This document shows positions 1-64,000 of a DNA stretch of 64,000 nucleotides, piece by piece. Each line of letters begins with the position of its first letter. Positions within the stretch are counted from its first letter, which is position 1. The position numbers and the translations under genes were made by a program. Location: NCBI GenBank assembly GCA_964479045.1, contig CAYZJI010000002.1, positions 51,660 to 115,659 of the forward strand, in the 5' to 3' direction. The notes under the pieces are model-generated. The model was given only the letters and a program-made list of their open reading frames with translations, was not told where the DNA came from and did not search any database. Source of the stretch: an uncultured Enterobacteriaceae bacterium (GTDB taxonomy: Bacteria > Pseudomonadota > Gammaproteobacteria > Eutrophobiales > Eutrophobiaceae).

Positions 1-416
1 ATATGAGGCGTGCCACATACCTTGTAGGAATCAATTCGTGCCTGCATGGTTTCAGCTTCCTGTGCCGATGAAACCGCGATATTCATACCGGATTCCGGGA
101 AGTGTACCCGTTTGATTAACACATCCTGGCGTTTTTCCAGAAACGGTTTGAAACCACTCTCCAGTCGTTTACAAATTGAGCAGGTGTCCAGATACACTTC
201 AATGATGGTGTAGTGCCGATCATTTGCGAGTGAATGAAAGGGTTTTCCCTGCTCAAACAACCCTGAAAATTCGACCCTGGAAATATCCTTCTTGTCATTA
301 CGCGCCTGAGCTTGTTGCGGCACAGCAAAGTTACTGCGGTTACCCGGAACCGGGCCTCCGTAGTAGTAGAAGTAGAAAAATGCACTACCAATAATGATCC
401 AGATCAGTTTTTGCAT
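1..416 (-). CDS. Thioredoxin-fold thiol-disulfide oxidoreductase-like protein, partial (3' end runs past the window start)
   Basis: My own translation of the minus strand from the ATG at 416 gives MQKLIWIIIGSAFFYFYYY (signal/TM), then ...YLDTCSICKRLESGF... with a CxxC motif. The frame stays open to position 1. It is missing from the ORF track because it is truncated. Confidence 0.5.
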   Translation of the reverse strand, partial: MQKLIWIIIGSAFFYFYYYGGPVPGNRSNFAVPQQAQARNDKKDISRVEFSGLFEQGKPFHSLANDRHYTIIEVYLDTCSICKRLESGFKPFLEKRQDVLIKRVHFPESGMNIAVSSAQEAETMQARIDSYKVCGTPH

Positions 417-514
417 TTGTTCTTTATCCGGGAACCGCAAAAGTAAATCAAGTATAACGGTTACATCAACCTTCACCATATCCCTGCGCCTCGTGTGTTA
501 TATTTCGGGTTTGA

Positions 515-1153
515 TTGATTTCCGGAGAATCTGGCGGTATGGATCGGACCTATGAAGACTGGGCACGTGATCTGGTGGAAGCCGGGCGCTGGCTCTACGC
601 GCAGGGAATGGTGCCTGCGACCAGCGGCAATTTTTCCGCTCGCGTTACTCCGGATCGCTACGCAATTACGGTGTCCGGCCGGCACAAAGGCCATCTGACT
701 GTGGCTGACATCATGCAGGTGGATGCACAGGGCCATTCCCAGGACGGCCGCCGTCCTTCTGCCGAGACAGCATTGCACATGCAGATCTATCAGCGTTATC
801 CTGAGACCGCTGTGATATTGCATCATCATTCCCCCTATGCCACGCTATTATCACAACTGGTGTCCGGCGAAGTGGTTTTTGCTGATTACGAAATCCTGAA
901 AGCCTTTCCGGACATCGATACACATGAATCGGTATTACGTCTTCCGGTATTTGATAACAGCCAGGACATTCCGGAATTGGCCACGCGTGTTGCGGCCTAT
1001 ATGGATGAAAATTCTCCGATCTATGGCTATCTCATCAAGGGCCATGGACTGTATACCTGGGGCGAAACCATGGACGATGTATTACGGCATGTGGAAGCCT
1101 TTGAGTTTCTCTGCAAATGTGAACTGATGAAGAGAGGAGCGCGAACCTTATGA
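515..1153 (+). CDS. mtnB: Methylthioribulose-1-phosphate dehydratase (class II aldolase/adducin family)
   Basis: 212-aa ORF with class II aldolase-like sequence. It is the first gene of an mtnB-mtnD-mtnC cluster with 4-bp overlaps. The start could instead be the internal Met at 539. Confidence 0.75.
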   Translation: MISGESGGMDRTYEDWARDLVEAGRWLYAQGMVPATSGNFSARVTPDRYAITVSGRHKGHLTVADIMQVDAQGHSQDGRRPSAETALHMQIYQRYPETAVILHHHSPYATLLSQLVSGEVVFADYEILKAFPDIDTHESVLRLPVFDNSQDIPELATRVAAYMDENSPIYGYLIKGHGLYTWGETMDDVLRHVEAFEFLCKCELMKRGARTL

Positions 1154-1710
1154 CCACGCTGACCATTTTCCCGGAAAACGGTAAAGGCCGGGGCGAAACC
1201 CTGAGCGATTACAAAGCAATCTCGGCAACGTTGAACAGCGTCGGCGTGGAGTTCGAACGCTGGGAAGCCAACCAACCGCTGAGCAAAGAGGCCAAACAGG
1301 ATGAGGTGTTGGCAGCCTATAAGGAATCGATAGACACACTCAACAAAAAATACGGTTTTAAATCCATCGATGTAGTGGCCCTGAATCCGGACAATCCGGA
1401 CAAGGCCATGTTTCGCCAGAAATTCCTTGCCGAGCACACGCATGCCGATTTTGAAGTGCGGTTCTTTGTCGATGGGAGTGGTCTGTTTTATCTGCATATC
1501 GGTGACAAGGTCTATTGTGTGCTGTGTGAAAAAGGCGATCTCATCAGCGTGCCGGCCAACACCACGCACTGGTTCGACATGGGTGAAAATCCGTATTTCA
1601 AGGCCATCCGGTTCTTCACCACACCGGACGGCTGGGTCGGTAATTTTACCGGCAGTGAAATTGCCAGACAGTTTCCGGATTTCGACAAATTCGTCGCCGC
1701 TTACGCGTGA
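1150..1710 (+). CDS. mtnD: Acireductone dioxygenase (ARD, cupin)
   Basis: 186 aa. ARD-like cupin sequence (HTHADFEVRFFVDGSGLFYLH). Overlaps the mtnB stop (ATGA). Confidence 0.8.
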   Translation: MTTLTIFPENGKGRGETLSDYKAISATLNSVGVEFERWEANQPLSKEAKQDEVLAAYKESIDTLNKKYGFKSIDVVALNPDNPDKAMFRQKFLAEHTHADFEVRFFVDGSGLFYLHIGDKVYCVLCEKGDLISVPANTTHWFDMGENPYFKAIRFFTTPDGWVGNFTGSEIARQFPDFDKFVAAYA

Positions 1711-2384
1711 TCCGCGCAATCGTTACCGACATCGAAGGCACGACCACGTCGATCGCCTTCGTCAAGGATGTGTTGTTTCCCTATGCCCGGGCACATCTGC
1801 CGGAATTCATACGTTCTCACGCGCTCGATCCGGAAGTGCGCAAATTGCTGGATGATGTCTGCACCGAAGCGGGGCGCACACTGAATGGCGATGAAATCAT
1901 CGCCCAGCTCATTCAGTGGATCGATGAAGACAAAAAAATTACACCGTTGAAAGCCCTGCAGGGCATGTTATGGGAACAGGGTTATCGTGATGGCGGCTAC
2001 ACCGGCCATATTTACCCGGATGTACCCGGCAAGCTCAAGGAATGGCATAAACAGGGTATCAAACTCTATATCTATTCTTCCGGTTCGGTTCCGGCCCAGA
2101 AATTACTGTTCGGGAATTCCGATGCCGGTGACCTTACCCCACTCTTTTCAGGCTACTTTGATACCCGTATCGGCAACAAGCGGGATGCGAAATCCTATCA
2201 GGTGATCACGAAGGAAATCGGGCTGCCTGCGAATGAAATCCTGTTTTTGTCTGATATCGCTGAAGAACTGGATGCGGCCAAAGCGGCCGGGTTCGATACG
2301 TTGCAACTGGTTCGCAAGGAGGACGGTACACAGCCATCCCCCAATCACAAACAGGTAAACACTTTTAACAGGATTAATTTGTAA
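1707..2384 (+). CDS. mtnC: Enolase-phosphatase E1 (HAD family)
   Basis: 225 aa. N-terminus MIRAIVTDIEGTTTSI is the HAD motif I typical of MtnC. Overlaps the mtnD stop. Confidence 0.8.
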   Translation: MIRAIVTDIEGTTTSIAFVKDVLFPYARAHLPEFIRSHALDPEVRKLLDDVCTEAGRTLNGDEIIAQLIQWIDEDKKITPLKALQGMLWEQGYRDGGYTGHIYPDVPGKLKEWHKQGIKLYIYSSGSVPAQKLLFGNSDAGDLTPLFSGYFDTRIGNKRDAKSYQVITKEIGLPANEILFLSDIAEELDAAKAAGFDTLQLVRKEDGTQPSPNHKQVNTFNRINL

Positions 2385-2841
2385 ACGGCGGCGGGCCGAA
2401 GATTTCGATTTCACCTACCATGCCATGCGCTTCATGGTCTTCCTTGTGACAATAGAGTTTTAACTTGCCGTTAGTCATGGGATAGAAATACCATGCCAGC
2501 GTGGTGCCCGCCTTGATTTCGAGATCGTAAATATCGCCGTGGATTTCCGCGAGGGTCTTGCCATCTGTGCCGGTCACTTCGATCTTGCGGGTGTAGACGT
2601 GGGTGCCCATACCTTCGGAGGAAAAATAATGATCGGTTGAACTGGGATTGCTGATGACCAGCTTGTAATACTTGCCGCGTTCAAAGCGGAGTTTGTCCGG
2701 CACGAATTTCAGTTCACCTTCTGCGGTGCCGGCCGTGACATTAACAGTGATGGATTCAGGCGGACCACCGCGTTTTTCTGCGGCAACAATATTAAAGGGA
2801 ACAGACAGCAGTACCAGCAAACACAAATTTATTGCTTTCAT
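2374..2841 (-). CDS. Periplasmic cupredoxin-like copper-binding protein (COG4454-like), tentative
   Basis: 155 aa with a signal peptide (MKAINLCLLVLLSVPFNIVAAE). Candidate type-1 Cu ligands: His in TDHYF and Cys/His/Met in YCHKEDHEAHGM. Confidence 0.45.
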   Translation of the reverse strand: MKAINLCLLVLLSVPFNIVAAEKRGGPPESITVNVTAGTAEGELKFVPDKLRFERGKYYKLVISNPSSTDHYFSSEGMGTHVYTRKIEVTGTDGKTLAEIHGDIYDLEIKAGTTLAWYFYPMTNGKLKLYCHKEDHEAHGMVGEIEIFGPPPFTN

Positions 2842-2927
2842 GGATGCGCATCCTCAATAACAGGTCGCGGGAATCAGTCCCGGAATGAAAGCAGAACGAT
2901 ATTTTTCCATGGTTCCAGGCGTTCTGC

Positions 2928-3875
2928 TTATTGCGCATTATGATAGGAAAATTTCCCGCCCTCCAGCATTTTCTCCCGTGCCTGCAATACAACTTTAACT
3001 ACATTTTCAATGACCGCTTCCGGGGCTTCGCTGTAAAGATTATGGCCAGTCTCAGGCACAAACACGTGCCATGAATACGGGCTTAATTCAGCCAATTCAT
3101 TCTGCATGTTGATCCATTCCGCTTCCATGGATTTACCGTCCACTTCAGGTAACTGGCTCACGCTGCGGCTCAGGACAGCCAGTGGAATGTCGGGGAATGC
3201 GCCGGCCTGTCTGACCTGCGCTGCACTTTCAGAAAAATTTTTCAGTTCGTCCATTTGCGCATATGTGGCCTTGCGACTGGAGTTGAGATAAAACCATTTT
3301 TTTTCCATGTCCGTCATAGATTCCGGCGGCGGACCTCTGCGTGAGACCACCAGCGAATGCTTCGGCCCGGATTTGTCGAGTGCCGCAAGCCGTTGTACCT
3401 GATCGGGATGGGATGATTCGACCAGCACGGCACCTACCGTTTCATCCGGATACTGTGCAGCGAAATACTGGGCGGTGAAGCCACCAAAGGAATGACCCAC
3501 CAGCACATAAGGCCCGGGGACCTCGGCGAGTTCGAGCAAGGCACGTAATTCATAGGTAATTTGTGCAGTGGTTCTTGCACCGGGCCCGGAATCACTGAAA
3601 CCATATCCAGCGCGATCATAAAGACAGACACGGGTTTCATTCTCCAGTCCTTCCAGTATGGGCAGCCAGCTTGCCGAAGCTTCACCCAGCCCGACGTCGA
3701 TCAACACCGTGGGTGATTTGAAACCACGGCAGTCGATGTACATCCGGTGCAGACCGAGATTCACGAATTTACCGGGCGGACGGTTGATGTCATATTCCGT
3801 CGCGGCCACTAATTGCGGATTTATGAAAAACAGCAGTGTGGCAATCATCACAAGTCCGGTTATTCTGTTTGTCAT
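2928..3875 (-). CDS. Alpha/beta-hydrolase fold protein (secreted esterase/lipase-like)
   Basis: GHSFGG nucleophile elbow. The start was moved to the internal ATG at 3875 (MTNRITGLVMIATLLFFINPQLVAATEYD, a signal peptide). The upstream extension in the track has no homology-like features. Confidence 0.65.
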   Translation of the reverse strand: MTNRITGLVMIATLLFFINPQLVAATEYDINRPPGKFVNLGLHRMYIDCRGFKSPTVLIDVGLGEASASWLPILEGLENETRVCLYDRAGYGFSDSGPGARTTAQITYELRALLELAEVPGPYVLVGHSFGGFTAQYFAAQYPDETVGAVLVESSHPDQVQRLAALDKSGPKHSLVVSRRGPPPESMTDMEKKWFYLNSSRKATYAQMDELKNFSESAAQVRQAGAFPDIPLAVLSRSVSQLPEVDGKSMEAEWINMQNELAELSPYSWHVFVPETGHNLYSEAPEAVIENVVKVVLQAREKMLEGGKFSYHNAQ

Positions 3876-3897
3876 GCTAATTTCCAATCTGCAGTTT

Positions 3898-4890
3898 TTA
3901 TATTTCGGTATCGACGGTAATCCCCTCTGCTTCAAGCACGCGCTTGAGCGCTTTTTCCATGATGCCGCGTGCATGGCCGGTGACGGTTTTGAGGTGCGCG
4001 TGCAGTGCGGCATCCTCGGCATTACGGTTTTCGCAATCGGCACTGTAAACCTCAAACTGAATCAGTTGCTGGATGATGCTGGACAGATGCTGGGGACACT
4101 CGCATTTGACTGTAGAAGAAGCACTGGAGGCTTCCACCAGCCCCTTGTTGCTGAATAGCCGGCGTGGCGCTGGCTCAGTGATGTCGATCGGGATACGCTC
4201 ACTTGCCGGATAAGGCGCACGCAGTTTGCGTTTTATTTCGTTATAGAGAAGCGTCAGGGAGACCGGTGCCTGGATAAATGTATATTCATTGCCCGCGAAG
4301 GATTCCAGAATCTGATGGCTGGTAAAACCATAGATCACAAATGCATGACGAGCATTGGCCAGTCTGAGCAAACGCCTGATTTCACGTGCAGTGTCTGTGT
4401 GGATCGCCGGATACTCCAGAATGATGACATCCGTTTTCTTTTCGCTGACGTTTGCTTCGAATTCGGCCTGCACCCTGTGTAACCCGGTGAAGACCAGTTC
4501 TGGATCCGCAGACTCCTGGCTGATGCGGTGTGGAAGAATTTCGCCCAGCACAGCGATCTGCAAAGGGTTTTCTGGAGAAAGAATCCGCTGTGAAGTCAGG
4601 GCTTCCCGATCATATGCAGTTAGCTGGGTTTCCAGTTCGGCATCGGGCAGGTGAGCGATACTGCCGATGGCATGTCCGCGATCGGTCAGTTTCTTTAATA
4701 ATGACAGGCGCTTGATATCCTCCCGTCCATAAAGTCGATCAGCGCCCTGGCTGCGCTTGGGGGAAACCACCTGATAACGTCTTTCCCAGATCCGCAAGGT
4801 GTCTACCGGGATGCCAGTCAAACGCGAAGCAGCCCCGATACGAAAGCTGGTCAGATCGGAGCTGTGATTAACGATGTTGCTGACTTTCAT
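3898..4890 (-). CDS. MerR-family transcriptional regulator with a large C-terminal domain of unclear type
   Basis: N-terminal MerR helix-turn-helix (FRIGAASRLTGIPVDTLRIWERRY). About 250 aa of C-terminal extension with a Rossmann-like stretch and a Cys/His-containing tail. Divergent from the kinase module. Confidence 0.6.
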   Translation of the reverse strand: MKVSNIVNHSSDLTSFRIGAASRLTGIPVDTLRIWERRYQVVSPKRSQGADRLYGREDIKRLSLLKKLTDRGHAIGSIAHLPDAELETQLTAYDREALTSQRILSPENPLQIAVLGEILPHRISQESADPELVFTGLHRVQAEFEANVSEKKTDVIILEYPAIHTDTAREIRRLLRLANARHAFVIYGFTSHQILESFAGNEYTFIQAPVSLTLLYNEIKRKLRAPYPASERIPIDITEPAPRRLFSNKGLVEASSASSTVKCECPQHLSSIIQQLIQFEVYSADCENRNAEDAALHAHLKTVTGHARGIMEKALKRVLEAEGITVDTEI

Positions 4891-5335
4891 AAATTCCTCT
4901 CAGTCATATTAAGTTAAATATAGACAAAACATGGACATAAAATTATATTAATATGATCATTAATTCAATAAATATTTGTATAACAAAGTTTATAAAAATC
5001 ATCTTGAAAAATGTAATTATTTTGTATAATACTTGTACAGGTTATTTATTGTACATAATTCGTATCATAAATTATCCATATCACACGAAGAATCAGGGAC
5101 TTAACAGGTTTTTCCCTTTGTGGTGGTGTTATTGGTTGTTTGATTTCCATCCGGGGGCGGGTCAAGACTGGCTGCCGAATACCCGCTAGAGGCAGTCGGG
5201 CTGACCACCCGGATGGACCTTTATTTACACTTTCCCCAGGTGTGGTCTATTTCAGAGATACGGTCTTATCGGTGATAATTACGCCAGTAGTTATTCACCT
5301 GTATTTGCCGCAACAGTGACCAAGCGAGAGTGTGC

Positions 5336-5860
5336 ATGACCACCCCGGAAACCTCATCAACGACTGTCAATCCCAGCGATAAACTGCACCAGCTCAACGT
5401 GACCTATTCCAACCGGGAAGATCGCTTGCTGTTGCGCGTCACCACACAGCAGGGTGATGAATACCGCCTGTGGATGTCACGGCGTTTTACCAACCTGTTG
5501 TTTAACGTACTTAAAAAGGAAATGGAAAAGCATGGCGGTGTCACCAGTGTGGGGGCAAGCAGGCAGGCGCAGGAGATGTTTAATGCAGGCGCATTCGAAA
5601 AATCATTCGAGCATGAAAAATCGATTAATCTGCCGTTGGGGGAAGAAGGTTTCCTCGCCTATGGAATCAAAACCCACAACAATCCCGGTGGTAATATGAG
5701 CCTGGAAATTTTCCCGGAAAAAGGACAGGGAATAAATCTGAACCTGAACCAGGGAATGCTCTATATGTTTTACAATCTCCTTTCACAGGGCATCATCCGG
5801 GCCGAATGGCACCGGAACATTGAGATGTTCCAGGAAGAAGCTTCACAGCATATCCATTAA
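5336..5860 (+). CDS. Hypothetical protein (no recognisable domain), first gene of a two-gene unit with the Ser/Thr kinase
   Basis: ATG at 5336 has a GAGAG Shine-Dalgarno 6 nt upstream; the track start at 5330 is a GTG. Stop is 16 bp before the kinase start. Confidence 0.5.
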   Translation: MTTPETSSTTVNPSDKLHQLNVTYSNREDRLLLRVTTQQGDEYRLWMSRRFTNLLFNVLKKEMEKHGGVTSVGASRQAQEMFNAGAFEKSFEHEKSINLPLGEEGFLAYGIKTHNNPGGNMSLEIFPEKGQGINLNLNQGMLYMFYNLLSQGIIRAEWHRNIEMFQEEASQHIH

Positions 5861-5876
5861 TCTGCGGATGTTCTGA

Positions 5877-7406
5877 ATGGAACAACACCGCAATTCGCTG
5901 CAGCCCGGTTACCAACTGCATTGGTATCGCATCGAGCAAATACTGGGGCAGGGAGGTTTCGGCATTACCTATCTTGCCCACGATACCAATCTCAAACAGC
6001 AAGTCGCGATCAAGGAATATCTGCCGGTGGAACTGGCGGTGAGGGAAAAGAATATTTCCGTACATCCGGTTTCAGGCGAACATGGCATACAGTACAACTG
6101 GGGACTGGAACGATTCATCAATGAGGCGCAGACACTGGCGCGCTTCAAACATCCGAATATCGTCAGGGTATTGACCATATTCCGCGAGAACAATACCGCC
6201 TATATGGTCATGGAATATGAACAGGGACGGCCACTGCATGAAATCCTGAAAGCAAAAAAAACGCTGGATGAAGAGGAACTGAAAAAGATCATATTACCGG
6301 TCATGGAAGGATTACAGGCCGTCCATGCCGAGAACTTTATCCATCGTGACATCAAACCGCCGAATATATACATCCGTGAAGACGGCAGTCCGGTGCTGCT
6401 GGATTTCGGTTCAGCGCGCCAGTCACTTGCGGAACAGACCTTGACCATGACGGCGATGGTCTCGCCGGGTTATGCCCCGTTTGAACAGTATGTCAGCAAC
6501 AGCAAAAAGCAGGGTCCATGGTCTGATATCTACGGACTGGGGGCCACTCTGTATCGGGCGGTCACAGGTATCTCTCCACCGGACTCCATGAATCGCAGTG
6601 AAGCGATCCTGCATACAGGCAAGGATATATATGTACCGGCAGCCGAGATCGTGCCGGGGAAATATTCGCCACAGCTTATTGCGGCCATCGATCATGCCAT
6701 GGCCTTCAAACCGGAAGATCGTCCCCAAAACCTGGAGTCCTGGCGATCGGAAATGGAAGGCAATTATCAGGTCAAGGCTGAAAGTTCGCCGGTCACAAAT
6801 CCGGGTAGTGAAACGGTCACTGAGAAGGTTGAACGTGTAAATCATTCACAAACATTGCCGGCGGCCAGAGGCAAACCGGCAAAAATAATGACTGCTGTGG
6901 GGATCGGCCTGTTGGTGATTCTGGTGTTGATTGCGGTGAACCACAAAATCAAAAAAACCAATGCTGAATGGCGGGACGCTGCTGCGACGGCGGATGTCAC
7001 CGCACAAAAGCCCGAAGAGGTTAAGCTGCCTGCAGAAGAAGTGAAACCAGCTGAGCCTGAGCTGGCGCCGCCGCCATCTGCCCGGCAACAGGTGATCGCA
7101 GACAAGCCGGTTATCACTGAAACAGAGGGAGCTGTGCCAGAACAGGAACGCAAACGTCTACAGCGACTGCGGGACCGTGTCAGATCCCAACCCGGCGATC
7201 AGACTGTGCGTGAAGAGGTAAAAAGTACAGCAGCCAGAATTGATGCTGCCATAAAAAAAGCCCTCGAAAATGGAGATTACCAACTTGCCAGGAATTACAT
7301 TAATGAACTGAAAACGGTCATGGCGGACAACCCCAGGGCGCAAAAACGGCTGGATGAATTACTGAATAATATAGAACTCAGGGAAAAACAGGCGAAGGCA
7401 CGCTGA
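5877..7406 (+). CDS. Membrane-anchored Hanks-type Ser/Thr protein kinase with a C-terminal extracytoplasmic charged/helical domain
   Basis: Kinase motifs GQGGFG, VAIKEY, HRDIKPPNI and DFGSA. One TM helix (IMTAVGIGLLVILVLIAV) at about residues 337-356. Then a Pro/Glu/Lys-rich linker and a helical C-terminal domain. Confidence 0.8.
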   Translation: MEQHRNSLQPGYQLHWYRIEQILGQGGFGITYLAHDTNLKQQVAIKEYLPVELAVREKNISVHPVSGEHGIQYNWGLERFINEAQTLARFKHPNIVRVLTIFRENNTAYMVMEYEQGRPLHEILKAKKTLDEEELKKIILPVMEGLQAVHAENFIHRDIKPPNIYIREDGSPVLLDFGSARQSLAEQTLTMTAMVSPGYAPFEQYVSNSKKQGPWSDIYGLGATLYRAVTGISPPDSMNRSEAILHTGKDIYVPAAEIVPGKYSPQLIAAIDHAMAFKPEDRPQNLESWRSEMEGNYQVKAESSPVTNPGSETVTEKVERVNHSQTLPAARGKPAKIMTAVGIGLLVILVLIAVNHKIKKTNAEWRDAAATADVTAQKPEEVKLPAEEVKPAEPELAPPPSARQQVIADKPVITETEGAVPEQERKRLQRLRDRVRSQPGDQTVREEVKSTAARIDAAIKKALENGDYQLARNYINELKTVMADNPRAQKRLDELLNNIELREKQAKAR

Positions 7407-7433
7407 CAGATGAAATAATGCGGGTAAGCACAG

Positions 7434-7997
7434 ATGAATGAAGACCAGACAAGGTTTGCAGAAATGTTGATCAAAAACCGCAGGACTATACACGAATTCA
7501 AACCGGAACCTGCGCCTGTAGAAAAAATACGCACGGCCATCGATGCCGCCCGTTGGGCACCCAATCATCATCTGACCGAGCCATGGCATTTCTACATACT
7601 GGGCCCGCAAAGCATAAAAGGGATCGTCGAATTGAATGCGCGGCTGGTCCGGGAAAAGAAGGGTGATGAGGCGGCGCGGATCAAAACCGAACGCTGGTCG
7701 CAGGTTCCAGGCTGGCTGGTGTTGACCTGTGACAAATCTGATGATCCGGTGCTGATGCAGGAAGATTATGCTGCCTGTTGCTGTGCCGCGCAGAATTTCA
7801 TGCTGTATCTCTGGCATGAAGGCATCGGCGTTAAATGGTCGACCGGCGGCATCATCCGCGCCCCGGAATTCTATGATTTACTCTGGATCGATCCGGCGGC
7901 TGAATCCGTGGTGGGCATGTTCTGGTATGGTTATGCAGCGGAGATTCCGGTGGCCACACGCAAACCGGCAGAGGGGATTATTGTTGATCTGCCGTAA
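7434..7997 (+). CDS. Nitroreductase-family protein
   Basis: 187 aa with a nitroreductase-like N-terminus (NRRTIHEFKPEPAPVEKIRTAIDAARWAPNHHLTEPWHFYILG). Confidence 0.7.
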   Translation: MNEDQTRFAEMLIKNRRTIHEFKPEPAPVEKIRTAIDAARWAPNHHLTEPWHFYILGPQSIKGIVELNARLVREKKGDEAARIKTERWSQVPGWLVLTCDKSDDPVLMQEDYAACCCAAQNFMLYLWHEGIGVKWSTGGIIRAPEFYDLLWIDPAAESVVGMFWYGYAAEIPVATRKPAEGIIVDLP

Positions 7998-8123
7998 CAT
8001 CAGGGATTCAGTAATTAATTTTCGGATCATTACGCAGTTTAATCAAAATGTCATTTTAAAAAAACATTACTGTCATAATTTCTGATCAGACTGCGTGCCC
8101 AGTCAATCACCGGCTGGGCACTT

Positions 8124-8915
8124 ATGACCAACGTCAGATCGATCACGCCGCAGTATTACCGTTCAATTTTTATTTCTGATGTGCATCTGGGATTTTCGGG
8201 ATGCAGTGCCCTTTACCTCCTTGATTTTCTGCGATCAACCCGCTGTGATTACCTGTTTCTGGTCGGCGATATCATTGATGTGTGGCAGATGAACAAAAAG
8301 ATTTACTGGCCACAGGCACACAATGATGTGGTGCGCACCATTCTCGGCAAGGCCAAGCATGGAACGCGTGTGATTTATGTACCGGGCAATCACGATGAGG
8401 TGTTCCGGGACTTCGATGGCATGATATTCGGTAATCTTGAAGTCCATAACGAGTATGTACATACCACACGCGAGGATAAACGATTCCTGGTACTGCACGG
8501 CGACCAGTTCGATGGTGTCATTACCCATTCAAAATTTCTCGCACTGATTGGCAGCACCATGTACGAAGTCCTGCTCAGGGCAAACCACCTGGTCAACTTC
8601 ATCCGCCGCCGTCTGGGGTTTTCCTACTGGTCACTGGCCAGCATGCTGAAACAGCGGGTCAAGGGGGCCGTGAATTTTATAAGTAATTATGAAGCCGCCT
8701 TGGCACATGCAGCGAGAAAAAATGAAGTTGATGGAATTATTTCCGGGCATATTCACCGCGCCGAGATCACCCAGATGGAAGATGTGATTTATTGCAACTG
8801 CGGTGATTGGGTGGAAAGCTGCACGGCGCTGGTGGAACGGCGTGATGGCAGTATGGAACTCCTGCACTGGTCAGAGCGACAGCAATCTCTTAAAACACTC
8901 GAGCAGGCAGCCTGA
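8124..8915 (+). CDS. LpxH-like metallophosphoesterase (UDP-2,3-diacylglucosamine hydrolase family paralog)
   Basis: Calcineurin-like motifs in LpxH order: ISDVHLG, GDIIDVW, GNHDE, LHGDQFD, SGHIHR. Confidence 0.6.
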   Translation: MTNVRSITPQYYRSIFISDVHLGFSGCSALYLLDFLRSTRCDYLFLVGDIIDVWQMNKKIYWPQAHNDVVRTILGKAKHGTRVIYVPGNHDEVFRDFDGMIFGNLEVHNEYVHTTREDKRFLVLHGDQFDGVITHSKFLALIGSTMYEVLLRANHLVNFIRRRLGFSYWSLASMLKQRVKGAVNFISNYEAALAHAARKNEVDGIISGHIHRAEITQMEDVIYCNCGDWVESCTALVERRDGSMELLHWSERQQSLKTLEQAA

Positions 8916-8920
8916 GTGGT

Positions 8921-9952
8921 ATGAAGATTGTAATTGCGACGGATGCCTGGCATCCGCAGATCAATGGTGTGGTCCGCACCTATGAAAACATTGTGGAAAA
9001 CCTGCAGTTCAGTGGACATCAGGTGTCATTGATTACGCCGCAGGAATTTTTTACCGTTCCCTGTCCGACGTATACCTCTATTCATCTTGCGGTGATGCCG
9101 ACAGGCGGTGTCCGTAATCATCTGCAGGCCTTTGCGCCGGATGCCATTCATATTGCAACGGAGGGTCCCATCGGTCATGCGACACGTGCCTGGTGCCTTA
9201 AACACGATGTTCCGTTTACCACGTCATTCCATACCCGGTTCCCGGAGTATATCCGCATGCGCGTGCCGGTTCCCGTTAAATGGAGCTATGCCTATGTGAG
9301 GAATTTTCACAAGTACGCAAAGCGTACTTTGGCACCGACGCCTACACAGAAGCAGCGGCTGGAAGAATGGGGTTTCACCAATGTTGTGGTCTGGCCACGC
9401 GGCGTGAATACGAAGATATTTTACCCGCATTCACGCGACGTTCTGTACAAAAAAGCGCCGTTATTTGTCTATGCCGGACGTGTTGCAGTCGAAAAAAATA
9501 TAGAAGCGTTTCTGAAACTGGATTTGCCCGGTCAAAAACGTGTCATTGGTGACGGCCCGGACCTGAACAAGCTCAGGCAGAAATATACGGAGGTGGAATT
9601 TACCGGGTTTAAGACCGGCAGGGAACTTGCCGAAGCGATTGCCGAGGGTGATGTATTTGTGTTTCCGAGCCTTACCGATACCTTTGGTATTGTATTACTC
9701 GAAGCCATGGCGTGTGGTTTACCGGTGGCGGCATTCCCGGTAACCGGCCCGATCGATGTCATTGTCAACGGGTTAACCGGTGTGTTGGACCAGGACCTGC
9801 AGCGTGCGGCCCTCTCTGCACTGGAACTTAATCGCTTGGACTGCGTGCAGTTTGCCCGGGGTTATTCATGGGCAAGATGTGCGCAGATGTTTGTGGATTA
9901 TCTGGCACCACCTTGCACGACGTTTCCCGAGGAAACCTGCTCAATCAAATGA
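8921..9952 (+). CDS. Glycosyltransferase, GT1/GT4-family (RfaG-like)
   Basis: 343 aa. Typical N-terminus MKIVIATDAWHPQINGVVRTYENIV and C-terminal GT1 region (VFVFPSLTDTFGIVLLEAMACGLPV). Stop is 5 bp after the LpxH-like gene. Confidence 0.7.
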   Translation: MKIVIATDAWHPQINGVVRTYENIVENLQFSGHQVSLITPQEFFTVPCPTYTSIHLAVMPTGGVRNHLQAFAPDAIHIATEGPIGHATRAWCLKHDVPFTTSFHTRFPEYIRMRVPVPVKWSYAYVRNFHKYAKRTLAPTPTQKQRLEEWGFTNVVVWPRGVNTKIFYPHSRDVLYKKAPLFVYAGRVAVEKNIEAFLKLDLPGQKRVIGDGPDLNKLRQKYTEVEFTGFKTGRELAEAIAEGDVFVFPSLTDTFGIVLLEAMACGLPVAAFPVTGPIDVIVNGLTGVLDQDLQRAALSALELNRLDCVQFARGYSWARCAQMFVDYLAPPCTTFPEETCSIK

Positions 9953-10199
9953 TCTGCTGTATCAAGGTGAGACACGCTGTACTCTTCTGACGCGGTAGTG
10001 GCTCAGTTTTTCATCCCGAACGAATGTGATGGATCCTGATAGTTAAAAAATACAAGATTTCTCAGCCACTTCGTGGCTTCGAAATGACATCCTTTGTATG
10101 AAGAGTTTCAATTTGAGCGACTACCTTAAACGCTAATCATTGGTAATATTCAATAATATCTAATAAAGTATTGATATTCTATGATTAGCAGCCGCATAA

Positions 10200-12272
10200 A
10201 TGACCGATGCTGACAGTATAAAAAGCATACTTATCCTTGATGATGATATGGACTTCAGATTGCTCCTGAAGACCATACTCAGGAAGTATTTTCAGAATGC
10301 GGTATTTCATGAATATGATCCGGTCGCCCTCGGGGCTCCTGCGGAAGACTACGACTGGAGTCCGTATGATGTGCTCATTCTCGATTATTATCTCTGTGTA
10401 CACCGTCTGACCGGCCTCGATCTGTTGCAGAAACACCGCAAACGTCCGGGGTTCCCCGCCGCTATCATGTTGACAGGTGCTGGTACGGAGGAAACCGCCG
10501 TACGCGCCGTAAAATTCGGTGCTTATGAATATCTGCGCAAGGAAAAACTGGACAAGGCCGTGCTGGCGGCGTCCATTCTTGCAGCCTACAATAAACACGC
10601 TGATGAACGGATAAAGCGGGATGAAGCGGAAAAAGCCCGCAGTGTTTTTGACAAATCATCGTTTTACCGGCAACTGGAACAGCCGGCACATGAGGATCCG
10701 GCAACTCCCGCTCGTGTATTTCTGCTGTTTGATATCGACAATTACTCTTCCCTGACAGCATCACTGGGGCCTATCGGCAGTGATAATTTCGGTCGTGATC
10801 TGGCCCGTCTGATCTATGAACATCCTTCGATCAAGCAGGCAAACCCCTGCATTACCCGGCTGGGGGAATCTGCTGTCGGCGTACTGATCGATGCACCAGC
10901 AGATCATTCAGCGCTGGAACAATTTCTGGAAAATCTCTGCAGGTATCTTGCCGAAAAACCTTACCAGCTGTCTGGTAACACTATCCCCTGGACATTCAGC
11001 ATCGGGGCAGTAGAACCACAAGGGGCGTCCACTGTTGAAATGCTGCTCCAACAGGTCAATTCTGCACGCAATCTGGCAAGGGACGTCAGCGGTAATTCGT
11101 TTCATATCTATGCAGAAGGGGATGTAAAGAGTGAAAAACATACAGCCCCTGTACTGGCAACGAAGCCAGGGCCTGTCAGACCCGTCACAGACATTCCGCT
11201 TGAAGATGACGAAGAGGGTTTAGCGGTTGATCAAATTCCGGCGGCCCAGGAAACTGTCCCTGTTGTTCAGGTGGTTCCGGAACCTGTCACGGTTGTCCCT
11301 GCCGGGAAACAGGCACAGCCGGAACCCCTCCCTGCTAAAGTATCCGGATCCGGCAAAGAGACTGTCGCAGTTTCCGGAGACAAAAAATCTGCAGATACAA
11401 TTAAGGCAGCTGTAGATGAAAAAACAGAAGAACATGTACAGGGCCAGACAGGAGAACAGCCTGAAATTTACGAATCGGAACTGGGTGAACACTCTCTCAT
11501 AATAAAAAAAGCTTTTGATGACAATCGGGTCGTACAGACATTCCAGCCGGTCATCGCGATGTTCAGCGGAGGTGCGGGTGATGCGCACGAATTGTTCAAG
11601 GTGGATATCCAGTTAATTGACCTGCATGGAAAAGTGATGAGTGCCACAGAGTTGAGGGCCCATCTGAGTTCGTTGGCACTGCAGAAATTTATTGATCGCT
11701 GGATGTTAAGGCAATTGTTGGGACGGATCGTACATACAGCGAGAAAGGAAAACAGAAAAAGGTACCAGTTGCCGATAACCGAGGCATGGTTTACAGATAT
11801 CACCCTGTTTGACTGGCTGAAGAAACTCCTGGCCGGGCAGGAGGATAACAGGCCCGGCCGCTTTATAGTGCTGGAAATCTCGGCAGGCTTGTTTGCCCGT
11901 TATCAGGAGCGGGTTATGATACTCACCAAGACACTGAGGAAAACCTATGGTTTCAAAACAGCGCTCGGAAGTTTTGTTGACATCAATGAAGCAGTAAAAA
12001 TGGCCAGAATCCTGAAACCGGATCTTTTTGTTCTGGATTACAGCCTGCTATCAATGTTGAAGGGGGTTGCAACACCTGCAGGTAATGATATGAATTTGCT
12101 GAATTCACTCAAGTCAGCCGGGACACAGATCATCATCAGTGGTGTTGAAAGCGCCACAATCCTGACTGAAGTGATCAGCGCCGGTGCTGACTATGTATAT
12201 GGTAATTTTATTGGTGAGCCGCAAATAAATGCTGATGAGGCAAGCAATGTTGAGTCGTTCAGCCTGGGTTGA
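10200..12272 (+). CDS. Response regulator with degenerate GGDEF and EAL domains (FimX-like c-di-GMP receptor/enzyme)
   Basis: N-terminal receiver domain (ILILDDDMDFRL...DVLILDYYL). Central GGDEF-like region with RLGESAV in place of GGDEF. Pro/Val-rich linker. C-terminal EAL-like region (FQPVIAMFSG...ELFKV...DYSLLS) lacking several catalytic residues. Confidence 0.65.
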   Translation: MTDADSIKSILILDDDMDFRLLLKTILRKYFQNAVFHEYDPVALGAPAEDYDWSPYDVLILDYYLCVHRLTGLDLLQKHRKRPGFPAAIMLTGAGTEETAVRAVKFGAYEYLRKEKLDKAVLAASILAAYNKHADERIKRDEAEKARSVFDKSSFYRQLEQPAHEDPATPARVFLLFDIDNYSSLTASLGPIGSDNFGRDLARLIYEHPSIKQANPCITRLGESAVGVLIDAPADHSALEQFLENLCRYLAEKPYQLSGNTIPWTFSIGAVEPQGASTVEMLLQQVNSARNLARDVSGNSFHIYAEGDVKSEKHTAPVLATKPGPVRPVTDIPLEDDEEGLAVDQIPAAQETVPVVQVVPEPVTVVPAGKQAQPEPLPAKVSGSGKETVAVSGDKKSADTIKAAVDEKTEEHVQGQTGEQPEIYESELGEHSLIIKKAFDDNRVVQTFQPVIAMFSGGAGDAHELFKVDIQLIDLHGKVMSATELRAHLSSLALQKFIDRWMLRQLLGRIVHTARKENRKRYQLPITEAWFTDITLFDWLKKLLAGQEDNRPGRFIVLEISAGLFARYQERVMILTKTLRKTYGFKTALGSFVDINEAVKMARILKPDLFVLDYSLLSMLKGVATPAGNDMNLLNSLKSAGTQIIISGVESATILTEVISAGADYVYGNFIGEPQINADEASNVESFSLG

Positions 12273-12320
12273 TTTTTGGGCCGGGTCTGAACAAGGATCT
12301 CTGATGGAGAAGGTGAGAAA

Positions 12321-13910
12321 GTGAAAGCGGGCGCTGACAACAACTACTATATACATTACAACCTGTCCAGGGACCCTTTCCCCGTCACGGCCACCACTGA
12401 AAAAAAATTATTCATAAGCCACGATCTCGGCCAGAAATTACACGAGCTGAAATCGCTGATTCAGGAAAGCGAGAAAATAGTAGCGGTCACTGCACCAGTG
12501 GGTGGGGGCAAAACATCGCTGATTAACCAGATCGAGTTGCTGAAAGCGTCCAACTGGAAAACCAGTATCGTACGCGGCAATTCAAGCACCAGCATTGATC
12601 TGCTGGCCTATAATATTGCACGTCAGGCATCACAGGACAAAACTCCCGATCCAAGACCGCCGGTAAGCCAGGTACATAAATATCTGGAGCAATGTGCAAA
12701 CAACAAGATTATACCGGTGGTGATTGTTGATGATGCGCATATGTTGCCGGACAAGACACTTGAATTTGTCCTGCAGTTGGCCGAGCTCAGATATGGTGAA
12801 TCGCTGTTCCGGATTATTCTGCTGGCAGAGCCGTCAATAGAACGACGCCTTGCTGATCCGAAGTTTGCAGATCTTGTGCATGGGTTGATCGAGAGTATTT
12901 CCCTGCCGCCGGTTTCAAAAGAGAACATCAGGAATTACGTTGAACATAATCTTGCCCGTTATGGAACAATCAGTGAGTACCCGTTTATTGATGAAGACTT
13001 TGATTATATTTATGAACAGTCTGCCGGTTTGCCGAAAGCCATCAACCTGGCTGCCAGACAAATCATGCAGGAGCGCATCAGTAAAGATTCCATGCTCTCA
13101 CCGTATCGCTGGCCGATCATCGGTTTCGGGCTGGCTGCCCTGATCGGGATTGTTGCGTATTTTCTCTATCACAATCCATCCGTGCAGGTTGCCCGGCCAC
13201 AGAAACCGGTTGCTGCTCAAACCGCAGAACCGGAAGCCCGGGAAAAAACAGAGTCCGAAGCCGCCCCGATCACTGAAGCTCCTGTTACAGCAGAGATTGC
13301 TGAGAATGCTCCGGAAGAGATCCATCAGGGAACAATAAGTACGGAGGTTGTACCTACATCAGAAACTCTGCCGGAACCGGTTGTGACAGAAACGATAAGC
13401 GAACCTGTCGAAATTGCTGAACCGGTCAGCGTGGAACAGGAAACGCCTGCATCACCTGTGACCGAAGTTACAGCAGACATTGCAGCAGGGCCAGCACCCG
13501 TTGTTGAACCGGAACCATCACCACCGGCAATTGAACCAGTCTATGACGCTGCCAACATCTTCAAGCTCGATACGGTGCCGGATTATGTGCAGGGCATCAG
13601 GGGCGAGGACTGGCTGAGGCAGCAACCGGCAGGGGCCTATGCACTGCAATTGATCTCGGCCAGTGATCTGGCAAATATAGAGAAATTGCTTGCCGGTCAA
13701 TCCGGTTTTGTGGATCAACTTTCCGGCTATGTGAAATATACGCCTTCCGGGAAACCCCGATATCTGCTCCTGTATGGCCAGTATCCCGACAAGGAAACCG
13801 CCCAGATCGCCATCCAGGGCATGCCGGAACAGTTCCAGTCCGTGAATCCGTGGCCGCGCAGCATTGGCGACGTGGTGCAGGAAATAGACCAGGTCGGCAC
13901 ACGCCGTTAA
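12321..13910 (+). CDS. ExeA/GspA-like AAA ATPase with a TM segment and a C-terminal SPOR (peptidoglycan-binding) domain
   Basis: ExeA-like N-terminus (YNLSRDPF, Walker A APVGGGKTS, Walker B VVIVDDAHML). TM helix WPIIGFGLAALIGIVAYFLY. PEPV-rich linker. SPOR-like C-terminus (YALQLISASDLANIEKLLAG...YLLLYGQYPDKETAQ). Confidence 0.65.
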   Translation: MKAGADNNYYIHYNLSRDPFPVTATTEKKLFISHDLGQKLHELKSLIQESEKIVAVTAPVGGGKTSLINQIELLKASNWKTSIVRGNSSTSIDLLAYNIARQASQDKTPDPRPPVSQVHKYLEQCANNKIIPVVIVDDAHMLPDKTLEFVLQLAELRYGESLFRIILLAEPSIERRLADPKFADLVHGLIESISLPPVSKENIRNYVEHNLARYGTISEYPFIDEDFDYIYEQSAGLPKAINLAARQIMQERISKDSMLSPYRWPIIGFGLAALIGIVAYFLYHNPSVQVARPQKPVAAQTAEPEAREKTESEAAPITEAPVTAEIAENAPEEIHQGTISTEVVPTSETLPEPVVTETISEPVEIAEPVSVEQETPASPVTEVTADIAAGPAPVVEPEPSPPAIEPVYDAANIFKLDTVPDYVQGIRGEDWLRQQPAGAYALQLISASDLANIEKLLAGQSGFVDQLSGYVKYTPSGKPRYLLLYGQYPDKETAQIAIQGMPEQFQSVNPWPRSIGDVVQEIDQVGTRR

Positions 13911-13968
13911 TCCACTGCCGGGTAATTTCCCGGATAATTTCCCCTTAAATTCCCAAACAGCGCAATTC

Positions 13969-13982
13969 TTGATCTGGATCAT
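13969..13982. promoter_or_regulatory. FNR/ANR-type box TTGATctggATCAt upstream of hemN
   Basis: 13 of 14 matches to TTGAT-N4-ATCAA. Centre is about 61 bp upstream of the hemN ATG. hemN is a classic ANR/FNR target. Confidence 0.6.
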
Positions 13983-14036
13983 GTCAGCCTGATCCGGATT
14001 TTGTTAAACAGGCATTATTTGGAAACGAGTCCGATT

Positions 14037-15428
14037 ATGCCTGCTTCCGTTTTACTCGACAGGGAACTCATCAGCCGCTATGCGCGCTCAGGCCCGCGTT
14101 ATACGTCTTATCCAACGGCCGTCCAGTTTCATGACGGGTTCAACTGGGAACATTACGTGCATAACGCGCGTGAAACAAATGAAGACCTGATCCCGGCCGC
14201 ACTGTCATTGTATATCCACCTGCCGTTCTGCAGCCGGGTCTGTTATTACTGTGCCTGCAATAAAATTATCACGCGCAACCGCAATCTTGCCGCCCCTTAT
14301 CTTGCAGATTTGCATGAAGAGATCCGGTTGCAGGGTGAACTTTTCAACAAGGACCGTCTAGTTGAACAATTGCATTGGGGCGGGGGCACACCGACATTCA
14401 TCAGTCCCGCACAGATACGGGAACTGATGCAGGTCATCCGCCGGTATTTCACCCTGAGAGAGGATGACGGAGGAGATTATTCCATTGAGATCGATCCGCG
14501 TGAAGTGGATGAAGAAACCGTTTATCTGTTGCGCGAACTCGGGTTTAACCGGATGAGCATCGGGGTACAGGATTTTGATCCGTATGTACAGGAAGCAGTC
14601 AACCGTATTCAGACTGAAAAACAAACCTTTCAGGTCATGCAATCCGCCCGGAAAGCCGGGTTCAAATCCGTGAACATTGATCTGATTTACGGCTTACCCA
14701 GGCAAACAACCGCAAGTTTTCTCAGAACGCTGGAACTGATTGCCTTGCAACAGCCGGAACGGCTGGCTATCTATAATTATGCACACCTGCCGCACCTGTT
14801 CAAAACGCAGCGGCAGATTCATGCGGAAGAATTGCCGGGACCTGATGAAAAACTGGAAATCTTGCAGGAAACCATCCGCCACCTGCAGGCACAGGGTTAT
14901 ATCTATATCGGCATGGATCATTTTGCCCGTCCGGATGATGAACTCGCAGTTGCACAACGAAACGGTACCTTGCACCGGAATTTCCAGGGCTACACGACTC
15001 ACGCAAATTGTGATCTGATCGGTATGGGGATTACTGCCATCAGCAAGGTGGGGCAGTGTTATGCACAGAACGTACGCGCACTGGATGATTATAAACAGTC
15101 TGTTCAGTCAGGGCGAATACCGATCATGCGTGGTATCAAGCTGGATGATGATGATCTGTTGCGGCGCGAAGTCATTACCCGGCTTATCTGCCATTTTCGG
15201 CTCCGTTACGATGAAATAGAGGAAATTTATCACATCAATTTCCAGGATTATTTTTATAACGAATTAATCCAGCTGCAGGAAATGGAACAGTCCGGCCTGT
15301 TACAACTTGAAAATAACGGCATCACCGTATTGCTGCGAGGCCGGCTGCTAATCCGCAATATCTGCATGATATTTGATAAATACCTGCGTTCCGGCAGTGT
15401 GCAGGGCAATTATTCAAACTTGATTTGA
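14037..15428 (+). CDS. hemN: Oxygen-independent coproporphyrinogen III oxidase (radical SAM)
   Basis: CxxxCxxC in LYIHLPFCSRVCYYCACNK. About 463 aa from the ATG at 14037; the track start at 14001 is a TTG. Confidence 0.85.
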   Translation: MPASVLLDRELISRYARSGPRYTSYPTAVQFHDGFNWEHYVHNARETNEDLIPAALSLYIHLPFCSRVCYYCACNKIITRNRNLAAPYLADLHEEIRLQGELFNKDRLVEQLHWGGGTPTFISPAQIRELMQVIRRYFTLREDDGGDYSIEIDPREVDEETVYLLRELGFNRMSIGVQDFDPYVQEAVNRIQTEKQTFQVMQSARKAGFKSVNIDLIYGLPRQTTASFLRTLELIALQQPERLAIYNYAHLPHLFKTQRQIHAEELPGPDEKLEILQETIRHLQAQGYIYIGMDHFARPDDELAVAQRNGTLHRNFQGYTTHANCDLIGMGITAISKVGQCYAQNVRALDDYKQSVQSGRIPIMRGIKLDDDDLLRREVITRLICHFRLRYDEIEEIYHINFQDYFYNELIQLQEMEQSGLLQLENNGITVLLRGRLLIRNICMIFDKYLRSGSVQGNYSNLI

Positions 15429-15451
15429 TCGCGGTCAGAAATCGATACCGT

Positions 15452-15465
15452 TTGATCTGGATCAA
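15452..15465. promoter_or_regulatory. FNR/ANR-type box TTGATctggATCAA upstream of the PhyH-like dioxygenase gene
   Basis: Perfect TTGAT-N4-ATCAA. Centre is about 67 bp upstream of the ATG at 15526. The core TTGATCTGGATCA is identical to the hemN box. Confidence 0.55.
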
Positions 15466-15525
15466 CTCTCAGGGGAGCGTTTTTTGATAAAAAGCCAATC
15501 ATCATTTCAACCCGATACACGGACC

Positions 15526-16284
15526 ATGCTGACCATTCCTTATCTCACCCCACCACACATTCAAGACTACCAACGTGATGGATTCGTAATTGCCCGTGGC
15601 GCATTTCCAGCAGGTGACATGCGCCAGATAGAATCCTGGACAACGGAACTGGCTTCACGTCCGGAAGAGCCTGGCAAACACTGGGTTTACCATGAAAAGA
15701 GCAAACTCGATCCAGAAGTTGAACTCATAAACAGGATTGAATATATCTCGCCGTTTCATGCCGGATTTGCAGAGCTTGCCGAAGTGCTGAAAAAACCGGT
15801 CGCGCAGTTACTGGGCGAGAACGTTGTGTTATTCAAGGAAAAAATCAATTTCAAGATGCCCGGCGGTGACGGTTTCAAACCGCACCAGGATTCACAGGCC
15901 GGCTGGGAAGATTATGCACAATATTTTATCAGCGTAATGGTGTGTATCGATGAAGCCACTATCGAAAACGGCTGCCTGCAACTGGTGGCCGGTCACCAGA
16001 ACCGGGGTTTGTATCGTGAATGGGAACCGTTAACGGAAGAAGATATGGCAGGCATGGAATTTGTCCATTACCCGACCAGACCGGGCGATGTAGTATTTTT
16101 TGACTGTTATGTGCCTCATGCTTCAGAGCCCAATCTGACCAACAAGATCCGCCGCATGTATTTCGCGACTTACAATCGCTTGTCGGAAGGTAATCATCTT
16201 CAACGTTACTATGCCGACAAGCATAAAAACTTTCCGCCGGACATTGAGCGCGTTCCGGGACGGGAATATGTGTTCCGGGTTTAG
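15526..16284 (+). CDS. Phytanoyl-CoA dioxygenase (PhyH) family Fe(II)/2-oxoglutarate oxygenase
   Basis: Facial-triad HxD (HQDSQAG) and a distal His (YVPHASEPN). Start chosen at the ATG at 15526; the track start at 15484 is a TTG. Confidence 0.6.
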   Translation: MLTIPYLTPPHIQDYQRDGFVIARGAFPAGDMRQIESWTTELASRPEEPGKHWVYHEKSKLDPEVELINRIEYISPFHAGFAELAEVLKKPVAQLLGENVVLFKEKINFKMPGGDGFKPHQDSQAGWEDYAQYFISVMVCIDEATIENGCLQLVAGHQNRGLYREWEPLTEEDMAGMEFVHYPTRPGDVVFFDCYVPHASEPNLTNKIRRMYFATYNRLSEGNHLQRYYADKHKNFPPDIERVPGREYVFRV

Positions 16285-16318
16285 GCGGTTGTGGGTTGTT
16301 TGATATTTTCAGGATGAG

Positions 16319-16990
16319 CTAACTGCATTTTGATTCGCCGCAATTAAGGCAGGTCAGACAGCCGTCCATGAAAATCATGGCCCTGGTCATGCATTTCTTG
16401 CACAGGGTTGCTGTTTCCGGGAATTCGCCTTCCGGTATATTTTCGAGCTTCTCGCGCTTTTCCCGGATCAGTTTTTTCTGGTGAGTATCCGGCTCACTGG
16501 TTTTTAAAAGACCAATCATTTTCAGGTGACTTTCCAGCACATCTCCGATCTCGGCGACCAGTGACGGCATGAACTTGCCGCCTTTTTTGAAATAACCACC
16601 ATGCGGGTCGAACACGGAGCGAAGTTCATCCACGAGGAAGGTCACATCACCGCCCTTGCGGAACACAGCGGAAATGATCCGGGTCAATGCAACGATCCAC
16701 TGGAAATGGTCCATGTTTTTGGAATTGATGAAGATTTCAAACGGGCGCCGCAGTTCATGTGCGGTGCCTTCATTCAGGATAATGTCATTGATGGTGACAT
16801 ACAGTGCATGCTCTGACAGCGGTGTGGTGATCTTGTAGGTCGTGCCATGCAGCATGTGTGGCCGTTCCAGTTTCTCATGCATCTGCACAACATTGGTGGC
16901 AACAGGTAAAGCGGCTTCTTCAGTCTCCTTGACCACGCTGCAATCCACAATTTTCCGGTCAATCTTGATAGTCACCGTAATATTCCTCAA
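16319..16990 (-). CDS. nrdJb: Class II (adenosylcobalamin-dependent) ribonucleotide reductase, small C-terminal subunit NrdJb
   Basis: 223 aa directly downstream of nrdJa with a 4-bp overlap. C-terminal Zn-ribbon CKKCMTRAMIFMDGCLTCLNCGESKCS. The split nrdJa/nrdJb arrangement is the one known from Pseudomonas. Confidence 0.65.
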   Translation of the reverse strand: MRNITVTIKIDRKIVDCSVVKETEEAALPVATNVVQMHEKLERPHMLHGTTYKITTPLSEHALYVTINDIILNEGTAHELRRPFEIFINSKNMDHFQWIVALTRIISAVFRKGGDVTFLVDELRSVFDPHGGYFKKGGKFMPSLVAEIGDVLESHLKMIGLLKTSEPDTHQKKLIREKREKLENIPEGEFPETATLCKKCMTRAMIFMDGCLTCLNCGESKCS

Positions 16991-19137
16991 AATCTGGCGT
17001 AATAACCTTCTTTCAGGGCATCGTACAGATTGGCGGCGGTATGCAACTCGCCGTCGTATTCGATGACCTCATTGCCTTTGACCGTGATCACCTCGCCATT
17101 ATCCAATGTAAATCGATAAAGCGTGTTTTCAAGGTTTTCCTCCTTCACCAGGACGCCCTGGAACACTTCAGGATTGAAGCGGAAAGTCGTGCAGCCTTTC
17201 AATCCTTGTCCGTGTGCATAGAGGTAGATGTTTTTGAAATCAGCAAAGGGATAGTCCGCCGGGACGTTGGCAGTTTTGGAGATGGAGGAATCTATCCATT
17301 TCTGGGCCGCTGCCTGGATATCGACATGCTGTTTCGGAGTAATATCATCCGTAGTCACAAAATAATCCGGCAACCGGCGATCAGGATTTTCTGAACAGGG
17401 CAGGGCTTCAGGATTGATCAGGGTGCGATAAGCCAGCAGTTCAAATGAACAGACTTCCATTTTCTCCTTGGATTTCTTGCCGCAGCGGATCACGTTTCTC
17501 GAATACTGGTGTGAGAATGTCGGTTCGATGCCGTTGCTGACATTGTTTCCGAGCGACAGGGAAATCGTGCCGGTAGGGGCGATGGAACTGTGATGGGTGA
17601 AACGCGATCCGGTTTCTGCCATCTCATCGATGAGTTGAGGAGCAACTTCAGCGATGCGTTGCATGTAGCGGCTGTATCTTGCATGCAGCACCTTCCCCTG
17701 CACCATATCACCTTCCCTGTAACCGTCTTTTGCCAGTTCCGGCCGTATCTGCAACATTTCTTTTGTGATCGTGAAAGGTTCTTCCATGATTGGGGCAGGG
17801 CCTTTTTCTTTGGCAAGTTCCACTCCGGTTTGCCAGCCGACCAGGGCCAGTTCGCGACTCACCTGTTCGGTGAATTTGAGTGATGCCGGTTCGCCATACT
17901 TGATGCACAACATAGTGAGCGCAGAACCCAGGCCAAGAAACCCCATGCCATGACGGCGTTTGCGGAAAATTTCACGTCGTTGCAATTCCAGCGGCAGGCC
18001 GTTGATTTCCACTACGTTGTCCAGCATGCGGGTGAAAATTCTGACTACGCGCCGGTAAGTATCCCAATCGAACCCGGCTTTTTCAGTGAATGGCGCGACT
18101 ACAAATTTTGCAAGATTAATAGAACCCAGCAAACAGGCCCCGTAGGGCGGCAGTGGTTGTTCGCCGCAGGGATTGGTCGCGCGGATTTTTTCACAGTACC
18201 AGTTGTTATTGAATTCATTGACGCGATCGATGAGGATGAATCCGGGTTCTGCGTAGTCGTAGGTGGCATGCATGATCTCATCCCAGAGTTCGCGTGCGGA
18301 GATGGACTGGTAAATCCTGCAGGCCACTTCACCCTTGTCATTCACGATGTAGTCACGTTCCACCGGCCACTCGCGCCAGATGATTTGGTTGATGTCTGTC
18401 AGTTCGATTTTTTCTTTTTCGAGTTCCTGTTGTGTTACCGGGAATGCCAGTGGCCAGAGAGCATCTTCCCTCAGGGCCTGTAAAAAAGGTTCAGTGATCA
18501 ATAACGAAAGATTGAATTGACGCAAACGCCCTGCTTCGCGTTTTGACCGGATGAAATCCAGCACATCCGGATGGCCTATATCAAATGTTGCCATCTGTGC
18601 ACCGCGGCGGCCACCGGCGGATGAGATGGTGAAACACATCCTGTCGTAGATGTTCATGAAGGATAATGGGCCAGACGTATGCGCCCCGGCGCCGCATACA
18701 TACGCGCCTTTGGGCCGTAATGTGGAAAATTCGTAACCGATGCCGCAGCCTGCCTTGAGTGTCAATCCGGCTTCATGCAGTTTTCCGAGGATATCATCCA
18801 TGGAATCATGGATTGTGCCGGAGACTGTGCAATTGATGGTGGAAGTTGCCGGTTTATATTCTGTTGCGCCGGCATTGGAAATAATACGGCCCGCCGGGAT
18901 GGCGCCATGATGTAATGCCCAGAGAAATTCCTTGTACCAGTGATCACGCTTTTCAGGTATGCCTTCCAGATCGGCCAGCGTACGGGCCACGCGCTGATAA
19001 GTGGCATTGATGGACTGATCTACAGGATCCCCGTTCTGATCCTTGAGGCAATATTTTTGCTCCCAGATGTCCAGCGAGGTGGATTGCAGCGGGATTTCCG
19101 TAGATCCCGCAGGACTATTGATATTGGCGGTTTTCAA
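16987..19137 (-). CDS. nrdJa: Class II ribonucleotide reductase, large subunit NrdJa
   Basis: 716 aa. Conserved RNR active-site region NPCGEQPLPPYGAC and an N-terminal ATP-cone-like region. Confidence 0.75.
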   Translation of the reverse strand: MKTANINSPAGSTEIPLQSTSLDIWEQKYCLKDQNGDPVDQSINATYQRVARTLADLEGIPEKRDHWYKEFLWALHHGAIPAGRIISNAGATEYKPATSTINCTVSGTIHDSMDDILGKLHEAGLTLKAGCGIGYEFSTLRPKGAYVCGAGAHTSGPLSFMNIYDRMCFTISSAGGRRGAQMATFDIGHPDVLDFIRSKREAGRLRQFNLSLLITEPFLQALREDALWPLAFPVTQQELEKEKIELTDINQIIWREWPVERDYIVNDKGEVACRIYQSISARELWDEIMHATYDYAEPGFILIDRVNEFNNNWYCEKIRATNPCGEQPLPPYGACLLGSINLAKFVVAPFTEKAGFDWDTYRRVVRIFTRMLDNVVEINGLPLELQRREIFRKRRHGMGFLGLGSALTMLCIKYGEPASLKFTEQVSRELALVGWQTGVELAKEKGPAPIMEEPFTITKEMLQIRPELAKDGYREGDMVQGKVLHARYSRYMQRIAEVAPQLIDEMAETGSRFTHHSSIAPTGTISLSLGNNVSNGIEPTFSHQYSRNVIRCGKKSKEKMEVCSFELLAYRTLINPEALPCSENPDRRLPDYFVTTDDITPKQHVDIQAAAQKWIDSSISKTANVPADYPFADFKNIYLYAHGQGLKGCTTFRFNPEVFQGVLVKEENLENTLYRFTLDNGEVITVKGNEVIEYDGELHTAANLYDALKEGYYARF

Positions 19138-19184
19138 TGCGTGGACTCACATCATGATTTCATAATGTAATTATAGAAAACTGC

Positions 19185-20492
19185 CTAGAAGCTCACCAGG
19201 GTGTAAAACCAGATTTTGCGAGTATCAAACGCGACAGGCCCGTTCGTCAGAAGGTTGATAGGATTGCTATCGGCGTTATAGTCCGCATATTTCAGTCCCA
19301 GGGTCAGGTATTGCCCGAATTTACGGCTGAGTTCCATGTCCAGTTCGTTACCGTAATCGTAATCCAGATGATCGGAACGCAAAGCGTGATAACTGATATT
19401 GAAATTAAAACCGTGTGTTGTCATCACAGACGTCACGAAATAGTCCCGGATGCCATCATTGGGCGTGACCAGAAAACGATCCGCCGTCCCCTGAAAGGCG
19501 TGATTGGTTCCAAGGATAGTAACGAAGGATCCGTTCACTGTGCCATCACCGCTCAGGCGTTCATAACTGAATTTCAACATCAGGCTGTCCAGTAATTGCG
19601 GCGGTTTGATTTTGAACCCGGCTTCCAGCAGTTGATAACTGGCATCGTAGTCGGTGGGATTTTCAGCATAATCCGACTGGTCGGCATATTCCGCAGTATA
19701 AATAGGCGTCAGCCAGTCACGCAGCGGATATTCACCATAAAGCCGCACACCCATCGTGCGTGATGAAAACCGCGCGGCTTTGTCAAAATCGAAGAGATAG
19801 GTATAGCCTTCCAGTTGTGCCCACTGGAAGCGTTTGTTCTGCAGATTGACGAAATGACTGTCGCTGTCGAAATTACTCAGAGGTTCAACGGCGGAAGTTC
19901 CGAAGATGCGATTCACGTTCCAGACATAGGCATAGGACAAACGTGTATCCTTGAACCAGGTATTGCTCAAACTCACTGCATCAAAGGTTTGCCAGTTTTG
20001 CCGCCAGAGAATGTTGCCGATAAACCGGTGAAATGGCGCTTCACGATAGGTAATGGCCTGCCGTCCAATGCGGATCTGGTTGGCGGCGGGCGCGAGGTAT
20101 TGCAGATAGCCCTGGTTCAGTTCCGTGCCGTCCGGATCAACCACCGTGGCATAACGGCTGGGCATGCCCAGCCCTTCGTTGAATTCTCCGCCGAAAACAC
20201 GGCTGACCTGTTCCAGTTCAAGAAATGCAGAGAAATCATGAAAAGCCCCGCTCTGGTAACTGACGGCCGTGCGCAGTGTGCTGGCATTGGCGTCCTTGAG
20301 CGGTACTCCGCCGGGACTGAAGTCATCTTCGACGTGCTCAAAACGGTAACGCAGATTGACCTTGAATTCGCCGGTAGTGATCGCATCACCCAGTGTATTT
20401 TCAGCCTGACTGATATTCAACATAGAGTTGAACACCAACAGCCCGGTGCACAAAGTCAGCCGGGATATATCATGTTTCCCGAGAGTAAACAT
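19185..20492 (-). CDS. Outer-membrane beta-barrel protein (alginate-export/porin-like), signal peptide
   Basis: Signal peptide MFTLGKHDISRLTLCTGLLVFNSMLNISQA. C-terminal aromatic residue (..FYTLVSF). Start placed at the second ATG (20492), which has a GGGGGA Shine-Dalgarno 6 nt upstream. Only 47 bp separate it from nrdJa. Confidence 0.55.
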   Translation of the reverse strand: MFTLGKHDISRLTLCTGLLVFNSMLNISQAENTLGDAITTGEFKVNLRYRFEHVEDDFSPGGVPLKDANASTLRTAVSYQSGAFHDFSAFLELEQVSRVFGGEFNEGLGMPSRYATVVDPDGTELNQGYLQYLAPAANQIRIGRQAITYREAPFHRFIGNILWRQNWQTFDAVSLSNTWFKDTRLSYAYVWNVNRIFGTSAVEPLSNFDSDSHFVNLQNKRFQWAQLEGYTYLFDFDKAARFSSRTMGVRLYGEYPLRDWLTPIYTAEYADQSDYAENPTDYDASYQLLEAGFKIKPPQLLDSLMLKFSYERLSGDGTVNGSFVTILGTNHAFQGTADRFLVTPNDGIRDYFVTSVMTTHGFNFNISYHALRSDHLDYDYGNELDMELSRKFGQYLTLGLKYADYNADSNPINLLTNGPVAFDTRKIWFYTLVSF

Positions 20493-20548
20493 ACCTGTCC
20501 CCCGCATTTTGTTTTGTTACAGCCTATTACAGACTTTTGCCGGTTGGC

Positions 20549-20562
20549 TTGATCCAGATCAA
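20549..20562. promoter_or_regulatory. FNR/ANR-type box TTGATccagATCAA in the divergent OMP-nrdJab / narK1 intergenic region
   Basis: Perfect TTGAT-N4-ATCAA. Centre is about 92 bp before the narK1 ATG and about 63 bp before the OMP ATG at 20492 on the other strand. An adjacent 7-3-7 inverted repeat TGCACTGtctCAGTGCA lies at 20568-20584. Confidence 0.6.
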
Positions 20563-20647
20563 GTTTCTGCACTGTCTCAGTGCATACAATTCATACAAAG
20601 AATGCTGTTGAGCTTGGATCTGTGAATAACAAGAAGAGGTAGAAACG

Positions 20648-21916
20648 ATGGCGCCTTCCCAGACGTACAAACAGATTTCCATTCTGGCTTCCAGTACCTT
20701 TGCCTTCACCATTTGTTTTGCGGTATGGGTCATGTTCTCGATCATCGGCATTCCCATACGCGACACTCTCAATCTCAATGAAACCCAGTTCGGGTTACTG
20801 GCGGCAACACCGATCCTGACCGGCTCGCTGATCCGCCTGCCTATCGGTATCTGGACTGATCGACATGGTGGACGGATCGTATTTTTTCTGTTGATGCTCT
20901 CAACCATTGTTCCGATCTGGTTGATTTCCCGTGCCACGGAGTACTGGCACTTTCTGGTGCTGGGTCTGTTTGTCGGAGTCGCGGGCGGGGCATTTTCCGT
21001 CGGCATCGCCTATGTGGCACGCTGGTTCAGCCGTCCCCGCCAGGGTTTTGCCATGGGTATTTTCGGCGCCGGTAATGCCGGTGCGGCACTGACCAAATTT
21101 GTCGCGCCGACAATCGTGGTGGTATATGGCTGGCAGATGGTGCCTCGAGTGTATGCCATTGCCATGCTGGTCACTGCAATTCTGTTCTGGATGTTCACCT
21201 ATACCGACAAGAGTCATCAGGTTGGTCAGTCAGTCACACTGCGCCAGCAACTCAGCGCCCTGAAGGATCCGAACGTGTGGAAACTCTGCCAGTTTTATTC
21301 GATCGTATTTGGTGGTTATGTGGCCCTGTCTCTGTGGTTGACCAAGTACTACATCAATGAATACGGCTTCGGCATCCAGACGGCGGCATTGATCGCATCC
21401 ATCTTCGTTTTGCCTTCCGGCGTGATTCGCGCTGCCGGTGGCTGGATTTCTGATCGCTATGGCGCGCATCCGGTGACGTGGTGGGTGCTGCTGGTGTCAT
21501 GGGTGTGCCTGTTCTTTATGTCCTATCCGCAGACCGAAATGACCATCCAGACGATCAATGGGCCACTGACCTTCAGCATCGGCTTGAATGCGTGGATGTT
21601 CACGGCTTTACTTTTTGTTGTCGGCATTGCCTGGGGCTTCGGCAAGGCTTCGGTGTTCAAATACATCTCGGATGCGTACCCGGACAATATCGGAGTGATT
21701 TCCGGCATCGTCGGTCTGGCCGGTGGCATGGGTGGTTTCCTGCTACCCATCATGTTTGGCGCACTGGTCGACTTCACCGGTGTACGCTCCAGTATTTTCA
21801 TGTTGCTCTGGGGCGTGACGCTGGTGTCATTGATCTGGATGTACTGGACGGAAATTGTGCCTGCGCGCAGCGGACGCGGGACCGGTGCGGCGCCATTGGC
21901 CGCACAGCACGCCTGA
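20648..21916 (+). CDS. narK1: Nitrate/nitrite transporter, MFS NarK family
   Basis: 12-TM MFS with the G-x3-D-R-x-G-x-R motif (GIWTDRHGGR). First gene of narK1K2GHJI. AAGAGG Shine-Dalgarno. Confidence 0.8.
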   Translation: MAPSQTYKQISILASSTFAFTICFAVWVMFSIIGIPIRDTLNLNETQFGLLAATPILTGSLIRLPIGIWTDRHGGRIVFFLLMLSTIVPIWLISRATEYWHFLVLGLFVGVAGGAFSVGIAYVARWFSRPRQGFAMGIFGAGNAGAALTKFVAPTIVVVYGWQMVPRVYAIAMLVTAILFWMFTYTDKSHQVGQSVTLRQQLSALKDPNVWKLCQFYSIVFGGYVALSLWLTKYYINEYGFGIQTAALIASIFVLPSGVIRAAGGWISDRYGAHPVTWWVLLVSWVCLFFMSYPQTEMTIQTINGPLTFSIGLNAWMFTALLFVVGIAWGFGKASVFKYISDAYPDNIGVISGIVGLAGGMGGFLLPIMFGALVDFTGVRSSIFMLLWGVTLVSLIWMYWTEIVPARSGRGTGAAPLAAQHA

Positions 21917-21947
21917 TCATTACTAAAGTTCAAGAAGGAGCTGAAAG

Positions 21948-23366
21948 ATGAGCGTACAAATGGTTTCAGACAAACCCAAACTGGGAAGCGTGTTACGCAT
22001 CTGGACGCCGGAAGACAAGGCGTTCTGGGAACATCAGGGCAAGGCCATCGCCAACCTCAATCTCTGGATCTCCGTTCCCTGCCTGTTTCTTGCCTTTGCC
22101 GTATGGCAGTTGTGGAGTGTGGTTGCGGTCAATCTGAATACACTCGGTTTCACCTTCACACCCAATCAGCTGTTCTGGCTGGCCGCCGCACCGGCACTTT
22201 CCGGTGCAACCTTGCGGATTTTCTATTCATTCATGGTGCCCATCTTCGGCGGGCGTGAATGGACAGCCATCTCGACAGCCTCACTGCTGATACCCACGAT
22301 TGGTATCGGTATTGCGATACAGGATCTGTCGACCAGTTACTCCACATTTCTGATATTGGCATTGTTGTGTGGCTTCGGCGGTGGAAATTTTTCATCCTCC
22401 ATGGCCAACATCAATTTCTTTTTCCCCAAGGAACGCAAGGGATCGGCACTCGGTGTGAATGCCGGGCTTGGCAACCTTGGTGTATCTTCCGTACAGTTTC
22501 TGGCACCGCTGGTGATTGCGGCGGGTGTGTATGGTCCACTGGCTGGACCACCACAAACTATCATCAATCAAGCCGGACAGACTGTGAACATCTGGGCACA
22601 GAATGCCGCCTTTGTGTGGGTGCCTTTCATTATTATTGCCAGTCTGGCGGCATGGATAGGCATGAATGATATTGCCGATGCCAAAGCATCGTTCCGTGAT
22701 CAGGCGGTGATCTTCAAACGCAAGCACAACTGGATTATGTGCTGGCTCTATCTCGGGACCTTCGGTTCGTTCATCGGCTACTCCGCAGGTTTCCCTTTAC
22801 TCATCAAGTCACAATTTCCCGGCGTGAACGCATTGCAGTATGCGTGGATGGGCCCGCTGATTGGCGCAGTGATACGTCCATTTGGCGGGTGGTTGGCGGA
22901 CAAGCTGGGCGGAGCCATTGTGACCTTCTGGAATTTTATTGTGATGGCACTGGCAGTAGGTGGGGTGCTGTATTTCCTGCCGTCCGGTCCTTCGGGCGGA
23001 AGTTTTGCCGGATTCTTCCTGTGTTTTATGGTGTTGTTTCTCACGACGGGCATCGGCAATGGCTCAACCTTCCGCATGATCCCGGTGATCTTCATGACCG
23101 ACAGGCAACGTGCTGCTGCAGGCAAGGGCAAGGAAGCAGCAGAACAGGCGGTGAAAGAAGCCAACAAGGAAGCCGCCGCAGTCCTTGGTTTTTCGGGGGC
23201 CATTGGCGCCTACGGCGGATTTTTTATTCCAAAAAGTTATGGCACTTCGATCAGCTTGATGGGCGGCCCTGAAGGTGCGCTGTATTTATTCATTGTGTTT
23301 TATCTAAGCTGCATTTGCATTACATGGTGGTATTACGCTCGCAGGAATGCCGAAATGCCGTGTTAA
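21948..23366 (+). CDS. narK2: Nitrate/nitrite antiporter, MFS NarK family
   Basis: 472-aa MFS immediately upstream of narG. Confidence 0.8.
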   Translation: MSVQMVSDKPKLGSVLRIWTPEDKAFWEHQGKAIANLNLWISVPCLFLAFAVWQLWSVVAVNLNTLGFTFTPNQLFWLAAAPALSGATLRIFYSFMVPIFGGREWTAISTASLLIPTIGIGIAIQDLSTSYSTFLILALLCGFGGGNFSSSMANINFFFPKERKGSALGVNAGLGNLGVSSVQFLAPLVIAAGVYGPLAGPPQTIINQAGQTVNIWAQNAAFVWVPFIIIASLAAWIGMNDIADAKASFRDQAVIFKRKHNWIMCWLYLGTFGSFIGYSAGFPLLIKSQFPGVNALQYAWMGPLIGAVIRPFGGWLADKLGGAIVTFWNFIVMALAVGGVLYFLPSGPSGGSFAGFFLCFMVLFLTTGIGNGSTFRMIPVIFMTDRQRAAAGKGKEAAEQAVKEANKEAAAVLGFSGAIGAYGGFFIPKSYGTSISLMGGPEGALYLFIVFYLSCICITWWYYARRNAEMPC

Positions 23367-23379
23367 TGAGGTTACGATC

Positions 23380-26300
23380 ATGAGCCACTTTCTCGACAGG
23401 TTGAAGTTCTTCACACAGGAACGGGAATCGTTTGCCGAGGGACACGGCATGGTCACTCACGAAGACCGGTCCTGGGAAGAGGGCTACCGCAAACGCTGGC
23501 AGCATGACAAGATTGTTCGATCCACGCATGGCGTAAACTGCACCGGTTCATGCAGCTGGAAGATTTATGTCAAGGGCGGAATCGTGACTTGGGAAACACA
23601 ACAGACTGATTATCCCCGCACGCGTCCCGATATGCCCAATCACGAACCGCGGGGTTGTTCGCGAGGCGCATCTTATAGCTGGTATCTCTACAGTGCCAAC
23701 CGCGTGAAATATCCAATGGTGCGCGGACGTCTGGTCCGTGCGTGGCGTGAAGCACGCAAAACCATGAATCCGGTTGACGCCTGGACTTTGATTGTTGAAG
23801 ACGACAAAAAACGGAGAGCGTATCAGACCACCCGCGGCATGGGTGGATTCATCCGTTCCAACTGGGAAGAGGTCAATGAGATCATCGCAGCCGCGAATGT
23901 ATATACCATAAAAAAATACGGCCCGGATCGCATCATCGGGTTCTCACCGATTCCGGCCATGTCGATGGTGTCCTATGCTGCGGGCAGCCGTTATTTATCA
24001 TTGATTGGCGGTGTGTGCATGAGTTTCTATGACTGGTATTGCGATCTTCCGCCTTCCAGTCCGCAGGTGTGGGGCGAACAAACTGATGTGCCGGAATCTG
24101 CAGACTGGTACAACTCCACCTTCATCATGGCATGGGGTTCGAATGTGCCGCAAACGCGCACACCTGATGCACACTTCTTCACCGAGGTTCGTTACAAAGG
24201 CGCAAAAACCGTTGCTGTGACGCCTGATTATTCCGAAGTCGCCAAATTGTGTGATCTGTGGTTGCACCCGAAACAGGGCACGGATGCGGCGATGGCCATG
24301 GCGATGGGGCATGTGATTCTCAGGGAATTTCATCTGGAAAAACCCTCGTCCTATTTCAGTGACTATGTACGCCGTTACAGTGACATGCCGATGCTGGTGA
24401 AACTGGTGAAACGTGGTGATCGCTATGTGCCGGATCGTTTCATCCGTGCCAGTGATTTTTCCGATCAACTGTCACAATCCAACAAACCGGACTGGAAGAC
24501 TGTCGGAATTGATGAAACTACCGGTAATGTAATCGTGCCGAATGGTTCGATAGGGTTCCGCTGGGGCCAGACTGACGGCAAGTGGAACCTGGAATCCAGA
24601 AATGCAAACTCGGGCGCCGAAACTAAACTTGCATTGTCATTGATCGACCGGCGAGATGCAGTGATAACAGTGGCCTTCCCGTATTTTGGCGGGGTGGAGA
24701 ATGAACGCTTCCAGAATAACGATCAGGGTGCGAACGTTATGTTGCGTAATGTGCCGGTCAAAAAGCTCATTCTGGCAGAGGGTGAAACCTGTGTTGCGAC
24801 AGTATTTGATTTGCTGGTGGCAAATTATGGTATTGATCGCGGCCTGGGTGGCGGCAATGTTGCTAAATCCTATGATCAGGACGTTCCCTATACGCCAAAG
24901 TGGCAGGAAAAAATCACTGGCGTGAAGGCAGCTGATGTGATCGCTGTGGCCCGCCAGTTTGCGGACAACGCCGACAAGACTGAAGGTAAATCCATGGTCA
25001 TCATCGGTGCAGCCATGAACCACTGGTATCACAGTGACATGAATTATCGCGGCATCATCAATATGTTGATTATGTGCGGCTGTGTGGGCAAATCCGGCGG
25101 TGGCTGGGCGCATTATGTCGGCCAGGAAAAACTCCGGCCGCAAACCGGCTGGACCGCGCTGGCATTTGCACTGGATTGGCACCGTCCGCCCCGGCAGATG
25201 AACTCTACGTCATTCTTTTATGCGCACACGGATCAATGGCGTTATGAAAAACTGTCTGTCAGGGAGATTCTCTCTCCGCTGGCTGACCCCAAGGAATTTA
25301 CCGGCAGTCTGATTGATTTCAATGTGCGGGCGGAGCGCATGGGCTGGTTGCCCAGTGCGCCCCAGTTGCAGATCAACCCGTTGCAGGTATGCCGTGATGC
25401 GGCTGCCGCAGGAATTGATCCCAAAGAGTATGCGGTGAAGGCCTTGAAGGCAGGCAGGTTACACATGTCTTGTGAAGACCCGGACCATCCGGACAACTTC
25501 CCGCGTAATATGTTTGTGTGGCGCTCCAACCTTTTGGGTTCGAGTGGCAAGGGCCATGAATATTTTCTGAAACACCTGCTGGGGACGAGTCATGGGGTAC
25601 AGGGCAAGGACCTTGGCAGTCTGGGCGGTGAAAAACCGGAAGAGGTGAAATGGCATGAAGAGGCGCCCATCGGCAAACTGGATTTGCTGGTGACACTGGA
25701 TTTCCGCATGTCGACGACTTGTCTCTATTCCGACATCGTGTTGCCGACCGCGACCTGGTATGAAAAAAATGATCTCAATACCTCGGACATGCATCCGTTT
25801 ATTCACCCGTTATCAGCGGCCGTCGATCCGGTATGGGAATCACGCAGTGACTGGGAAATCTACAAGGGCATTGCGAAAAAGTTTTCCGAAGTGGCAAGAG
25901 GCCATCTGGGTATGGAAAAAGAGCTGGTACTGACACCGGTCATGCACGACACACCGGCCGAGCTTGCACAATCCACCTCGGTGCAGCAGTGGAAGCGAGG
26001 TGAATGTGATCTGGTCCCCGGTCAGACTGCACCCCAGGTGACGGTGATCGAACGCGACTATCCCAACACGTACAAAAAATTTACGGCATTGGGACCCTTG
26101 ATGTCCAAAGTGGGTAATGGCGGCAAGGGCATCGCGTGGAATACCGAGCATGAAGTCGAAGCACTGCGTACACTGAACTATCCGGTGACGGAACCCGGGA
26201 TCACTCAAGGCATGCCGCGCATCGAGTCCGATATCGATGCCTGTGAAGTCGTGTTGATGCTGGCGCCGGAGACCAACGGCGAAGTTGCCGTCAAGGCCTG

Positions 26301-27129
26301 GGAAGCATTATCAAAAATTACCGGACGTGAACACAAGCACCTCGCATTGGCAAAAGAGGATGAAAAAATCCGTTTCCGCGACATACAGGCACAACCGAGA
26401 AAAATCATTTCGAGTCCCACCTGGAGCGGGATCGAGTCTGAACATGTCAGTTACAACTCCGGCTATACCAATGTGCATGAACTGATCCCGTGGCGTACCC
26501 TGACCGGCCGCCAGCAGTTTTACCAGGATCACAAATGGATGCTCGGGTTTGGTGAAGGGCTATGTATTTACAAACCACCGGTGGATCTGAAAACCATTCA
26601 TCCCATGGAAGGCATCAAGCCGAACGGCAATCGGGAAGTGGTGCTGAATTTCATCACACCGCATCAGAAATGGGGCATCCATTCCACCTATACGGACAAT
26701 CTCCTGATGCTGACCCTGTCACGTGGCGGGCCGATTGTCTGGTTGTCCGAAGTGGATGCACAACGCGCAGGCATTGAGGACAACGACTGGATTGAACTGT
26801 TTAATGTAAACGGGGCGATTACGGCACGTGCCGTGGTCTCACAACGTGTGAATGAAGGCCTGTGCCTGATGTATCACGCGCAGGAAAAAATTGTGAATGT
26901 GCCCGGCTCCGAACTTACCGGGTTGCGTGGTGGCATTCATAATTCCGTCACTCGCACTGTCGTCAAACCCACGCACATGATCGGCGGTTATGCGCAACTG
27001 AGTTACGGATTTAACTATTATGGCACCATCGGTACCAACCGCGATGAGTTTGTCATCGTCCGGAAAATGAAAACGGTCGACTGGCTGGATCAACCGGCTG
27101 AATCGGCCGCACAAGGAGAACCGCGATGA
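23380..27129 (+). CDS. narG: Respiratory nitrate reductase alpha subunit
   Basis: Start moved to MSHFLDRLKFFTQERESFAEGHG, which matches the NarG N-terminus (MSKFLDRFRYF...). It has a GAGG Shine-Dalgarno. Contains the HGVNCTGSCSW Fe-S motif. Confidence 0.95.
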   Translation: MSHFLDRLKFFTQERESFAEGHGMVTHEDRSWEEGYRKRWQHDKIVRSTHGVNCTGSCSWKIYVKGGIVTWETQQTDYPRTRPDMPNHEPRGCSRGASYSWYLYSANRVKYPMVRGRLVRAWREARKTMNPVDAWTLIVEDDKKRRAYQTTRGMGGFIRSNWEEVNEIIAAANVYTIKKYGPDRIIGFSPIPAMSMVSYAAGSRYLSLIGGVCMSFYDWYCDLPPSSPQVWGEQTDVPESADWYNSTFIMAWGSNVPQTRTPDAHFFTEVRYKGAKTVAVTPDYSEVAKLCDLWLHPKQGTDAAMAMAMGHVILREFHLEKPSSYFSDYVRRYSDMPMLVKLVKRGDRYVPDRFIRASDFSDQLSQSNKPDWKTVGIDETTGNVIVPNGSIGFRWGQTDGKWNLESRNANSGAETKLALSLIDRRDAVITVAFPYFGGVENERFQNNDQGANVMLRNVPVKKLILAEGETCVATVFDLLVANYGIDRGLGGGNVAKSYDQDVPYTPKWQEKITGVKAADVIAVARQFADNADKTEGKSMVIIGAAMNHWYHSDMNYRGIINMLIMCGCVGKSGGGWAHYVGQEKLRPQTGWTALAFALDWHRPPRQMNSTSFFYAHTDQWRYEKLSVREILSPLADPKEFTGSLIDFNVRAERMGWLPSAPQLQINPLQVCRDAAAAGIDPKEYAVKALKAGRLHMSCEDPDHPDNFPRNMFVWRSNLLGSSGKGHEYFLKHLLGTSHGVQGKDLGSLGGEKPEEVKWHEEAPIGKLDLLVTLDFRMSTTCLYSDIVLPTATWYEKNDLNTSDMHPFIHPLSAAVDPVWESRSDWEIYKGIAKKFSEVARGHLGMEKELVLTPVMHDTPAELAQSTSVQQWKRGECDLVPGQTAPQVTVIERDYPNTYKKFTALGPLMSKVGNGGKGIAWNTEHEVEALRTLNYPVTEPGITQGMPRIESDIDACEVVLMLAPETNGEVAVKAWEALSKITGREHKHLALAKEDEKIRFRDIQAQPRKIISSPTWSGIESEHVSYNSGYTNVHELIPWRTLTGRQQFYQDHKWMLGFGEGLCIYKPPVDLKTIHPMEGIKPNGNREVVLNFITPHQKWGIHSTYTDNLLMLTLSRGGPIVWLSEVDAQRAGIEDNDWIELFNVNGAITARAVVSQRVNEGLCLMYHAQEKIVNVPGSELTGLRGGIHNSVTRTVVKPTHMIGGYAQLSYGFNYYGTIGTNRDEFVIVRKMKTVDWLDQPAESAAQGEPR

Positions 27130-28649
27130 AAATCCGTGCCCAGATTGGAATGGTCCTGAATCTCGACAAATGTATCGGGTGTCATACCTGTTCCGTGACA
27201 TGTAAAAACGTATGGACGTCACGCGAAGGTATGGAGTACGCATGGTTCAATAATGTTGAAACCAAGCCGGGCATCGGTTATCCGAAGGAGTGGGAAAACC
27301 AGGACAAATGGAATGGCGGCTGGGTGCGCAAACAAAATGGAAAAATCGAGCCGAAGCAGGGCGGCAAGCTGGCTGTCCTCATGAAGATCTTTGCCAACCC
27401 GAATCTGCCACAGATTGATGATTATTACGAACCTTTCACATTTGACTATCAGCACCTGCATACGGCGCCAGAAATGAAAGCGGCACCGGTGGCCCGGCCA
27501 CGTTCGCTGATTTCCGGAGAACGCATGGAAAAAATCGAATGGGGCCCGAACTGGGAAGAAATTCTCGGCGGTGAATTTTCCAAACGCTCAAAAGATGCAA
27601 ATTTCGAGGATGTGCAGAAGGACATCTACGGACAGTTTGAAAATACCTTCATGATGTATCTGCCACGTTTATGTGAGCATTGTCTGAATCCCACCTGTGT
27701 GGCTTCCTGTCCGTCCGGGTCAATCTATAAACGCGAAGAAGACGGTATTGTGTTGATCGATCAGGACAAGTGCCGCGGCTGGCGCATGTGTGTGTCCGGC
27801 TGTCCCTACAAGAAAATCTATTACAACTGGTCGACCGGCAAGGCGGAAAAATGCATATTCTGTTATCCGCGCATTGAAGCCGGGCAACCCACAGTGTGTT
27901 CTGAAACCTGTGTGGGACGCATCCGCTATCTTGGCGTATTGCTTTATGACGCCGATCGCATCGAACAGGCTGCAAGTGTTGCCAATGACAAGGATTTGTA
28001 CAAGGCGCAACTGGGTGTGTTTCTCAATCCGGACAATCCGGTGGTGATTGAACAGGCGCGCAAGGACGGAGTGCCGGAATCATGGCTGACGGCAGCAAAA
28101 GCATCCCCGGTTTACAAAATGGTGATGGAGTGGAAAGTGGCACTGCCACTGCATCCGGAATACCGCACCTTGCCGATGGTCTGGTATGTGCCGCCCTTGT
28201 CACCTATCACAGCGGCCTCGAACTCCGGTCAGGTCAGTGCCTTCGGTCAATTACCGGACGTGCGCAGTCTGCGTATACCGCTCAAGTATCTCGCCAATCT
28301 GTTGACCGCCGGTGATGAAGAACCGGTGGCTGCAGCACTGGAGCGCATGCTGGCCATGCGCGCCTATATGCGTGATCGGCATGTTGAAAAGAAAGAAAAC
28401 AGCGCAGTGCTCGAACAGGTTGGCATGAGTGTGCAGGAAATCGAAGAAATGTATCGTTATATGGCGATTGCCAATTATGAGGATCGTTTTGTTATCCCGA
28501 CAGCCCACCGTGAATATGCTGAGAATGCCTTTGATCTGCGCGGCGGCTGCGGGTTCTCGTTTGGTAATGGCTGTTCCGATGGCATCTCCAGCCCCGGACT
28601 GTTCGGCGGCAAAAAGAAAAAAGTAATTCCCATCAAGGCGGCAAGCTGA
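27126..28649 (+). CDS. narH: Respiratory nitrate reductase beta subunit (Fe-S)
   Basis: MKIRAQIGMVLNLDKCIGCHTCSVTCKNVWTSREG is near-identical to the E. coli NarH N-terminus. ATGA overlap with narG. Confidence 0.95.
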   Translation: MKIRAQIGMVLNLDKCIGCHTCSVTCKNVWTSREGMEYAWFNNVETKPGIGYPKEWENQDKWNGGWVRKQNGKIEPKQGGKLAVLMKIFANPNLPQIDDYYEPFTFDYQHLHTAPEMKAAPVARPRSLISGERMEKIEWGPNWEEILGGEFSKRSKDANFEDVQKDIYGQFENTFMMYLPRLCEHCLNPTCVASCPSGSIYKREEDGIVLIDQDKCRGWRMCVSGCPYKKIYYNWSTGKAEKCIFCYPRIEAGQPTVCSETCVGRIRYLGVLLYDADRIEQAASVANDKDLYKAQLGVFLNPDNPVVIEQARKDGVPESWLTAAKASPVYKMVMEWKVALPLHPEYRTLPMVWYVPPLSPITAASNSGQVSAFGQLPDVRSLRIPLKYLANLLTAGDEEPVAAALERMLAMRAYMRDRHVEKKENSAVLEQVGMSVQEIEEMYRYMAIANYEDRFVIPTAHREYAENAFDLRGGCGFSFGNGCSDGISSPGLFGGKKKKVIPIKAAS

Positions 28650-28654
28650 GGAAG

Positions 28655-29335
28655 ATGCAAATGAAAATATTAAAAGGACTGGGTGCGCTTCTCACCTATC
28701 CAGAAGAGGATTTGATTACCGCATTGCCGGACCTTGCAGAATTGATTGCCAGTGAAAAATTATTGTCACAGACCGATAAACAGGCATTGAACGGCTTGCT
28801 CTCACAACTGCAACATACGGACCTGCTGGAACTGCAGGAGCACTATGTAGAGTTGTTTGATCGTGGCCGCGCAACTTCATTGAACCTGTTCGAACACGTG
28901 CATGGCGAATCCCGTGATCGCGGTCAGGCCATGGTGGATTTGAACCGCATTTATGCCCAGGCCGGCCTTACACTGTCCAGTAATGAATTACCGGATTATC
29001 TGCCGGCTGTCCTCGAATACCTGTCCCTGCGCCCACGGGCCGAAGTCCTGGACATGCTGGGTGATTGTGCCCATATACTGCGCGCCCTCGGAGAACGTCT
29101 GCGTGATCGGGATAGCCGCTATAGCGCTATATTCTCTGCGTTATTGACAGTTACCGGTGAGGAAGGCCTGGGTGCAAAGGATACAACTGCAACAGATCAT
29201 GAAAAAAGTCTGGATGAGGAATGGGCCGATGAACCGGTGATCTTCGGACCGGGTGCTGCACAGGGCTGCGGCAAACAGGCGCAGACATCCGTGATTAAAT
29301 TCATGCCCGGAAATATTTCGCGAGGTGAGTCATGA
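28655..29335 (+). CDS. narJ: Nitrate reductase molybdenum-cofactor assembly chaperone (delta subunit)
   Basis: 226 aa between narH and narI. NarJ-like sequence. Confidence 0.85.
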   Translation: MQMKILKGLGALLTYPEEDLITALPDLAELIASEKLLSQTDKQALNGLLSQLQHTDLLELQEHYVELFDRGRATSLNLFEHVHGESRDRGQAMVDLNRIYAQAGLTLSSNELPDYLPAVLEYLSLRPRAEVLDMLGDCAHILRALGERLRDRDSRYSAIFSALLTVTGEEGLGAKDTTATDHEKSLDEEWADEPVIFGPGAAQGCGKQAQTSVIKFMPGNISRGES

Positions 29336-30027
29336 ATATAGAAAACTATATCAATGTATTTCTGTTCGGACTCTATCCCTATGTTTGTCTGGCCGTGTTC
29401 CTGTTTGGCAGTCTCTTTCGCTTTGACCGTGAACAATACAGTTGGAAGAGTGATTCTTCACAATTATTGCGTCATGGCCAGTTGCGACTCGGTTCCAATC
29501 TGTTTCATCTGGGTATTTTGCTTATTTTCTTTGGTCATCTGGTGGGCTTGCTCACACCGATGGCAGTCTGGCATACCCTGGGTGTAACGCCAGAGGCCAA
29601 ACAGATTCTGGCGATAGTGGCTGGTGGTATTGCCGGGGTGGCCTGTCTGATTGGATTATTGCTGCTGATACATCGTCGTCTGGCCGATGCACGCATCCGC
29701 GCCACTTCCAAAGGAATGGACATTTTAATTTTGTTCCTGTTGCTGGCCCAGTTATTACTGGGATTATTCAGCATTACCCTGTCTCTGCAACATCTGGATG
29801 GCGGTGAAATGATGAAATTCATGATGTGGGCACAACATATCGTGACATTTCGTGGTGATGCCGCGAGCTTTGTGGCAGATGTACACATCATTTTCAAGCT
29901 GCATCTGCTGCTGGGCATGACGATTTTCCTGATATTCCCGTTTACCCGTCTGGTCCATGTGTGGAGCGGCTTTGCGACACTCGTTTATCTGTTCCGGCCC
30001 TATCAGGTCGTTCGCAGCAAGCATTAA
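29332..30027 (+). CDS. narI: Respiratory nitrate reductase gamma subunit (di-heme cytochrome b)
   Basis: MNIENYINVFLFGLYPYVCLAVFLFGSLFRFDREQYSWKSDSSQLL matches the NarI N-terminus. ATGA overlap with narJ. Confidence 0.9.
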   Translation: MNIENYINVFLFGLYPYVCLAVFLFGSLFRFDREQYSWKSDSSQLLRHGQLRLGSNLFHLGILLIFFGHLVGLLTPMAVWHTLGVTPEAKQILAIVAGGIAGVACLIGLLLLIHRRLADARIRATSKGMDILILFLLLAQLLLGLFSITLSLQHLDGGEMMKFMMWAQHIVTFRGDAASFVADVHIIFKLHLLLGMTIFLIFPFTRLVHVWSGFATLVYLFRPYQVVRSKH

Positions 30028-30038
30028 TTCAGGTTTAA

Positions 30039-30797
30039 ATGATGAAAGCCATCTATGTTAACGGAACAGCCATATCAGCGACCGCGCTGGATCAGGCGGC
30101 ATTGCAATTGGGGACAGAGGCAACACCCGAAGCAGTTGCGCGTGCCGCAGTTGCGCGTGAACTTTTGCACCAGCGTGCTCGTGAAAAAGGTTTGCTGAAC
30201 TTCGGAGGGGATGAAGGTGCCGCAATCGAACGGTTGCTGGATCTGGAAGTCAAAATCCCGGGACGGCCAACCGAAGCCGAGTGTCTGCGCTTTTATGAGG
30301 CCCATCCGGAATCATTCCAGAGCGGGGAACTGGTCTATGCCCGGCATATTTTGTTTGCAGTAACGCCGGGTGCGCCGCTGGAAGCGATCCGCCACAAGGC
30401 AGAACTGACGTTGCATGAATTGCTGCATCATCCGGATCGTTTTGCACAATTTGCCCATGAATATTCCAACTGCCCGTCCGGCGCGCAGCAGGGTAACCTG
30501 GGACAGCTTGCCCGTGGCGAGACAGTCCCCGAATTTGAATCAGCACTGTTTGATGAAAAGCACAACGGGATATTGCCGCGACTGGTCAGGACCCGTTACG
30601 GTTTTCATATTGTCGCGATCGAGCAGCGTATTGCGGGCAGTCAGATACCGTTTTCAGCTGTGCGCGATAAAATAGAAACGTATCTTATGGGCCGGGTGCA
30701 GGAGAAGGCATTATCACAATATGTAAAAGTGCTGGCAGGTCAGGCCGATATTCGCGGTGTGGAAATTGAAGGTGCGGCAACACCACTGGTCCAGTAG
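30039..30797 (+). CDS. PpiC-type (parvulin) peptidyl-prolyl cis-trans isomerase, nar-operon associated
   Basis: Parvulin domain (YARHILF...TRYGFHIV). Same position as the PpiC-type gene that follows narI in Pseudomonas. Confidence 0.7.
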   Translation: MMKAIYVNGTAISATALDQAALQLGTEATPEAVARAAVARELLHQRAREKGLLNFGGDEGAAIERLLDLEVKIPGRPTEAECLRFYEAHPESFQSGELVYARHILFAVTPGAPLEAIRHKAELTLHELLHHPDRFAQFAHEYSNCPSGAQQGNLGQLARGETVPEFESALFDEKHNGILPRLVRTRYGFHIVAIEQRIAGSQIPFSAVRDKIETYLMGRVQEKALSQYVKVLAGQADIRGVEIEGAATPLVQ

Positions 30798-30805
30798 TTC
30801 TTTTT

Positions 30806-31993
30806 TTAACCGGGTTTACCGTCTGCGCGTGGTGCGATCAATATCGGTGTGTAAACCACCAGAAACAACACAAACGCCGCTATCCAGAGTGTGCCGGAAA
30901 CCGCAATGCTGTTCAGATAGTCTTCAGCGAAGACGGGACTGACCACGCGCACAATAGCGGAAAGTGTAATCAGGAGATAGGCCGCCACGGTCAGCGGAGC
31001 TGCAATCAAGGGACGCCCGGTATGACCTAATGCCGCGCGTGTCATCACCGCCAGTATCATTCCGGCAAATGCCCCGGTGGTAAATGCATGCAGCCAGGCT
31101 GATGCGTACAATGAGCCAGTCAACAGAAACAGTCCTTTAAGAAAGAACCCGATGATCACCCATGCATAGGCCAGATGCAGGATCCAGACAATGGCTTCAC
31201 CAAGGCCGCGCCATGTTTTCCAGCGAGAGAGCCGTACGGCATGAATCACCGCCGCGATGATGGCCAGCCACCCTGCTGTTATTGAATGGGGCCATATCAG
31301 ATCAACAATCAGTACCAGCACCATGCTGAGTATCGCAGCACGATCCAGCGCCGGGAACGGCATGATGGCGAAGGTATCATCTGTGCGCCGTACGGCACTC
31401 AGCGTAAAAGCAGGGACTATACGTCCACCAATAATAGTGATGATCAACAGGACGATATTGATTCCGAACATCAATCCATAACCTGCAAAACCTGGATTGT
31501 TACGCAGAATTGCAATGTGAAAGATCAGGTTCGCTACAAACAGCACGACCAGGAATAACAGGAACACCAGATTGCGCGATTTGCCACGCAACAAGGAAGG
31601 GGCAAGCATAAAACCCAATACAGGGAAAAATGCGAGATCAATCATGGTTATGATGACGGGATGAACATACGGGTAAAAAATAAATACCAGCCGACCCGCC
31701 AGCCATACTGACACGAGAATGATTAATGGTAATCCTGAAAAGCCCCGCTCGCCTGTCCAGCTGGGCACTGCCGTCAGCAGAAATCCTGCAATCGCTGCAG
31801 CCACAAATCCGAACAGCATTTCATGGCCATGCCACAGGTAGGCTGGCAAGGTAATGCTGAACCACGCACCCCCCAACAATGTATACAACCAGATCAACAG
31901 GGTGATGATCGCGTATACACCCGCAAGCAGAAAAAACGGCCGGAAGCCGTAATTAAACAATGCAAAACCGGATGATGAATTATTCATTTGCAT
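30806..31993 (-). CDS. nnrS: NnrS-family heme-copper membrane protein (NO-stress related)
   Basis: 395 aa, polytopic, with the NnrS-type N-terminus (FRPFFLLAGVYAI...WHGHEMLFGFVAAAIAGFLLTA). Confidence 0.75.
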   Translation of the reverse strand: MQMNNSSSGFALFNYGFRPFFLLAGVYAIITLLIWLYTLLGGAWFSITLPAYLWHGHEMLFGFVAAAIAGFLLTAVPSWTGERGFSGLPLIILVSVWLAGRLVFIFYPYVHPVIITMIDLAFFPVLGFMLAPSLLRGKSRNLVFLLFLVVLFVANLIFHIAILRNNPGFAGYGLMFGINIVLLIITIIGGRIVPAFTLSAVRRTDDTFAIMPFPALDRAAILSMVLVLIVDLIWPHSITAGWLAIIAAVIHAVRLSRWKTWRGLGEAIVWILHLAYAWVIIGFFLKGLFLLTGSLYASAWLHAFTTGAFAGMILAVMTRAALGHTGRPLIAAPLTVAAYLLITLSAIVRVVSPVFAEDYLNSIAVSGTLWIAAFVLFLVVYTPILIAPRADGKPG

Positions 31994-32199
31994 CAGGGTT
32001 TTTTCGCTCGATCAAGTACACAGAAACTTACCACCAATAGTTTATTTGATACACTGTTTGTCAGCACAGACTGATTGCTGCAACGCAGTAAGCCTGATTA
32101 TTTTTTATCCTGCTTATATATACAAACTATCGCTATCTTTATCTTATTGTCCAGAGACTGAAGGAATCTCCTGATTGGCAAGCTAGAGAGCTGGTATTC

Positions 32200-33888
32200 A
32201 TGATTAAACGACTGTCCATTTCCTACAAAATTGTTGCCCTGAATATCGTTGTGTTTCTCGCGTTATGCGGAGCAATCGTTTTGATCGGGACACAGGCCCT
32301 GAACAGCGAAGACATGCGCAAGCAGGCCACTGAACGGCAGGAACTGAATATTCGTATTGCCTGGGAATTGCTGAACAGTTATGGAAAGGATTTTTATATC
32401 AAGGATGAAAAGCTTTATGCCGGCGATCACCCGCTGAACGGTGACTATAAACTGGTCGATCGTGTCAAACAACTGGTGGGTGGGACTGCAACGATCTTTA
32501 TGCATGATACACGCGTTACCACCAACGTAATGAAAGAAGATGGTACACGTGCCGTAGGCACACAACTCGCTGCAGGGCCGGTGTATGATGCAATATTCGG
32601 GCGCGGAGAATCCTATCGCGGTGAAGCAGAAATCCTCGGAGTCCCTTATTTCACGGCGTATGATCCCATCAAAAACAGTGATGGAGAAGTAATCGGCATA
32701 CTTTATGTCGGTATAAATAAAAATGAATTTTTTTCTGCCATCAAGAACATTCTTTCCGATATCACCATCACAGTTGTTCTTTTCGGCCTGATCATCTGTT
32801 TGCTTTCCATTTATATGGTAAGAAAGATTGTGATGCGTCCGCTCGGGCAAGGGGTTGCAATCGCAAAAGAAATCGCAAAAGGGAATCTGTATACAGAAAT
32901 ATCTATGGACAGAACGGACGAGATTGGCGAATTGCTGGAAGCCCTTGATCTGATGCAGGCAAAACTGATTGAAGTGATTCAGGGGATTCGTGGTGGCGCC
33001 AAGGAAGTTATTTTGTCTGCGGATCAGGTTGGCATGGGGAATGCTGAACTCAGTCAACGCACACAGGAGCAGGCTTCCAGTCTTGAGGAAGTGGCTTCCA
33101 GTATGGAGGAAATGACCAGCACCGTGAACCAGAATGCAGACAATGCAAATCAGGCCAATGAACTGGCACAAAAAGCCCGCGATCAGGCAGAAGGCAGCGG
33201 ACAGGCCGCCGGTAATGCGATTAAAGCTATGAATGCGATCAGTGAATCAAGTCACAGGATTGCGAATATCATCAGCGTAATAAATGAGATCGCGTTTCAG
33301 ACCAATCTGCTGGCCTTGAATGCAGCCGTCGAAGCCGCCCGTGCCGGGGAGCATGGCCGGGGGTTTGCTGTAGTCGCCAGTGAAGTGAGAAACCTTGCGG
33401 GCCGATGCGCAGCGGCCGCCAAGGAAATTAAAGGTCTGATTCAGGACAGTGTTACAAAAGTGGATGATGGAACAAAACTGGTAAACAAATCAGGCGAAAC
33501 ACTTGAAGATATTGTGCTGGAGGTCCGCAAGGTCAGTGATATTGTCGCGGAAATTGCATCCGCCAGCCGGGAACAGTCCACCGGGATTTCGCAGGTGAAC
33601 AAGGCACTGTTACAACTGGACGAGATGACTCAACAAAATGCATCCCTCGTTGAAGAGGCAGCGGCAGCGAGTGAATCGATGGCTTCGCAGGCTGTTGCCC
33701 TGAACAGCCTGGTGGATTATTTCAAACTGGATGAACATGAAACACACGAATCAGCTGCCCCGGAAGAAACACAGTCTGCAGATAATGTATCCACGCCATC
33801 ACCACGATTACCACCGGTACAAGCACAGATGATATCGAGGGCAGACAGGCAGACAATGAATGGTGATGAAGACTGGAAAGAGTTTTAA
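32200..33888 (+). CDS. Methyl-accepting chemotaxis protein with periplasmic Cache-type sensor domain
   Basis: TM1, a periplasmic domain of about 150 aa ([34 protein letters not shown] is a Cache-like signature), TM2, HAMP, and the MCP signalling core [38 protein letters not shown]. Confidence 0.8.
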
Positions 33889-33942
33889 ATACTGATTTGT
33901 GAACGGAAGTTCTCATCATACCAATCCCCTCATTCATTCAAT

Positions 33943-33969
33943 AAAAACGGGATGTAAAATCCCGTTTTT
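33943..33969. terminator. Bidirectional intrinsic terminator hairpin (AAAAACGGGATgtaaaATCCCGTTTTT)
   Basis: 8-bp perfect stem flanked by an A-run and a T-run. Sits between the convergent MCP gene and tRNA-Gln. Confidence 0.6.
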
Positions 33970-33975
33970 ATTGAA

Positions 33976-34049
33976 TGGCTGGGGGACTAGGATTTGAACC
34001 TAGACTGGCGGAGTCAGAGTCCGCTGTCCTACCGTTAGACGATCCCCCA
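33976..34049 (-). tRNA. tRNA-Gln (anticodon CUG), encoded CCA
   Basis: Minus-strand read: TGGGGGATCGTCTAACGGTAGGACAGCGGACTCTGACTCCGCCAGTCTAGGTTCAAATCCTAGTCCCCCAGCCA. 7-bp acceptor stem, D and T arms, anticodon loop CU-CUG-AC. Close to E. coli tRNA-Gln. Confidence 0.85.
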
Positions 34050-34075
34050 GTAGGGGAATGCTGATACTGCTGATC

Positions 34076-34468
34076 TTAACGCTTGGAGTATTGCGGGCGC
34101 TTGCGGGACTTGTGCAGACCGACTTTCTTGCGTTCCACTTCGCGCGCATCACGGGTGACGAAACCGGCCTGACGCAGCGGCTTGCGCAGGTTTTCATCAT
34201 ATTCAATCAGGGCGCGGGTAATGCCATGGCGGATGGCGCCGGCCTGACCGGTAATACCGCCACCGGTGACGGTGACATTGATATCGAACTTGTCGAGCAT
34301 TTCGATCTTTTCCAGCGGCTGGCGAACCACCATGCGACCGGTTTCACGGCCGAAGTAGGTATCCAGTGTACGGTTATTGATGACGATGGAACCGCTGCCA
34401 CGTTTCAGGAACACACGCGCCGTTGAACTCTTGCGGCGGCCGGTGCTGTAATAAATTTGTTCTGCCAT
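34076..34468 (-). CDS. rpsI: 30S ribosomal protein S9
   Basis: [22 protein letters not shown]...[11 protein letters not shown]. Start moved to the internal ATG at 34468 (130 aa). Confidence 0.95.
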
Positions 34469-34469
34469 A

Positions 34470-34898
34470 TCAGATTTCCAGGGTCTTCGGTTGCTGTGCC
34501 GTGTGGTTATGTTCTGCACCGGCATACACTCTTAGTTTTCTGTACATTTCACGCCCCAACGGGCCCTTCGGGAGCATGCCTTTCACTGCCGTTTCGATGG
34601 CCTGTTCCGGATGCTTCTCGATGAGCTTCTCGAAGCTGATGGACTTGATACCGCCGGGATAGCCGGAATGTTTGTGATACATTTTATTCTTGGCCTTGTT
34701 GCCAGTGACGTGAACCTGGCTGGCATTGATGACAACGATGTAGTCGCCGGTGTCCATGTGCGGAGTGTATTCGGGTTTATGTTTGCCGCGCAGCCGCTTG
34801 GCAATTTCGGCGGCCAGACGTCCCAGAGTTTTGCCCGCGGCATCAACGACATACCAGTCATGCCGGATGGTGGACGGGGTTGCGGTAAAGGTCTTCAT
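34470..34898 (-). CDS. rplM: 50S ribosomal protein L13
   Basis: [47 protein letters not shown] is a canonical L13 sequence. Upstream of rpsI. Confidence 0.95.
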
Positions 34899-35080
34899 AG
34901 CTCAATATTGATTAGTGTTCGTTTCGACGGCAAAAAAGAGGTGGAAGGATACGGACAGACCCCCCGGCTGTCAATACAAACAGGGCTTTAACTCAGGGTT
35001 TCCGGGCGATAGATTCGGCGGGATTTTCACATAGATTTTAACTCCAGAAAACGCAAAGCATAGCGCGGGTACATAAACAG

Positions 35081-35725
35081 ATGTCTGCACGCAGTTACAG
35101 CCGCTTCGATCAGGTTATTATTCAGGTTGATCAACTACTTAGGAACGTCCTGGGTAATACATCCATCACGTCCCGGCCGTCTCCGGCCAAAGGGCTTGCT
35201 GAGCCTGTCCTGAGTCAAACCGAACGGCAGCATGCCGCCGGTCTGATGCGGGTGAATCATGCCGGAGAGGTATCAGCCCAGGCTTTGTATCAGGGCCAGG
35301 CGCTGTTTGGCCGTGATCCGGCAGTCAAGGCCACCATGCGTCGCTCCGCCGAAGAGGAAATTGATCATCTGGACTGGTGCAATCAGCGGCTGAACGAACT
35401 GGGCAGTCATACCAGTGTTCTGAATCCGCTCTGGTATCTGGGGTCATTTTCCCTGGGATCTGTGGCCGGACTCGCCGGGGATAAATGGAGCCTGGGTTTT
35501 GTCGCGGAGACGGAACGACAGGTGGTGGAACATCTGCAGGGTCATTTAGGCATATTGCCGGCGGCGGACGGCAAAAGCCGGGCGATTATTGAGCAGATGA
35601 TCAAGGATGAAGCCGCACATGGAGCCAGTGCGATGGCTTGCGGCGGTGTTGAATTACCTGCTTTGATTAAAACCGCCATGCGTTTCTGTTCCCGGATCAT
35701 GACCCGAACCGCCTACCACATCTAG
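35081..35725 (+). CDS. coq7: Demethoxyubiquinone hydroxylase (di-iron)
   Basis: 214 aa. Conserved Coq7 ExxH motifs (SAEEEIDHL, IKDEAAHG) and RVNHAGEVSAQALY. Confidence 0.8.
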   Translation: MSARSYSRFDQVIIQVDQLLRNVLGNTSITSRPSPAKGLAEPVLSQTERQHAAGLMRVNHAGEVSAQALYQGQALFGRDPAVKATMRRSAEEEIDHLDWCNQRLNELGSHTSVLNPLWYLGSFSLGSVAGLAGDKWSLGFVAETERQVVEHLQGHLGILPAADGKSRAIIEQMIKDEAAHGASAMACGGVELPALIKTAMRFCSRIMTRTAYHI

Positions 35726-35757
35726 GCCGGTTCATGTGTCTGTTTCCTGCGGTGGCA

Positions 35758-35786
35758 CCCTTGAAATTTTTTACCAGTCCCCCATC
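35758..35786 (+). promoter_or_regulatory. Sigma-32 (RpoH) heat-shock promoter: CCCTTGAAA-N12/13-CCCCATCT
   Basis: Matches the sigma-32 consensus CTTGAAA-N13-15-CCCCATNT. Located about 40 bp upstream of the hsp20 start. Confidence 0.6.
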
Positions 35787-35824
35787 TAGGTAGCCATAAA
35801 ATCAACCTGAATTGGAGGTGTGTT

Positions 35825-36280
35825 ATGGCACTGGTACGTTATGAACCGTGGAATCTGCTGGATAAATTCCAGGAAGAACTGGGCCGTCTGGGCCTGCTGG
35901 ATCAGTATCGCCGGGATGCAGTCGAAGGTGACAATTCCAATGTGGTCACCAGTCACTGGCGTCCAGCTGTCGATATCCGCGAAGAAGCGGATCGCTTTGT
36001 GATTGAAGCGGATCTGCCGGGCATCGATCCCAAGGACATTGAAATTACGATGGAGCAGGGTGTGCTGACCATCAAGGGTGAACGCAAGAGTGAAAAGGAA
36101 GAAGTGCACGAAGGCTACAAGCGCATTGAGCGCGTGCGCGGCACGTTCTATCGCCGCTTCAGCCTGCCGGACAGCGCCGATGCAGAGCATATCGAGGCCA
36201 AAGGCAGAAACGGCGTACTGGAAATCGTGCTGCCCAAACAGCAAAAAGTACAGCCACGCAAAATTGCAGTGAAAAGCTGA
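35825..36280 (+). CDS. Small heat-shock protein, Hsp20/alpha-crystallin family (IbpA-like)
   Basis: 151 aa with an alpha-crystallin domain (WRPAVDIREEADRFVIEADLPGIDPKDIEITMEQGVLTIKGERK). GGAGG Shine-Dalgarno. Confidence 0.85.
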   Translation: MALVRYEPWNLLDKFQEELGRLGLLDQYRRDAVEGDNSNVVTSHWRPAVDIREEADRFVIEADLPGIDPKDIEITMEQGVLTIKGERKSEKEEVHEGYKRIERVRGTFYRRFSLPDSADAEHIEAKGRNGVLEIVLPKQQKVQPRKIAVKS

Positions 36281-36298
36281 TATCCATGCAACCTGAAA

Positions 36299-36322
36299 GG
36301 CGGGACACGTCCCGCCTTTTTT
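36299..36322 (+). terminator. Intrinsic terminator after hsp20 (GGCGGGACacGTCCCGCC + TTTTTT)
   Basis: Perfect GC-rich inverted repeat followed by a T-run, 19 bp after the stop. Confidence 0.7.
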
Positions 36323-36440
36323 GTTTTATGCATGAACTTTTTAATTATGGACACCCCTAAACATCTGCAATATCTCATACAGAATCAACTATCTTTAAGA
36401 CTGTTGGAAGATTTTAAAAAATAATCAGAGAGGATTTTGC

Positions 36441-37817
36441 ATGACGCTCAGAAAAACCGGATATGTAATGGCCAGCCTGGCCCTGTTGCTGGCGCTGGTT
36501 TCAACTTTCAGCAAGGCGGCATTGCCGCTGGAAGCTGATGGCAAGGAGCTGCCCAGTCTGGCTCCTATGCTGGAAGAGGTAACTCCCGCGGTCGTAAATA
36601 TCGCCACGGAAGGCCGCATCCAGATGCAGCAGAACCCGTTGTTTTCGGATCCGTTTTTCCGGCGGTTTTTTAATGTGCCGGATCAACCCATGGAAAGAAA
36701 AACCCAGAGTCTTGGCTCGGGAGTCATTGTTGATGCCAAGCGCGGTCTGATAATCACCAATAATCATGTGATCGCCAACGCGGTCGAGATTTCTGTGACC
36801 TTGTCTGATGGCCGGCATGTAGATGCGGAGCTGGTCGGGACGGATCCGGAAACCGACGTGGCAGTCATCAAGATACCCGCTAAAAAACTTACCGCGCTGA
36901 CGACATCAGATTCAGATGAATTGAGAGTGGGCGATTTTGTGGTGGCGATTGGTAATCCGTTTGGTCTGGGTCAGACGGTGACCTCCGGCATCGTCAGTGG
37001 CCTGAGCCGCAGTGGTCTGGGTATCGAGGATTATGAAGATTTCATCCAGACCGATGCTTCGATCAACCCCGGTAATTCCGGCGGCGCTCTGGTGAATCTC
37101 AATGGTGAACTGGTCGGGATCAATACGGCCATCTTTTCGCAAACCGGCGGTAATATCGGAATCGGTTTTGCGATTCCCATCAATCTTGCCATCAATATCA
37201 TGGAGCAATTGCTGGAAAACGGTGAAGTGCAGCGGGGTTACCTCGGTGTCTATGCACAGGATCTGAGCCCGGATCTGGCGGAAGCGTTTGGTTTGAAGAA
37301 ACAAAGCGGCGCGGTGATTAACAAGGTGCTTGAAAATTCTCCTGCCGAGAAAGCCGGACTCAGAACCGGTGATATCGTGACGCAGATTGATGGCCGTCCG
37401 GTGCGTAACGCGGCCGATGTCAAAAACCAGATTGGTTTGCGCAAGATAGGTGAGAAAGTTGAATTTGAAATCCTGCGCGATAGCAAAACCAGCACCATTT
37501 CGGTTGAGATTGCGCCGGGAAGGGAAGCGGGTAACGGTCCGAGTGCGGTCAATGAGCGCCTCGAAGGAATGACAGTAGGAGAAATCAAGGAAGATCATCC
37601 CTTGTACGGGAAATTACAGGGTGCACTGGTGCTGGCAGTACAGCGTGGAACCCCAAGCTGGCGTAGCGGCTTGAGGCCTGGTGATGTGATTACCTCGGTG
37701 AATAACCAGCCGGTCAAAAACCTTCAGGAATTTCTGGTGGCCGTGGATAAAAAACAGGATACGCTGCTGCTGCGTATTGTGCGTGGAGAGGCCGCAGCGT
37801 TTGTGGTGATTAAGTAG
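36441..37817 (+). CDS. Periplasmic serine endoprotease, DegP/DegQ/MucD family (trypsin domain + 2 PDZ)
   Basis: Signal peptide. Catalytic triad context TNNHV, DVAVIK, GNSGGAL. Two PDZ-like regions. Confidence 0.85.
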   Translation: MTLRKTGYVMASLALLLALVSTFSKAALPLEADGKELPSLAPMLEEVTPAVVNIATEGRIQMQQNPLFSDPFFRRFFNVPDQPMERKTQSLGSGVIVDAKRGLIITNNHVIANAVEISVTLSDGRHVDAELVGTDPETDVAVIKIPAKKLTALTTSDSDELRVGDFVVAIGNPFGLGQTVTSGIVSGLSRSGLGIEDYEDFIQTDASINPGNSGGALVNLNGELVGINTAIFSQTGGNIGIGFAIPINLAINIMEQLLENGEVQRGYLGVYAQDLSPDLAEAFGLKKQSGAVINKVLENSPAEKAGLRTGDIVTQIDGRPVRNAADVKNQIGLRKIGEKVEFEILRDSKTSTISVEIAPGREAGNGPSAVNERLEGMTVGEIKEDHPLYGKLQGALVLAVQRGTPSWRSGLRPGDVITSVNNQPVKNLQEFLVAVDKKQDTLLLRIVRGEAAAFVVIK

Positions 37818-37870
37818 TTACTGCAAATATACAAATAGAGAGAGTTTATATGCAGGTTATAATTTTTTTG

Positions 37871-37912
37871 GTGAAGCGTGAAGCGTGAAGCGTGAAGCGT
37901 GAAGCGTGAAGC
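37871..37912 (+). repeat. Tandem heptanucleotide repeat (GTGAAGC)x6 in the 5' leader of the slp-like gene
   Basis: Read directly: gtgaagc x6, followed by gtgctATG. A TATAAT -10 hexamer lies at 37858-37863. The slp ATG at 37918 follows 5 nt after the last unit. Confidence 0.9.
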
Positions 37913-37917
37913 GTGCT

Positions 37918-38493
37918 ATGCGGATACTGTCTATCAGTATTGTGTTTCTGTTGGCAGGTTGTGCGAGTCATATCCCTGTGGAGATCCGTGACGATATTAC
38001 AGAAGGCAGTGCAACGATAAATTCAGTGCAATCGGATTTTGAAGCCTATGAAGGACGTCAGGTGCGCTGGGGCGGCACAATTGCTGCGGTAGAAAACAGG
38101 GAAAATGACACCTGGATTGAAGTGGTTGCGCGTGAACTTAATTCCTGGGGAGAGCCGCTGTACTCGGATGTCTCCAGCGGCCGATTCCTGTTCAGGGTTG
38201 ACGGGTTTCTGGATCCGGCCATCTACAAGGTCGATCGGGAAATTACCGTCTATGGCACGATAGAGAGCCGTGTCGTTCGTGAGATTGATGATCATCCATA
38301 CAATTATGTGCTGGTCAGGGCACAATCACATTATCTATGGAATGATTACGAGCAACGCCGTTATGCCTGGCCTTACTATTATCCGTATTATCCTTATTAC
38401 TATCCCTATCATTACGGATTTTATTTTGGCCACCCGTTCAGCTATCACCCGTCATATCATTTCGGATTCCACCATCACTGGCACCACTGGTAA
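37918..38493 (+). CDS. Slp-family outer-membrane lipoprotein with unusual Tyr/Pro/His-rich C-terminal tail
   Basis: Lipobox LLAGC. Slp-like core (VRWGGTIAAV, GFLDP) comparable to E. coli Slp (ARFGGKVINV, GFLDP). C-terminal 45 aa is YYYPYYPYYYPYHYGFYFGHPFSYHPSYHFGFHHHWHHW. The ATG at 37918 is preferred over the track's GTG at 37906, which lies inside the repeat. Confidence 0.65.
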   Translation: MRILSISIVFLLAGCASHIPVEIRDDITEGSATINSVQSDFEAYEGRQVRWGGTIAAVENRENDTWIEVVARELNSWGEPLYSDVSSGRFLFRVDGFLDPAIYKVDREITVYGTIESRVVREIDDHPYNYVLVRAQSHYLWNDYEQRRYAWPYYYPYYPYYYPYHYGFYFGHPFSYHPSYHFGFHHHWHHW

Positions 38494-38522
38494 TGTGCAA
38501 CCCGACTGGGTGCCCGTAAAAA

Positions 38523-39338
38523 TCACTTTGCGAGAACTGCGGATTGTGGCCAATCATCACCATCAACGTGTACCTGATGCCGGTTACAGGCTATCCAGCG
38601 CAGGAGATCGATATTGACATAGGTGGATCGATTGGCGTTGCCAGCGATGACCCTGAAGGGTGCATGCGGCTCACCAAGCTGATCGAGCACAAGGCTCGCG
38701 CCACTGAAATCATTATCAACAGTGAATGCATGGGTCGTGATGATCGTTTTCAATCCTGCCGCGCACGCTGCCCGATTGCCATTGGCAGTGTCTTCGATGG
38801 CAATACACTCTGCTGAAGTGAGTCCGAGACCTGCCAGCGCACATTGATAGACTACTGGTGAAGGCTTTTTATCTTTAACGATATCGCTGGTGATCACTGT
38901 ATCAAAGCGCGACATCGCATCTGCGCCAAGGTTGTTCTGCAGCAGGGTTTCAACATTTGCCCTGGAGGTGGCGGTCGCAATGCCGAGCTTGATGCCCCGT
39001 TCTGCTGCTTCCCTTATCAGACGCAAGACCCCCGGGCGCAATGTAATATGTCCGGCTGTGAGCTTGTGCCGGTAAATTTCCGATTTGCGTTGATGGATTT
39101 TCTGCACAAAATCACGCAGGTTCAGATCGCCCTGTACTTCATAATTGCGTGATTTGAGGTAGGCCAGGATGCGTTCCTTGCCACCGGAGATGGAGAGTAG
39201 TGAAGCATATTCGCTTTCGGACCACTGATACTTCAGGCCGAATTCGGTAAACGCGGTATTGAATGACTGGCGATGCGTTTCTTCTGTATTGGCAAGCGTG
39301 CCGTCAACGTCAAAGATGATGGCTTTAAGGGGGTGCAT
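38523..39338 (-). CDS. HAD-superfamily hydrolase, CbbY-like
   Basis: MHPLKAIIFDVDGTLANTEETHRQSFNTAF is HAD motif I of the CbbY-like subfamily. 271 aa. Confidence 0.65.
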   Translation of the reverse strand: MHPLKAIIFDVDGTLANTEETHRQSFNTAFTEFGLKYQWSESEYASLLSISGGKERILAYLKSRNYEVQGDLNLRDFVQKIHQRKSEIYRHKLTAGHITLRPGVLRLIREAAERGIKLGIATATSRANVETLLQNNLGADAMSRFDTVITSDIVKDKKPSPVVYQCALAGLGLTSAECIAIEDTANGNRAACAAGLKTIITTHAFTVDNDFSGASLVLDQLGEPHAPFRVIAGNANRSTYVNIDLLRWIACNRHQVHVDGDDWPQSAVLAK

Positions 39339-39576
39339 TAATTTGCAGGGATTTTCTTCAAATCTATTTCAGTTAGTGTTCCTGACAATTGAAAACAAAA
39401 GAAATTATTTTTGGTGCAAAGCAATATTAGGACATTTTATCCCCAGCGTCTACTCGTAGGCTGACAAGTGGCATGTTTTCTCTGATAAACCATAGCCTCA
39501 TGGCAGACCCGGTCAGTTACTGACCTTTGCCGGTTTATTGAGTATTCTTTCCGTATATGACGAGTGATATCCCCAT

Positions 39577-40896
39577 ATGAACGAAACTGTCTTCATCGCG
39601 GCTGGTGCCGGTCTGATTATTGGTTTGCTGCTCATGTGGCTCATTACCAGAAGCAAACAGGCGGTCATGCAGCAACAGCTGAATGACAGGGCCTTGCAGG
39701 TGGATGAACTGAAGTCCCGCCTCAAACTGCATGAAGACGCTGATTATCGCGCCACAATTGCTGAATTGCAGACATTGCTGGAAAGTGAGCGGCGAACCAG
39801 TGCGGAAAAACTGGCTGTGCTGGGGCAGGCGGAAAAAAACATGACGGCGGCTTTCGAGAACCTGGCAAACCGTATTCTGGACGAGAACAGTAAAAAATTT
39901 ACCGAACAAAACAGGCTCAATATTGGTGAAGTGCTGGTGCCCTTGCGTGAGCAACTGGGAGACTTCAGGAAAAAAATTGAAGATGTCTATGATGCCGAGA
40001 CCCGTGATCGTGTGTCGCTCAAACATGAGATCACCGGCCTCAAGGCATTAAATGAGCAAATGAGCCGGGATGCCATCAACCTTACCCGGGCCCTGAAGGG
40101 CGACAGCAAAAAACGCGGCAACTGGGGCGAGGTGATTCTGCAGAAAGTACTCGAAGATTCAGGTCTGCGCAGCGGCCATGAATATGAAGTACAGGGCAGT
40201 TATCGCGATGAGGAAGGCAAGCTGTTTTATCCTGATATTGTTGTGCACTTGCCCAGCGACAAGCATGTCATCATTGACTCCAAGCTCTCACTGAATGCCT
40301 ATGAGCGTTACTGTTCAACCGAACAGGATGCTGAAAGGCATCAGTCACTGCGTGAGCATATTGCTTCCATACGTAATCATATCTCCGGATTGCAGGGTAA
40401 GAATTACAGCGACCTGATCGAAGTTAATTCGCTGGATATGGTGTTGATGTTTGTGCCGATAGAACCGGCCCTGATGCTGGCGTTTGAGCATGATGAAAAC
40501 CTGTATCATGATGCATTCAGACAGGGGATTTTTCTGGTCAGTCCTACAACGCTCACCATGAATCTGCATATCATTCACAACATGTGGCGCTATGAGTATC
40601 AGAACCGTAACGCAAAGGAAATTGCCAAACGTGCAGCTGACATGTACGACAAATTTGTCGGATTCGTTGAAGCATTGAAAGACATCGGCGACAAACTGGA
40701 CAAGGCCCAGGATGCCTATCAGACAGCTTATAAGCGCCTGGCAGATGGCAAGGGCAATCTGGTGAAGAAGGCAGAGGATATGCGCAATCTGGGTCTGGAA
40801 ACAAACAAGGTTTTGTCTGCTGAATTGACGGACAGGGCAACAAACCAGGATGCCGCCATGGTCAGTGCGAAGGAACAGGCACGCCTAAAGATGTAA
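39577..40896 (+). CDS. rmuC: DNA recombination protein RmuC
   Basis: N-terminal TM, long coiled coil, and the conserved RmuC C-terminal region (GNWGEVILQKVLEDSGL...YPDIVVHLP). Confidence 0.8.
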   Translation: MNETVFIAAGAGLIIGLLLMWLITRSKQAVMQQQLNDRALQVDELKSRLKLHEDADYRATIAELQTLLESERRTSAEKLAVLGQAEKNMTAAFENLANRILDENSKKFTEQNRLNIGEVLVPLREQLGDFRKKIEDVYDAETRDRVSLKHEITGLKALNEQMSRDAINLTRALKGDSKKRGNWGEVILQKVLEDSGLRSGHEYEVQGSYRDEEGKLFYPDIVVHLPSDKHVIIDSKLSLNAYERYCSTEQDAERHQSLREHIASIRNHISGLQGKNYSDLIEVNSLDMVLMFVPIEPALMLAFEHDENLYHDAFRQGIFLVSPTTLTMNLHIIHNMWRYEYQNRNAKEIAKRAADMYDKFVGFVEALKDIGDKLDKAQDAYQTAYKRLADGKGNLVKKAEDMRNLGLETNKVLSAELTDRATNQDAAMVSAKEQARLKM

Positions 40897-41607
40897 CCCG
40901 CACTCGGTTTTCGGTTTGCCTTCCCAACGGCCGGCACGTTTGGCCCCCGGCACGGTACAGTGGGTGCATCCAATGGAGTGATACCCTTTGGCAACCAGCG
41001 GATGAAACGGCAGGTTGTGTTCCTTGATGTAGGCATCCCGTTCTGCTTCTGTAACATCAATCATCGGGTTGAACTTGATAATGCCGCGACGTTCTTCAAA
41101 AATTTTCATGGCGGCACGGTTGTCCGTCTGCCAGGCCATCAGGCTTGAAATCCAGACATGGAAATTCGGTTTGATGTTTTCCAGTGGCTCGACTTTATTG
41201 ATGGAACAGCAATAATCCGGGTCCGTTTCGTAGGTCTTTTCACGCACGGTGAAGTCGTGCATGTAATCCTCGGCATGGAGATCGATCACTTTCAATGAAA
41301 ACAGTTTCGCAAGGTAATCGCGATAGGTGAGGGTTTCAGGGAAATGGTAACCGGTATTGATGAAATGAATCGGATGCCCGGGCGCTATCTCTGAAATGAT
41401 GTGCAGAAAAAAGGCGGAGGTGGCCGCGAAGGATGATGTCACCAGTACCTTCTCCGGAGCAAAATCCCTGAATACCCGCTGGATGCGTTCCTTGAAATGC
41501 AGATGGGCATATTCCCGGTTCAAACGGGCCAGATCATCCGCGCTCAGCCCCGCTGAATTGCCGGCCTGGGTTGTTGTGTTAATTTCAGTGGTAACGGTTG
41601 AGTTCAT
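40885..41607 (-). CDS. cysH: Assimilatory adenylyl-/phosphoadenylyl-sulfate reductase (thioredoxin-dependent, Fe-S type)
   Basis: C-terminal ECGLH catalytic motif. Cys pairs CC...(SIGCTHCT) characteristic of Fe-S-containing APS reductases. PAPS-reductase fold. Confidence 0.75.
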   Translation of the reverse strand: MNSTVTTEINTTTQAGNSAGLSADDLARLNREYAHLHFKERIQRVFRDFAPEKVLVTSSFAATSAFFLHIISEIAPGHPIHFINTGYHFPETLTYRDYLAKLFSLKVIDLHAEDYMHDFTVREKTYETDPDYCCSINKVEPLENIKPNFHVWISSLMAWQTDNRAAMKIFEERRGIIKFNPMIDVTEAERDAYIKEHNLPFHPLVAKGYHSIGCTHCTVPGAKRAGRWEGKPKTECGLHL

Positions 41608-41846
41608 TTAAAAGCCCGTATGTGCCAGTCTGCTGGCAGACCGGCCATCCTGCAAAAATTGTTAATAAAAGTAAAACCTCTTTTGCCTGATTCTGGTCAT
41701 CCAGCTTCCTGAAATTCAGGGGCACGCACTATAGGTTAAGGTTTAATAACAGACCAAGATTATATTGTAATTACATATATAAAAAAATTATATATGACCC
41801 TGATTCAGTCAAGGTGTAAGGTTAAATACCTCGATCCTTATTACCC

Positions 41847-42929
41847 ATGGACATGCAAAAAAACAATCCCCGCGTTGCTATCAAAGGCCGCGGCACGGCC
41901 AACCGCGTGGATGTACGTTATCTGGAAAGCACCCGGGAGCCGGTGGATGACGGATGGGGTGGACTGGAGGAACCCAAACCCGTGCCTACGACGGTCACTC
42001 TGGAAAAACCCAAAACCATCATCACACATAATCAGTCCCCGGACATACCTTTCACAGCATCCATTAATCCTTACCGGGGATGTGAACATGGCTGCATTTA
42101 CTGTTATGCGCGTCCATCGCATGCCTACATGGATCTTTCTCCGGGGCTCGATTTTGAAACAAAATTGTTCGCCAAACCCGATGCAGCGGCATTGCTGAAA
42201 AAGGAACTGGCCAAACCCGGATACCAGTGCACGCCCATCGCGATGGGGACCAATACCGATCCGTATCAGCCGATTGAACGGGATTACCGGATCACGCGCA
42301 GTATTATTGAGGTTCTGAATGAGCATAATCATCCACTTACCATCGTCACGAAATCCTGGAATGTAGAACGAGATATTGATCTGCTGTCTGACATGGCAAA
42401 GCGGAATCTCGTACAGATTTTTATTTCTGTCACCACGCTCGATCATGAACTCGCGCGCAAACTGGAGCCGCGCACCACTGCACCACGCCGCCGTCTGGAA
42501 GCGTTGAGTCATTTGCATGACGCCGGCATTCCCACCGGGGTAATGTTTGCGCCGGTGATTCCTTATCTGAATGATACCGAAATGGAAACTGTCATTACCG
42601 AAGCGGCTGGCACCGGCATCATCAATGCCGGTTATGTGATGTTGAGACTGCCGCATGAAATCAAACATCTGTTCCGGGAATGGTTGGACACGCACTATCC
42701 GTTAAAAACCGAACATGTGATGAACATGGTGAAGGACATCCGTGGCGGTAGAGATAACGATCCAAACTTTGGATCACGCATGCGCGGACAGGGGGTGTAC
42801 GCTGACATGATTGCAAAACGCTTCAGCAAAATCTGCCGCGATCTGGGCCTTAACAATAAACGCATCAAACTGGATATCACGGCCTTCAAACCATCAGTGG
42901 CTGAAACGAATCAACTGCAATTGTTCTGA
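41847..42929 (+). CDS. Radical SAM protein, SplB/DNA-photolyase-like family (COG1533)
   Basis: CxxxCxxC in YRGCEHGCIYCYARPSH. 360 aa. Confidence 0.65.
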   Translation: MDMQKNNPRVAIKGRGTANRVDVRYLESTREPVDDGWGGLEEPKPVPTTVTLEKPKTIITHNQSPDIPFTASINPYRGCEHGCIYCYARPSHAYMDLSPGLDFETKLFAKPDAAALLKKELAKPGYQCTPIAMGTNTDPYQPIERDYRITRSIIEVLNEHNHPLTIVTKSWNVERDIDLLSDMAKRNLVQIFISVTTLDHELARKLEPRTTAPRRRLEALSHLHDAGIPTGVMFAPVIPYLNDTEMETVITEAAGTGIINAGYVMLRLPHEIKHLFREWLDTHYPLKTEHVMNMVKDIRGGRDNDPNFGSRMRGQGVYADMIAKRFSKICRDLGLNNKRIKLDITAFKPSVAETNQLQLF

Positions 42930-43042
42930 TTCACGGCTTGTTTCAGTTTCATTTCAGGGACGGTTCAGATACTGTTCAGCAATGATTCCTATACTGTGCT
43001 TCTGTCAATCAATTCAACTTTGTTATTACAGGAGAAAATCAC

Positions 43043-43396
43043 ATGAAAACTTATCATTATTCACTGATTGCCGGTGGCATAGCGCTGGGTCTGGCGGCCG
43101 GTATTACCATCGGTGTTTCTGAAGCAGAAGACATACAGGAAGTTGCCCGTATGCCGCAGGACTTTATGCAGAAAGTGGCTGGAAGAAATGACCAGCAACC
43201 GGTGATTTCCATCAATGAAATCATCAGCCAGTATGAACAGGGCGGGAGTCGCGTGACTGATATAGAACTGGATCGCGAACTCACACGGGATGTTTATGAA
43301 CTGGAACTGGTGGACGCCACCGGTCAGGGCTGGGACATGGATGTGGATGCCCGTACGGGTGAAGTGCTCTCCAAACATCGCGACTGGGATGATTAA
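43043..43396 (+). CDS. Secreted PepSY-domain protein
   Basis: Signal peptide plus a PepSY motif (DIELDRELTRDVYELELVDATGQGWDMDVDARTGEVL). Confidence 0.65.
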   Translation: MKTYHYSLIAGGIALGLAAGITIGVSEAEDIQEVARMPQDFMQKVAGRNDQQPVISINEIISQYEQGGSRVTDIELDRELTRDVYELELVDATGQGWDMDVDARTGEVLSKHRDWDD

Positions 43397-43493
43397 TTTG
43401 TTGTTGAATATCAGTCAATGTATTCATGAATCTGCCCGGAAAGATTGCCGGGCGGATATTTTTACGTCACGATTTTACTGATCGGAGAAAGTC

Positions 43494-43874
43494 ATGAAGA
43501 GATACCGGCATGTAATTATATTTCCTGCTTTCCTGCTGATAATGTTCTTGTCCCGACATACAGTGGCTGAAGCCGGCGCTGTACCGTTATCAGTTGATGA
43601 TAAAGTCATTCATTTGTCGGAAATGCAGGTGCTCGCGGAGGTAAAGGCGGATGAAGTGTATCAATTAAAAGAATCCGGCAAGATCATACCGCTGGAAGAA
43701 TTAATCAACCGGGTGCGCAAGGACTATCCCGGCCGCATTATCGAAATCGATCTGGATGATGATGACGGGCATTATGTGTACGAACTGGAACTGGTGGATG
43801 ACCAAGGTATTGCCCATGAACTGGAAGTGGATGCCCGCAGTGGTCAGGTATTGAAATACGAACAGGACGATTAA
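43494..43874 (+). CDS. Secreted PepSY-domain protein
   Basis: Signal peptide plus a PepSY motif (IIEIDLDDDDGHYVYELELVDDQGIAHELEVDARSGQVL). Confidence 0.65.
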   Translation: MKRYRHVIIFPAFLLIMFLSRHTVAEAGAVPLSVDDKVIHLSEMQVLAEVKADEVYQLKESGKIIPLEELINRVRKDYPGRIIEIDLDDDDGHYVYELELVDDQGIAHELEVDARSGQVLKYEQDD

Positions 43875-44555
43875 ATGAGAATACTGCTGATAGAAGATGA
43901 TCAGCAACTGGTGACCAGTTTGCGGCAGGCATTGACGCTGGCCGGATTTGTGGTGGTCACCAGCAACGACGGGATAGACGGTCAATACCTTGGCGAGTCG
44001 GAATCCTTTGATGCGGTGATTCTCGATCTTGGTCTGCCCGGCAGACCCGGACTTGAAGTATTGAGAAACTGGCGGGAACAGGATAATGATGTGCCGGTAT
44101 TGATACTCACGGCACGCGGTGCCTGGCACGAAAAAGTCGAGGGTTTCAAGGCAGGCGCAGATGATTATTTGGGTAAACCATTTCACCAGGAAGAATTGAT
44201 CGCGCGCCTGCACGCCTTGATACGCCGCCGGCATGGTCGCGCCGACCCGACCCTCAAGGCCGGCGGCCTGGTGCTGGATGCTGAAAGGCAATCGGTGACT
44301 ACACCACAAGGTGATGCATTACAGTTGACCGGCACGGAATACCGGTTGCTGGATTATTTAATGCACCATCCCGGCAAAATCATTTCCAAATCACGTTTGC
44401 TCGAACATGCCTACAATGGTGATGCCAGTGCTGATGAGAACCTGATCGAGGTTTATATCAACCGTCTGCGTCGCAAGATTGGCAGCGAGTACATCGAAAC
44501 CCGTCGTGGGCAGGGTTATTTGTTTGTTGAAGTTTCTGGCAGGGGCGGCGCGTGA
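43875..44555 (+). CDS. OmpR-family two-component response regulator
   Basis: Receiver domain (MRILLIEDD...DAVILDLGLPG) plus a winged-helix output domain. The stop of the second PepSY gene abuts the start. Confidence 0.85.
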   Translation: MRILLIEDDQQLVTSLRQALTLAGFVVVTSNDGIDGQYLGESESFDAVILDLGLPGRPGLEVLRNWREQDNDVPVLILTARGAWHEKVEGFKAGADDYLGKPFHQEELIARLHALIRRRHGRADPTLKAGGLVLDAERQSVTTPQGDALQLTGTEYRLLDYLMHHPGKIISKSRLLEHAYNGDASADENLIEVYINRLRRKIGSEYIETRRGQGYLFVEVSGRGGA

Positions 44556-45883
44556 GATCACTCAAGGCGCGCCTTGGCAGCGGTCTTGTGGTCGTGCTCG
44601 TACTGGTATTTACCCTGCAATGGATGCTGGTCAGCATCGCTATTCGTTATGTGACAGAAGACTACATCACTGCCCGCATGTCCCGCGACATAGACAATTT
44701 GCTCGCTGGACTCGCTTTCAATTCAATCGGTTTGCCGGAGATACTTCGCGAGCCGGGTGATGTTTATAACAATGAGCCGTTTTCCGGCCATTATTACCAA
44801 ATCTATGTTGAAGGATACATACTGCGCTCGCGTTCATTCTGGGATCAATCGCTGGATATCCTTCCGGTATCGCCGGGAAACAGTGCTACGCAAAGAATAA
44901 ACGGGCCGCTGGATCAACCCTTGCTTGTATTGAGCAAGGGATTCAGCAAGCAACAGCGGCAGATGACTATCAGTGTGGCGGAAGATATGTCGGCCGTGAA
45001 TGCCGCCATCAGCAAGATACAGAATCTTTATCTGGCCATGACGATAGCACTGTTGTTGGTGTTACTGTTGTCGCAGCAATGGATAGTGCATCGTTCCATG
45101 AAATCACTGACGGCCACCCGATTTGATCTGGAACGTATTACCCGCGGTGAAGCAGACAAACTTCCGGAAAATGTACCAGCCGAGATCGGGCCTTTGGTCA
45201 GGGAAATAAATACACTGCTTGATATTCTGGCAAAGCGTCTGGTGAAAACACGCACCGCAGTGGGCAATCTCGCGCATGCATTGAAGACCCCGCTCAGTCT
45301 GCTGACACAACTGACCAATGATCGGTTGATTGCGGATGAACCACAGTTGCAAAAGCAACTCAGGCATCAGGTAGATACCATACATCTGGCGCTGGAGCGG
45401 GAATTAAACCGCGCAAGACTGGCAGGTGACGGGAAAGCTGGCCGGCGTTTCGATCCGGCGCAGGACTTGCCTCCATTAATTAAAACATTGCAGCGGATCT
45501 ATCAGGACAAATCCGTCAACATCACGCTGACCGTTTCAGGACACTCCAGCTGGCCGGCAGACCAGGAAGACATGCTAGAGTTGTTTGGCAACCTTGCCGA
45601 CAATGCCTGCAAATGGGCCCGGCAGCAGGTCAGTATTAAATTATGTCCCGATCAGTATTGTTTCAGAGTGGAAGATGATGGCCCGGGCTGCCCGCCGGAT
45701 CAGATTGAGTCATTGAGTCAACGTGGTCTGCGTCTGGATGAAAATATCAACGGACATGGCCTCGGGCTCTCCATCGTGCGGGATATTGTCAATCATTATC
45801 AGGGACAACTCGATTTTTATCGCCCGGCCGACCTGGGAGGTTTGGGCATTGAGGTCAGAATATTCGCACATCAGCCAGACTAG
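44552..45883 (+). CDS. Two-component sensor histidine kinase
   Basis: Two TM helices with a periplasmic loop, HAMP, an H-box (LAHALKTPLSLL) and an HATPase_c domain (DDGPGCP...GHGLGLSIV). ATGA overlap with the response regulator. Confidence 0.85.
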   Translation: MRSLKARLGSGLVVVLVLVFTLQWMLVSIAIRYVTEDYITARMSRDIDNLLAGLAFNSIGLPEILREPGDVYNNEPFSGHYYQIYVEGYILRSRSFWDQSLDILPVSPGNSATQRINGPLDQPLLVLSKGFSKQQRQMTISVAEDMSAVNAAISKIQNLYLAMTIALLLVLLLSQQWIVHRSMKSLTATRFDLERITRGEADKLPENVPAEIGPLVREINTLLDILAKRLVKTRTAVGNLAHALKTPLSLLTQLTNDRLIADEPQLQKQLRHQVDTIHLALERELNRARLAGDGKAGRRFDPAQDLPPLIKTLQRIYQDKSVNITLTVSGHSSWPADQEDMLELFGNLADNACKWARQQVSIKLCPDQYCFRVEDDGPGCPPDQIESLSQRGLRLDENINGHGLGLSIVRDIVNHYQGQLDFYRPADLGGLGIEVRIFAHQPD

Positions 45884-46011
45884 GGCGCTCGCCTCGCAGC
45901 AGAAATCCAGACACTGGCAAGTATTCTCCGCTTTCGTTCGAGTCTATACTTTCCGACGGAATTATAAAAAACAGAAACCTTCATGGATTGGGGCTGCTAC
46001 CGGAACACATC

Positions 46012-47109
46012 ATGACACCCTGGGAACGTTATCAGGCTGAATTAAAGCGCGAGGACTTCAGTCCTGATCCGGCACAGGCCGCGGCTGTACAACATACACA
46101 GTCTCTTTACGAGGCACTATGCGCGAGTGCCGCGAAAAAGGATGGATTGATCACCCTCATCAAAAAGTCGCTGGGCAAAAACAACACTACTTTGCCACGG
46201 GGCCTCTATTTATGGGGCGGCGTTGGCCGCGGCAAGACCTGGGTTGTGGATTCGTTTTATGCGTGCCTGCCCTTTGCGGAGAAAAAGCGTCTGCACTTTC
46301 ACCGTTTCATGCAGATGGTGCACCAGGAATTGCGGCAATTAAAGGAACAGGAAAATCCATTATTACTGATTGCTGACAAGATTGCCGGCGATACCCGGGT
46401 GTTATGTTTTGATGAGTTTCATGTCTCGGACATCACTGATGCCATGCTGTTGGGCGGACTGCTCAAGGCCCTTTTTGAAAGGGGCGTGGTCCTGGTGGCC
46501 ACCTCAAATGAAGCGCCGGATGATCTTTACCGTGGCGGTTTGCAGCGCGAGCGGTTTCTGCCGGCCATAGCCCTGATTAACCAGTACACACACGTAGTTA
46601 ATGTGGATTCCGGTATCGATTACCGGCTTCGCTTTCTCGATCAGGCGGAGATTTATCACTGTCCGCTGGATGCGCAGGCAGAAAAAATGCTCAACAACAA
46701 TTTCATGCATATCGCAGCGGATGCCGGGTGCAACGGCGTGATGCTTGAAATCGAAGGGCGTTGCATCCCGACAATACGCAGTGCCGTGGGTGTGGTCTGG
46801 TTTGAATTTAATGCCATTTGCGATGGACCTCGTGGCCCGGCAGACTACATTGAGATCGCCCGCCAGTACCAGACGGTGCTGATTGGTAATGTGCCGGTGC
46901 TGGATGAAAACATGAATGATCAGGCCAAACGGTTTATGACACTGGTGGATGAGTTTTATGATCGCAACGTGAACCTGATTATCACCGCCGATGCAGAACC
47001 TCATCAGCTATACACCGGCAAGCGCCTCGCCAAATCCTTCCAACGCACGATCAGCCGCTTGCAGGAAATGCGCACCCACGATTACCTCGCGAAGCAGCAT
47101 TTGTCGTGA
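46012..47109 (+). CDS. zapE: Cell division protein ZapE (AFG1-like ATPase)
   Basis: Walker A GGVGRGKTWVVDSFY. AFG1/YhcM family. Start moved to the ATG at 46012 (MTPWERYQ); the track start at 45988 is a TTG. Confidence 0.75.
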   Translation: MTPWERYQAELKREDFSPDPAQAAAVQHTQSLYEALCASAAKKDGLITLIKKSLGKNNTTLPRGLYLWGGVGRGKTWVVDSFYACLPFAEKKRLHFHRFMQMVHQELRQLKEQENPLLLIADKIAGDTRVLCFDEFHVSDITDAMLLGGLLKALFERGVVLVATSNEAPDDLYRGGLQRERFLPAIALINQYTHVVNVDSGIDYRLRFLDQAEIYHCPLDAQAEKMLNNNFMHIAADAGCNGVMLEIEGRCIPTIRSAVGVVWFEFNAICDGPRGPADYIEIARQYQTVLIGNVPVLDENMNDQAKRFMTLVDEFYDRNVNLIITADAEPHQLYTGKRLAKSFQRTISRLQEMRTHDYLAKQHLS

Positions 47110-47214
47110 CTCGGGACTCGTTGCTGGGTACTCGTTAAAATTCAGGAGCACTCTGTCAAAAACCTCGAGCTTATTTTTATAATTATATATTATACAAATA
47201 GTTATAATAATATC

Positions 47215-47243
47215 TTGACTATTAAAGTTAAATATCCTATATA
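47215..47243 (+). promoter_or_regulatory. Near-consensus sigma-70 promoter TTGACT-17 nt-TATATA
   Basis: Read directly: TTGACT at 47215-47220, a 17-nt spacer, TATATA at 47238-47243. Lies in an AT-rich intergenic region after zapE. Confidence 0.5.
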
Positions 47244-47249
47244 AGTAAT

Positions 47250-47323
47250 TGATGATAGTTTACTGAATGAGCTCTGACTCTTTAGTAACGGATCGTTGCC
47301 TTAATCAACGGTCCGTTTTTTTT
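47250..47323 (+). ncRNA. Candidate small RNA (about 75 nt) bounded by a sigma-70 promoter and an intrinsic terminator
   Basis: Promoter as above. Terminator hairpin AACGGATCGTTG-ccttaat-CAACGGTCCGTT (47288-47318, one mismatch) followed by T8 (47316-47323). No ORF spans the interval. Confidence 0.35.
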
Positions 47324-47346
47324 CCCTGGTGTCTGGAGGTAATTTT

Positions 47347-47559
47347 GTGAGTGCAGTGATCAGTACCGATATGAACCCGGCGCAGGAACGGGAAATTGCG
47401 TCCCTGCTTGAGTTTCTCTACGGTGACAAAATGGTGTATCTGCCATTGGGGCAGCCGGAGCAGTTATTGTCTCTCGCCACGTGTCTCGGTTTTATAGATG
47501 CCGATGGCTACCTCACCCGCAAAGGCCGCACGCTGATGGCCCGGCACTATCTGGACTGA
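47347..47559 (+). CDS. Small hypothetical protein (about 70 aa)
   Basis: A GGAGG lies 7 nt upstream of the GTG at 47347. A hairpin plus T-rich stretch follows the stop (47571-47605). No recognisable domain. Confidence 0.3.
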   Translation: MSAVISTDMNPAQEREIASLLEFLYGDKMVYLPLGQPEQLLSLATCLGFIDADGYLTRKGRTLMARHYLD

Positions 47560-47714
47560 TTTAATCCTTCCCGCAGCAGCCTTGTCGGCTGCAGATTTTC
47601 ATTCCTGCTTTCCTGTCGCGCAGCGGGCGCGCTGCGGCTATTCTTACCTGTAGGGGCATCTATCCATTGATGCCCTGACCATCACCGGAATAACGAGAAG
47701 AATAAGGGGGGAAG

Positions 47715-49772
47715 ATGGCCGCCTATTCAACTGAAGACATCCGCAATATTGCCCTGACCGGCCATGGCGGTGCGGGCAAAACCACGCTGGTGGAAGCGCT
47801 CCTGCAAGAGGCCGGTGTTATCAATGCACGCGGCAGTGTGGAAAAAGGCACTACAACCTGTGATTTCGACCCACTGGAAAAAAGCTACCAGCATTCCCTT
47901 GAGGCCGCGATCGTCAGCATGGATTACCACGGCGGTCATGTGAACCTGATCGATACCCCGGGATACCCGGATTTCTCCGGCCGGGCACTGGCCGTATTAC
48001 CGGCGGTGGAAACCTGTGCCGTGGTTATCAATGCCCAAAATGGTATTGAGTTGATGACCCAACGCATGATGCAGGCGGCCCATGAGTTCGGCCTGGATCG
48101 CTTGATTATCATTAATAAAATTGATCAGGCTGGTACGAATCTTGAAAAGATACTGAATCAGATAAGAGATTTATTTGGTAGTGAATGCTTACCAATAAAT
48201 CTCCCTGCCGAGAACGGAAAACGGGTGGTGGACTGTTTTTTTCAACCGGCGGCCAGCGGGGCAAAAACGGATTTCTCCTCGGTGGCCGAGGCCCACACTC
48301 ATATTATTGATCAAGTCATCGAACTGGATGACGCCCTGATGCAGGTGTATCTGGAACAGGGTGAGGAAGTCACGCCGGAACAATTGCATGCCCCGTTCGA
48401 ACAGGCCCTGCGTGAAGGCCATCTGATTCCCGTGTGCTTTGTCTCGGCTGAAACGGGGGCCGGCGTGCCGGAACTGCTGGATATTTTTGCCCGGCTCATG
48501 CCCACGCCTCTGGAAGGCAATCCACCCCAATTTCACAAAGGGACCGGAGCCGAGGCCAAACCTTTCGCGGTGAGCCCGGATCCCGGCAAACATGCACTCG
48601 CGCATGTGTTCAAGGTCAGCATCGATCCCTATGCCGGACGGCTCGGAGTATTCCGTATTCATCAGGGCCGGTTGAAACGTGATACCCAGCTCTTTATCAA
48701 TGACGGGCGTAAACCCTTCAAAGTGAGCCACCTGCTGAAACTCCAGGGCAAGCAACATCAGGAGATCACGGAAGGGATTCCCGGAGATATTTGTGCCGTA
48801 GCCAAGGTGGATGACATTCATTTTGATGCTGTCCTGCATGACTCTCATGATGAAGATCATATCCACCTGCGTTCCATCAATTTTCCTCCGCCGATGCACG
48901 GGCTGGCGATTGAAGTCAAAAGCCGTGGCGATGAGCAGAAGATATCGGATGCCCTGCATAAACTGGAGGCCGAGGACCCCAGTATGCGGGTCGAACACCA
49001 TGCCAGCCTGAATGAGACTGTCATCCGGGGCCTAGGTGATTTGCATCTACGCGTGATGCTGGAGAAATTGAAAACTGCTTACAATGTCGAAGTTAACACA
49101 CATCCACCCCGCATTGCCTATCGCGAAACCATTACCATCCCTGCAGAGGGACATCACCGCCATAAAAAACAGACCGGTGGTGCCGGCCAGTTTGGAGAAG
49201 TGTACCTGCGCATCGAGCCCCTGCCGCGCGGCACCGGATTTGAGTTTGTCGATGATGTCGTAGGCGGTGTAATTCCGCGGCAATTCATTCCGGCCGTCGA
49301 GAAAGGTGTACGGCAGGTACTGGAACAGGGCGTGATTGCCGGTTATCCGGTGCATGATGTGCGTGTGAGTCTCTACGATGGCAAGTACCACACGGTCGAC
49401 TCCAAGGAAATTGCGTTTGTCACGGCCGGCAAGAAAGCGTTTATTGAGGCGGTGAACAAGGCACAGCCAGTGGTGCTGGAGCCGATCGTGATGATCAACA
49501 TTACCGCACCGGCTTCGAGTCTGGGTGATATTACAGGTGATCTTTCGGTGAAGCGGGGCCGCATCAACCAGACCAGCAGCCTCTCAGGTGGCATGATGAA
49601 TATCCAGGGGCTGGTGCCTTTAAGCGAAATCAGCAGTTACCAGTCCCAGTTAAAATCCATCACCGGCGGGACAGGTTCATATACCATCGAATTCAGCCAT
49701 TATGATCCGGTGCCGGCCCGGCGCCAGCAGGAGCTCATGAAGGAGTTCAAACCCAGGGCCGACGAAGATTGA
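47715..49772 (+). CDS. Elongation factor G paralog (EF-G2-type translational GTPase)
   Basis: G-domain motifs AHGGAGKTT and DTPG. EF-G domains II-V. 685 aa. Strong GGGGGGAAG Shine-Dalgarno. Confidence 0.8.
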   Translation: MAAYSTEDIRNIALTGHGGAGKTTLVEALLQEAGVINARGSVEKGTTTCDFDPLEKSYQHSLEAAIVSMDYHGGHVNLIDTPGYPDFSGRALAVLPAVETCAVVINAQNGIELMTQRMMQAAHEFGLDRLIIINKIDQAGTNLEKILNQIRDLFGSECLPINLPAENGKRVVDCFFQPAASGAKTDFSSVAEAHTHIIDQVIELDDALMQVYLEQGEEVTPEQLHAPFEQALREGHLIPVCFVSAETGAGVPELLDIFARLMPTPLEGNPPQFHKGTGAEAKPFAVSPDPGKHALAHVFKVSIDPYAGRLGVFRIHQGRLKRDTQLFINDGRKPFKVSHLLKLQGKQHQEITEGIPGDICAVAKVDDIHFDAVLHDSHDEDHIHLRSINFPPPMHGLAIEVKSRGDEQKISDALHKLEAEDPSMRVEHHASLNETVIRGLGDLHLRVMLEKLKTAYNVEVNTHPPRIAYRETITIPAEGHHRHKKQTGGAGQFGEVYLRIEPLPRGTGFEFVDDVVGGVIPRQFIPAVEKGVRQVLEQGVIAGYPVHDVRVSLYDGKYHTVDSKEIAFVTAGKKAFIEAVNKAQPVVLEPIVMINITAPASSLGDITGDLSVKRGRINQTSSLSGGMMNIQGLVPLSEISSYQSQLKSITGGTGSYTIEFSHYDPVPARRQQELMKEFKPRADED

Positions 49773-49911
49773 AGTAATAACAATCTGGAATATCTATAGT
49801 ATAATCAAGCCCTTTTACGCATAAGCAGGGATTGTTATGCTTTTACAGTCAGTTATGCTTACTAAACCAGACCAGCTTGAATCTGGCACAGACTCCGGGC
49901 AACAGTAATTC

Positions 49912-51606
49912 ATGTATCGCTACGATAATTACGACCAGACTATTGTCAACGAACGGGTGGCGCAATTCCGCGACCAGACCCGCCGCTTTCTGGCGGGTGA
50001 ACTGAGCGAAGACGAATTCCGCCCGCTGCGGTTGATGAACGGGCTCTATATCCAGCGTTATGCACCTATGCTGCGTGTGGCCGTTCCCTACGGCCTGCTC
50101 TCAACGAAACAGATGCGCATGCTGGCGCATATCGCCCGTACCTATGACAAGGGCTACGGACATTTCAGTACGCGCCAGAACATCCAGTACAACTGGCCGA
50201 AACTGGAAACCGTACCCGATATTCTTGCCGATCTGGCGAGCGTACAGATGCATGCAATCCAGACCAGCGGTAACTGCATCCGTAATATCACATCGGATCA
50301 TTTTGCCGGCATCGCGGCGGATGAAATTGAAGATCCGCGTCCGTATTGTGAAATCCTGCGCCAGTGGTCCACCTTCCATCCGGAGTTTTCCTATCTGCCG
50401 CGTAAATTCAAATTTGCCGTGATCGGTGCTGAGCATGACCGCGCGGCGGTGCAGGTGCATGACATCGGTTTGTATCTGGTGAAGAACGAACGCGGCGAGA
50501 TTGGTTTCAGGGTGCTGGTTGGTGGTGGTCAGGGCCGCACACCTTACGTGGGCGCGTTTATTCGTGAGTTTCTGGAGAAGAAATATCTGCTGTCCTACAT
50601 GGAAGCAATCCTGCGCGTATATAATCGTTACGGCCGCCGCGACAACAAGTTCAAGGCGCGTATCAAGATCCTGGTCTATGCCGTAGGCCCGGAAAAGTTC
50701 GCCCGCATGGTGGAAGAAGAGTGGGAGCAGATCAAGGACGACCCGAGACTGATCCTCGGTCAAAAGGAAATTGACCGTGTGAAAGCCTGTTTTAGTCCGC
50801 CTGCCTATATGCAGGGCGCAGAGCGTGATATCACGTTTAACGAAAAACTGGCGGCTGACAAAAACTTCAAAATCTGGGTGGGCCGCAATGTCAAACCGCA
50901 TAAAGTGCCGGGTTATCGTGCGGTCATCGTGTCCTTGAAGACACCCACGGTTGCACCAGGTGATGCCACCGACAAACAGATGGATTTCGTTGCTGATCTT
51001 GCAGATCAATACAGCCACAGTGAGATTGTCGTGACGCATGATCAGAACCTCGTTCTGCCGCATGTGCAGCAGGCGGATCTGTATGCACTGTGGCAGGCAT
51101 TGAAATCATTCGACCTCGCCACACCAAATATCGGTTTGCTGACGGACATGATTTGCTGCCCGGGCCTGGATTTCTGTTCACTTGCCAACGCCAGTTCCAT
51201 TTCCATCTCACGGCAGATTAACGAGAAATTCAACGATCTGGATTATCTGCATGATCTGGGCGAGATCAAGATCAAAATGTCCGGTTGCATGAATGCCTGC
51301 GGCCATCATCACGTCGGCCATATCGGCATTCTGGGGGTGGACAAGAAAGGCGTGGAGTTTTACCAGCTCACTCTGGGAGGTTCTGCGGAAAATCTTACTA
51401 CACTGGGTGATCGGCTTGGTCCGGCCATTGAAAAAGACAAGGTGGCAGACACCATCGGCAAAATACTTGATGTGTATCTGGAGCAACGCAAGGAAGGCGA
51501 AATTTTCCTCGATACCTATCGCCGCATTGGTATGGAACTGTTCAAACAACGCGTATATGGTTCCACTGAATCAGAAGAAAGGATGAAAGCCGTTGCGAGT
51601 TATTAA
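49912..51606 (+). CDS. cysI: Sulfite reductase hemoprotein (siroheme/[4Fe-4S], NirA/CysI family)
   Basis: Siroheme-Fe4S4 cysteine cluster CPGLDFCSLANAS...MSGCMNACGHHHVGHIG. 564 aa. Confidence 0.75.
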   Translation: MYRYDNYDQTIVNERVAQFRDQTRRFLAGELSEDEFRPLRLMNGLYIQRYAPMLRVAVPYGLLSTKQMRMLAHIARTYDKGYGHFSTRQNIQYNWPKLETVPDILADLASVQMHAIQTSGNCIRNITSDHFAGIAADEIEDPRPYCEILRQWSTFHPEFSYLPRKFKFAVIGAEHDRAAVQVHDIGLYLVKNERGEIGFRVLVGGGQGRTPYVGAFIREFLEKKYLLSYMEAILRVYNRYGRRDNKFKARIKILVYAVGPEKFARMVEEEWEQIKDDPRLILGQKEIDRVKACFSPPAYMQGAERDITFNEKLAADKNFKIWVGRNVKPHKVPGYRAVIVSLKTPTVAPGDATDKQMDFVADLADQYSHSEIVVTHDQNLVLPHVQQADLYALWQALKSFDLATPNIGLLTDMICCPGLDFCSLANASSISISRQINEKFNDLDYLHDLGEIKIKMSGCMNACGHHHVGHIGILGVDKKGVEFYQLTLGGSAENLTTLGDRLGPAIEKDKVADTIGKILDVYLEQRKEGEIFLDTYRRIGMELFKQRVYGSTESEERMKAVASY

Positions 51607-52087
51607 GGACAGGAAAATTATTGAGGACAACTGGCTGTGCCTCAAGGAACTGCCGGCTGAACAGCCATTACCGGAAGGCAAGGTGATCCTGCCCTATGCT
51701 TACTGGCAGGCGAACCGTGAACGGTTGATCGCTGTGAGCAAAAAATATGCGGTTTGCATTAATGGTGATCATGAAACAGATGAAGTGGCGAAAGACCTCG
51801 CCCATTTTGAATTGATTGCCCTGGAATTCCCGGCATTTACGGATGGCCGCTCGTATTCCCATGCGCGGTTGTTACGTGAACGTTATCACTATACAGGTGA
51901 ATTACGTGCGGTTGGTGATGTGTTACGCGATCAGCTGTTTTTCATGTATCGCTGTGGCATCGATTCCTATGAAGTACGTGCAGACAAGAATATTGAAGAT
52001 GCCCTGAAGGCGTTTGATGAATTTACAGTGAAGTACCAGACGGCCGCTGATCAGGCTACGCCCATTTATAAAACCCGGCATGCGTGA
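51593..52087 (+). CDS. DUF934-family protein, cysI-associated
   Basis: 164 aa overlapping the cysI stop. DUF934 genes conventionally follow cysI in Pseudomonas-like genomes. Confidence 0.55.
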   Translation: MRVIKDRKIIEDNWLCLKELPAEQPLPEGKVILPYAYWQANRERLIAVSKKYAVCINGDHETDEVAKDLAHFELIALEFPAFTDGRSYSHARLLRERYHYTGELRAVGDVLRDQLFFMYRCGIDSYEVRADKNIEDALKAFDEFTVKYQTAADQATPIYKTRHA

Positions 52088-52215
52088 AGCGTGAAGTGTA
52101 GATCGTGGCTCGGTGCTCGGGACTCGAATTAGAGGGTTAGAGCAACTTTTCTGGTTTCCTCTATTCTCTCCATCTTCACGAGCCACAAGCCACGAGTACC
52201 AAGCCACGCTTCAAA
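52083..52215. repeat. Long imperfect inverted repeat built from GTGAAGC and (C)GAGCCAC units, between convergent genes
   Basis: Left arm GCGTGAAGCGTGAAGTGTAGATCGTGGCTCGGTGCTCGG. Right arm CACGAGCCACAAGCCACGAGTACCAAGCCACGCTTCAAAC is its approximate reverse complement. Shares GTGAAGC with the slp leader and CTCGGGACTCG with position 47109. Confidence 0.6.
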
Positions 52216-53662
52216 CCGTAATCACCGTCACGGTCGGGGTGTTCAGTTCCGGTTTACTGTGAAAGCCCCGCACCATTAATACCAGTTCTCCCGGGCCCGC
52301 CAGTTGCAGTTCGCGAGCCACTTGCCGTGCCAGGTCATTCGGATTTATTTGCTCAGCCTCCTCCATCAGTACCGGAATGATGCTCCAGTAGAGTGCCATA
52401 CGCCGGCAGATATGCGGCCGGCCGGTAATCGCGATTACCGGTGCCGCGGGGCGTGCGGAACTCATGGTTGCTGCAGACATGCCGCTTTGTGAAATCACCA
52501 GTACTGCCCGTACCATCAGATCGCGCGTGAGTACGGCGGTCGTGTCCGATATCGCATCCCAGATGCTGATGGGTGCCGCCGGCTTGCTGCTCATCGGATT
52601 TCCATACGTACCGGTTTTCCAGAGATAGGATTCCGTCTGGCGTGCAATACGATCCATCATCTGTACGGCTTCCAGCGGGAAAGCACCGGCTGCCGTCTCT
52701 GCAGATAACATGACGGCATCAGCGCCCAGTGTGACGGCATAGGAAATATCAGTGACCTCGGCACGGGTGGGGCGCGCGTTTTCGATCATGGATTCCAGCA
52801 TCTGTGTGGCGACGATTACCGGTTTGAATTTGCTTTTGGCCAGATCAATCAACTGACTTTGTGCGACCGGGACTTCTTCCGGATTCAGTTCCACACCCAG
52901 ATCGCCACGGGCCACCATGATGCCATCGGCAATGTCCAGAATTTCAGATGCATTCTGCAGAGCTTCCGGTTTTTCAATCTTGGCAATAATGGCCACGTCC
53001 TTGCCTGATTCCTGTATCTGTTTTTTCAGTGCCTTGATGTCTGTTGCGGAACGCACAAAAGAAAGAGCAATAAAGTCCACACCAAGCCCCAGCACAAATT
53101 CTGCATCAATGTGATCTTTTTCTGTCATTGAAGGTGCAGAAACATTGACGCCAGGCAGGTTGATACCTTTGTGGTTTTTAAGGGTGCCACCATGGACAAC
53201 AGTACAATTGATTTCCGTACCTTTGATACCGGTTACCCTCAGCTCAAGGGCGCCATCATTTAAAAGGATGCGGTTGCCCGGCTCTACGTCATCGGCAAGT
53301 GCGTGATATTGTGACGGAATCAGGCCCGGTTCACCCATGACATCACGCGTGGTAACGGTGACGGTGCTATTGTCTTCAAGTTCGATCGCGCCATCCCGGA
53401 ATTTGCCTGCGCGGATCTTGGGACCGCACAAGTCCGCAAGTATGGCCACCGGAAGTTTGAGTTCATCGGCTATGGTGCGTATATGCTTGTATGTAGTCCG
53501 GTGCGATTCATGCTCGCCATGCGACATGTTCAGGCGGAATACGTTGACACCGGCCTGCAGCAGTTTTTTGATCATCGCCGGCTGGTTGGAAGAGGGGCCC
53601 AACGTCGCAACAATCTTGGTGCGGCGCCGTTTCAACAGATGTACTTTGGTGTTAATCCCCAT
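52211..53662 (-). CDS. pyk: Pyruvate kinase
   Basis: RRRTKIVATLGPSS N-terminus. Full-length similarity pattern to PykA (MSHGEHESH, KIEKPEAL, MVARGDLGVE). GGGGAG Shine-Dalgarno. Confidence 0.9.
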   Translation of the reverse strand: MGINTKVHLLKRRRTKIVATLGPSSNQPAMIKKLLQAGVNVFRLNMSHGEHESHRTTYKHIRTIADELKLPVAILADLCGPKIRAGKFRDGAIELEDNSTVTVTTRDVMGEPGLIPSQYHALADDVEPGNRILLNDGALELRVTGIKGTEINCTVVHGGTLKNHKGINLPGVNVSAPSMTEKDHIDAEFVLGLGVDFIALSFVRSATDIKALKKQIQESGKDVAIIAKIEKPEALQNASEILDIADGIMVARGDLGVELNPEEVPVAQSQLIDLAKSKFKPVIVATQMLESMIENARPTRAEVTDISYAVTLGADAVMLSAETAAGAFPLEAVQMMDRIARQTESYLWKTGTYGNPMSSKPAAPISIWDAISDTTAVLTRDLMVRAVLVISQSGMSAATMSSARPAAPVIAITGRPHICRRMALYWSIIPVLMEEAEQINPNDLARQVARELQLAGPGELVLMVRGFHSKPELNTPTVTVITV

Positions 53663-53731
53663 AATAATTCTCCCCGGACACGACCAGCAAAAAGTGTATT
53701 TTAAGAAGATGTAACGGGATAATATTCCGCC

Positions 53732-55045
53732 ATGAACCAGTTTCAGTTACTGACGACCCGGCGTTTTTATCCGCTGTTTATTACCCAGTTTCTGGGTGCA
53801 TTTAATGATAACATTTACAAGAATGCGCTGGTTATTTTTATCGCCTTTACCCTCGCAGAACAGGCCGATCGGAACAGCAGTATACTGATCGTTACCGCTG
53901 CCGGATTGTTCATACTGCCCTTTTTTCTCTTTTCCGCGCTGGCCGGACAACTCGCTGACAAGTATGAGAAATCCTTGCTCATCCGCTGGATTAAAATTGC
54001 GGAAATCATCATCATGCTGTTCGCCGCTCTGGGATTTTATTTTCTGAATGTTCCGTTTTTATTGCTGGTACTGTTCTGCATGGGTGCGCATTCGGCGTTA
54101 TTTGGCCCGTTGAAGTACGGAATTCTGCCGCAGCATCTGGAAGTGAATGAGTTGACCGGTGGCAATGGCATGATCCAGATGGGGACTTATCTTGCCATAC
54201 TCGGCGGAACAGTGCTGGGTGGTGTATTGATGGCGATCAAACCGGAAGGACGTTATCTGGTTTCAGCCTTGGTACTTGCTGTCGCTGTTCTGGGATGGTA
54301 CTTCAGTCGTTTTATCCCGGCCACTACGGCAGCAGATCCGCATTTGAGGATAAATTGGAACATCCCTGCCGAGATACTCAATATATTGAGAACGACATTG
54401 TCCGACCGGACATTACTCTGGAGCACAATTGCGATTTCCTGGTTCTGGTTTTATGGAGCAACCTTTCTCTCGCTGATCCCGTCATACACACGCGACGTGT
54501 TGTCCGGGGATGAGTATATGACGACCCTGCTGCTCACGGCATTTTCAATCGGGATAGGAGCCGGTTCATTGATGTGCGAGCGTCTGTCAGGACAGCGAAT
54601 AGAACCAGGACTGGTTCCGGTGGGCGCGGCCGGACTCTGCCTGTTTGCAATTGATCTTTTTATTATTGGCCAGCCGCAGGTAGTGCAGTCCGGTAACGTG
54701 CCCATATCAGACTTTTTGCAAAATCAGGGCTGGCGTGTGCTGGCGGATTTCACCGGTCTGGGGTTGTCCGGCGGATTGTATATTGTGCCTCTGTATGCGC
54801 TGATACAACGCCATGCAGCTCATAGTCATCGTGGACGCGTGATTGCGGCGAATAATATTCTTAATGCGATGTTCATGGTGTTGTCTGCGATGGCGACTAT
54901 TATTTTGTTTGCCCTTCATGTGCGCATTCCTGTGATGTTTCTGCTGATTGCTGTCACACATATCTTTATTATTTTACTGATAGGAATCTGTCTGCCTGTC
55001 TTCTTCAGGCGACTGTTTGTTTTGTGTGGCTTGTGCCGTGAATGA
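53732..55045 (+). CDS. MFS transporter, LplT (lysophospholipid transporter)-like
   Basis: 12-TM MFS. The N-terminus FITQFLGAFNDNIYKNALVIFIAF resembles the LplT signature (QFLSAFGDNALLFA). Confidence 0.6.
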   Translation: MNQFQLLTTRRFYPLFITQFLGAFNDNIYKNALVIFIAFTLAEQADRNSSILIVTAAGLFILPFFLFSALAGQLADKYEKSLLIRWIKIAEIIIMLFAALGFYFLNVPFLLLVLFCMGAHSALFGPLKYGILPQHLEVNELTGGNGMIQMGTYLAILGGTVLGGVLMAIKPEGRYLVSALVLAVAVLGWYFSRFIPATTAADPHLRINWNIPAEILNILRTTLSDRTLLWSTIAISWFWFYGATFLSLIPSYTRDVLSGDEYMTTLLLTAFSIGIGAGSLMCERLSGQRIEPGLVPVGAAGLCLFAIDLFIIGQPQVVQSGNVPISDFLQNQGWRVLADFTGLGLSGGLYIVPLYALIQRHAAHSHRGRVIAANNILNAMFMVLSAMATIILFALHVRIPVMFLLIAVTHIFIILLIGICLPVFFRRLFVLCGLCRE

Positions 55046-55138
55046 AAACACGTGATTAATTCAGGATGTATCGTTGCAAGATCTTAATTTTGAACACGCA
55101 TAAACCTCAGGTATGGTGAGTGTTGTCATATCAGGCAC

Positions 55139-55806
55139 GTGCCTGCCATCGACGCTGATGGAGTGAGCAGGTCTGCCATGGCGGGCATTTGTATGCGCCC
55201 GTATCTTCATAATAACAAGAAATGCTGGCCAGTTAACGAGACCAGATCCCCTGTCTTGCCACAGGAGCATGATGACCTGCTGATGAAAATCAGGCGGGCC
55301 TTGCTTGTCTTGAGTGAATGCAGTCAGTCCATGATACGGATTCATGATGAACTGGATCTCTTGCAATCCATTTGCGCCCATATTGCCGCCGACGGCCGTT
55401 ATTCAATGGCCTAGGCCGATGAACCTGCCGGTCATCATTGCGCGGGCAAGGCTATGAGGCTGTCATCAGTGATCTGGCCAGCGCGATACGCTTCATGTAT
55501 GAAGTGAAAGGATTTGGTTGCAGTTTTGCGCTGGATGACTTTGGCAGCGGCCTGCCTTCACTCAATTATCTCAAGAACCTGCCGGTGGACTATCTGAAAA
55601 TCGACGGTGCATTTGTGCGGGACATTGTTCATGACCGGATCGATTTCACGCTAGTGAAGTCCATCAGTGAAATCGGGCAGGTGATGGGTAAACTGACTAT
55701 CGCAGAATTTGTGGAAAATCAGGATACGCTGAACAGCCTGATCCGTATCGGCATCAATTTCGGCCAGGGCTATCATATTGGCAAACCAGTGCCGATACGT
55801 ATCTGA
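55139..55806 (+). pseudogene. Decayed EAL-domain gene remnant (N-terminal stub + C-terminal third of an EAL domain, central ~100 aa deleted)
   Basis: The ORF at 55438-55806 encodes ...GCSFALDDFGSGLPSLNYLKNLPVDYLKIDGAFVRD...IAEFVENQ...GINFGQGYHIGKP, which is about 65% identical to the last 95 aa of the convergent 1273-aa protein. The upstream ORF ends ...MIRIHDELDLLQ, matching the start of that protein's EAL domain (AVRIHEALDEKQ). The EAL/ExxE catalytic core is missing. Confidence 0.6.
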
Positions 55807-55808
55807 TA

Positions 55809-58800
55809 TCAATCCTGACCGGACAAATTGATCATTCTGGGTTTGCCTATGGCGTACCCTTGTACAAAATCAACACCAATTGTCTGAAGTTTTTCCAGAA
55901 TGATTCTGTTTTCCACAAATTCTGCGATAGTCTGTTTGCCCATTAATTTACCAATCTGGTTGATGGAACGCACCATCGCATAACTTGTTTTATCAGTAGC
56001 GAGATCGCGTACAAATGAACCGTCGATTTTCAGATAGTCTACAGGTAATGTCCGCAGGTATTTGAACGAGGAAAAACCGCTGCCAAAGTCATCCAGCGCG
56101 AAACGGCAGCCTTTGGCCTTGATGGCGCGTATGAAATTGGTGGCCCGACCGAGATTCTGCACAGCCTGGGTTTCCGTAATTTCAAAGCAGATTTTGTGTG
56201 CCGGGACAATACCGGTCTGGAGATGTGACAGGACCAGTTGCAAAAAGGCATCATCCCCGAGCGAATGTCCTGAGAGATTGATCGAACACAGGCCGATGCG
56301 GCGCAAACGGCGTGGATTTTCCGCCATCCAGCCGAGTGCGTGTTGCAGTACCCATTTGTCCAGTTCGATGCTGAGGTTATAACGTTCTGCAGCCGGCATG
56401 AATGCCCCGGGCATCACCATTTTGCCGCTTTTGTCCTGCATACGCAGCAGGAATTCATAGTGATGGCCCAGATCAGTACGGGGTCTGGCGGGGCGTATAG
56501 ATTGTATGCAGAGACGTAGTTGTTTTTCATCCAGCGCTTCATGGATTCTCACTGCCCATTGCATTTCTCCACGCCGTGCTTCCAGATTTTCATCATGCAA
56601 ACGGTAAATATGCACCCGGTTGCGTCCGGCATCCTTGGCCGCATAACAGGCCGCTTCCGCCATGCTCAATATATTCGAGAGCTCACCGCTGTTTTCATTG
56701 ATGGTAACAACGCCGATGCTGGCGCTGGGGGTATAGCGTCTGTCTTCCCAGTTGAAACGTAATTCGTAAATTTCATTGCATAATGCTTCAGCAACGCGTT
56801 CAGCCTGGCTTATAGAGCAGTACTCCATCAGCAAGGCAAATTTGTCACCACCGAGTCGTGCCAATATGTCACTCTTGCGGATGCGGGCCTGTAACAGTCC
56901 GGCGATTTGCCGCAATAATTCGTCGCCGGCCAAGTGACCGCAGGCGTCATTGATGATTTTGAACTGATCAAGGTCGATATGACACAGCGCATGTTCACTT
57001 TTTTCAACACGGCAGTTATTCAACAATAATGCCAGCCGCCGTTCCAGTTCCCGCCGGTTGGGTAGTCCGGTCAGGGCGTCATGTCTCTCCTGGAAACTGA
57101 GCCGTTCTGACAGCCGGCGGGTCTCCGTTATATTTTCCATTTGCAGGAGATAATATTCAGGCCGGCCTTTACTGTCTGTGATCAGCGTGGTGTTTTGCGT
57201 AACATGAATGATTTCACCGTTCTGATGTATGTAAGTCTGTTCCTCAGCGTGATTGGGATGCTCATTGTTTAATTGTCTGAGCTGTATGAATTGGGCCTCC
57301 AGTATTTCCGGCGACATGATATGTTCCAGTCCATGCTGGAACAATTCAGCTTCCCGGTATCCAATCATATCGGAAAACGCCGGATTGAAATGTGCAATCC
57401 TGAATGCAGGATCCAGCAGCATCATGCCGACGGGTGAATGTTCAAATATATTACGGAAACGCTCCTCACTTTGCCGTAATGCCCGTGTCGCTTTTTCACG
57501 TTGTATACGTGCGCGGAGTGCGCGTATGCCATGACTCAGGTTATCACCAAGATGTTTGAGCAGTTTTGCTTCTTCCTTATCAAAGGAATTTTTGCCGGTT
57601 GAATAAATGGCCAGTGTTCCGATGATGTCAGAATCTGTTTGTATCGGCATGACCATAATGGTTCTGTACCCGCGTTCCAGCGCATCATCACGCCACAGAT
57701 CAAACCCGGGTTCAGTGGCGATGTCATGCACGATGATGGTTTGTCCGCCGCGAATTGCCTTGCCGACCGGCCCCTGGCCATGGGAATCATCAGCCCAGGT
57801 GATCTTCTTGTCCAGATAACCGCTTTCAAGACCGGACCAGGTCACTGGCGAAACGGTGCGATGCTCATCACGTTGCTTGTAACCGATCCAGGCAAAGCAA
57901 TACTCGCCCTCTTTGACAATAATCCTGCAGATATCGTGCAGTAACTGGTTTTCAGTATTGGCCTGGGCAATGATGGCATTGCAATGACTCTGCATTTTCA
58001 GTGCGCGTGTGTTTTGAACACGCGAGGTGACATCATTGCTGACCATATACACGCCGGTAATCGTGCCATGGCTGTCAATATGAGGTGTCAGTGTGATTTC
58101 ATAGATATGCTTTTTGTCATCACGTTGCATGAAATGCTCATATTTGACGACCTTGCCGGTCAGTGCCGCCTTGAGATGTGGTTTGATTTTCTGGTATTCG
58201 CGTGGATCGGCGACCTTGTTGATGGGTTTACCCAAAACATCATTTCTTGAGTAACCAAAAGTATTCTCAAAGTTGGAATTTACATACTGGTATTTAAGGT
58301 CCTGATCGATGTAACTGATAATCACCGGTACGGAATCGCTGAGCAGGCGCATATGTGCCTGGCCTTCTCGCAAGGCCAGTTCGATACGTTTGCGCTCGGA
58401 AATATCATGGGTGACACTCAGGTGAGCAATGATCCTTCCATCGCGATCCCGTAATGGACTGGAGTGAGTTTGCAGCCAGCGTTGTTTCCCCTTCAGGCCG
58501 GTAATTTCAAATTCCAGCTTTCCCGTATACCCGTTGAGGACCTTGTGGTGTAATTCCATGAAAGTGTTCTGGTAGGGCAAGTTAACAAGTTTGCTGACAT
58601 GCATGCCGCGGACCTGTTCCAGTGACTCAGCTTCCAGCATGGCCAGCCCGGCCGGATTCATATCAAGGATAGTGCCATCTTCAGCCACCAGTTTTACACA
58701 CTCAGGCTCGGTATCGATGATGGTACGCAGATCCCGTTCCTTGTCAGCCAGACGCTCTGCAGTCTGCTTGTCGTCTGTCACATCAATAAACAAACCATTC

Positions 58801-59630
58801 CAGACAATGTTTCCTTCTGCGTCCGGAGGTTCGGGTATTGAATAACCCCGCAGCCAGCGTATGCCACCATCAGGTTCATGTACGCGGAATTCATAATGCC
58901 AGGGAGATAATTCATGTGCAGAAACTGCAATACTGCGTGTCAGGCCCTCAATATCAGCAGCATGAACTATGGACCAGGCTTTGGAGGATTCCTGCATGAT
59001 TTCTGCTGCGCTTAACCCGAACAACCGTGCTGCACCCGCGCTCATGTAGGGGAAATCCTGTTGACCGTTCCTGCCGAGACGGTACTGGTAAACTGCACCC
59101 GGCAATGAATTAATGATGCCTGACAGTAGCTTCTGGGTCTTGTTCAGGTCCTGGTTGATTTCTTCAAGCCGCCGTTGTTCCTTGAGTTTCTGCTCGGTAA
59201 TATCGCGCATGAAACAGTAATGATCAGTGACAACATCAGTATTTCCCGAACTGCGGAATTTCACGCAGTGTTTCCAGAACATGGAACCATTTTTACGGAT
59301 ACCGCGCCCTTCATATTCACCGCGGCCGGTCCGATGCATATCGGCGATGGCCCGTTCCGCTTCACTCCAGTCATCCTCATGGGTCAAATCACGCCAGGTC
59401 AGCGTGGTAAGCTCTTCCGGTGCATAACCATAGGCGTCAAGAAAGCGCTGGTTGGTGCCAAGAAAATGTCCCTGGGTATCAATACGCGATATACACTCAA
59501 GGGCCTTCTCGAAGATGTCGTTGAGATTAAAAACCTCGCCATCTGTCTGAACAGTGTGAGTTCTGGGCACACCCGTTGTACGGTTTTTTTTATCCACGGG
59601 AGCAGGAGAATCGGTATATGGCACAGGCAA
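55809..59630 (-). CDS. Multidomain c-di-GMP signalling protein: multiple PAS, GAF, GGDEF (RLGGDKF) and EAL (EFLLR) domains
   Basis: 1273 aa. GGDEF-like motif GGDKF, EAL motifs EFLLRM...DDFGSGFSSF, and several PAS-like repeats. The start codon is uncertain: the track start at 59630 is a TTG and the first in-frame ATG is about 95 codons in. Confidence 0.8.
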   Translation of the reverse strand: MPVPYTDSPAPVDKKNRTTGVPRTHTVQTDGEVFNLNDIFEKALECISRIDTQGHFLGTNQRFLDAYGYAPEELTTLTWRDLTHEDDWSEAERAIADMHRTGRGEYEGRGIRKNGSMFWKHCVKFRSSGNTDVVTDHYCFMRDITEQKLKEQRRLEEINQDLNKTQKLLSGIINSLPGAVYQYRLGRNGQQDFPYMSAGAARLFGLSAAEIMQESSKAWSIVHAADIEGLTRSIAVSAHELSPWHYEFRVHEPDGGIRWLRGYSIPEPPDAEGNIVWNGLFIDVTDDKQTAERLADKERDLRTIIDTEPECVKLVAEDGTILDMNPAGLAMLEAESLEQVRGMHVSKLVNLPYQNTFMELHHKVLNGYTGKLEFEITGLKGKQRWLQTHSSPLRDRDGRIIAHLSVTHDISERKRIELALREGQAHMRLLSDSVPVIISYIDQDLKYQYVNSNFENTFGYSRNDVLGKPINKVADPREYQKIKPHLKAALTGKVVKYEHFMQRDDKKHIYEITLTPHIDSHGTITGVYMVSNDVTSRVQNTRALKMQSHCNAIIAQANTENQLLHDICRIIVKEGEYCFAWIGYKQRDEHRTVSPVTWSGLESGYLDKKITWADDSHGQGPVGKAIRGGQTIIVHDIATEPGFDLWRDDALERGYRTIMVMPIQTDSDIIGTLAIYSTGKNSFDKEEAKLLKHLGDNLSHGIRALRARIQREKATRALRQSEERFRNIFEHSPVGMMLLDPAFRIAHFNPAFSDMIGYREAELFQHGLEHIMSPEILEAQFIQLRQLNNEHPNHAEEQTYIHQNGEIIHVTQNTTLITDSKGRPEYYLLQMENITETRRLSERLSFQERHDALTGLPNRRELERRLALLLNNCRVEKSEHALCHIDLDQFKIINDACGHLAGDELLRQIAGLLQARIRKSDILARLGGDKFALLMEYCSISQAERVAEALCNEIYELRFNWEDRRYTPSASIGVVTINENSGELSNILSMAEAACYAAKDAGRNRVHIYRLHDENLEARRGEMQWAVRIHEALDEKQLRLCIQSIRPARPRTDLGHHYEFLLRMQDKSGKMVMPGAFMPAAERYNLSIELDKWVLQHALGWMAENPRRLRRIGLCSINLSGHSLGDDAFLQLVLSHLQTGIVPAHKICFEITETQAVQNLGRATNFIRAIKAKGCRFALDDFGSGFSSFKYLRTLPVDYLKIDGSFVRDLATDKTSYAMVRSINQIGKLMGKQTIAEFVENRIILEKLQTIGVDFVQGYAIGKPRMINLSGQD

Positions 59631-59643
59631 TACAACCCAGCGT

Positions 59644-59661
59644 CTTATTATTATTATTATT
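59644..59661. repeat. (TTA)6 trinucleotide microsatellite immediately 5' of the PAS-GGDEF-EAL gene
   Basis: Read directly: cTTATTATTATTATTATTAg. On the coding (minus) strand it reads (TAA)6, 14 nt upstream of the annotated TTG start. Confidence 0.9.
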
Positions 59662-59702
59662 AGTTATAAACTGGGTAATTAAACTTCCCATACGTTTAAG
59701 TA

Positions 59703-59724
59703 TGGTGTGAACCAGTTCACATTC
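59703..59724. promoter_or_regulatory. CRP/Vfr-type site tggTGTGAaccagtTCACAttc
   Basis: Perfect TGTGA-N6-TCACA core, about 83 bp upstream of the GGDEF-EAL gene start. Confidence 0.55.
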
Positions 59725-59741
59725 AATTAGCGCAAAGCAGC

Positions 59742-59763
59742 AAATGTGATTTACATCACATTT
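59742..59763. promoter_or_regulatory. Near-consensus 22-bp CRP/Vfr site AAATGTGATttacATCACATTT
   Basis: Matches the CRP consensus AAATGTGATCTAGATCACATTT at 18 of 22 positions, with perfect half-sites. About 122 bp upstream of the gene start and 39 bp from the first site. Confidence 0.6.
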
Positions 59764-59859
59764 CAAACTTACAAGATCAAGGGACGGGTTACAAGCTCCT
59801 AAAATCGGGCAGATGCCCGGTCTACAGGAACCGGTAAATATCAGCCGTGTATGACTTGA

Positions 59860-60333
59860 CTAGAACGGGATGTCATCATCAAAATCATCTTCCTTGCGTT
59901 TACCTGTGGTTTGCGGTCTGGCGCTGTTCTGGGAAGGTGATCTATCCTCTGTGTCAGGGGCCGTCTGGTTGCTGTAGGCAGTCCCGGAGCTACCACCACG
60001 ACCGCCCAGCATCTGCATCTCGCTGGCGATGATTTCTGTGGTGTAACGGTCCTTGCCTTCCTTGTCCTGCCACTTGTTGGTTCTGAGGCTTCCTTCCACG
60101 TAGACCTGTGAACCTTTCTTGAGGTATTCACTGGCAATCTCGGCCAGCCGCCCGAAAAATACCACGCGGTGCCATTCGGTGCGTTCCTGCTGTTCGCCGG
60201 AATCCTTGTCCTTCCAGGATTCTGAAGTAGCCAGCGAGATATTGGTAATCGCCTTGCCATTGGCGGTGTAACGCACGTCAGGGTCGTTACCGAGATTACC
60301 GATTAGAATGACTTTGTTGACTCCACGGGCCAT
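59860..60333 (-). CDS. ssb: Single-stranded DNA-binding protein
   Basis: OB-fold N-terminus ([23 protein letters not shown]), Gly-rich linker and acidic tail DDDIPF. Confidence 0.95.
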
Positions 60334-60414
60334 AGGATTCCCTCCTTTTATATTTATTGATCAAAGAAGCGATGTTATCGCAATCCGGCGGTGCGTGCAC
60401 CGGCACGCTGTGAA

Positions 60415-61620
60415 TCAAGGGGTGCCGGGGGATAAGCTCTTGTGTTGAAAGGGCTTTTGCAAAAGGAACAGGAGCAGAAGCCAGAACAGACATATGGAAC
60501 TGCCAAACAGAAATACGCCTGCTTCCGCAAAATGATCATATAGAAAGCCGCCGGCCACACCACCACAGAAGGTACCGATAAACTGGCTGGTGGAATAAAT
60601 TCCAAGAGCAGCGCCTTTTTGCCCGGCTGGGGCGGCCTTCGAGATCAGTGCCGGCAGGGACGCTTCCATGTAATTGAAAGCCAGAAAGAACAAAAGCAGA
60701 AAAAATGCAATAACCGTGGTACTCATCTGCCCCAGATAAAATCCCGATTGTGCCAGCAGCATCAGAAATACCGCGCCGGTAAAAAACAGGCGTTCTTTAT
60801 GGTATTTTTCTCCGAGGATCAGGAAGGGCATCATCAATATGCCGGAAAGTATCAGCACCGGCAGATAGATATGCCAGTGGGATGCAACCTCAATCCCGGC
60901 CACGTCACGAAGTAGCAACGGTATGGCGACAAAACTAGCCATGAGGATCATATGCAGCAGGAATATGCTGACATAAAGACGCAGTAACGATCGATCTGTG
61001 AGCAATACGGATATCCCACTGATGTTACGGGCGGAGGTTGCACTCATATCCGGATCCGGTACCAGCAACAGCAGAATCAGGATGGCCAGCCCGGCCAGGG
61101 CCGCACTGATATAGAACAAACCCGGGACACCTACCATGGGATCCAGTAAGGGTCCTGCAACAAACGCAAGACAGAAAGCAGCACCGACGCTGATGCCTAT
61201 CAGTGCCATGGCCTTGCTTCGTTGTGATTCACGCGTGAGGTCGGCTGCCAGCGCCATCACGGCTGCGGCAATGGCGCCGGCACCTTGCAGGGCACGGCCC
61301 AGAATGATCAGGTAAATGGAGTCGGTGCTGCCGGCAATTCCGCTGCCGAGTATAAAAATCAACAGGCCACCGATAATGACAGGCTTTCTGCCGAGGCGAT
61401 CTGATAATACTCCGAACGGGATCTGGCACAGGGCCTGGGTCAGACCATAGCATCCCAGTGCCAGACCAATCAGGACAGGTGTTGCATCAGGCAGATCCCG
61501 CGCATAGAGGACAAATACGGGAAGAATCAGGAACAGTCCCAGCATGCGCAGGAAAAAAATCAGGGCCAGCGCAAGACTGCTGCGAAGCTCTGTAGTGGTC
61601 ATGGTATCGCCAGTAGACAT
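60415..61620 (-). CDS. MFS transporter (uvrA-ssb intergenic gene, as in Pseudomonas)
   Basis: 12-TM MFS. The start is ambiguous (ATG at 61674, 61620 or 61602); 61620 was chosen. Confidence 0.65.
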   Translation of the reverse strand: MSTGDTMTTTELRSSLALALIFFLRMLGLFLILPVFVLYARDLPDATPVLIGLALGCYGLTQALCQIPFGVLSDRLGRKPVIIGGLLIFILGSGIAGSTDSIYLIILGRALQGAGAIAAAVMALAADLTRESQRSKAMALIGISVGAAFCLAFVAGPLLDPMVGVPGLFYISAALAGLAILILLLLVPDPDMSATSARNISGISVLLTDRSLLRLYVSIFLLHMILMASFVAIPLLLRDVAGIEVASHWHIYLPVLILSGILMMPFLILGEKYHKERLFFTGAVFLMLLAQSGFYLGQMSTTVIAFFLLLFFLAFNYMEASLPALISKAAPAGQKGAALGIYSTSQFIGTFCGGVAGGFLYDHFAEAGVFLFGSSICLFWLLLLFLLQKPFQHKSLSPGTP

Positions 61621-61726
61621 TCCTGAATCTCTTTGCGTCGGGTCATAAAAAGCCCGTATAGTAGCAGTTTGCATTTTTGGCGGCGAAAAAGATTTAACCG
61701 AAACACTATCCGCGCGACGAACGTTT

Positions 61727-64000
61727 CATGAATTACATCCGTATCCGGGGCGCCCGTACCCATAATCTGAAGAATATCGACCTGGATATTCCGCGTGACA
61801 GGCTGATTGTCATCACCGGGCTTTCCGGTTCCGGCAAGTCATCGCTCGCGTTTGATACGATTTATGCGGATGGCCAGCGCAGGTATGTGGAATCGCTCTC
61901 AGCGTATGCGCGGCAGTTTTTATCCATGATGGAAAAACCGGATGTTGACCATATCGAAGGATTGTCGCCTGCGATTTCCATAGAACAGAAATCCACTTCT
62001 CATAATCCGCGTTCGACCGTCGGCACCATCACCGAAATCTACGATTATCTGCGCCTGCTGTATGCGCGTGTTGGCGAACCGCGCTGCCCGGAACATGGCG
62101 TGAGTCTTGCGGCACAAACCATCAGCCAGATGGTAGATCAGGTGCTGAGCTCGCCGGATGGCGAACGTTTGATGCTGCTGGCGCCCGTGGTGCAGGGACG
62201 CAAGGGAGAACATCTGCAACTGATTGAGCGCCTGAAAAGCGAAGGTTTCATCCGTGCCCGGATTGACGGCAAGGTCGTTGAACTTGATCAGGCGCCGGCA
62301 CTGGATCTGCGCAAAAAACATGATATCGAAGTGATCGTGGATCGGTTCAAGGTACGTGCTGATCTCGGGTTGCGACTGGCGGAATCGTTTGAGACAGCAA
62401 CACGTTTATCAGAGGGTATTGCCCGGGTCGTTTCACTGGATCAACCGCACCGGGATGAGATCACGTTTTCAGCCCGATTTGCCTGCAGCCAGTGCGGTTA
62501 CAGTCTGAATGAACTCGAGCCGAGGTTGTTTTCGTTTAACAATCCCATGGGTGCTTGCAGTCAGTGTGATGGTCTGGGCGTGATCCAGTTTTTTGATCCG
62601 GAACGTGTCATCCAGGATCCGGCATTGAGTCTGCCCGGCGGTGCCATCCGCGGCTGGGACCGGCGCAATGCCTATTATTACCAGTTACTGAAAAACCTGG
62701 CGGCACATTACAAGTTTAATATTGATGCTCCTTTCAGAAGTATCACCAAAAACATCCAGGACGTGATTCTGTTTGGCAGTGGTGACGTGGAAATTACCTT
62801 TGATTACCTGCATGACCGCAAACGTACCGTCAAGCGCAAACATCCGTTTGAGGGTGTCATCCCGAACATGGAGCGGCGTTACAAGGAAACAGACTCCATC
62901 ATGGTGCGTGAAGAACTGGCGAAATACCTGAGCAACAAGTCATGCCCTTCCTGTAATGGCACACGGCTCAATCCCTCGGCACGGCATGTGTTTATCGGCG
63001 AACGTTCATTGCCTGAAGTGACGGCACTGCCCATTGAACGCGCCCGCCATTTTTTCAGTGAGTTGCGTATCCAGGGACAGCGTGGCGAAATCGCTGCCAA
63101 AATTCTGAAAGAAGTGAATGACCGGCTGCAGTTTCTGGTGAATGTTGGTTTGAATTATCTGACGCTGGATCGCAGTGCCGAAACTCTTTCCGGTGGTGAA
63201 GCACAACGCATCCGCCTGGCCAGCCAGATCGGCGCCGGTCTGGTGGGTGTCATGTATGTCCTCGATGAGCCTTCCATTGGTCTGCACCAGCGGGACAATC
63301 AGAAATTACTCTCAACCCTCCGCCACCTGCGCGATCTGGGTAATACAGTGATTGTGGTTGAACATGATGAGGAAGCCATCGCAGCGGCCGATCACATTAT
63401 CGATATCGGTCCAGGTGCCGGCGTGCATGGCGGGAAAATTGTTGCTGAAGGATTGCCGGCCGATATCGCCGCTCATGCAGAATCCCTGACCGGGCAATAT
63501 CTATCTGGCCGCCGGCGCATTGAAATTCCGGCGCTGAGAACACCTGTGAATCCAAAAACAATGCTGCGCATCAAAGGTGCTGCCGGCAACAACCTGCGTA
63601 CCATTGATGTCGAGTTTCCGGTTGGCACATTGATCTGTGTTACCGGCGTTTCAGGATCAGGAAAGTCCACGCTTATCAATGAAACGCTTTATAAAATTGC
63701 TGCCAAAGAGATCAATGGCAGCAATCTCGCTCCTGCGAAATACAAATCCATCGATGGCCTCGATCATTTTGACAAGGTCGTGGATATTGATCAGAGCCCT
63801 ATCGGTCGTACGCCCCGTTCCAACCCGGCAACCTATACCGGTATATTCACGCCGATACGTGAGTTGTATGCCGCAACTCAGGAAGCACGTTCACGGGGTT
63901 ATCAACCCGGCCGTTTCAGTTTCAATGTAAAAGGCGGGCGTTGCGAAGCCTGCGAGGGCGACGGCGTGATCAAGGTAGAGATGCATTTTCTTCCAGATAT
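61727..64000 (+). CDS. uvrA: Excinuclease ABC subunit A, partial (runs past the window end)
   Basis: My own translation from the ATG at 61727: [44 protein letters not shown]..., near-identical to the E. coli UvrA N-terminus. Absent from the ORF track because no stop falls inside the window. Confidence 0.95.

Follow-up and report, generated by a model that had tools for sequence, protein, structure and literature searches.

Two adjacent genes, coding for a response-regulator-type protein with degenerate GGDEF and FimX-like EAL domains (here RGE) and for a P-loop membrane protein that ends in a SPOR domain (here AAA-SPOR), form a pairing that is restricted to certain lineages: it is found again in the nearest relative and, in an altered form, in one other clade. 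The coupling is a lineage-specific elaboration, universal to neither the RGE nor the AAA-SPOR family. We favour, tentatively and stopping short of calling it probable, a functional link between a phosphorylation-controlled, dead FimX-type adaptor and a DamX/PA5037-like inner-membrane protein. The pair is a modest lead and not a new system, because both proteins belong to recognisable families and the pairing is present in only some relatives.

Architecture of the two proteins and their gene junction

The window, that is, the whole 64-kb stretch of DNA that was analysed, carries both genes, with the domains and the spacer described below, on the plus strand. Both open reading frames were verified as the first-pass annotation had them: RGE at 10200-12272 (690 aa) and AAA-SPOR at 12321-13910 (529 aa, GTG start). 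Pfam, the family alignment and an AF2 model (mean pLDDT 75.8) divide RGE into a receiver (REC), a degenerate GGDEF domain, a disordered linker and a degenerate EAL domain. The receiver (aa 10-116, 10227-10547; Pfam 53.8 bits) was claimed to be intact, and it is: aligned with OmpR-type and RocR receivers, it has the acidic pocket (D14/D15), the phospho-acceptor Asp (D62), the Thr (T92) and the Lys (K114), all of them invariant across 20 homologues. It represents a distinctive subtype with the insertion 'EYDPxxxGxPxxD[FY]DWSxYDVLILDYYLC'. No PAS domain was found in RGE by Pfam or in the AF2 model, where the receiver ends at about residue 118 and one helix (119-149) leads straight into the GGDEF fold. 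The GGDEF domain (aa 152-293, 10653-11078; Pfam, alignment and AF2) scores 24.5 bits, barely over the Pfam cutoff of 23.8. It retains D-I-D at 178-180, but has lost the K/N/D substrate-binding residues and reads KQAN where the RxxD I-site would stand; at aa 222-226 it has G-E-S-A-V in place of GG[DE]EF, aligned with GDSIF of FimX, so the degeneration had been placed correctly at RLGESAV. The linker (aa 311-418, 11130-11453; alignment and model) is disordered, about 110 aa long and rich in V, E, P and A, with length and sequence variable within the family, and it is followed by the EAL domain (aa 435-674, 11502-12221; Pfam 64.7 bits). With both the GGDEF and the EAL folds degenerate, RGE is predicted neither to make nor to hydrolyse c-di-GMP.

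AAA-SPOR is a predicted bitopic membrane protein of the PA5037/DamX-like kind, as judged from its reading frame, Pfam, NCBIfam and hhalign. It has an AAA_22 P-loop domain, predicted to be cytoplasmic (aa 49-177, 12465-12851; Pfam 58.9 bits and alignment), with the Walker A motif A-P-V-G-G-G-K64-T and the Walker B motif V-I-V-D137-D138-A-H, which is without the catalytic Glu, like that of PA5037 (VDDAE). A single predicted transmembrane helix follows (aa 264-282, 13110-13166, WPIIGFGLAALIGIVAYFL; Kyte-Doolittle value 2.08 in a 19-residue window), and then an acidic, Pro-containing linker of low complexity and a SPOR domain, predicted to be periplasmic (aa ~426-518, 13596-13874). The SPOR assignment, which confirms the earlier reading of the C-terminal domain, comes from a Pfam match at aa 437-509 (24.3 bits, cutoff 21), from a match to the E. 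coli DamX SPOR structure 2lfv (E 6e-8) and from the alignment, in which Q443, S446, W511 and R513 correspond to DamX Q351, S354, W416 and K418, the residues that DamX needs for denuded septal glycan binding and septal localisation (PMC6895207). Among AAA-SPOR homologues Q443, S446 and W511 are invariant and R513 is nearly so. The view that SPOR had newly replaced a usual peptidoglycan-binding domain does not hold, as this is an established PA5037/DamX-like architecture: hhalign pairs columns 5-528 of AAA-SPOR with residues 1-543 of P. aeruginosa PA5037 (probability 99.9%, E 1.2e-33), and by this comparison AAA-SPOR is its full-length homologue. In NCBIfam the best match is to TIGR03015, a PEP-CTERM-associated ATPase whose cutoff of 324.5 bits is far above the 83.8 bits obtained; membership in the TIGR03015, ExeA or E. 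coli DamX equivalogs was rejected, since the scores all fall far under the curated cutoffs.

The two genes are separated by an intergenic spacer of 48 nt (12273-12320), in which an SD-like GGAGAAGG lies at 12306-12313, 7 nt before the GTG start of AAA-SPOR, and no plus-strand terminator was found. A terminator and promoter scan across 9800-14200 gave chance-level matches only. From the short gap, the SD-like site and the lack of a terminator we infer that RGE and AAA-SPOR are probably co-transcribed. The gene order in the window is GT4-RGE-[AAA-SPOR]-hemN. No histidine kinase gene lies near the pair, and in the 64-kb window neither a GspB-like gene nor any gene of a pilus or secretion system, PilB/PilZ and secretin included, is present. 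Enzymes of c-di-GMP metabolism are encoded in the same window at 55809-59630.

Recurrence of the pairing and the case for a functional link

The pair does not amount to a conserved system: AAA-SPOR was not found within 10 kb of RGE at any of the 59 loci that a genome scan gave for RGE. Two others that were looked up are likewise without it, and so are L001-L003. This agrees with a chance juxtaposition, in which AAA-SPOR would be a DamX-like divisome accessory displaced from aroKB, RGE would be an orphan response regulator usually partnered with a cNMP-binding protein, and a lineage rearrangement would have put an STK-nitroreductase-Metallophos-GT4-RGE block between mtnBDC and AAA-SPOR. We regard such an origin as only slightly less likely than a functional link. 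The usual neighbour of RGE is indeed a cNMP-binding protein of about 210 aa, adjoining it in 40 of the 62 loci; in the P0099 genome AAA-SPOR stands directly after mtnBDC-Rap1a and there is no RGE; and in L003 Metallophos-GT4 is near RGE while AAA-SPOR is absent. The nearest relative (L063) keeps the RGE-AAA-SPOR order, with 49% and 44% identity, and what it keeps is the entire six-gene block, wholly syntenic with the window, rather than the pair alone. Because this synteny covers unrelated genes, the conserved adjacency in L063 may carry no functional meaning. At seven more loci of the same AAA-SPOR subfamily the upstream genes are unrelated (trpBA, mtnBDC-Rap1a, M28 peptidase and others), and no pil gene is found among the gene clusters that recur as neighbours at the 62 RGE loci. 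An MshEN motif (PilB/MshE-type) at the N-terminus of the cNMP-binding partner was considered and rejected, as Pfam finds only cNMP_binding and a sub-threshold DUF4388.

Against chance stands a second clade, that of AAA-SPOR proteins with a short N-terminus, where a receiver of the same subtype as RGE is translationally coupled upstream of AAA-SPOR. The gene of this receiver protein (REC-X) reaches right up to the start of AAA-SPOR, or runs into it, in L064/L073, L070, L071, L072 and L078; in L091 the upstream gene is visible only as its coiled-coil C-terminal part. The receivers of REC-X and RGE are 50-57% identical (hhalign E 1e-45). We rejected the idea that REC-X is an RGE with decayed GGDEF-EAL, as hhalign aligns the receiver alone, and since only the receiver is common to both, REC-X has a different output domain, made of a coiled coil and acidic repeats. 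Nesting of the REC-X receivers with those of the window and L063 was also rejected, their identity to all RGE receivers being 53-59%. A short RGE paralogue comes back in the same clade, in L070, L071 and L074, where it lies about 2.3 kb downstream of AAA-SPOR and shares its strand; the EAL domain of this paralogue is of the RGE/FimX type (98-114 bits). Two differing arrangements thus join the same two families, which makes chance unlikely.

The functional link that we tentatively favour could work as follows. AAA-SPOR would gather at the division septum via its SPOR domain, and hence at the new pole, and its cytoplasmic AAA_22 domain would serve as a docking or nucleotide-switch platform. A kinase would phosphorylate RGE at D62, and in the phosphorylated RGE the FimX-type EAL domain would mediate protein interactions or possibly bind nucleotide weakly, so that RGE either acts on AAA-SPOR or takes its position from it. 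Analogy with P. aeruginosa FimX and PA5037 suggests that the likeliest target would be machinery of the envelope or of type IV pili, at the pole or septum. If true, the link would tie a membrane ATPase anchored by SPOR to phosphorelay signalling. A broader version is speculative and rather improbable: a signalling module not recognised before, in which this receiver subtype, fused either to a FimX-type dead GGDEF-EAL or to a coiled coil, docks on the cytoplasmic P-loop domain of a septum-binding DamX/PA5037-like protein, so that two-component phosphorylation would govern what is recruited to the site of division or the new pole, type IV pilus machinery being one example. Were it correct, it could help to explain mechanistically why PA5037 mutants have a pilus phenotype.

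The EAL domain and the question of c-di-GMP binding

Loss of catalytic residues from the EAL domain, as first reported, stands, but the motifs had been misplaced. By alignment, 2 of the 11 canonical catalytic residues are kept, the losses being, in RocR numbering, E175K, R179Q, N233P, E268A, D295G, D296S, K316V, E352S and Q372Y. Alignment with FimX, RocR and MucR puts K467-V468-D469 at the position of the E-A/V-L triplet, which had been assigned to 'ELFKV', and G590-S591-F592 at the position of DDFG; 'DYSLLS', taken for a replacement of DDFGxGYSS, falls instead on the (K)xD(R)xF motif further downstream (V611-L-D613 in RGE, K316-L-D318 in RocR). Among the residues retained are Q449, D499-R500-W501, E559 and E650.

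The domain is specifically FimX-type by sequence, profile and fold. The PDB sequence matches for this region are FimX proteins only (E 1e-12), the profile of the RGE EAL family gives FimX 90.7 bits and active EALs at most 13.8 (13.8 for RocR, 8.4 for MucR and 7.7 for the REC-EAL protein of L064), and Foldseek with the single EAL domain gives a TM of 0.80-0.81 to the FimX EAL at 23-24% identity. The assignment to the FimX type is therefore right in so far as FimX is the nearest solved relative, but it does not extend to the receiver, which is phosphorylatable, nor to a PAS domain.

That RGE is a true FimX-type c-di-GMP receptor, with Q471 standing in for the EALxR arginine and the signal passed to AAA-SPOR or a pilus ATPase, is unlikely. 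The type of the EAL domain would suit such a role, as would the c-di-GMP enzymes of the organism, the retained Q449 (the YQP glutamine), the FimX contacts D507 and E654, kept as D499 and E650, and Q471, which occupies the EALxR arginine position (FimX R479) and is shared by 17 of 20 homologues. However, four of the six FimX contacts with c-di-GMP are replaced (L477 by D, R479 by Q, F652 by G and Y673 by N), the RxxD I-site is absent, the window has no PilB or PilZ gene, and the triplet equivalent to EVL, whose mutation to AAA in FimX abolishes c-di-GMP binding and function (PMC5595344), reads KVD in RGE and is unconserved across the family. To call RGE a c-di-GMP receptor of the FimX type was thus an overstatement.

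Comparison with known systems

Each protein can be recognised as a member or variant of a known family, and only a few uncultured lineages show the pairing. FimX (PA4959 of P. aeruginosa, XAC2398 of Xanthomonas citri) resembles RGE in its length of about 690 aa, its N-terminal REC and its degenerate GGDEF and EAL domains; RFGDSIF stands in FimX where RGE has RLGESAV, and the FQPVI and IDRW motifs of the EAL domain are common to both. FimX has the four-domain layout REC-PAS-GGDEF-EAL (PMC8389850), with a non-phosphorylatable receiver and without a long GGDEF-EAL linker, whereas RGE has a canonical receiver, no PAS and the disordered linker. [quoted passage not shown] RGE is not a FimX orthologue, because its receiver is intact, PAS is absent and most of the FimX c-di-GMP contacts (4/6) are gone.

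The closest known counterpart of AAA-SPOR is PA5037 (PA14_66580, the 'DamX' homologue of P. aeruginosa), an ExeA-type ATPase with SPOR that is homologous over the full length at about 27% identity. PA5037 lies downstream of pilMNOPQ-aroK-aroB, and two distant relatives (L088, L090) occur in the contexts pilMNOPQ-aroK-aroB-[AAA-SPOR] and aroK-aroB-..-[AAA-SPOR]-gltBD-hemE, whereas the AAA-SPOR of the window is positioned between RGE and hemN and not downstream of aroK-aroB. Mutation of PA5037 lowers twitching and the number of polar pili, while PilQ multimers stay normal (PMC6321873); this phenotype fits the proposed pilus link. E. coli DamX shares the conserved SPOR residues Q351, S354 and W416, but its cytoplasmic part is without the AAA_22 ATPase domain that AAA-SPOR has. 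ExeA/GspA (Aeromonas, Vibrio) and MshM share the topology, that is, a cytoplasmic AAA_22 (COG3267) domain, one transmembrane helix and a periplasmic peptidoglycan-binding module. ExeA, however, has the PF01471 peptidoglycan-binding domain, missing from AAA-SPOR, the partner ExeB/GspB and a role in T2SS secretin assembly, and the ExeA/GspA Walker B reads DE where that of AAA-SPOR reads DD. The description of an ExeA/GspA-like ATPase is therefore apt for the topology, while the resemblance goes only to the AAA_22/COG3267 level.

As an EAL fold without catalysis, RGE finally joins the class of YdiV/STM1344, CsrD and LapD, which act as receptors or interaction modules. Within this class LapD keeps the c-di-GMP-binding residues, whereas YdiV-type domains have fully lost binding. 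If the link with AAA-SPOR is true, RGE would be a FimX-related family with a working receiver that has lost the canonical c-di-GMP pocket, and it would shed light on the evolutionary path that takes dead EAL domains from nucleotide receptor to pure interaction module.

Domain architecture and residue states

The gene at 10200-12272 on the plus strand encodes a 690-aa protein, RGE, in which Pfam recognises a receiver (REC, aa 10-116, 53.8 bits), a GGDEF domain (aa 152-293, 24.5 bits, cutoff 23.8) and an EAL domain (aa 435-674, 64.7 bits). The AlphaFold2 model, computed from a 20-sequence alignment (mean pLDDT 75.8), has three confident folds: REC (1-118), the GGDEF fold (150-305) and the EAL barrel (425-670). 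A single long helix (119-149) joins the first two, and the linker at 311-418 is predicted to be disordered; it is V/E/P/A-rich in the window protein, and its length and composition differ widely among homologues. In 20 homologues the receiver residues D14/D15, D62, T92 and K114 do not vary; aligned with RocR and an OmpR-type regulator of the window, they fall on the acidic pocket, the phospho-acceptor Asp, the Thr and the Lys, and judged by these residues the receiver is canonical. The GGDEF signature reads G-E-S-A-V, inside the R-L-G-E-S-A-V stretch where the first-pass annotation had placed it, and is the counterpart of G-D-S-I-F in FimX. In the alignment of this domain no RxxD I-site was found (KQAN stands at that position), and the FK..ND substrate residues are gone.

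The EAL residues were examined by aligning the RGE family with RocR, MucR, FimX and the canonical REC-EAL protein of L064, a locus of a relative. In RocR numbering, RGE keeps Q161 (Q449), E265 (E559) and E355 (E650) and carries the substitutions E175K, L177D, R179Q, N233P, E268A, D295G, D296S, K316V, E352S and Q372Y. RGE therefore cannot act as a phosphodiesterase. The alignment bears out the first-pass view of an EAL domain with lost catalytic residues, and the initial observations were largely correct, except that two motifs had been misassigned: the EAL triplet aligns with K467-V468-D469 rather than ELF, and DYSLLS, taken as the replacement of DDFGxGYSS, lies at the K-x-D motif.

The second gene (12321-13910, plus strand, GTG start) encodes AAA-SPOR, a 529-aa protein with an AAA_22 domain (aa 49-177, 58.9 bits), one predicted TM helix (aa 264-282), a linker rich in E/P/A/V and a SPOR domain (aa 437-509, 24.3 bits, cutoff 21). 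The family alignment displays an N-terminal Y..Y.L..DPFP motif, the P-loop A-P-V-G-G-G-K64-T with an invariant lysine, and a very conserved SPOR domain; Walker B is V-I-V-D-D-A-H, lacking the catalytic Glu. The SPOR region also matches the DamX SPOR structure 2lfv (E 6e-8), and the proposed C-terminal SPOR domain is upheld by this match and the Pfam score. Septal localisation of DamX requires Q351, S354 and W416, and K418 is a basic residue (PMC6895207). The aligned AAA-SPOR residues are Q443, S446, W511 and R513, the first three invariant in the family and the last nearly so.

Gene neighbourhoods and the RGE/AAA-SPOR pairing

The intergenic gap of 48 nt bears the SD-like GGAGAAGG and no plus-strand terminator was found in it, so co-transcription of the two genes is likely. 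Our best estimate, a tentative one, is that RGE as an adaptor and AAA-SPOR as a DamX/PA5037-like protein act together in the window lineage. The main rival, itself a serious possibility, is that an orphan regulator and a displaced DamX-like gene came to lie side by side by chance. The RGE family is widespread in uncultured Gammaproteobacteria (80 protein clusters), and an AAA-SPOR gene lies within 10 kb at none of its 59 loci in the GTDB species-representative genome collection, nor at L001-L003. The usual operon partner is instead a cNMP-binding-domain protein of ~210 aa, encoded on the same strand directly downstream or upstream at 40 of 62 loci, with a gap of 30-216 nt in 39 of the 40; no homologue of it was found in the window. 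This partner (L003:12537-13172 and 39 other loci among L004-L053) has a C-terminal PF00027 domain and an uncharacterised N-terminal region of ~90 aa, and together with REC-GGDEF-EAL it looks like a conserved, undescribed two-gene module. At seven other loci of the same AAA-SPOR subfamily, the genes upstream are unrelated.

The nearest relative, L063 (49% and 44% identity), retains the whole order mtnBDC ... STK-nitroreductase-Metallophos-GT4-RGE-AAA-SPOR. A separate, short-N AAA-SPOR clade (35-42% identity; two SPOR domains are frequent) carries a second arrangement, in which a gene for REC-X abuts or overlaps the AAA-SPOR start and is translationally coupled to it (L064:8387-10000; L070:6279-7979; L072:6511-7929; L078:876-2156; L091:2-967, where the end of the contig leaves only the coiled-coil part visible). 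The REC-X receiver is 50-57% identical to that of RGE and shares its unusual insertion (hhalign E 1e-45); the rest of REC-X is not GGDEF-EAL but a long coiled coil of repetitive sequence, along with acidic DELLDPG repeats. In many of the coupled AAA-SPOR proteins the SPOR domain is duplicated in tandem and Walker A is degenerate (SPASSDKD). In three short-N loci a short RGE paralogue of 578-594 aa, with the RGE receiver subtype, a degenerate GGDEF and an RGE/FimX-type EAL (98-114 bits), follows ~2.3 kb downstream on the same strand (L070:12226-14010; L071:6056-7792; L074:3521-5257). The same paralogous family (565-594 aa, RGE-type receiver, degenerate GGDEF, RGE/FimX-type EAL, no long linker) also occurs at L056-L059 and L062. 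Neighbours of RGE type beside AAA-SPOR in two arrangements and two clades thus argue for a functional link, most plausibly via the receiver. This link is facultative, and the pairing with RGE itself is lineage-restricted.

From the observed folds, residue states, homologies and gene neighbourhoods we infer a scheme of localisation, interaction, phosphorylation control and target. AAA-SPOR, a bitopic protein, would be recruited to denuded septal glycan via its SPOR domain, with the P-loop domain facing the cytoplasm. RGE would be an adaptor gated by phosphorylation, in which the dead FimX-type EAL may serve as an interaction module or possibly a weak nucleotide-binding one. Jointly the two proteins could act on polar or septal envelope machinery; the analogy with FimX and PA5037 points to type IV pili as a possible example.

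Other genes of the window

Apart from this pair, the window is ordinary chromosome, with mtnBDC, Ser/Thr kinase, nitroreductase, Metallophos, GT4, hemN, PhyH, ribonucleotide reductase, NarK-NarGHJI, NnrS, MCP, DegP-like protease, EF-G, sulfite reductase, pyruvate kinase and SSB genes, and one for a PAS-GAF-GGDEF-EAL protein with strong domain scores; pilus, secretin and T2SS genes were not found in the 64 kb. The multi-PAS-GAF-GGDEF-EAL protein (55809-59630, minus strand, 1273 aa; GGDEF 138.8 bits, EAL 207 bits) reads GGDKF at the GGDEF signature in the alignment, so its cyclase half may be inactive. The Ser/Thr kinase (5877-7406, plus strand), which combines a TM segment with a helical C-terminal region, has a counterpart in the RGE block of L063 (L063:3045-4940, kinase domain 81% identity), and in L060 an RGE-type receiver is followed by a 58%-identical kinase (L060:3100-3990). 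The kinase may feed into the receiver pathway, or the arrangement may be mere synteny. The methionine-salvage genes (Aldolase_II, ARD, HAD hydrolase; 515-2384, plus strand) are syntenic with L063. In P0099, another relative's genome, these genes and a Rap1a-domain gene are followed directly by AAA-SPOR, which suggests that the STK-to-RGE block sits between mtnBDC and AAA-SPOR in the window lineage only.

The ribonucleotide reductase region (16319-19137, minus strand) holds a large-subunit gene (716 aa) and then a separate 223-aa TSCPD-domain ORF overlapping it by 4 nt, which looks like a split class II-type arrangement. The respiratory nitrate reductase cluster (20648-31993), with two NarK-type MFS transporters, NarGHJI, a PpiC-type rotamase and a divergent NnrS gene, indicates a nitrate-respiring gammaproteobacterium. 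At E 1e-4 no Pfam match was found for the ORFs 19185-20507 (minus strand, 440 aa), 2374-2841 (minus, 155 aa) and 5330-5860 (plus, 176 aa).

Comparison with FimX and PA5037/DamX

The PDB sequences matching the RGE EAL region are exclusively FimX, from Pseudomonas and Xanthomonas (E 1.8e-12 to 3e-4), and the family EAL profile scores FimX at 90.7 bits versus 13.8 for RocR, 8.4 for MucR and 7.7 for the L064 REC-EAL. The top single-domain Foldseek matches are likewise FimX EAL domains (TM 0.80-0.81, 23-24% identity), whereas active EALs are lower (TM about 0.75, 17-18%); the FQPVI and IDRW motifs are common to both proteins. By definition, FimX has the domain order REC-PAS-GGDEF-EAL, a REC that is not phosphorylatable and an EAL still able to bind c-di-GMP (PMC8389850). 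In RGE, by contrast, REC is intact, PAS is absent and a disordered linker is inserted. RGE is thus FimX-like at the domain level but not FimX at the protein level.

The initial interpretation finds partial support: the FimX-type EAL is well borne out, but the c-di-GMP receptor role attached to it is not, and we regard a true receptor as unlikely. Among the c-di-GMP contacts of FimX (L477, R479, D507, F652, E654, Y673; PMC3527489), RGE keeps in alignment the equivalents of D507 and E654 only. Changing the FimX EVL triplet to AAA abolishes c-di-GMP binding and function (PMC5595344); RGE reads KVD there, and the position is unconserved across the family. Q471, at the R479 position, is conserved in 17 of 20 homologues, and therefore some ligand binding may be possible.

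The homologues of AAA-SPOR already carry the JGI label 'ExeA / DamX'. The protein was rejected as ExeA proper, being without the PF01471 domain, a GspB partner and a secretin; TIGR03015 is its best NCBIfam match, with a score far under the cutoff of that model. The family profile matches PA5037 of P. aeruginosa, whose sequence is given in the PMC9712689 supplement, from end to end (hhalign probability 99.9%, E 1.2e-33). PA5037 carries the annotation ExeA-type ATPase and is regarded as the DamX homologue of Pseudomonas. Mutants of PA5037 twitch less and have fewer polar pili, with normal PilQ multimers (PMC6321873). Two distant relatives share its context: L088 reads pilMNOPQ-aroK-aroB-[AAA-SPOR] and L090 aroK-aroB-..-[AAA-SPOR]-gltB-gltD-hemE. 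The SPOR domain had been thought to replace the usual peptidoglycan-binding domain; from this homology, the architecture is PA5037/DamX-like and not a new domain swap. The recurrent linkage of receivers to AAA-SPOR is a modest, testable lead, and among known systems RGE is a new FimX-related variant and AAA-SPOR a new member of the PA5037/DamX-like family.

Follow-up and report, generated by a model that had tools for sequence, protein, structure and literature searches.

Does a perfect heptanucleotide array in the leader of an envelope lipoprotein gene switch or tune that gene, or is it a by-product of replication slippage? This question is raised by an slp gene of an uncultured gammaproteobacterium, in which tandem copies of GTGAAGC stand immediately before the start codon. 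The gene was analyzed within a 64-kb stretch of one contig (64,000 nucleotides), hereafter called the window. In the original prediction, the locus was read as a phase-variable surface protein gene with an unusual C-terminal tail. The features of the locus are collected in Table 1.

Table 1. Features of the slp locus. Positions are those of the window.
Feature	Position	Strand	Remarks
degQ/htrA-type protease gene	36441-37817	+	upstream of slp
sigma-70-like candidate promoter TAGAGA-16-TATAAT	37836-37863	+	10/12 consensus positions; -10 hexamer 37858-37863
six-T run	37864-37869	+	between -10 hexamer and array; direct reading
(GTGAAGC)x6.4 perfect tandem array	37871-37915	+	six full units 37871-37912, then partial GTG
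GTG of last full unit	37906-37908	+	in frame with ATG; possible alternative start
slp coding sequence	37918-38493	+	191 aa + stop; Pfam, TIGRFAM, 401 homologs, E. coli Slp
lipoprotein signal peptide MRILSISIVFLLAG, then lipobox Cys15	37918-37962	+	lipobox L-A-G-C
OB-fold-like beta-barrel core, ~residues 20-143	37975-38346	+	AlphaFold2 model, Foldseek
C-terminal tail, 50 aa	38341-38490	+	76% Y/F/W/H/P, 18% His
in-frame 9-nt tandem repeat TATTATCCG x2.6	38377-38399	+	encodes YYP units of tail

The presence of six perfect GTGAAGC units between a TATAAT hexamer (37858) and the ATG (37918) was confirmed both by the sequence itself and by Tandem Repeats Finder. The program described the array as a repeat with a period of 7, 6.4 copies, and 100% matches, and its score of 90 was the highest of all tandem repeats in the window. 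The elements follow each other from 5′ to 3′ as ...GGTTATAATTTTTTTG(GTGAAGC)6GTGCTATG..., with only 2 nt between the 3′ end of the array and the slp ATG. The description of the leader as nearly pure repeat was also correct, as the array fills essentially all of the space between the −10-like box and the start codon. When a two-unit GTGAAGC pattern was searched for with at most one mismatch, six matches were obtained in the window against a chance expectation of 0.02, and five of the six were located within the array. As the array is the sole strong tandem repeat in the 64 kb, the window is not repeat-rich. TGA closes all three forward frames of the array, and it can therefore not be translated from end to end. 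On the minus strand, a 41-aa ORF (37846-37971) runs across the array; a coding role for it is unsupported, and it overlaps the conserved slp start.

The gene downstream of the array encodes a clear Slp-family lipoprotein. Its ORF matched the Pfam family PF03843 with an E-value of 5e-49 and 166 bits (cut-off 22.5) over profile positions 1-152 of 153, and it scored 90.6 against TIGR00752 (cut-off 88.45). Both scores exceed the cut-offs, which bears out the family proposed in the original prediction, an Slp-type outer-membrane lipoprotein, with the outer-membrane location itself being predicted. By BLASTP the protein shared 34% identity with E. coli Slp over 139 residues (E 1e-22), and altogether 401 homologs were found. 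The lipobox Cys15 was invariant in 75 aligned homologs, the signal peptides of the homologs comprise 15-21 residues, and their N-termini consist of MR followed by a hydrophobic stretch and GGC. Together with the nearly invariant M1, these N-termini indicate that the ATG at 37918 is the conserved start. Initiation at the GTG of the last full repeat unit would add only MKRA to the cleaved signal peptide, and the mature protein would be identical. The AlphaFold2 model of Slp had a mean pLDDT of 82, with values of 88-98 in the core. A Foldseek search with this model gave weak matches to OB-fold proteins (SSB, PriB, RPA, and the anticodon domains of tRNA synthetases), and a sequence search found no solved structures matching Slp.

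Judged by gene order, slp seems to sit in a conserved envelope-stress neighborhood, hsp20-degQ-slp. In the closest relatives, the order hsp20-degQ-slp-HAD hydrolase (opposite strand)-rmuC is conserved. The window further encodes a respiratory nitrate reductase, a sulfite reductase, a chemoreceptor, and c-di-GMP enzymes. The best match of the EF-G encoded here showed 79% identity, and the named top EF-G matches were the metagenome-assembled genomes 'Gammaproteobacteria bacterium RIFCSPLOWO2_*_47_*' from the Rifle aquifer. The organism thus appears, as far as its genes tell, to be a free-living uncultured gammaproteobacterium and not a small-genome host-adapted pathogen. Exact-protein look-ups with Slp (from both starts), P0001, and DegQ, as well as look-ups in clusters and metagenomes, did not return a second copy of the species in which repeat units could be counted. 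The metagenome scan for the slp locus yielded relatives only, with at most 61% identity.

The sigma-70-like sequence ahead of the array was the one promoter-like match found near slp, and shuffled sequences gave a mean of 1.6 such matches. The match is thus no better than in shuffles, and TAGAGA-16-TATAAT is to be regarded as a consensus match and a candidate only. A transcription start is predicted near G37870/71. The promoter-pattern search of the region gave no candidates inside the array. On the forward strand, no terminator-like site was found between the degQ stop (37817) and the array, and the array may therefore belong to a degQ-slp transcript. The leader RNA had no unusual degree of predicted structure (z = −0.82), and a comparison with Rfam gave no match even at E-values up to 1; a riboswitch or a hairpin like that of the hmw genes of H. 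influenzae was rejected on these grounds. A search near the array for a complementary arm (GCTTCAC) was also negative. Against a generic 3′ end of the 16S rRNA, the strongest pairing of the slp leader with the anti-SD amounted to −4.2 kcal/mol and involved GUGA only. The median of the window is −4.8 kcal/mol, and 14 of the 31 other genes pair as weakly as slp or more weakly, so the weak Shine-Dalgarno pairing was rejected as an anomaly.

What slippage could change at this locus is set by the geometry of the array. Its uninterrupted 6.4 units exceed the threshold of three units applied to heptanucleotide repeats in H. influenzae (PMC2651432), which suggests that the array is slippage-prone. As the array is perfect, the gain or loss of a unit anywhere within it is equivalent to a change at its 5′ end, and the junction formed by the 3′ end of the array, GTGCT, and ATG remains constant. 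As a consequence, both a frameshift and a change of the spacing between the ribosome site and the start are excluded. Regardless of how many units there are, the ATG, the GTG at 37906, and any ribosome-binding sequence that the repeat may contain keep the same distances from one another. The frame shift through the in-repeat GTG that had been proposed can thus be dismissed. As for the proposed effect of slippage on spacing, it holds for the distance from the −10 box to the ATG but not for that from the ribosome-binding site to the ATG. What depends on the copy number is how far the ATG lies from the −10 box or the transcription start, and thereby the length of the leader, together with the number of GUG/GUGA/uORF modules. 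The 2 nt left between the array and the ATG offer no room for a downstream promoter element.

Classical contingency loci include the TA repeats of hifA/B, the TAAA repeats of nadA, and the in-ORF tetranucleotide repeats of Haemophilus and Neisseria. They resemble the slp locus in that a slippage-prone simple repeat is tied to an envelope or surface gene. However, their repeats are located in the ORF or between or beside promoter elements or operator sites, whereas the slp array is located in the leader. The classic phase-variable design, as outlined in PMC12721329, likewise has the repeat within the ORF or between promoter elements, and the slp array is found in neither place, so that the term 'classic' does not apply to its architecture. 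Because the array stands after the sole −10 candidate but before the start codon, mechanisms based on frameshifting or promoter spacing are inapplicable. In contingency loci, a change in unit number shifts the frame or alters how far promoter or operator elements are apart, which is not the case here. What is left of the phase-variation reading is an array that is slippage-prone in principle and stands beside an envelope lipoprotein gene, while both of the mechanisms proposed for it are excluded by geometry.

To place the array in its family, we compared the leaders of 25 related slp loci. In the 260 nt ahead of the start, tandem arrays were absent from all 25, among them syntenic hsp20-degQ-slp-HAD-rmuC loci, and the repeat is thus not conserved in these relatives. 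Period-7 arrays were not found in 95 kb of the relatives' DNA either. The syntenic relatives have intergenic regions of similar length, and their Shine-Dalgarno sequence, GAGG, stands 5-7 nt ahead of the ATG. A sigma-E-like motif, GAAyyT-N14-17-TCTAw, was matched strictly in four independent lineages and nearly in others, with a background of three matches in 128 kb. E. coli-type sigma-E promoters resemble GGAACTT-N16-TCNAA. The sigma-E regulon given in PMC2731931 includes YeaY, the E. coli paralog of Slp, in agreement with the sigma-E-like motifs that precede slp in several relatives. Ahead of the slp gene of the window, neither the sigma-E-like motif nor a GAGG Shine-Dalgarno sequence is present, and their place is taken by TATAAT, the T6 run, and the array. 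Among the sampled relatives, the array thus appears to be a lineage-specific replacement of the ancestral leader, where 'lineage-specific' is a coarse term, as Slp identity to the closest relative in the sample is no higher than 66-68%.

Outside the leader, the window contains a second GTGAAGC doublet at 52084-52097 (chance expectation 0.02). A stop codon overlaps the doublet, which makes up the base of a hairpin of about 130 nt between convergent genes and does not precede a gene. Single copies of GTGAAGC numbered 15 against about 8.6 expected, which is not a clear enrichment, and none of them was located ahead of a start codon. In a genome-collection scan, arrays of (GTGAAGC)x3 or longer were found at no fewer than 119 loci in many phyla. 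Among the matches listed, several genomes of other phyla carry such arrays at two or three separate loci, some arrays are embedded in degenerate heptamer arrays, and about half are located in long opposite-strand open frames. The arrays among the matches listed were not concentrated just before starts, with 33 in forward and 54 in reverse orientation, and a common leader function across genomes is unsupported by these matches.

Several ways in which the array could nevertheless act on slp, or be a technical product, have to be weighed. A heptamer repeat is known from the hmw genes of H. influenzae (Dawid 1999, as cited in PMC2651432). The (ATCTTTC)n repeat in the 5′ UTR of hmw1A and hmw2A makes expression inversely proportional to the repeat number; the mechanism requires a long hairpin, in which about 10 repeats pair with a G-rich arm and which RNase III cleaves, and no fewer than 11 units are present in natural alleles (PMC12721329). 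As in slp, the heptamer is upstream of a surface-protein gene and within the 5′ UTR, where a change in unit number alters the leader and not the frame, and hmw is a graded rheostat and not a frameshift switch. By analogy, the number of repeats at slp could vary often, and the leader length could set the level of Slp through mRNA processing, stability, or translation, giving rise to reversible, heritable heterogeneity. The perfect array, well over the H. influenzae threshold and placed in the leader of a surface/envelope lipoprotein gene, and the hmw1A/2A precedent speak in favor of such a locus. The resemblance is, however, one of placement, and the mechanistic features of hmw are lacking. In sequenced strains, the hmw arrays have 13-38 units and are located about 70-105 bp upstream, whereas the six units here (6.4 copies, below the minimum of the natural hmw alleles) abut the ATG. 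In place of a hairpin cleaved by RNase III, the slp leader has no complementary arm and no significant fold (z = −0.82). In addition, the 64 kb contain no other repeat locus, the repeat is missing from all 25 related loci compared, and the organism is apparently free-living, in contrast to H. influenzae. We consider an hmw-type contingency locus or rheostat doubtful. A different model is offered by the TAACTGA repeats of marine Beggiatoaceae, cyanobacteria, and Bacteroidetes, in which 2-6 forward copies end one to a few nt before a start (MacGregor 2015, PMC4679880). These sets are usually without a Shine-Dalgarno sequence, and one genome has 169 of them among about 5,330 genes (PMC4679880). 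The slp array could similarly belong to a genome-wide set of heptamers before starts to which a post-transcriptional regulator binds, or the ribosome itself, with the repeats acting as a substitute for the Shine-Dalgarno sequence. Its local architecture agrees well with this model, as 6.4 forward copies end 2 nt before the ATG, the GAGG of the relatives is missing along with any canonical Shine-Dalgarno sequence, and both systems occur in environmental gammaproteobacteria. Moreover, two GTGAAGC sets in 64 kb come close to the density of the TAACTGA sets, and the genomes of other phyla with arrays at two or three loci (among the matches listed) could be seen as parallels. The unit here is nevertheless GTGAAGC and not TAACTGA. 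The TAACTGA sets are characterized by their abundance in the genome, whereas one leader array and one doublet were found here. The position of the doublet, the single copies, none of which precedes a start codon, and the arrays elsewhere, which show no concentration at starts among the matches listed, all speak against a set of this kind, and weak Shine-Dalgarno pairing is common in the window anyway. Membership in such a set is quite unlikely.

The array could also be read as a switch that depends on the parity of its copy number. The GUG of each of units 1-4 opens a five-codon uORF, (M)KREA, the UGA of which overlaps the GUG two units further on. From the GUG of unit 5, an out-of-frame ORF of 30 codons extends across the ATG of slp, and the GUG of unit 6 is in frame with slp. 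As GUGA, which is complementary to the anti-SD tail, is found 7 nt before each GUG, re-initiating ribosomes might hop two units at a time and, depending on whether the number of units is odd or even, arrive at the in-frame last GUG or at the out-of-frame GUG preceding it. It is speculation that parity matters, and it would do so only if ribosomes re-initiated in a relay that is anchored to the 5′ end. A GUG at the 5′ end of an mRNA initiates poorly, ribosomes have direct access to the ATG at 37918, and the relay, being read from the letters of the array alone, has no supporting conservation; we regard it as very unlikely. Finally, the array or its exact length could be an artefact of the assembly. 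The organism is represented by a single assembly, and long GTGAAGC arrays occur at contig ends in other assemblies (among the matches listed). The 45-nt array is, however, shorter than a sequencing read, and it has unique flanks, lies in the middle of a 301-kb contig, and is bordered by intact genes on both sides, which makes an artefact extremely improbable.

With moderate confidence, we interpret the array as a young, lineage-specific, slippage-prone microsatellite of the leader that is either neutral or a weak rheostat of expression. Replication slippage would have produced it in the leader of an slp gene that is ordinary in other respects, and it would be transcribed there either as almost all of the 5′ UTR or as the intercistronic spacer of a degQ-slp mRNA. 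Its last unit would supply the sole, weak sequence complementary to the anti-SD (GUGA) before the ATG. Further slippage would not constitute an on/off switch but would change the length of the leader and the number of GUG/GUGA/uORF modules. Such a change in copy number would be neutral or have at most the effect of a weak, graded rheostat on Slp expression, and any effect is thus expected to be small.

Some observations run counter to the interpretation as a neutral microsatellite. The array contains no degenerate units, and frequent slippage under selection could keep it homogeneous. The gene encodes a cell-envelope lipoprotein, and it is in genes of this class that contingency loci are typically encountered. 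In addition, the doublet at 52084-52097 hints at a recurrence of the motif in the genome. A heptamer in the 5′ UTR is, moreover, strongly regulatory in hmw of H. influenzae (PMC12721329).

Taken more broadly, the array would be a functional leader module, either as a member of a genome-wide set of identical heptamers that replace Shine-Dalgarno sequences or as a hypermutable 5′-UTR rheostat or uORF-relay parity switch acting on an envelope-stress lipoprotein. This is unlikely, but if true, it would mean that repeat-based control extends beyond host-adapted pathogens and works via the length of the leader instead of the frame or promoter spacing. Should the copy number vary and tune Slp, the locus would represent a rare 5′-UTR heptamer rheostat outside Haemophilus, in a free-living host and without the hairpin and RNase III of hmw. 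Should GTGAAGC recur before many genes, it would be a second, independent case of the unexplained leader heptamers of Beggiatoaceae. Probably, however, the array is a correctly observed but inconsequential microsatellite before an ordinary gene, and the wider lesson of the locus concerns the gene family. The Slp clade keeps a Tyr/Pro-rich tail that is predicted to be disordered and is coded by in-frame DNA repeats.

The tail sequence quoted in the original prediction is correct, but the quoted string consists of 39 residues and not of 45 as stated. In the AlphaFold2 model, the pLDDT of the tail was mostly below 65 and fell below 50 over residues 154-179, and residues 145-191 formed a low-confidence coil, on the basis of which the tail is predicted to be disordered. 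A conserved ...LW motif served to anchor 117 homologs, every one of which had a C-terminal extension; the tail thus characterizes the clade and is not peculiar to the Slp of the window. The 117 homolog tails had a median length of 42 aa (range 29-59) and a median Y/F/W/H/P content of 67%. Histidine accounts for 18% of the tail here, compared with a median of 5.6% in the homologs, but this value is within their range, which reaches 30%.

E. coli Slp and YeaY belong to the same Pfam/TIGRFAM family and share the lipobox Cys and a C-terminal extension of about 44-50 aa with an aromatic/Gly/Pro patch. The tail of E. coli Slp, 44 aa in length, has a Y/F/W/H/P content of only 32%, in contrast to 76% here, and the genomic contexts differ as well, with E. 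coli slp being part of the acid-fitness island and the present gene being associated with degQ and hsp20. The tail can accordingly be called unusually aromatic when compared with E. coli Slp, whereas among its own homologs it is common and only its histidine content is above average. A metal-binding tail as a feature unique to this Slp was rejected as far as uniqueness is concerned, since the tail is universal in the clade.

In most relatives too, the DNA coding for the tail contains in-frame repeats of 9 or 12 nt, and these repeats explain the variation in tail length. The last residue of the protein was W, Y, or F in 82 of 120 homologs.

The motif GAAyyT-N14-17-TCTAw, which resembles a sigma-E promoter, was found 5' of slp in four independent lineages (see the table), and near-matches lie upstream of the gene at three further related loci (L127, L128, and L130). 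Upstream of the window's own slp the motif was not found. As read from the sequences, this distribution suggests that slp of the clade would be a member of an envelope-stress regulon and that its promoter would have been rewired in the window's species. At the loci of five distant slp homologs (L137, L139, L140, L142, and L146), a promoter-like pair, TTGACA followed by (G/T)AAAAT or GATAAT, ends only about 7-12 nt 5' of the start codon, and with such spacing the slp mRNAs would have a very short leader or none.

Features located in the window and at related slp (L120 and higher) and GTGAAGC array (L001-L119) loci.
Feature	Locus	Position (nt)	Remark
Sigma-E-like motif	L120	about -60 from slp start	
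Sigma-E-like motif	L132	-55 from slp start	
Sigma-E-like motif	L133	-33 from slp start	
Sigma-E-like motif	L134	-54 from slp start	
In-frame tail repeat	window	38377-38399	
In-frame tail repeat	L120	2960-2988	
In-frame tail repeat	L146	1956-1997	
GTGAAGC arrays	L006, L040, L116		Chloroflexaceae Prado088
GTGAAGC array	L079		Desulfococcaceae HSG8
GTGAAGC array	L086		Granulosicoccus
GTGAAGC arrays	L002, L068		Thiohalomonadaceae
Respiratory nitrate reductase alpha-subunit gene	window	23347-27129	Pfam; inside 20648-30797
Imperfect hairpin, ~130 nt	window	52082-52213	arms 52085-52122 and 52176-52213

In nearly all loci examined, the DNA for the Tyr/Pro tail of the Slp homologs consists of in-frame 9- or 12-nt tandem repeats coding for YYP and YYPY units, and these are probably why the tails of the clade differ in length (29-59 aa). 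The C-terminal residue is aromatic in 82 of the 120 homologs (P0001-P0120) and is W in 58, the top ending being ...YYW. PDZ proteases sense aromatic C-termini of outer-membrane proteins, and one such protease gene, degQ, adjoins slp; any parallel between these ends and the Slp tails is speculation only.

The matches listed, at least 119 loci, come from many phyla and carry between 3 and 17 GTGAAGC units (examples are in the table); several genomes have two to three loci each. Some of these listed loci carry GTGAAGC inside long degenerate heptamer arrays (GTGAGGC, GTGAAAC, GTGATAC, GTAATGC), and the listed arrays of 10-17 units are positioned at contig ends. About half of those listed lie within long opposite-strand open frames, whose predicted product would be heptapeptide repeats of the ASRFTLH type.

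Elsewhere in the window, the nitrate reductase alpha-subunit gene is bordered by a series of other ORFs on the same strand, which may be part of a nar cluster; the Pfam scan of this region covered the alpha subunit only. As context, the region shows the organism to be a free-living facultative anaerobe. The imperfect hairpin occupies the gap between a DUF934 gene, the end of a sulfite-reductase operon, and a convergent pyruvate kinase gene. Its 5' arm starts with a GTGAAGC doublet with one mismatch, and no family was matched in Rfam. The RNA MFE of the hairpin is -54.3 kcal/mol (z = -3.6). Possible roles are termination in both directions or that of a REP-like element.

Follow-up and report, generated by a model that had tools for sequence, protein, structure and literature searches.

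Upstream of a small open reading frame (ORF) in the gap between zapE and the gene of an EF-G paralogue, the stretch of DNA analysed here (64 kb, called the window below) carries a promoter-like sequence followed by a hairpin and a run of T residues. A sequence-only reading of the locus left two options for this element: it could be an independent small-RNA gene, or it could be a terminating leader or attenuator of the small ORF. We asked which of them better fits the element and its counterparts in related loci.

The locus and its surroundings

The features of the locus are listed below, with coordinates given in the window.

45988..47109, + strand: zapE/AFG1-family ATPase gene, upstream of the element (Pfam AFG1_ATPase, E = 4.5e-140)
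47165..47214, + strand: AT-rich stretch 5′ of the -35 hexamer, with a conserved GTTAyAATAA-type motif
47215..47246, + strand: promoter, with -35 TTGACT at 47215-47220, a 17-nt spacer and -10 TATATA at 47238-47243, extended to the invariant TATATAAGT
47250..47266, + strand: 5′ end and invariant 17-nt segment UGAUGAUAGUUUACUGA, predicted transcription start site (TSS) about 47250-47252
47261..47287, + strand: hairpin 1 (UACUGAA.GAG / CUCUUUAGUA), present in the minimum free energy (MFE) fold, with a variable apical part
47287..47323, + strand: intrinsic terminator, with a 12-bp stem (47287-47298/47306-47317), a 7-nt loop and T8 at 47316-47323
47335..47349, + strand: Shine-Dalgarno (SD) sequence GGAGG (47335-47339), 11 nt past the T tract, and start codon GTG (47347-47349), with an SD-start gap of 7 nt
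47347..47559, + strand: 70-aa ORF downstream of the leader, the proposed controlled gene, with a predicted winged-helix-like fold
47576-47592 and 47619-47636, + strand: two GC-rich hairpins with weak T tails, between the 70-aa ORF and the EF-G paralogue
47715-49772: EF-G paralogue, after the 70-aa ORF
49912-51606: sulfite/nitrite-reductase haemoprotein gene, after the EF-G paralogue

No ORF of at least 30 aa covers the promoter-hairpin element, in agreement with the earlier statement that no plausible ORF lies over it. The ribosome-binding site that the same reading had assigned to the downstream ORF (47347-47559) is the GGAGG at 47335-47339. The closest relatives of the locus are found in uncultured gammaproteobacterial MAGs and metagenome contigs, with ZapE identities of 66-73%.

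Several observations concern the neighbouring genes. Directly 5′ of zapE lie response-regulator and histidine-kinase genes (43875-45883) that overlap by 4 nt, and such a pair also precedes zapE in the related locus L021. The zapE ORF is listed from a TTG at 45988, and its homologues align only from residue 8-10 on (45988-46012); judging from this alignment, the true start is probably the ATG for the Met of 'MTPWERY'. In another related metagenome locus (L165, positions 1-895), a divergent Cas9-family gene lies upstream of zapE. Within the coding region of the EF-G paralogue there is a sharp AT-rich dip (GC 0.30 at 48100-48199). Finally, the hairpins at 47576-47592 and 47619-47636 may mark the end of the small-ORF transcript, which would make it a monocistronic unit. 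In L082, the single relative inspected by eye for this purpose, they have no obvious counterpart.

The terminator hairpin

The 12-bp hairpin and the eight T residues at 47316-47323 were confirmed at the positions first proposed. The arms, AACGGATCGTTG (47287-47298) and CAACGGTCCGTT (47306-47317), form 12 pairs, 6 of them G-C and one U.G, with a hairpin energy of about -15.7 kcal/mol. In a consensus scan, no terminator-like site of the region was stronger than this hairpin, and its occurrence is not explained by chance: no other hairpin on either strand of the 64 kb combines a stem of at least 9 bp with at least six T residues, and any hairpin of this kind appeared in 3 of 30 shuffles. Canonical strong intrinsic terminators seem to be rare in the source genome, as far as the 64-kb window represents it.

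The hairpin sequence is single-copy in the window. A covariance model (R1) built from 12 homologous leaders found only those 12 in 1.1 Mb of related loci plus the window, one per locus, always at this position and once in the window. On these grounds, a repeat or mobile element was rejected. The 12 leaders are those of the window, L081, L082, L102, L110, L116, L125, L126, L169, L171, L001 and L117. The last two are more divergent and are referred to as class A′, the remaining 10 as class A.

Within this set, the terminator stem was paired in 93% of cells, against 25–56% in slid controls. Compensatory changes on both sides were present in 5 of the 12 stem pairs, the inner and outer pairs both covary, and the covariation score of the stem was reached by none of 500 shuffles. 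In every member the stem is followed by 7-9 T. A structure conserved in related genomes, as envisaged in the sequence-only reading, was thus recovered. The stem core CGGAUCG/CGGUCCG is invariant in all 12 members, and the spacing between its two halves varies from 10 to 16 nt (manual count). Such variation would be expected of an RNA hairpin more than of a rigid dimeric DNA operator.

Between the zapE stop codon (47109) and position 47287, the consensus scan found no other terminator-like site. Transcripts of zapE probably end at this hairpin as well.

The promoter

The element had been introduced as starting with a near-perfect, textbook sigma-70 promoter. Its position (47215-47243) stood, and it proved to be conserved in 42 loci, but the praise was too generous: the promoter matches the sigma-70 consensus at 9 of 12 positions and has no T at -7. 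The -35 hexamer TTGACT agrees with the consensus TTGACA at 5 of 6 positions, and the 17-nt spacer falls within the 16-18 nt of sigma-70 promoters. The -10 hexamer TATATA agrees at 4 of 6 positions, with the A at -11 present and an A in place of the T at -7. The sigma-70 consensus scan did not call the promoter because its -10 hexamer lacks this last T. In shuffled sequences, matches of similar quality occurred by chance 2.7 times per 2.5 kb, and on sequence alone the promoter is not beyond chance.

It is the conservation among relatives that we regard as decisive evidence of promoter function. The pattern TTGAC-N17-TATATAA, which occurs once in the 64-kb window, is invariant in 42 distinct related loci. 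In these 42 unique loci, the succession of TATATAA, C or G, and T is invariant or nearly so, as are the spacer positions TTAnATA, and a TA dinucleotide 12 nt 5′ of the -35 (about -47) is found in 40-42 of the 42 promoters. The promoter is conserved beyond the sigma-70 contacts, and an overlapping operator is possible. The extra conservation may reflect such an operator or an unusual -10 frame.

Two features of this region (47203-47246, likewise at the equivalent positions of about 42 loci) are worth recording. The spacer motif TTAnATA is almost a direct repeat of the -10 (TAAATAA-CC-TATATAA), and an alternative -10 frame, shifted by 2 nt, reads TATAAG with a 19-nt spacer. The AT-rich stretch at 47165..47214 may act as an UP element; GC is 0.19 at 47150-47249. 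Readings of TGATGATAATTTACTGA as a Fur, LexA or DnaA box were rejected after a check by eye, which gave only a half-site-like TGATAAT.

Taken together with the covarying stem, the alignments indicate that both terminator and promoter are genuine and have been conserved among related uncultured bacteria of marine origin.

The 70-aa protein gene

A tblastn search located the small ORF directly after zapE in many related loci. Among 112 ORF-carrying loci, zapE lies directly upstream in 94, and the next gene downstream is the EF-G paralogue in 55 and a sulfite reductase gene in 33. The alignment of 25 members revealed a conserved core, YGDGxVYLP...GFIDxEGYLTRKGRxLLA, and in most members the start codon is TTG or GTG at the aligned position. 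Judged by this conservation, the small ORF is a real gene.

A profile search returned at least 599 homologues, which are unnamed, annotated as "hypothetical" or labelled eIF-2beta. The 'eIF-2beta/eIF-5' label on some JGI homologue records looks spurious. A weak match to the wHTH family PF24409 of Pfam was obtained for 24 of the 25 aligned members; the 70-aa ORF of the window gave no Pfam match, and NCBIfam held nothing for the family. The AlphaFold model of a database homologue (pLDDT 83) has a three-helix, winged-helix-like fold. The family is uncharacterised, and the model suggests a winged-helix fold of the DNA-binding type.

The predicted leader RNA

The comparative data support a discrete transcript of about 75 nt, from the conserved promoter to the end of the T tract, in line with the 70-80 nt that had been proposed. 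The predicted 76-nt RNA folds with an MFE of -23.3 kcal/mol (z = -4.5), and none of 200 shuffles folded as well. Its 5′ end is placed solely by distance from the -10. The 17-nt 5′ segment is invariant across the leaders (UGAUGAUAAUUUACUGA) and is unpaired in the predicted terminated fold. Hairpin 1 is present in 5 of the 10 class-A leaders.

The 5′ segment also contains a mini-ORF of 4 codons (ATG ATA GTT TAC TGA, 47252-47266) without an SD. All 10 class-A leaders keep it, with the reading MI(I/V)Y-stop and its start at the predicted TSS; in L102 the TGA is replaced by TAA, and the stop is retained. The mini-ORF is absent from the A′ leaders (L001 and L117) and from the leaders described below as class B, all of which retain the AAUUURCUG motif. 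A leader peptide of the trp/his type was rejected: the only ORF has 4 codons, no SD and no regulatory codons, and it is not conserved beyond class A.

Comparison of the window with Rfam 15 gave nothing at the gathering threshold except a tRNA at 33979-34049. In the interval 47000-47800, the best sub-threshold match was a snoRNA model (E = 0.46, 18 bits against a threshold of 60 bits), and no Rfam matches were obtained in 16 related loci.

Leader types among related loci

Each of the 12 class-A and A′ leaders has the same layout: the 17-nt 5′ segment, a variable middle, the hairpin with its invariant core, 7-9 U and an SD. The order and spacing from promoter to hairpin are fixed in all 12. The T tract is separated from the SD by 2-12 nt in the homologous leaders and from the start codon by 12-23 nt across the set of 12. 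Conservation is uneven along the element. Among the 10 class-A leaders, the 5′ segment has a mean pairwise identity of 0.96, the promoter 0.86, the two terminator cores 0.97 and 0.90, and the loop 0.48; the ORF DNA of the same loci has 0.70.

About 60 loci have the same promoter motif between zapE and the same ORF. Some 30 of the related loci form class C (e.g. L008-L016), in which no hairpin intervenes and the promoter lies 49-76 nt 5′ of the ORF. On this arrangement, the class-C promoter is plainly that of the ORF. Class B (e.g. L005, L085 and L167) shares the AAUUURCUGA motif with class A. Its P1 helix is homologous to hairpin 1, with one compensatory pair (A-U to G-C). The class-B terminal hairpin and T run are weak and differ in sequence from those of class A, with proteins that are about 60% identical.

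A stringent predictor found a terminator within 45 nt of the ORF start in 13 of 89 unique loci, against a background of 0.022 per 45 nt; 11 of these 13 belong to a single clade, that of the window, so that the loci are not independent. The idea of convergent terminators in several leader classes was dropped: only classes A and A′ have strong ones, and class B, L163 and L165 carry weak hairpin-plus-T arrangements.

Two further relatives, L007 (5160-5235) and L002 (5170-5300), retain the 5′ motif UUGAUGGUAAU and have no terminator. In L007, CUCC...GGAG could sequester the SD, and in L002, a 9-bp pairing of GGUAAUGAU with AUCAUUGCC encloses an inner hairpin. In some lineages, the leader may work at the level of translation. 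Sequestration of the SD by the 5′ segment was also considered; the MFE folds of L110 and L125 show it, but those of other members do not do so consistently, and the idea was rejected.

A probable terminating leader and how it might work

In the window, the 11 nt between T tract and SD (2-12 nt in the homologues) leave no room for a second promoter. The ORF would then be expressed only from transcripts that pass the terminator, and it must use the same promoter as the putative short RNA. This, together with the class-C loci, in which the shared promoter serves the ORF with no hairpin, argues that the element is a terminating 5′ leader. The layout is that of an attenuator, i.e. the leader precedes a co-oriented gene and has no intervening promoter. 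We therefore find it reasonably probable, from the comparative evidence, that the element consists of the promoter and terminating 5′ leader (attenuator) of the gene for the 70-aa winged-helix-like protein. The attenuator option of the sequence-only reading fits the data better, given the SD 11 nt past the T run and the promoter shared with hairpin-less relatives; of the two options, an independent small-RNA gene is the less probable.

The proposed course of events is as follows. The strong conserved promoter (47215-47246) would start RNA synthesis near 47250, and after about 75 nt the RNA would meet the terminator at 47287-47323, 11 nt before the ribosome-binding site. By default, most transcripts would stop there and give a short RNA of about 75 nt. 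Read-through transcripts alone would yield the protein, so that the hairpin would act as a transcription attenuator. Read-through would presumably be conditional. UGAUGAU (47250-56) could pair with the inner half of the 5′ arm of the terminator, AUCGUUG (47292-98), and thereby form an antiterminator, which some factor (a protein, a ligand or a ribosome) might stabilise or block.

Such an antiterminator pairing is plausible. In folds of nascent RNAs truncated ahead of the 3′ arm, pairing between the 5′ segment and the 5′ arm of the terminator was seen in about 9-10 of the 12 members, and this pairing (GAUGAU/AUCGUU) encloses hairpin 1. The inner 5 pairs are intact in all 12 members of the alignment; they include one double change from U.G to G.U and two single changes that preserve pairing. 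In L001 and L117 (GUAGGAU / AUCUUGU), checked by hand, all seven pairs are kept, with three double changes. The candidate helix is weak, with 7 bp of which 3 are G.U, and a helix of this length was obtained with 8.6% of shuffled 5′ segments. Its strands are nearly invariant, so covariation is minimal. The nascent fold of the window has an energy of -13.5 kcal/mol vs -23.3 kcal/mol for the terminated fold.

A more elaborate possibility, which we hold only tentatively and think rather unlikely, is that the leader is a bistable sensor RNA, in which the antiterminator between the 5′ segment and the terminator arm works with a bound ligand or protein, or is gated by the mini-ORF. In the former version, UGAUGAU-AAUUUA-CUG would pair with CGG-AUCGUUG, and the invariant unpaired nucleotides would bind the ligand or protein. 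In the latter, a leaderless mini-ORF with its AUG at +1 to +3 would hold a ribosome that blocks the antiterminator. The role of the mini-ORF is a low-probability proposal.

Alternative explanations

The short RNA could instead be the actual product of the locus. It would then be a stand-alone, trans-acting sRNA of about 75 nt whose 5′ seed pairs with target mRNAs and whose hairpin and U tail bind an Hfq-like chaperone; read-through into the ORF would be incidental, or the locus would have a dual function. The RNA does have the architecture of Hfq-type sRNAs, with a conserved promoter of its own, a strong terminator whose tail of 7-9 U reaches the minimum of 7 typical of this class, and a conserved unpaired seed. 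Indeed, its best-conserved part is the 17-nt 5′ segment that is predicted to be unpaired, the middle hairpin is variable, and the AT-rich upstream region and the consensus -35 suggest high output. However, the downstream ORF has no other promoter, so that this explanation leaves its transcription unaccounted for, and there are relatives that retain the promoter and the ORF and lose the hairpin. Nor did a search for targets help: with RNAduplex, 61 start regions of the 64 kb gave a best seed-TIR duplex of -12.7 kcal/mol vs a mean of -12.85 for shuffled seeds, a comparison of low power. The window contains only one 12-nt complement of the 5′ segment (AAACTATCATCA, 22555-22566), some 600 nt into the ORF at 21948-23366. 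By chance, about 0.06 matches of this kind would be expected; in view of its position deep in the ORF, we judged it a chance match and rejected it as a regulatory target. Overall, we consider a stand-alone sRNA improbable, although the terminated RNA may have a trans-acting role.

A simpler role for the hairpin, as a plain terminator of zapE through which the promoter fires by leakage, appears still less probable. Termination would then be constitutive and only damp a strong promoter. This would be in line with the lack of any other terminator-like site between 47109 and 47287, with a terminated fold that has an advantage of about 10 kcal/mol over the alternative, and with the weak TTG and GTG starts, which suggest that expression of the ORF is held low. 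A plain terminator, however, needs neither the invariant 17-nt segment nor the stem core, both conserved far above coding DNA, and it does not call for the fixed order and spacing of promoter and hairpin that all 12 members share; in many relatives, zapE is not followed by any terminator. The conserved sequences might also act as DNA, with the inverted repeat CGGATCG...CGGTCCG and the segment past the -10 serving as operators for the winged-helix protein or another regulator, through autorepression or as a roadblock. The predicted fold of the gene product is of the DNA-binding winged-helix type, the stem core sequence is invariant, and conservation in the promoter spacer and over the first 25 transcribed nt goes beyond what sigma-70 would require. 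Against this stand the variable half-site spacing (10 to 16 nt), the covarying stem pairs with 7-9 T always following, which are the mark of an RNA terminator, and the different sequence of the class-B hairpin despite proteins that are about 60% identical. We regard operators in place of the RNA mechanism as very improbable; an operator inside the promoter that coexists with it is possible.

Comparison with known systems

Attenuators and riboswitch platforms of the ON type that act on intrinsic terminators include the pbuE/ydhL adenine riboswitch and the pyr and trp leaders. The terminating leader proposed here resembles them in its promoter-proximal intrinsic terminator within the 5′ leader of the regulated gene, in the predicted ability of an upstream segment to pair with the 5′ arm of the terminator, and in a terminated fold that is the more stable of the two. 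Since the terminated fold is more stable, control would be kinetic. The element differs from these systems in having no known aptamer (no Rfam match in the window or in 16 loci). Unlike the attenuators, it has no leader peptide with regulatory codons, and its alternative helix is short, rich in G.U pairs and shows little covariation.

Small RNAs can also be derived from 5′ UTRs by premature termination, as in the case of the riboswitch-derived SreA and SreB of Listeria. With these and with Hfq-type sRNAs, the element has in common a single-stranded conserved 5′ region, an internal hairpin, a Rho-independent terminator and a long U tail, and, as in the SreA/SreB type, the short RNA would arise from an mRNA leader. 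In contrast to Hfq-type sRNAs, it has no target complementarity in the 64 kb searched, and it is lineage-specific and absent from Rfam.

In the HMP-PP (thiS-motif) riboswitch, conserved nucleotides lie within the terminator stem, and the stem of the element is likewise conserved beyond the needs of pairing. However, there is no match in sequence or structure, the genomic context is a different one (winged-helix protein, EF-G paralogue and sulfite reductase), and the invariance of the stem can partly be explained by dual pairing and a GC clamp beside the U tract. RNAs of the SgrS/SgrT type have a dual function, since they both base-pair and encode a small protein. Similarly, one promoter of the element would give a short structured RNA and a longer isoform for a small protein, but here the ORF lies 3′ of the terminator and not inside the putative sRNA. 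In general, it appears to be a lineage-specific terminating leader outside every described Rfam family.

Implications

To our knowledge, there are essentially no experimentally defined regulatory RNAs in this uncultured clade of marine and sediment gammaproteobacteria. If the proposed reading is true, the element would represent a cis-regulatory leader not described before and, with it, an abundant short RNA of these organisms, and the invariant promoter and leader offer precise targets for mutagenesis. A new regulatory principle would follow only if the sensor reading holds. Should its mini-ORF version be true, read-through into the winged-helix gene, and perhaps into that of the EF-G paralogue, would report the capacity for translation initiation. 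For the widespread 70-aa winged-helix family, the terminating leader would mark its gene as a tightly controlled one, whose expression would be set jointly by the conserved strong promoter, the leader terminator and a weak TTG or GTG start.

Follow-up and report, generated by a model that had tools for sequence, protein, structure and literature searches.

A tandem pair of CRP/Vfr-type palindromes upstream of a predicted c-di-GMP phosphodiesterase gene

Genes of the locus and its relatives

The analysis concerns a 64-kb stretch of DNA, referred to here as the window, and within it a gap of 229 bp (59631-59859) that separates ssb from a large gene encoding PAS, GAF, GGDEF and EAL domains, both genes being on the minus strand. 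The gap is AT-rich, with 39% GC where the window as a whole has 51%. In the direction of the coding strand the successive elements are the ssb stop codon, a hairpin, two CRP-type palindromes (site 1 and site 2), a small palindrome, an AT-rich stretch, a (TAA)6 repeat and the start codons (Table 1). An earlier sequence-only reading of this DNA had taken the two sites to be placed for control of the downstream gene, and the layout agrees with this, as they are intergenic, past the terminator-like hairpin of ssb and upstream of the open reading frame.

Table 1. Positions of the features at the locus and of the tandem cores of one metagenome locus
Feature	Position	Strand	Basis or remarks
PAS x4, GAF, PAS, GGDEF (degenerate, GGDKF), EAL gene	55809-59630	minus	Pfam; 1273 codons from TTG 59630
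Decayed second PAS/GAF/GGDEF/EAL gene remnant	55280-55806	plus	converges on the intact gene
ssb	59860-60333	minus	Pfam SSB, E = 2.6e-42
Stable hairpin just 3' of the ssb stop codon	59789-59837	minus	MFE -23.9 kcal/mol, z = -4.2 vs shuffles
Site 1, distal CRP-type operator, predicted	59742-59763	none	centre 59752.5; AAATGTGATTTACATCACATTT
Site 2, proximal CRP-type operator, predicted	59703-59724	none	centre 59713.5; perfect core
Small palindrome CCATAC-TTAAAC-GTATGG	59688-59705	none	read from sequence; abuts site 2
(TTA)6, equal to (TAA)6 on the coding strand	59645-59662	minus	TRF and regex scan
Tandem cores of metagenome locus L093	contig Ga0209630_10000367, 4489-4545		cores 41 bp apart

The PAS-GGDEF-EAL output module of the target protein aligns end to end with RbdA of P. 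aeruginosa (PA0861, PDB 5xgb; E = 6e-130), which is its best relative of solved structure and to which the target protein adds four PAS domains and one GAF domain. The GG(D/E)EF motif of active diguanylate cyclases is replaced by GGDKF at residue 927; PA0861 and the nearest homologue of the target protein, P0002 (described below), both have GGDEF. The glutamate of this motif is required for cyclase catalysis. The I-site is retained as RKSD (RxxD conserved). In the EAL domain the motifs YEFLLR, INLSG, FEITE, DDFGSG, LKIDG, AEFVE and VQGY are all present and aligned with PA0861, RbdA having ELL where the target protein has EFL. With GGDKF in the one domain and complete motifs in the other, the protein is read as a putative phosphodiesterase with a regulatory pseudo-cyclase domain, and it is probably a c-di-GMP phosphodiesterase only and not a bifunctional enzyme. 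The description of the protein in the earlier reading as one of c-di-GMP turnover is therefore retained for its PAS/GAF/GGDEF/EAL content and given up for turnover in both directions, because GGDKF is degenerate and the EAL motifs are intact.

An identical protein of 1271 aa (P0001) is present at NCBI. Among 5.8 billion proteins no close orthologue of the target protein has been found, and the only match of its N-terminal 420 aa in the genome collection is an unrelated PAS protein of Thermodesulfobacteriota.

The candidate start codons include TTG 59630, GTG 59624 (the NCBI model, P0001) and GTG 59597. It had been remarked that no ATG occurs for about 95 codons, and the first in-frame ATG is indeed codon 98, which falls inside the first PAS domain. 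Shine-Dalgarno pairing is weak for all four candidate start codons (0.3 to -3.5 kcal/mol) and gives no discrimination among them. GTG 59597 is favoured as the putative start because the N-terminus of P0002, MKNKNR...ELQDIFENALECV, aligns with V12-DKKNR...NLNDIFEKALECI of the open reading frame.

The window comes from a poorly known gammaproteobacterial lineage. Nearest homologues of its MFS proteins are 69-70% identical, all the named matches being 'Gammaproteobacteria bacterium', and no relatives at 90% identity were found for EF-G, pyruvate kinase or sulfite reductase. The loci of the closest relatives (L002-L004 and L006) share with the window the gene order uvrA / MFS-ssb / MFS_3 / pyruvate kinase / DUF934 / sulfite reductase / EF-G. 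In these four loci ssb lies about 22 bp from a convergent MFS_3 gene, with no c-di-GMP gene between the two. In L005 the same spot is occupied by an MshE-type ATPase (MshEN), MshEN being known as a c-di-GMP-binding domain. In L007 it is occupied, in the opposite orientation, by the gene for P0002, a PAS/GAF/GGDEF/EAL protein of 1915 aa, which shares 49% identity with the target protein in the C-terminal half and is collinear with it at the N-terminus. The content of this spot, flanked by ssb and MFS_3, varies from one relative to another. The three occupants of the ssb - MFS_3/pyruvate kinase spot (window 55046-59859, L005 and L007) are all tied to c-di-GMP signalling.

In the remnant that converges on the intact gene, the beginning of a GAF domain (55280-55411) is fused, in another frame, with the C-terminal half of an EAL domain (55423-55806); its Pfam EAL match covers profile positions 127-236 only. 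Two inverted repeats (I1 and I2) reflect its relation to the intact gene, the remnant being 76-78% complementary to the EAL region of that gene. The two parts of the remnant are 65% and 46% identical to P0002 as compared with 55% and 36% to the intact gene, and its orientation is that of P0002. The remnant is probably a dead positional orthologue of P0002. Its orientation and identity point to the decay of an ancestral gene of P0002 type, in which case the intact gene would be a lineage-specific paralogue. The 3' end of ssb can be aligned with the ssb of the relatives, and a short stretch beside ssb resembles the 3' end of MFS_3 of L002. This resemblance suggests that the insert, operators included, may have arrived as one piece.

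No perfect site is found in any of the related loci, and the promoter region of P0002 is without matches at two or fewer mismatches. An orthologous promoter is not available among the relatives, which either do not have the gene or have the paralogue of opposite orientation lacking the sites.

Other genes of the window include a second gene of c-di-GMP type (10200-12272, plus strand) with REC, GGDEF and EAL domains, the GGDEF and EAL scores of which are weak and which is probably degenerate; no CRP-like site with two or fewer mismatches is present upstream of it. A respiratory nitrate reductase cluster extends from 20648 to 31993 and comprises two narK-like transporters, narGHJI, a PpiC-type isomerase and NnrS. 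The 90% cluster to which its NarH belongs is shared with a betaproteobacterial MAG, a hint that the nar genes may have been transferred. Methionine-salvage genes are located at 515-2384.

The two palindromes and the intergenic region

Site 1 consists of perfect inverted arms of 9 bp, AAATGTGAT-TTAC-ATCACATTT, and reads AAATGTGATGTAAATCACATTT on the coding (minus) strand (59763-59742). It agrees with the CRP consensus of E. coli, AAATGTGATCTAGATCACATTT, everywhere outside the central spacer, the two mismatches being at positions 10 and 13. The agreement thus extends to 20 of 22 positions; the high match reported earlier is upheld on recount and the figure of 18 of 22 given for it is not. The elements of the extended 22-bp consensus (AAA/TTT flanks, T9 and A14) are also present in site 1, which is the only sequence in the 64 kb with three or fewer mismatches to the 22-bp consensus, as against none in 100 shuffles.

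Site 2 has the core TGTGAACCAGTTCACA (59706-59721; coding-strand core TGTGAACTGGTTCACA, 59721-59706) with inverted arms of 7 bp. Counted from the sequence it agrees with 15 of the 22 positions of the full consensus, the left flank fitting and the right flank not. The coordinates of this core and its distance of 39 bp from site 1 had been given before and are confirmed here. The centres of the two sites lie 83.5 and 122.5 bp upstream of TTG 59630, which accords with the range of 80-125 bp upstream of the gene that had been noted. The spacer between the sites is 20 nt, and 39 bp from centre to centre corresponds to a non-integral number of helical turns.

Perfect TGTGA-N6-TCACA cores occur at 59706-59721 and 59745-59760 and nowhere else in the 64 kb, where 0.08 would be expected. 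Two or more perfect cores were obtained in none of 100 shuffles of the window, and the probability that a second site falls within 60 bp of one given site is approximately 1e-4. Both palindromes are real pairs of canonical CRP-type half-sites, and statistically they are not due to chance. Degenerate versions of the core with up to two mismatches are at the level of chance (30 found and 33 expected in the window, mostly intragenic), hence there is no sign of a wider regulon in these 64 kb. A local duplication giving rise to the two sites has been ruled out, as their likeness is confined to the core, and so has membership of a repeat family, as neither of the sites recurs in the window.

The hairpin that follows ssb has an inner stem CGGGC-atct-GCCCG, followed by AUUUU. 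It fails the T-run criterion of a simple terminator scan, which called no terminator in 59400-60000. The hairpin is likely to be the terminator of ssb and would then split the region into two transcription units. The small palindrome next to site 2 pairs as a hairpin in the computed fold. By itself it is not significant, approximately 0.5 such repeats being expected per 229 bp by estimate; a second regulator might bind there, between the operators and the -10 region, or the palindrome may be a chance occurrence. No known leader RNA or riboswitch was matched at the Rfam gathering threshold in the window, the exception being one tRNA, and a permissive Rfam scan of 59540-59880 returned just one chance-level match to a miRNA (E = 0.34).

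Promoters were sought with a simple consensus scan and with a position weight matrix (PWM) built on base frequencies of the classic E. coli compilations, the scores of which are approximate. The consensus scan of 59400-60000 yielded no promoter on the minus strand, and a sigma-70 promoter of the strong constitutive kind has not been found in the gap. The top -10 candidates of the approximate PWM scan downstream of the sites are AATAAT hexamers at 59661-59656, 59658-59653 and 59655-59650, within the repeat. They have poor -35 partners, and no good -35 element is recognised. All the PWM promoter scores are within the range of chance for a region of 230 bp. CRP-dependent promoters are known to have a site centred near -41.5, or near -61.5, -72.5, -82.5 or -92.5, from the start. 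The candidate transcription start from the AATAAT hexamers would be near 59643-59649, so that site 2 would be centred at about -64.5 to -70.5, with site 1 some 39 bp beyond it on the upstream side. The geometry of a class II promoter would be exact for a start at A 59672, with site 2 at -41.5 and site 1 at -80.5; the sole -10 element for this start is TTTAAT, which is without the conserved A at position 2. A weak core promoter of this kind fits activator dependence but is not evidence of it. A sigma-54 promoter at CTGGGTTGTATTGCC was considered and ruled out by eye because of the wrong spacing between GG and GC.

The presence of a (TTA)6 repeat upstream of the gene, pointed out in the earlier reading, is borne out, and it is the sole trinucleotide repeat of at least five units in the window by TRF and regex scan. 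The further suggestion that the repeat may supply in-frame stops does not hold: the frame of the gene across the repeat reads CTA ATA ATA ATA ATA ATA, that is, isoleucine codons after the initial CTA, so the repeat gives no stops to the gene, and the stop codon bounding the open reading frame is the TAA at 59666-59664. The repeat contains four overlapping AATAAT hexamers in registers of 3 bp, and gain or loss of a unit would therefore keep a -10 element equally far from the operators. Judging from the promoter scan, slippage of (TAA)n would change the length of the leader, and a switch-like effect is not expected. The exact two-site pattern was searched for in metagenome contigs for variants of repeat length and gave no match.

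Proposed regulation and its alternatives

Both the sites are near-perfect palindromes, as expected of the target of a dimeric helix-turn-helix protein. CRP/Vfr orthologues with TGTGA specificity are widespread in Gammaproteobacteria. It is very probable that a regulator of the CRP subfamily uses the two palindromes as operators for the downstream gene. The regulator would be a homodimer of CRP/Vfr type recognising TGTGA-N6-TCACA, and the operators would be part of the promoter region of a multi-PAS/GAF sensor gene peculiar to this lineage, with an RbdA-like output, namely a degenerate GGDEF domain and an EAL domain with complete motifs, the predicted activity being that of a c-di-GMP phosphodiesterase. 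The candidate promoter, with its -10 element within (TAA)6, is weak and therefore probably dependent on a bound activator. The proximal site, at about -64 to -71, would act in a manner like that of class I promoters, and the distal site would be situated some 39 bp further upstream. From these features we infer CRP-type binding, with activation rather than repression as the outcome. If the ligand is cAMP, high cAMP would lead to more expression of the phosphodiesterase and to lower c-di-GMP. On the whole we hold with moderate confidence, from the sequence, that the locus has an operator pair of CRP/Vfr type driving an activator-dependent phosphodiesterase gene.

The regulator might also be a CRP-like protein with a ligand other than cAMP, either of Clp type, cGMP-sensing or sensing another cyclic nucleotide. 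The palindrome TGTGA-N6-TCACA is common to several proteins of the CRP subfamily that differ in their ligands, including Clp of Xanthomonas, which speaks in favour of such a regulator, as do the nature of the target, a c-di-GMP enzyme, and the host, which belongs to a poorly known gammaproteobacterial lineage. Clp is a c-di-GMP-responsive homologue of CRP that recognises a CRP-like palindrome and acts within c-di-GMP signalling. In a system of this type c-di-GMP would release the regulator from DNA, and the phosphodiesterase gene would be under direct feedback and not under a cAMP input. Against this, nothing places the organism among Xanthomonadales, and control by cAMP-CRP or Vfr is the commoner case in Gammaproteobacteria. 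No regulator of Clp type has been found in the window or in the loci of the relatives; a phmmer search with the E. coli CRP sequence as query found no CRP-family gene of any kind in the 64-kb window or in the L001-L007 loci, a negative that counts against the CRP/Vfr reading as well but carries little weight for so small a part of the genome. A ligand other than cAMP is considered unlikely.

To a similar degree it is doubtful that the sites are relics, that is, that the cassette came by transfer or duplication along with the promoter of the donor and that the sites are now unused or no longer needed. The history of the locus offers some grounds for this, since the gene, together with the DNA upstream of it, makes up an insert of about 4.8 kb that is specific to this lineage and absent in close relatives, a decayed paralogue adjoins the insert and the database of 5.8 billion proteins has no close orthologue. 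Without selection, however, two palindromes intact at all the contacted positions would soon decay. The gene is also close to the window in GC content (49.5% and 50.7%), which gives no sign that it was acquired recently from a foreign source.

Two further proposals go beyond these: a Clp-like homologue outside Xanthomonadales could let c-di-GMP set the transcription of its own phosphodiesterase in a one-step homeostatic loop, or slippage of (TAA)n could tune the promoter between cells. We regard either as distinctly improbable. It is most improbable of all that the palindromes serve an unrelated dimeric protein, RNA hairpins in read-through transcripts of ssb or a plus-strand promoter antisense to ssb, since a double exact match to a specific and well-known operator consensus is hard to ascribe to another factor; both sites fold as hairpins if transcribed, but these are AU-rich and without a U-tract, and a plus-strand TAAAAT at 59800-59805 would put site 1 near -59.5, but no well-scoring plus-strand promoter lies near the sites and no gene lies that way.

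Tandem sites and comparable systems elsewhere

Two perfect cores separated by 21-25 bp have been identified in at least 120 metagenome contigs (L008-L127). By a rough estimate chance would give a few, and tandem perfect sites thus appear to be a recurrent natural design. Among the matches listed, core gaps of 24-25 bp are the commonest and the gap of 23 bp seen in the window is the rarest (16 as compared with 23-42 for the others). Three of the loci (L011, L023 and L057) contain at least three tandem pairs each, which suggests repeated elements.

A GGDEF/EAL gene is the neighbour at one of the 120 tandem-site loci listed, L093, which is approximately the background frequency of such genes, and therefore no general association exists among the loci listed; the wiring recurs but is not a rule. 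The layout of L093, which is not E. coli, parallels that of the window, with argG, a rho-independent terminator and two perfect cores followed by a gene for a PAS-GGDEF-EAL protein of 749 aa. This gene starts 66 bp downstream of the cores, the centres of which are 73.5 and 114.5 bp upstream of its ATG.

Regulators of CRP type at the promoters of GGDEF/EAL genes, coupling cAMP to c-di-GMP, are known from other bacteria and are predicted here for the gene of the window. As summarised in a review (PMC11139211), the promoter of gcsA, which encodes a diguanylate cyclase of P. putida, is bound by cAMP-CRP, and in V. cholerae the cyclase CdgA is under negative control by cAMP-CRP. The S. putrefaciens phosphodiesterase gene lrbR is transcribed more strongly under the action of cAMP-CRP, which binds between lrbA and lrbR at a site that the authors could not locate (PMC12415220). 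The direction predicted here, with a high level of the ligand giving low c-di-GMP, agrees with that in Shewanella and Vibrio, lrbR being a phosphodiesterase gene up-regulated by CRP. The sequence-only reading had put forward an explicit link between the two second messengers; the wiring is favoured by the sites, whereas the link is not new, being known in P. putida, V. cholerae and S. putrefaciens (PMC11139211, PMC12415220). Unlike gcsA, cdgA and lrbR, the gene of the window has two tandem sites of consensus grade, is a larger, multi-sensor target and belongs to another lineage.

The connection from cAMP to c-di-GMP through CRP being already established in Pseudomonas, Vibrio and Shewanella, no new question is opened by the present case. 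If confirmed, it would add one more cyclic-nucleotide receptor protein that directly controls a c-di-GMP-degrading enzyme, with an unusually clear operator pair, and would serve as an example of a sensor gene in a variable genomic spot that carries its own regulatory input. Because the sites are of consensus grade, CRP of E. coli could be used as a proxy on what is a clean test fragment.

The region resembles tandem-site (class III) CRP promoters in having two sites per promoter region and differs from them in the spacing of 39 bp, with its non-integral number of turns, and in the lack of a recognisable -35 element. With simple-sequence contingency loci it shares a perfect repeat of six units in the promoter or 5' leader; unlike in those loci, the repeat itself supplies the -10 hexamers, in registers of 3 bp. 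Another repeat of the window is a perfect heptanucleotide tandem repeat, (GTGAAGC) x6.4, at 37871-37915 (TRF score 90). A consensus TATAAT (37858-37863) comes before it, and the ATG (37918) of a lipoprotein-like gene (MRILSISIVFLLAGCAS) comes after it. With a unit of 7 nt and GTG codons in shifting frames, this leader repeat is a candidate for a slipped-strand switch.
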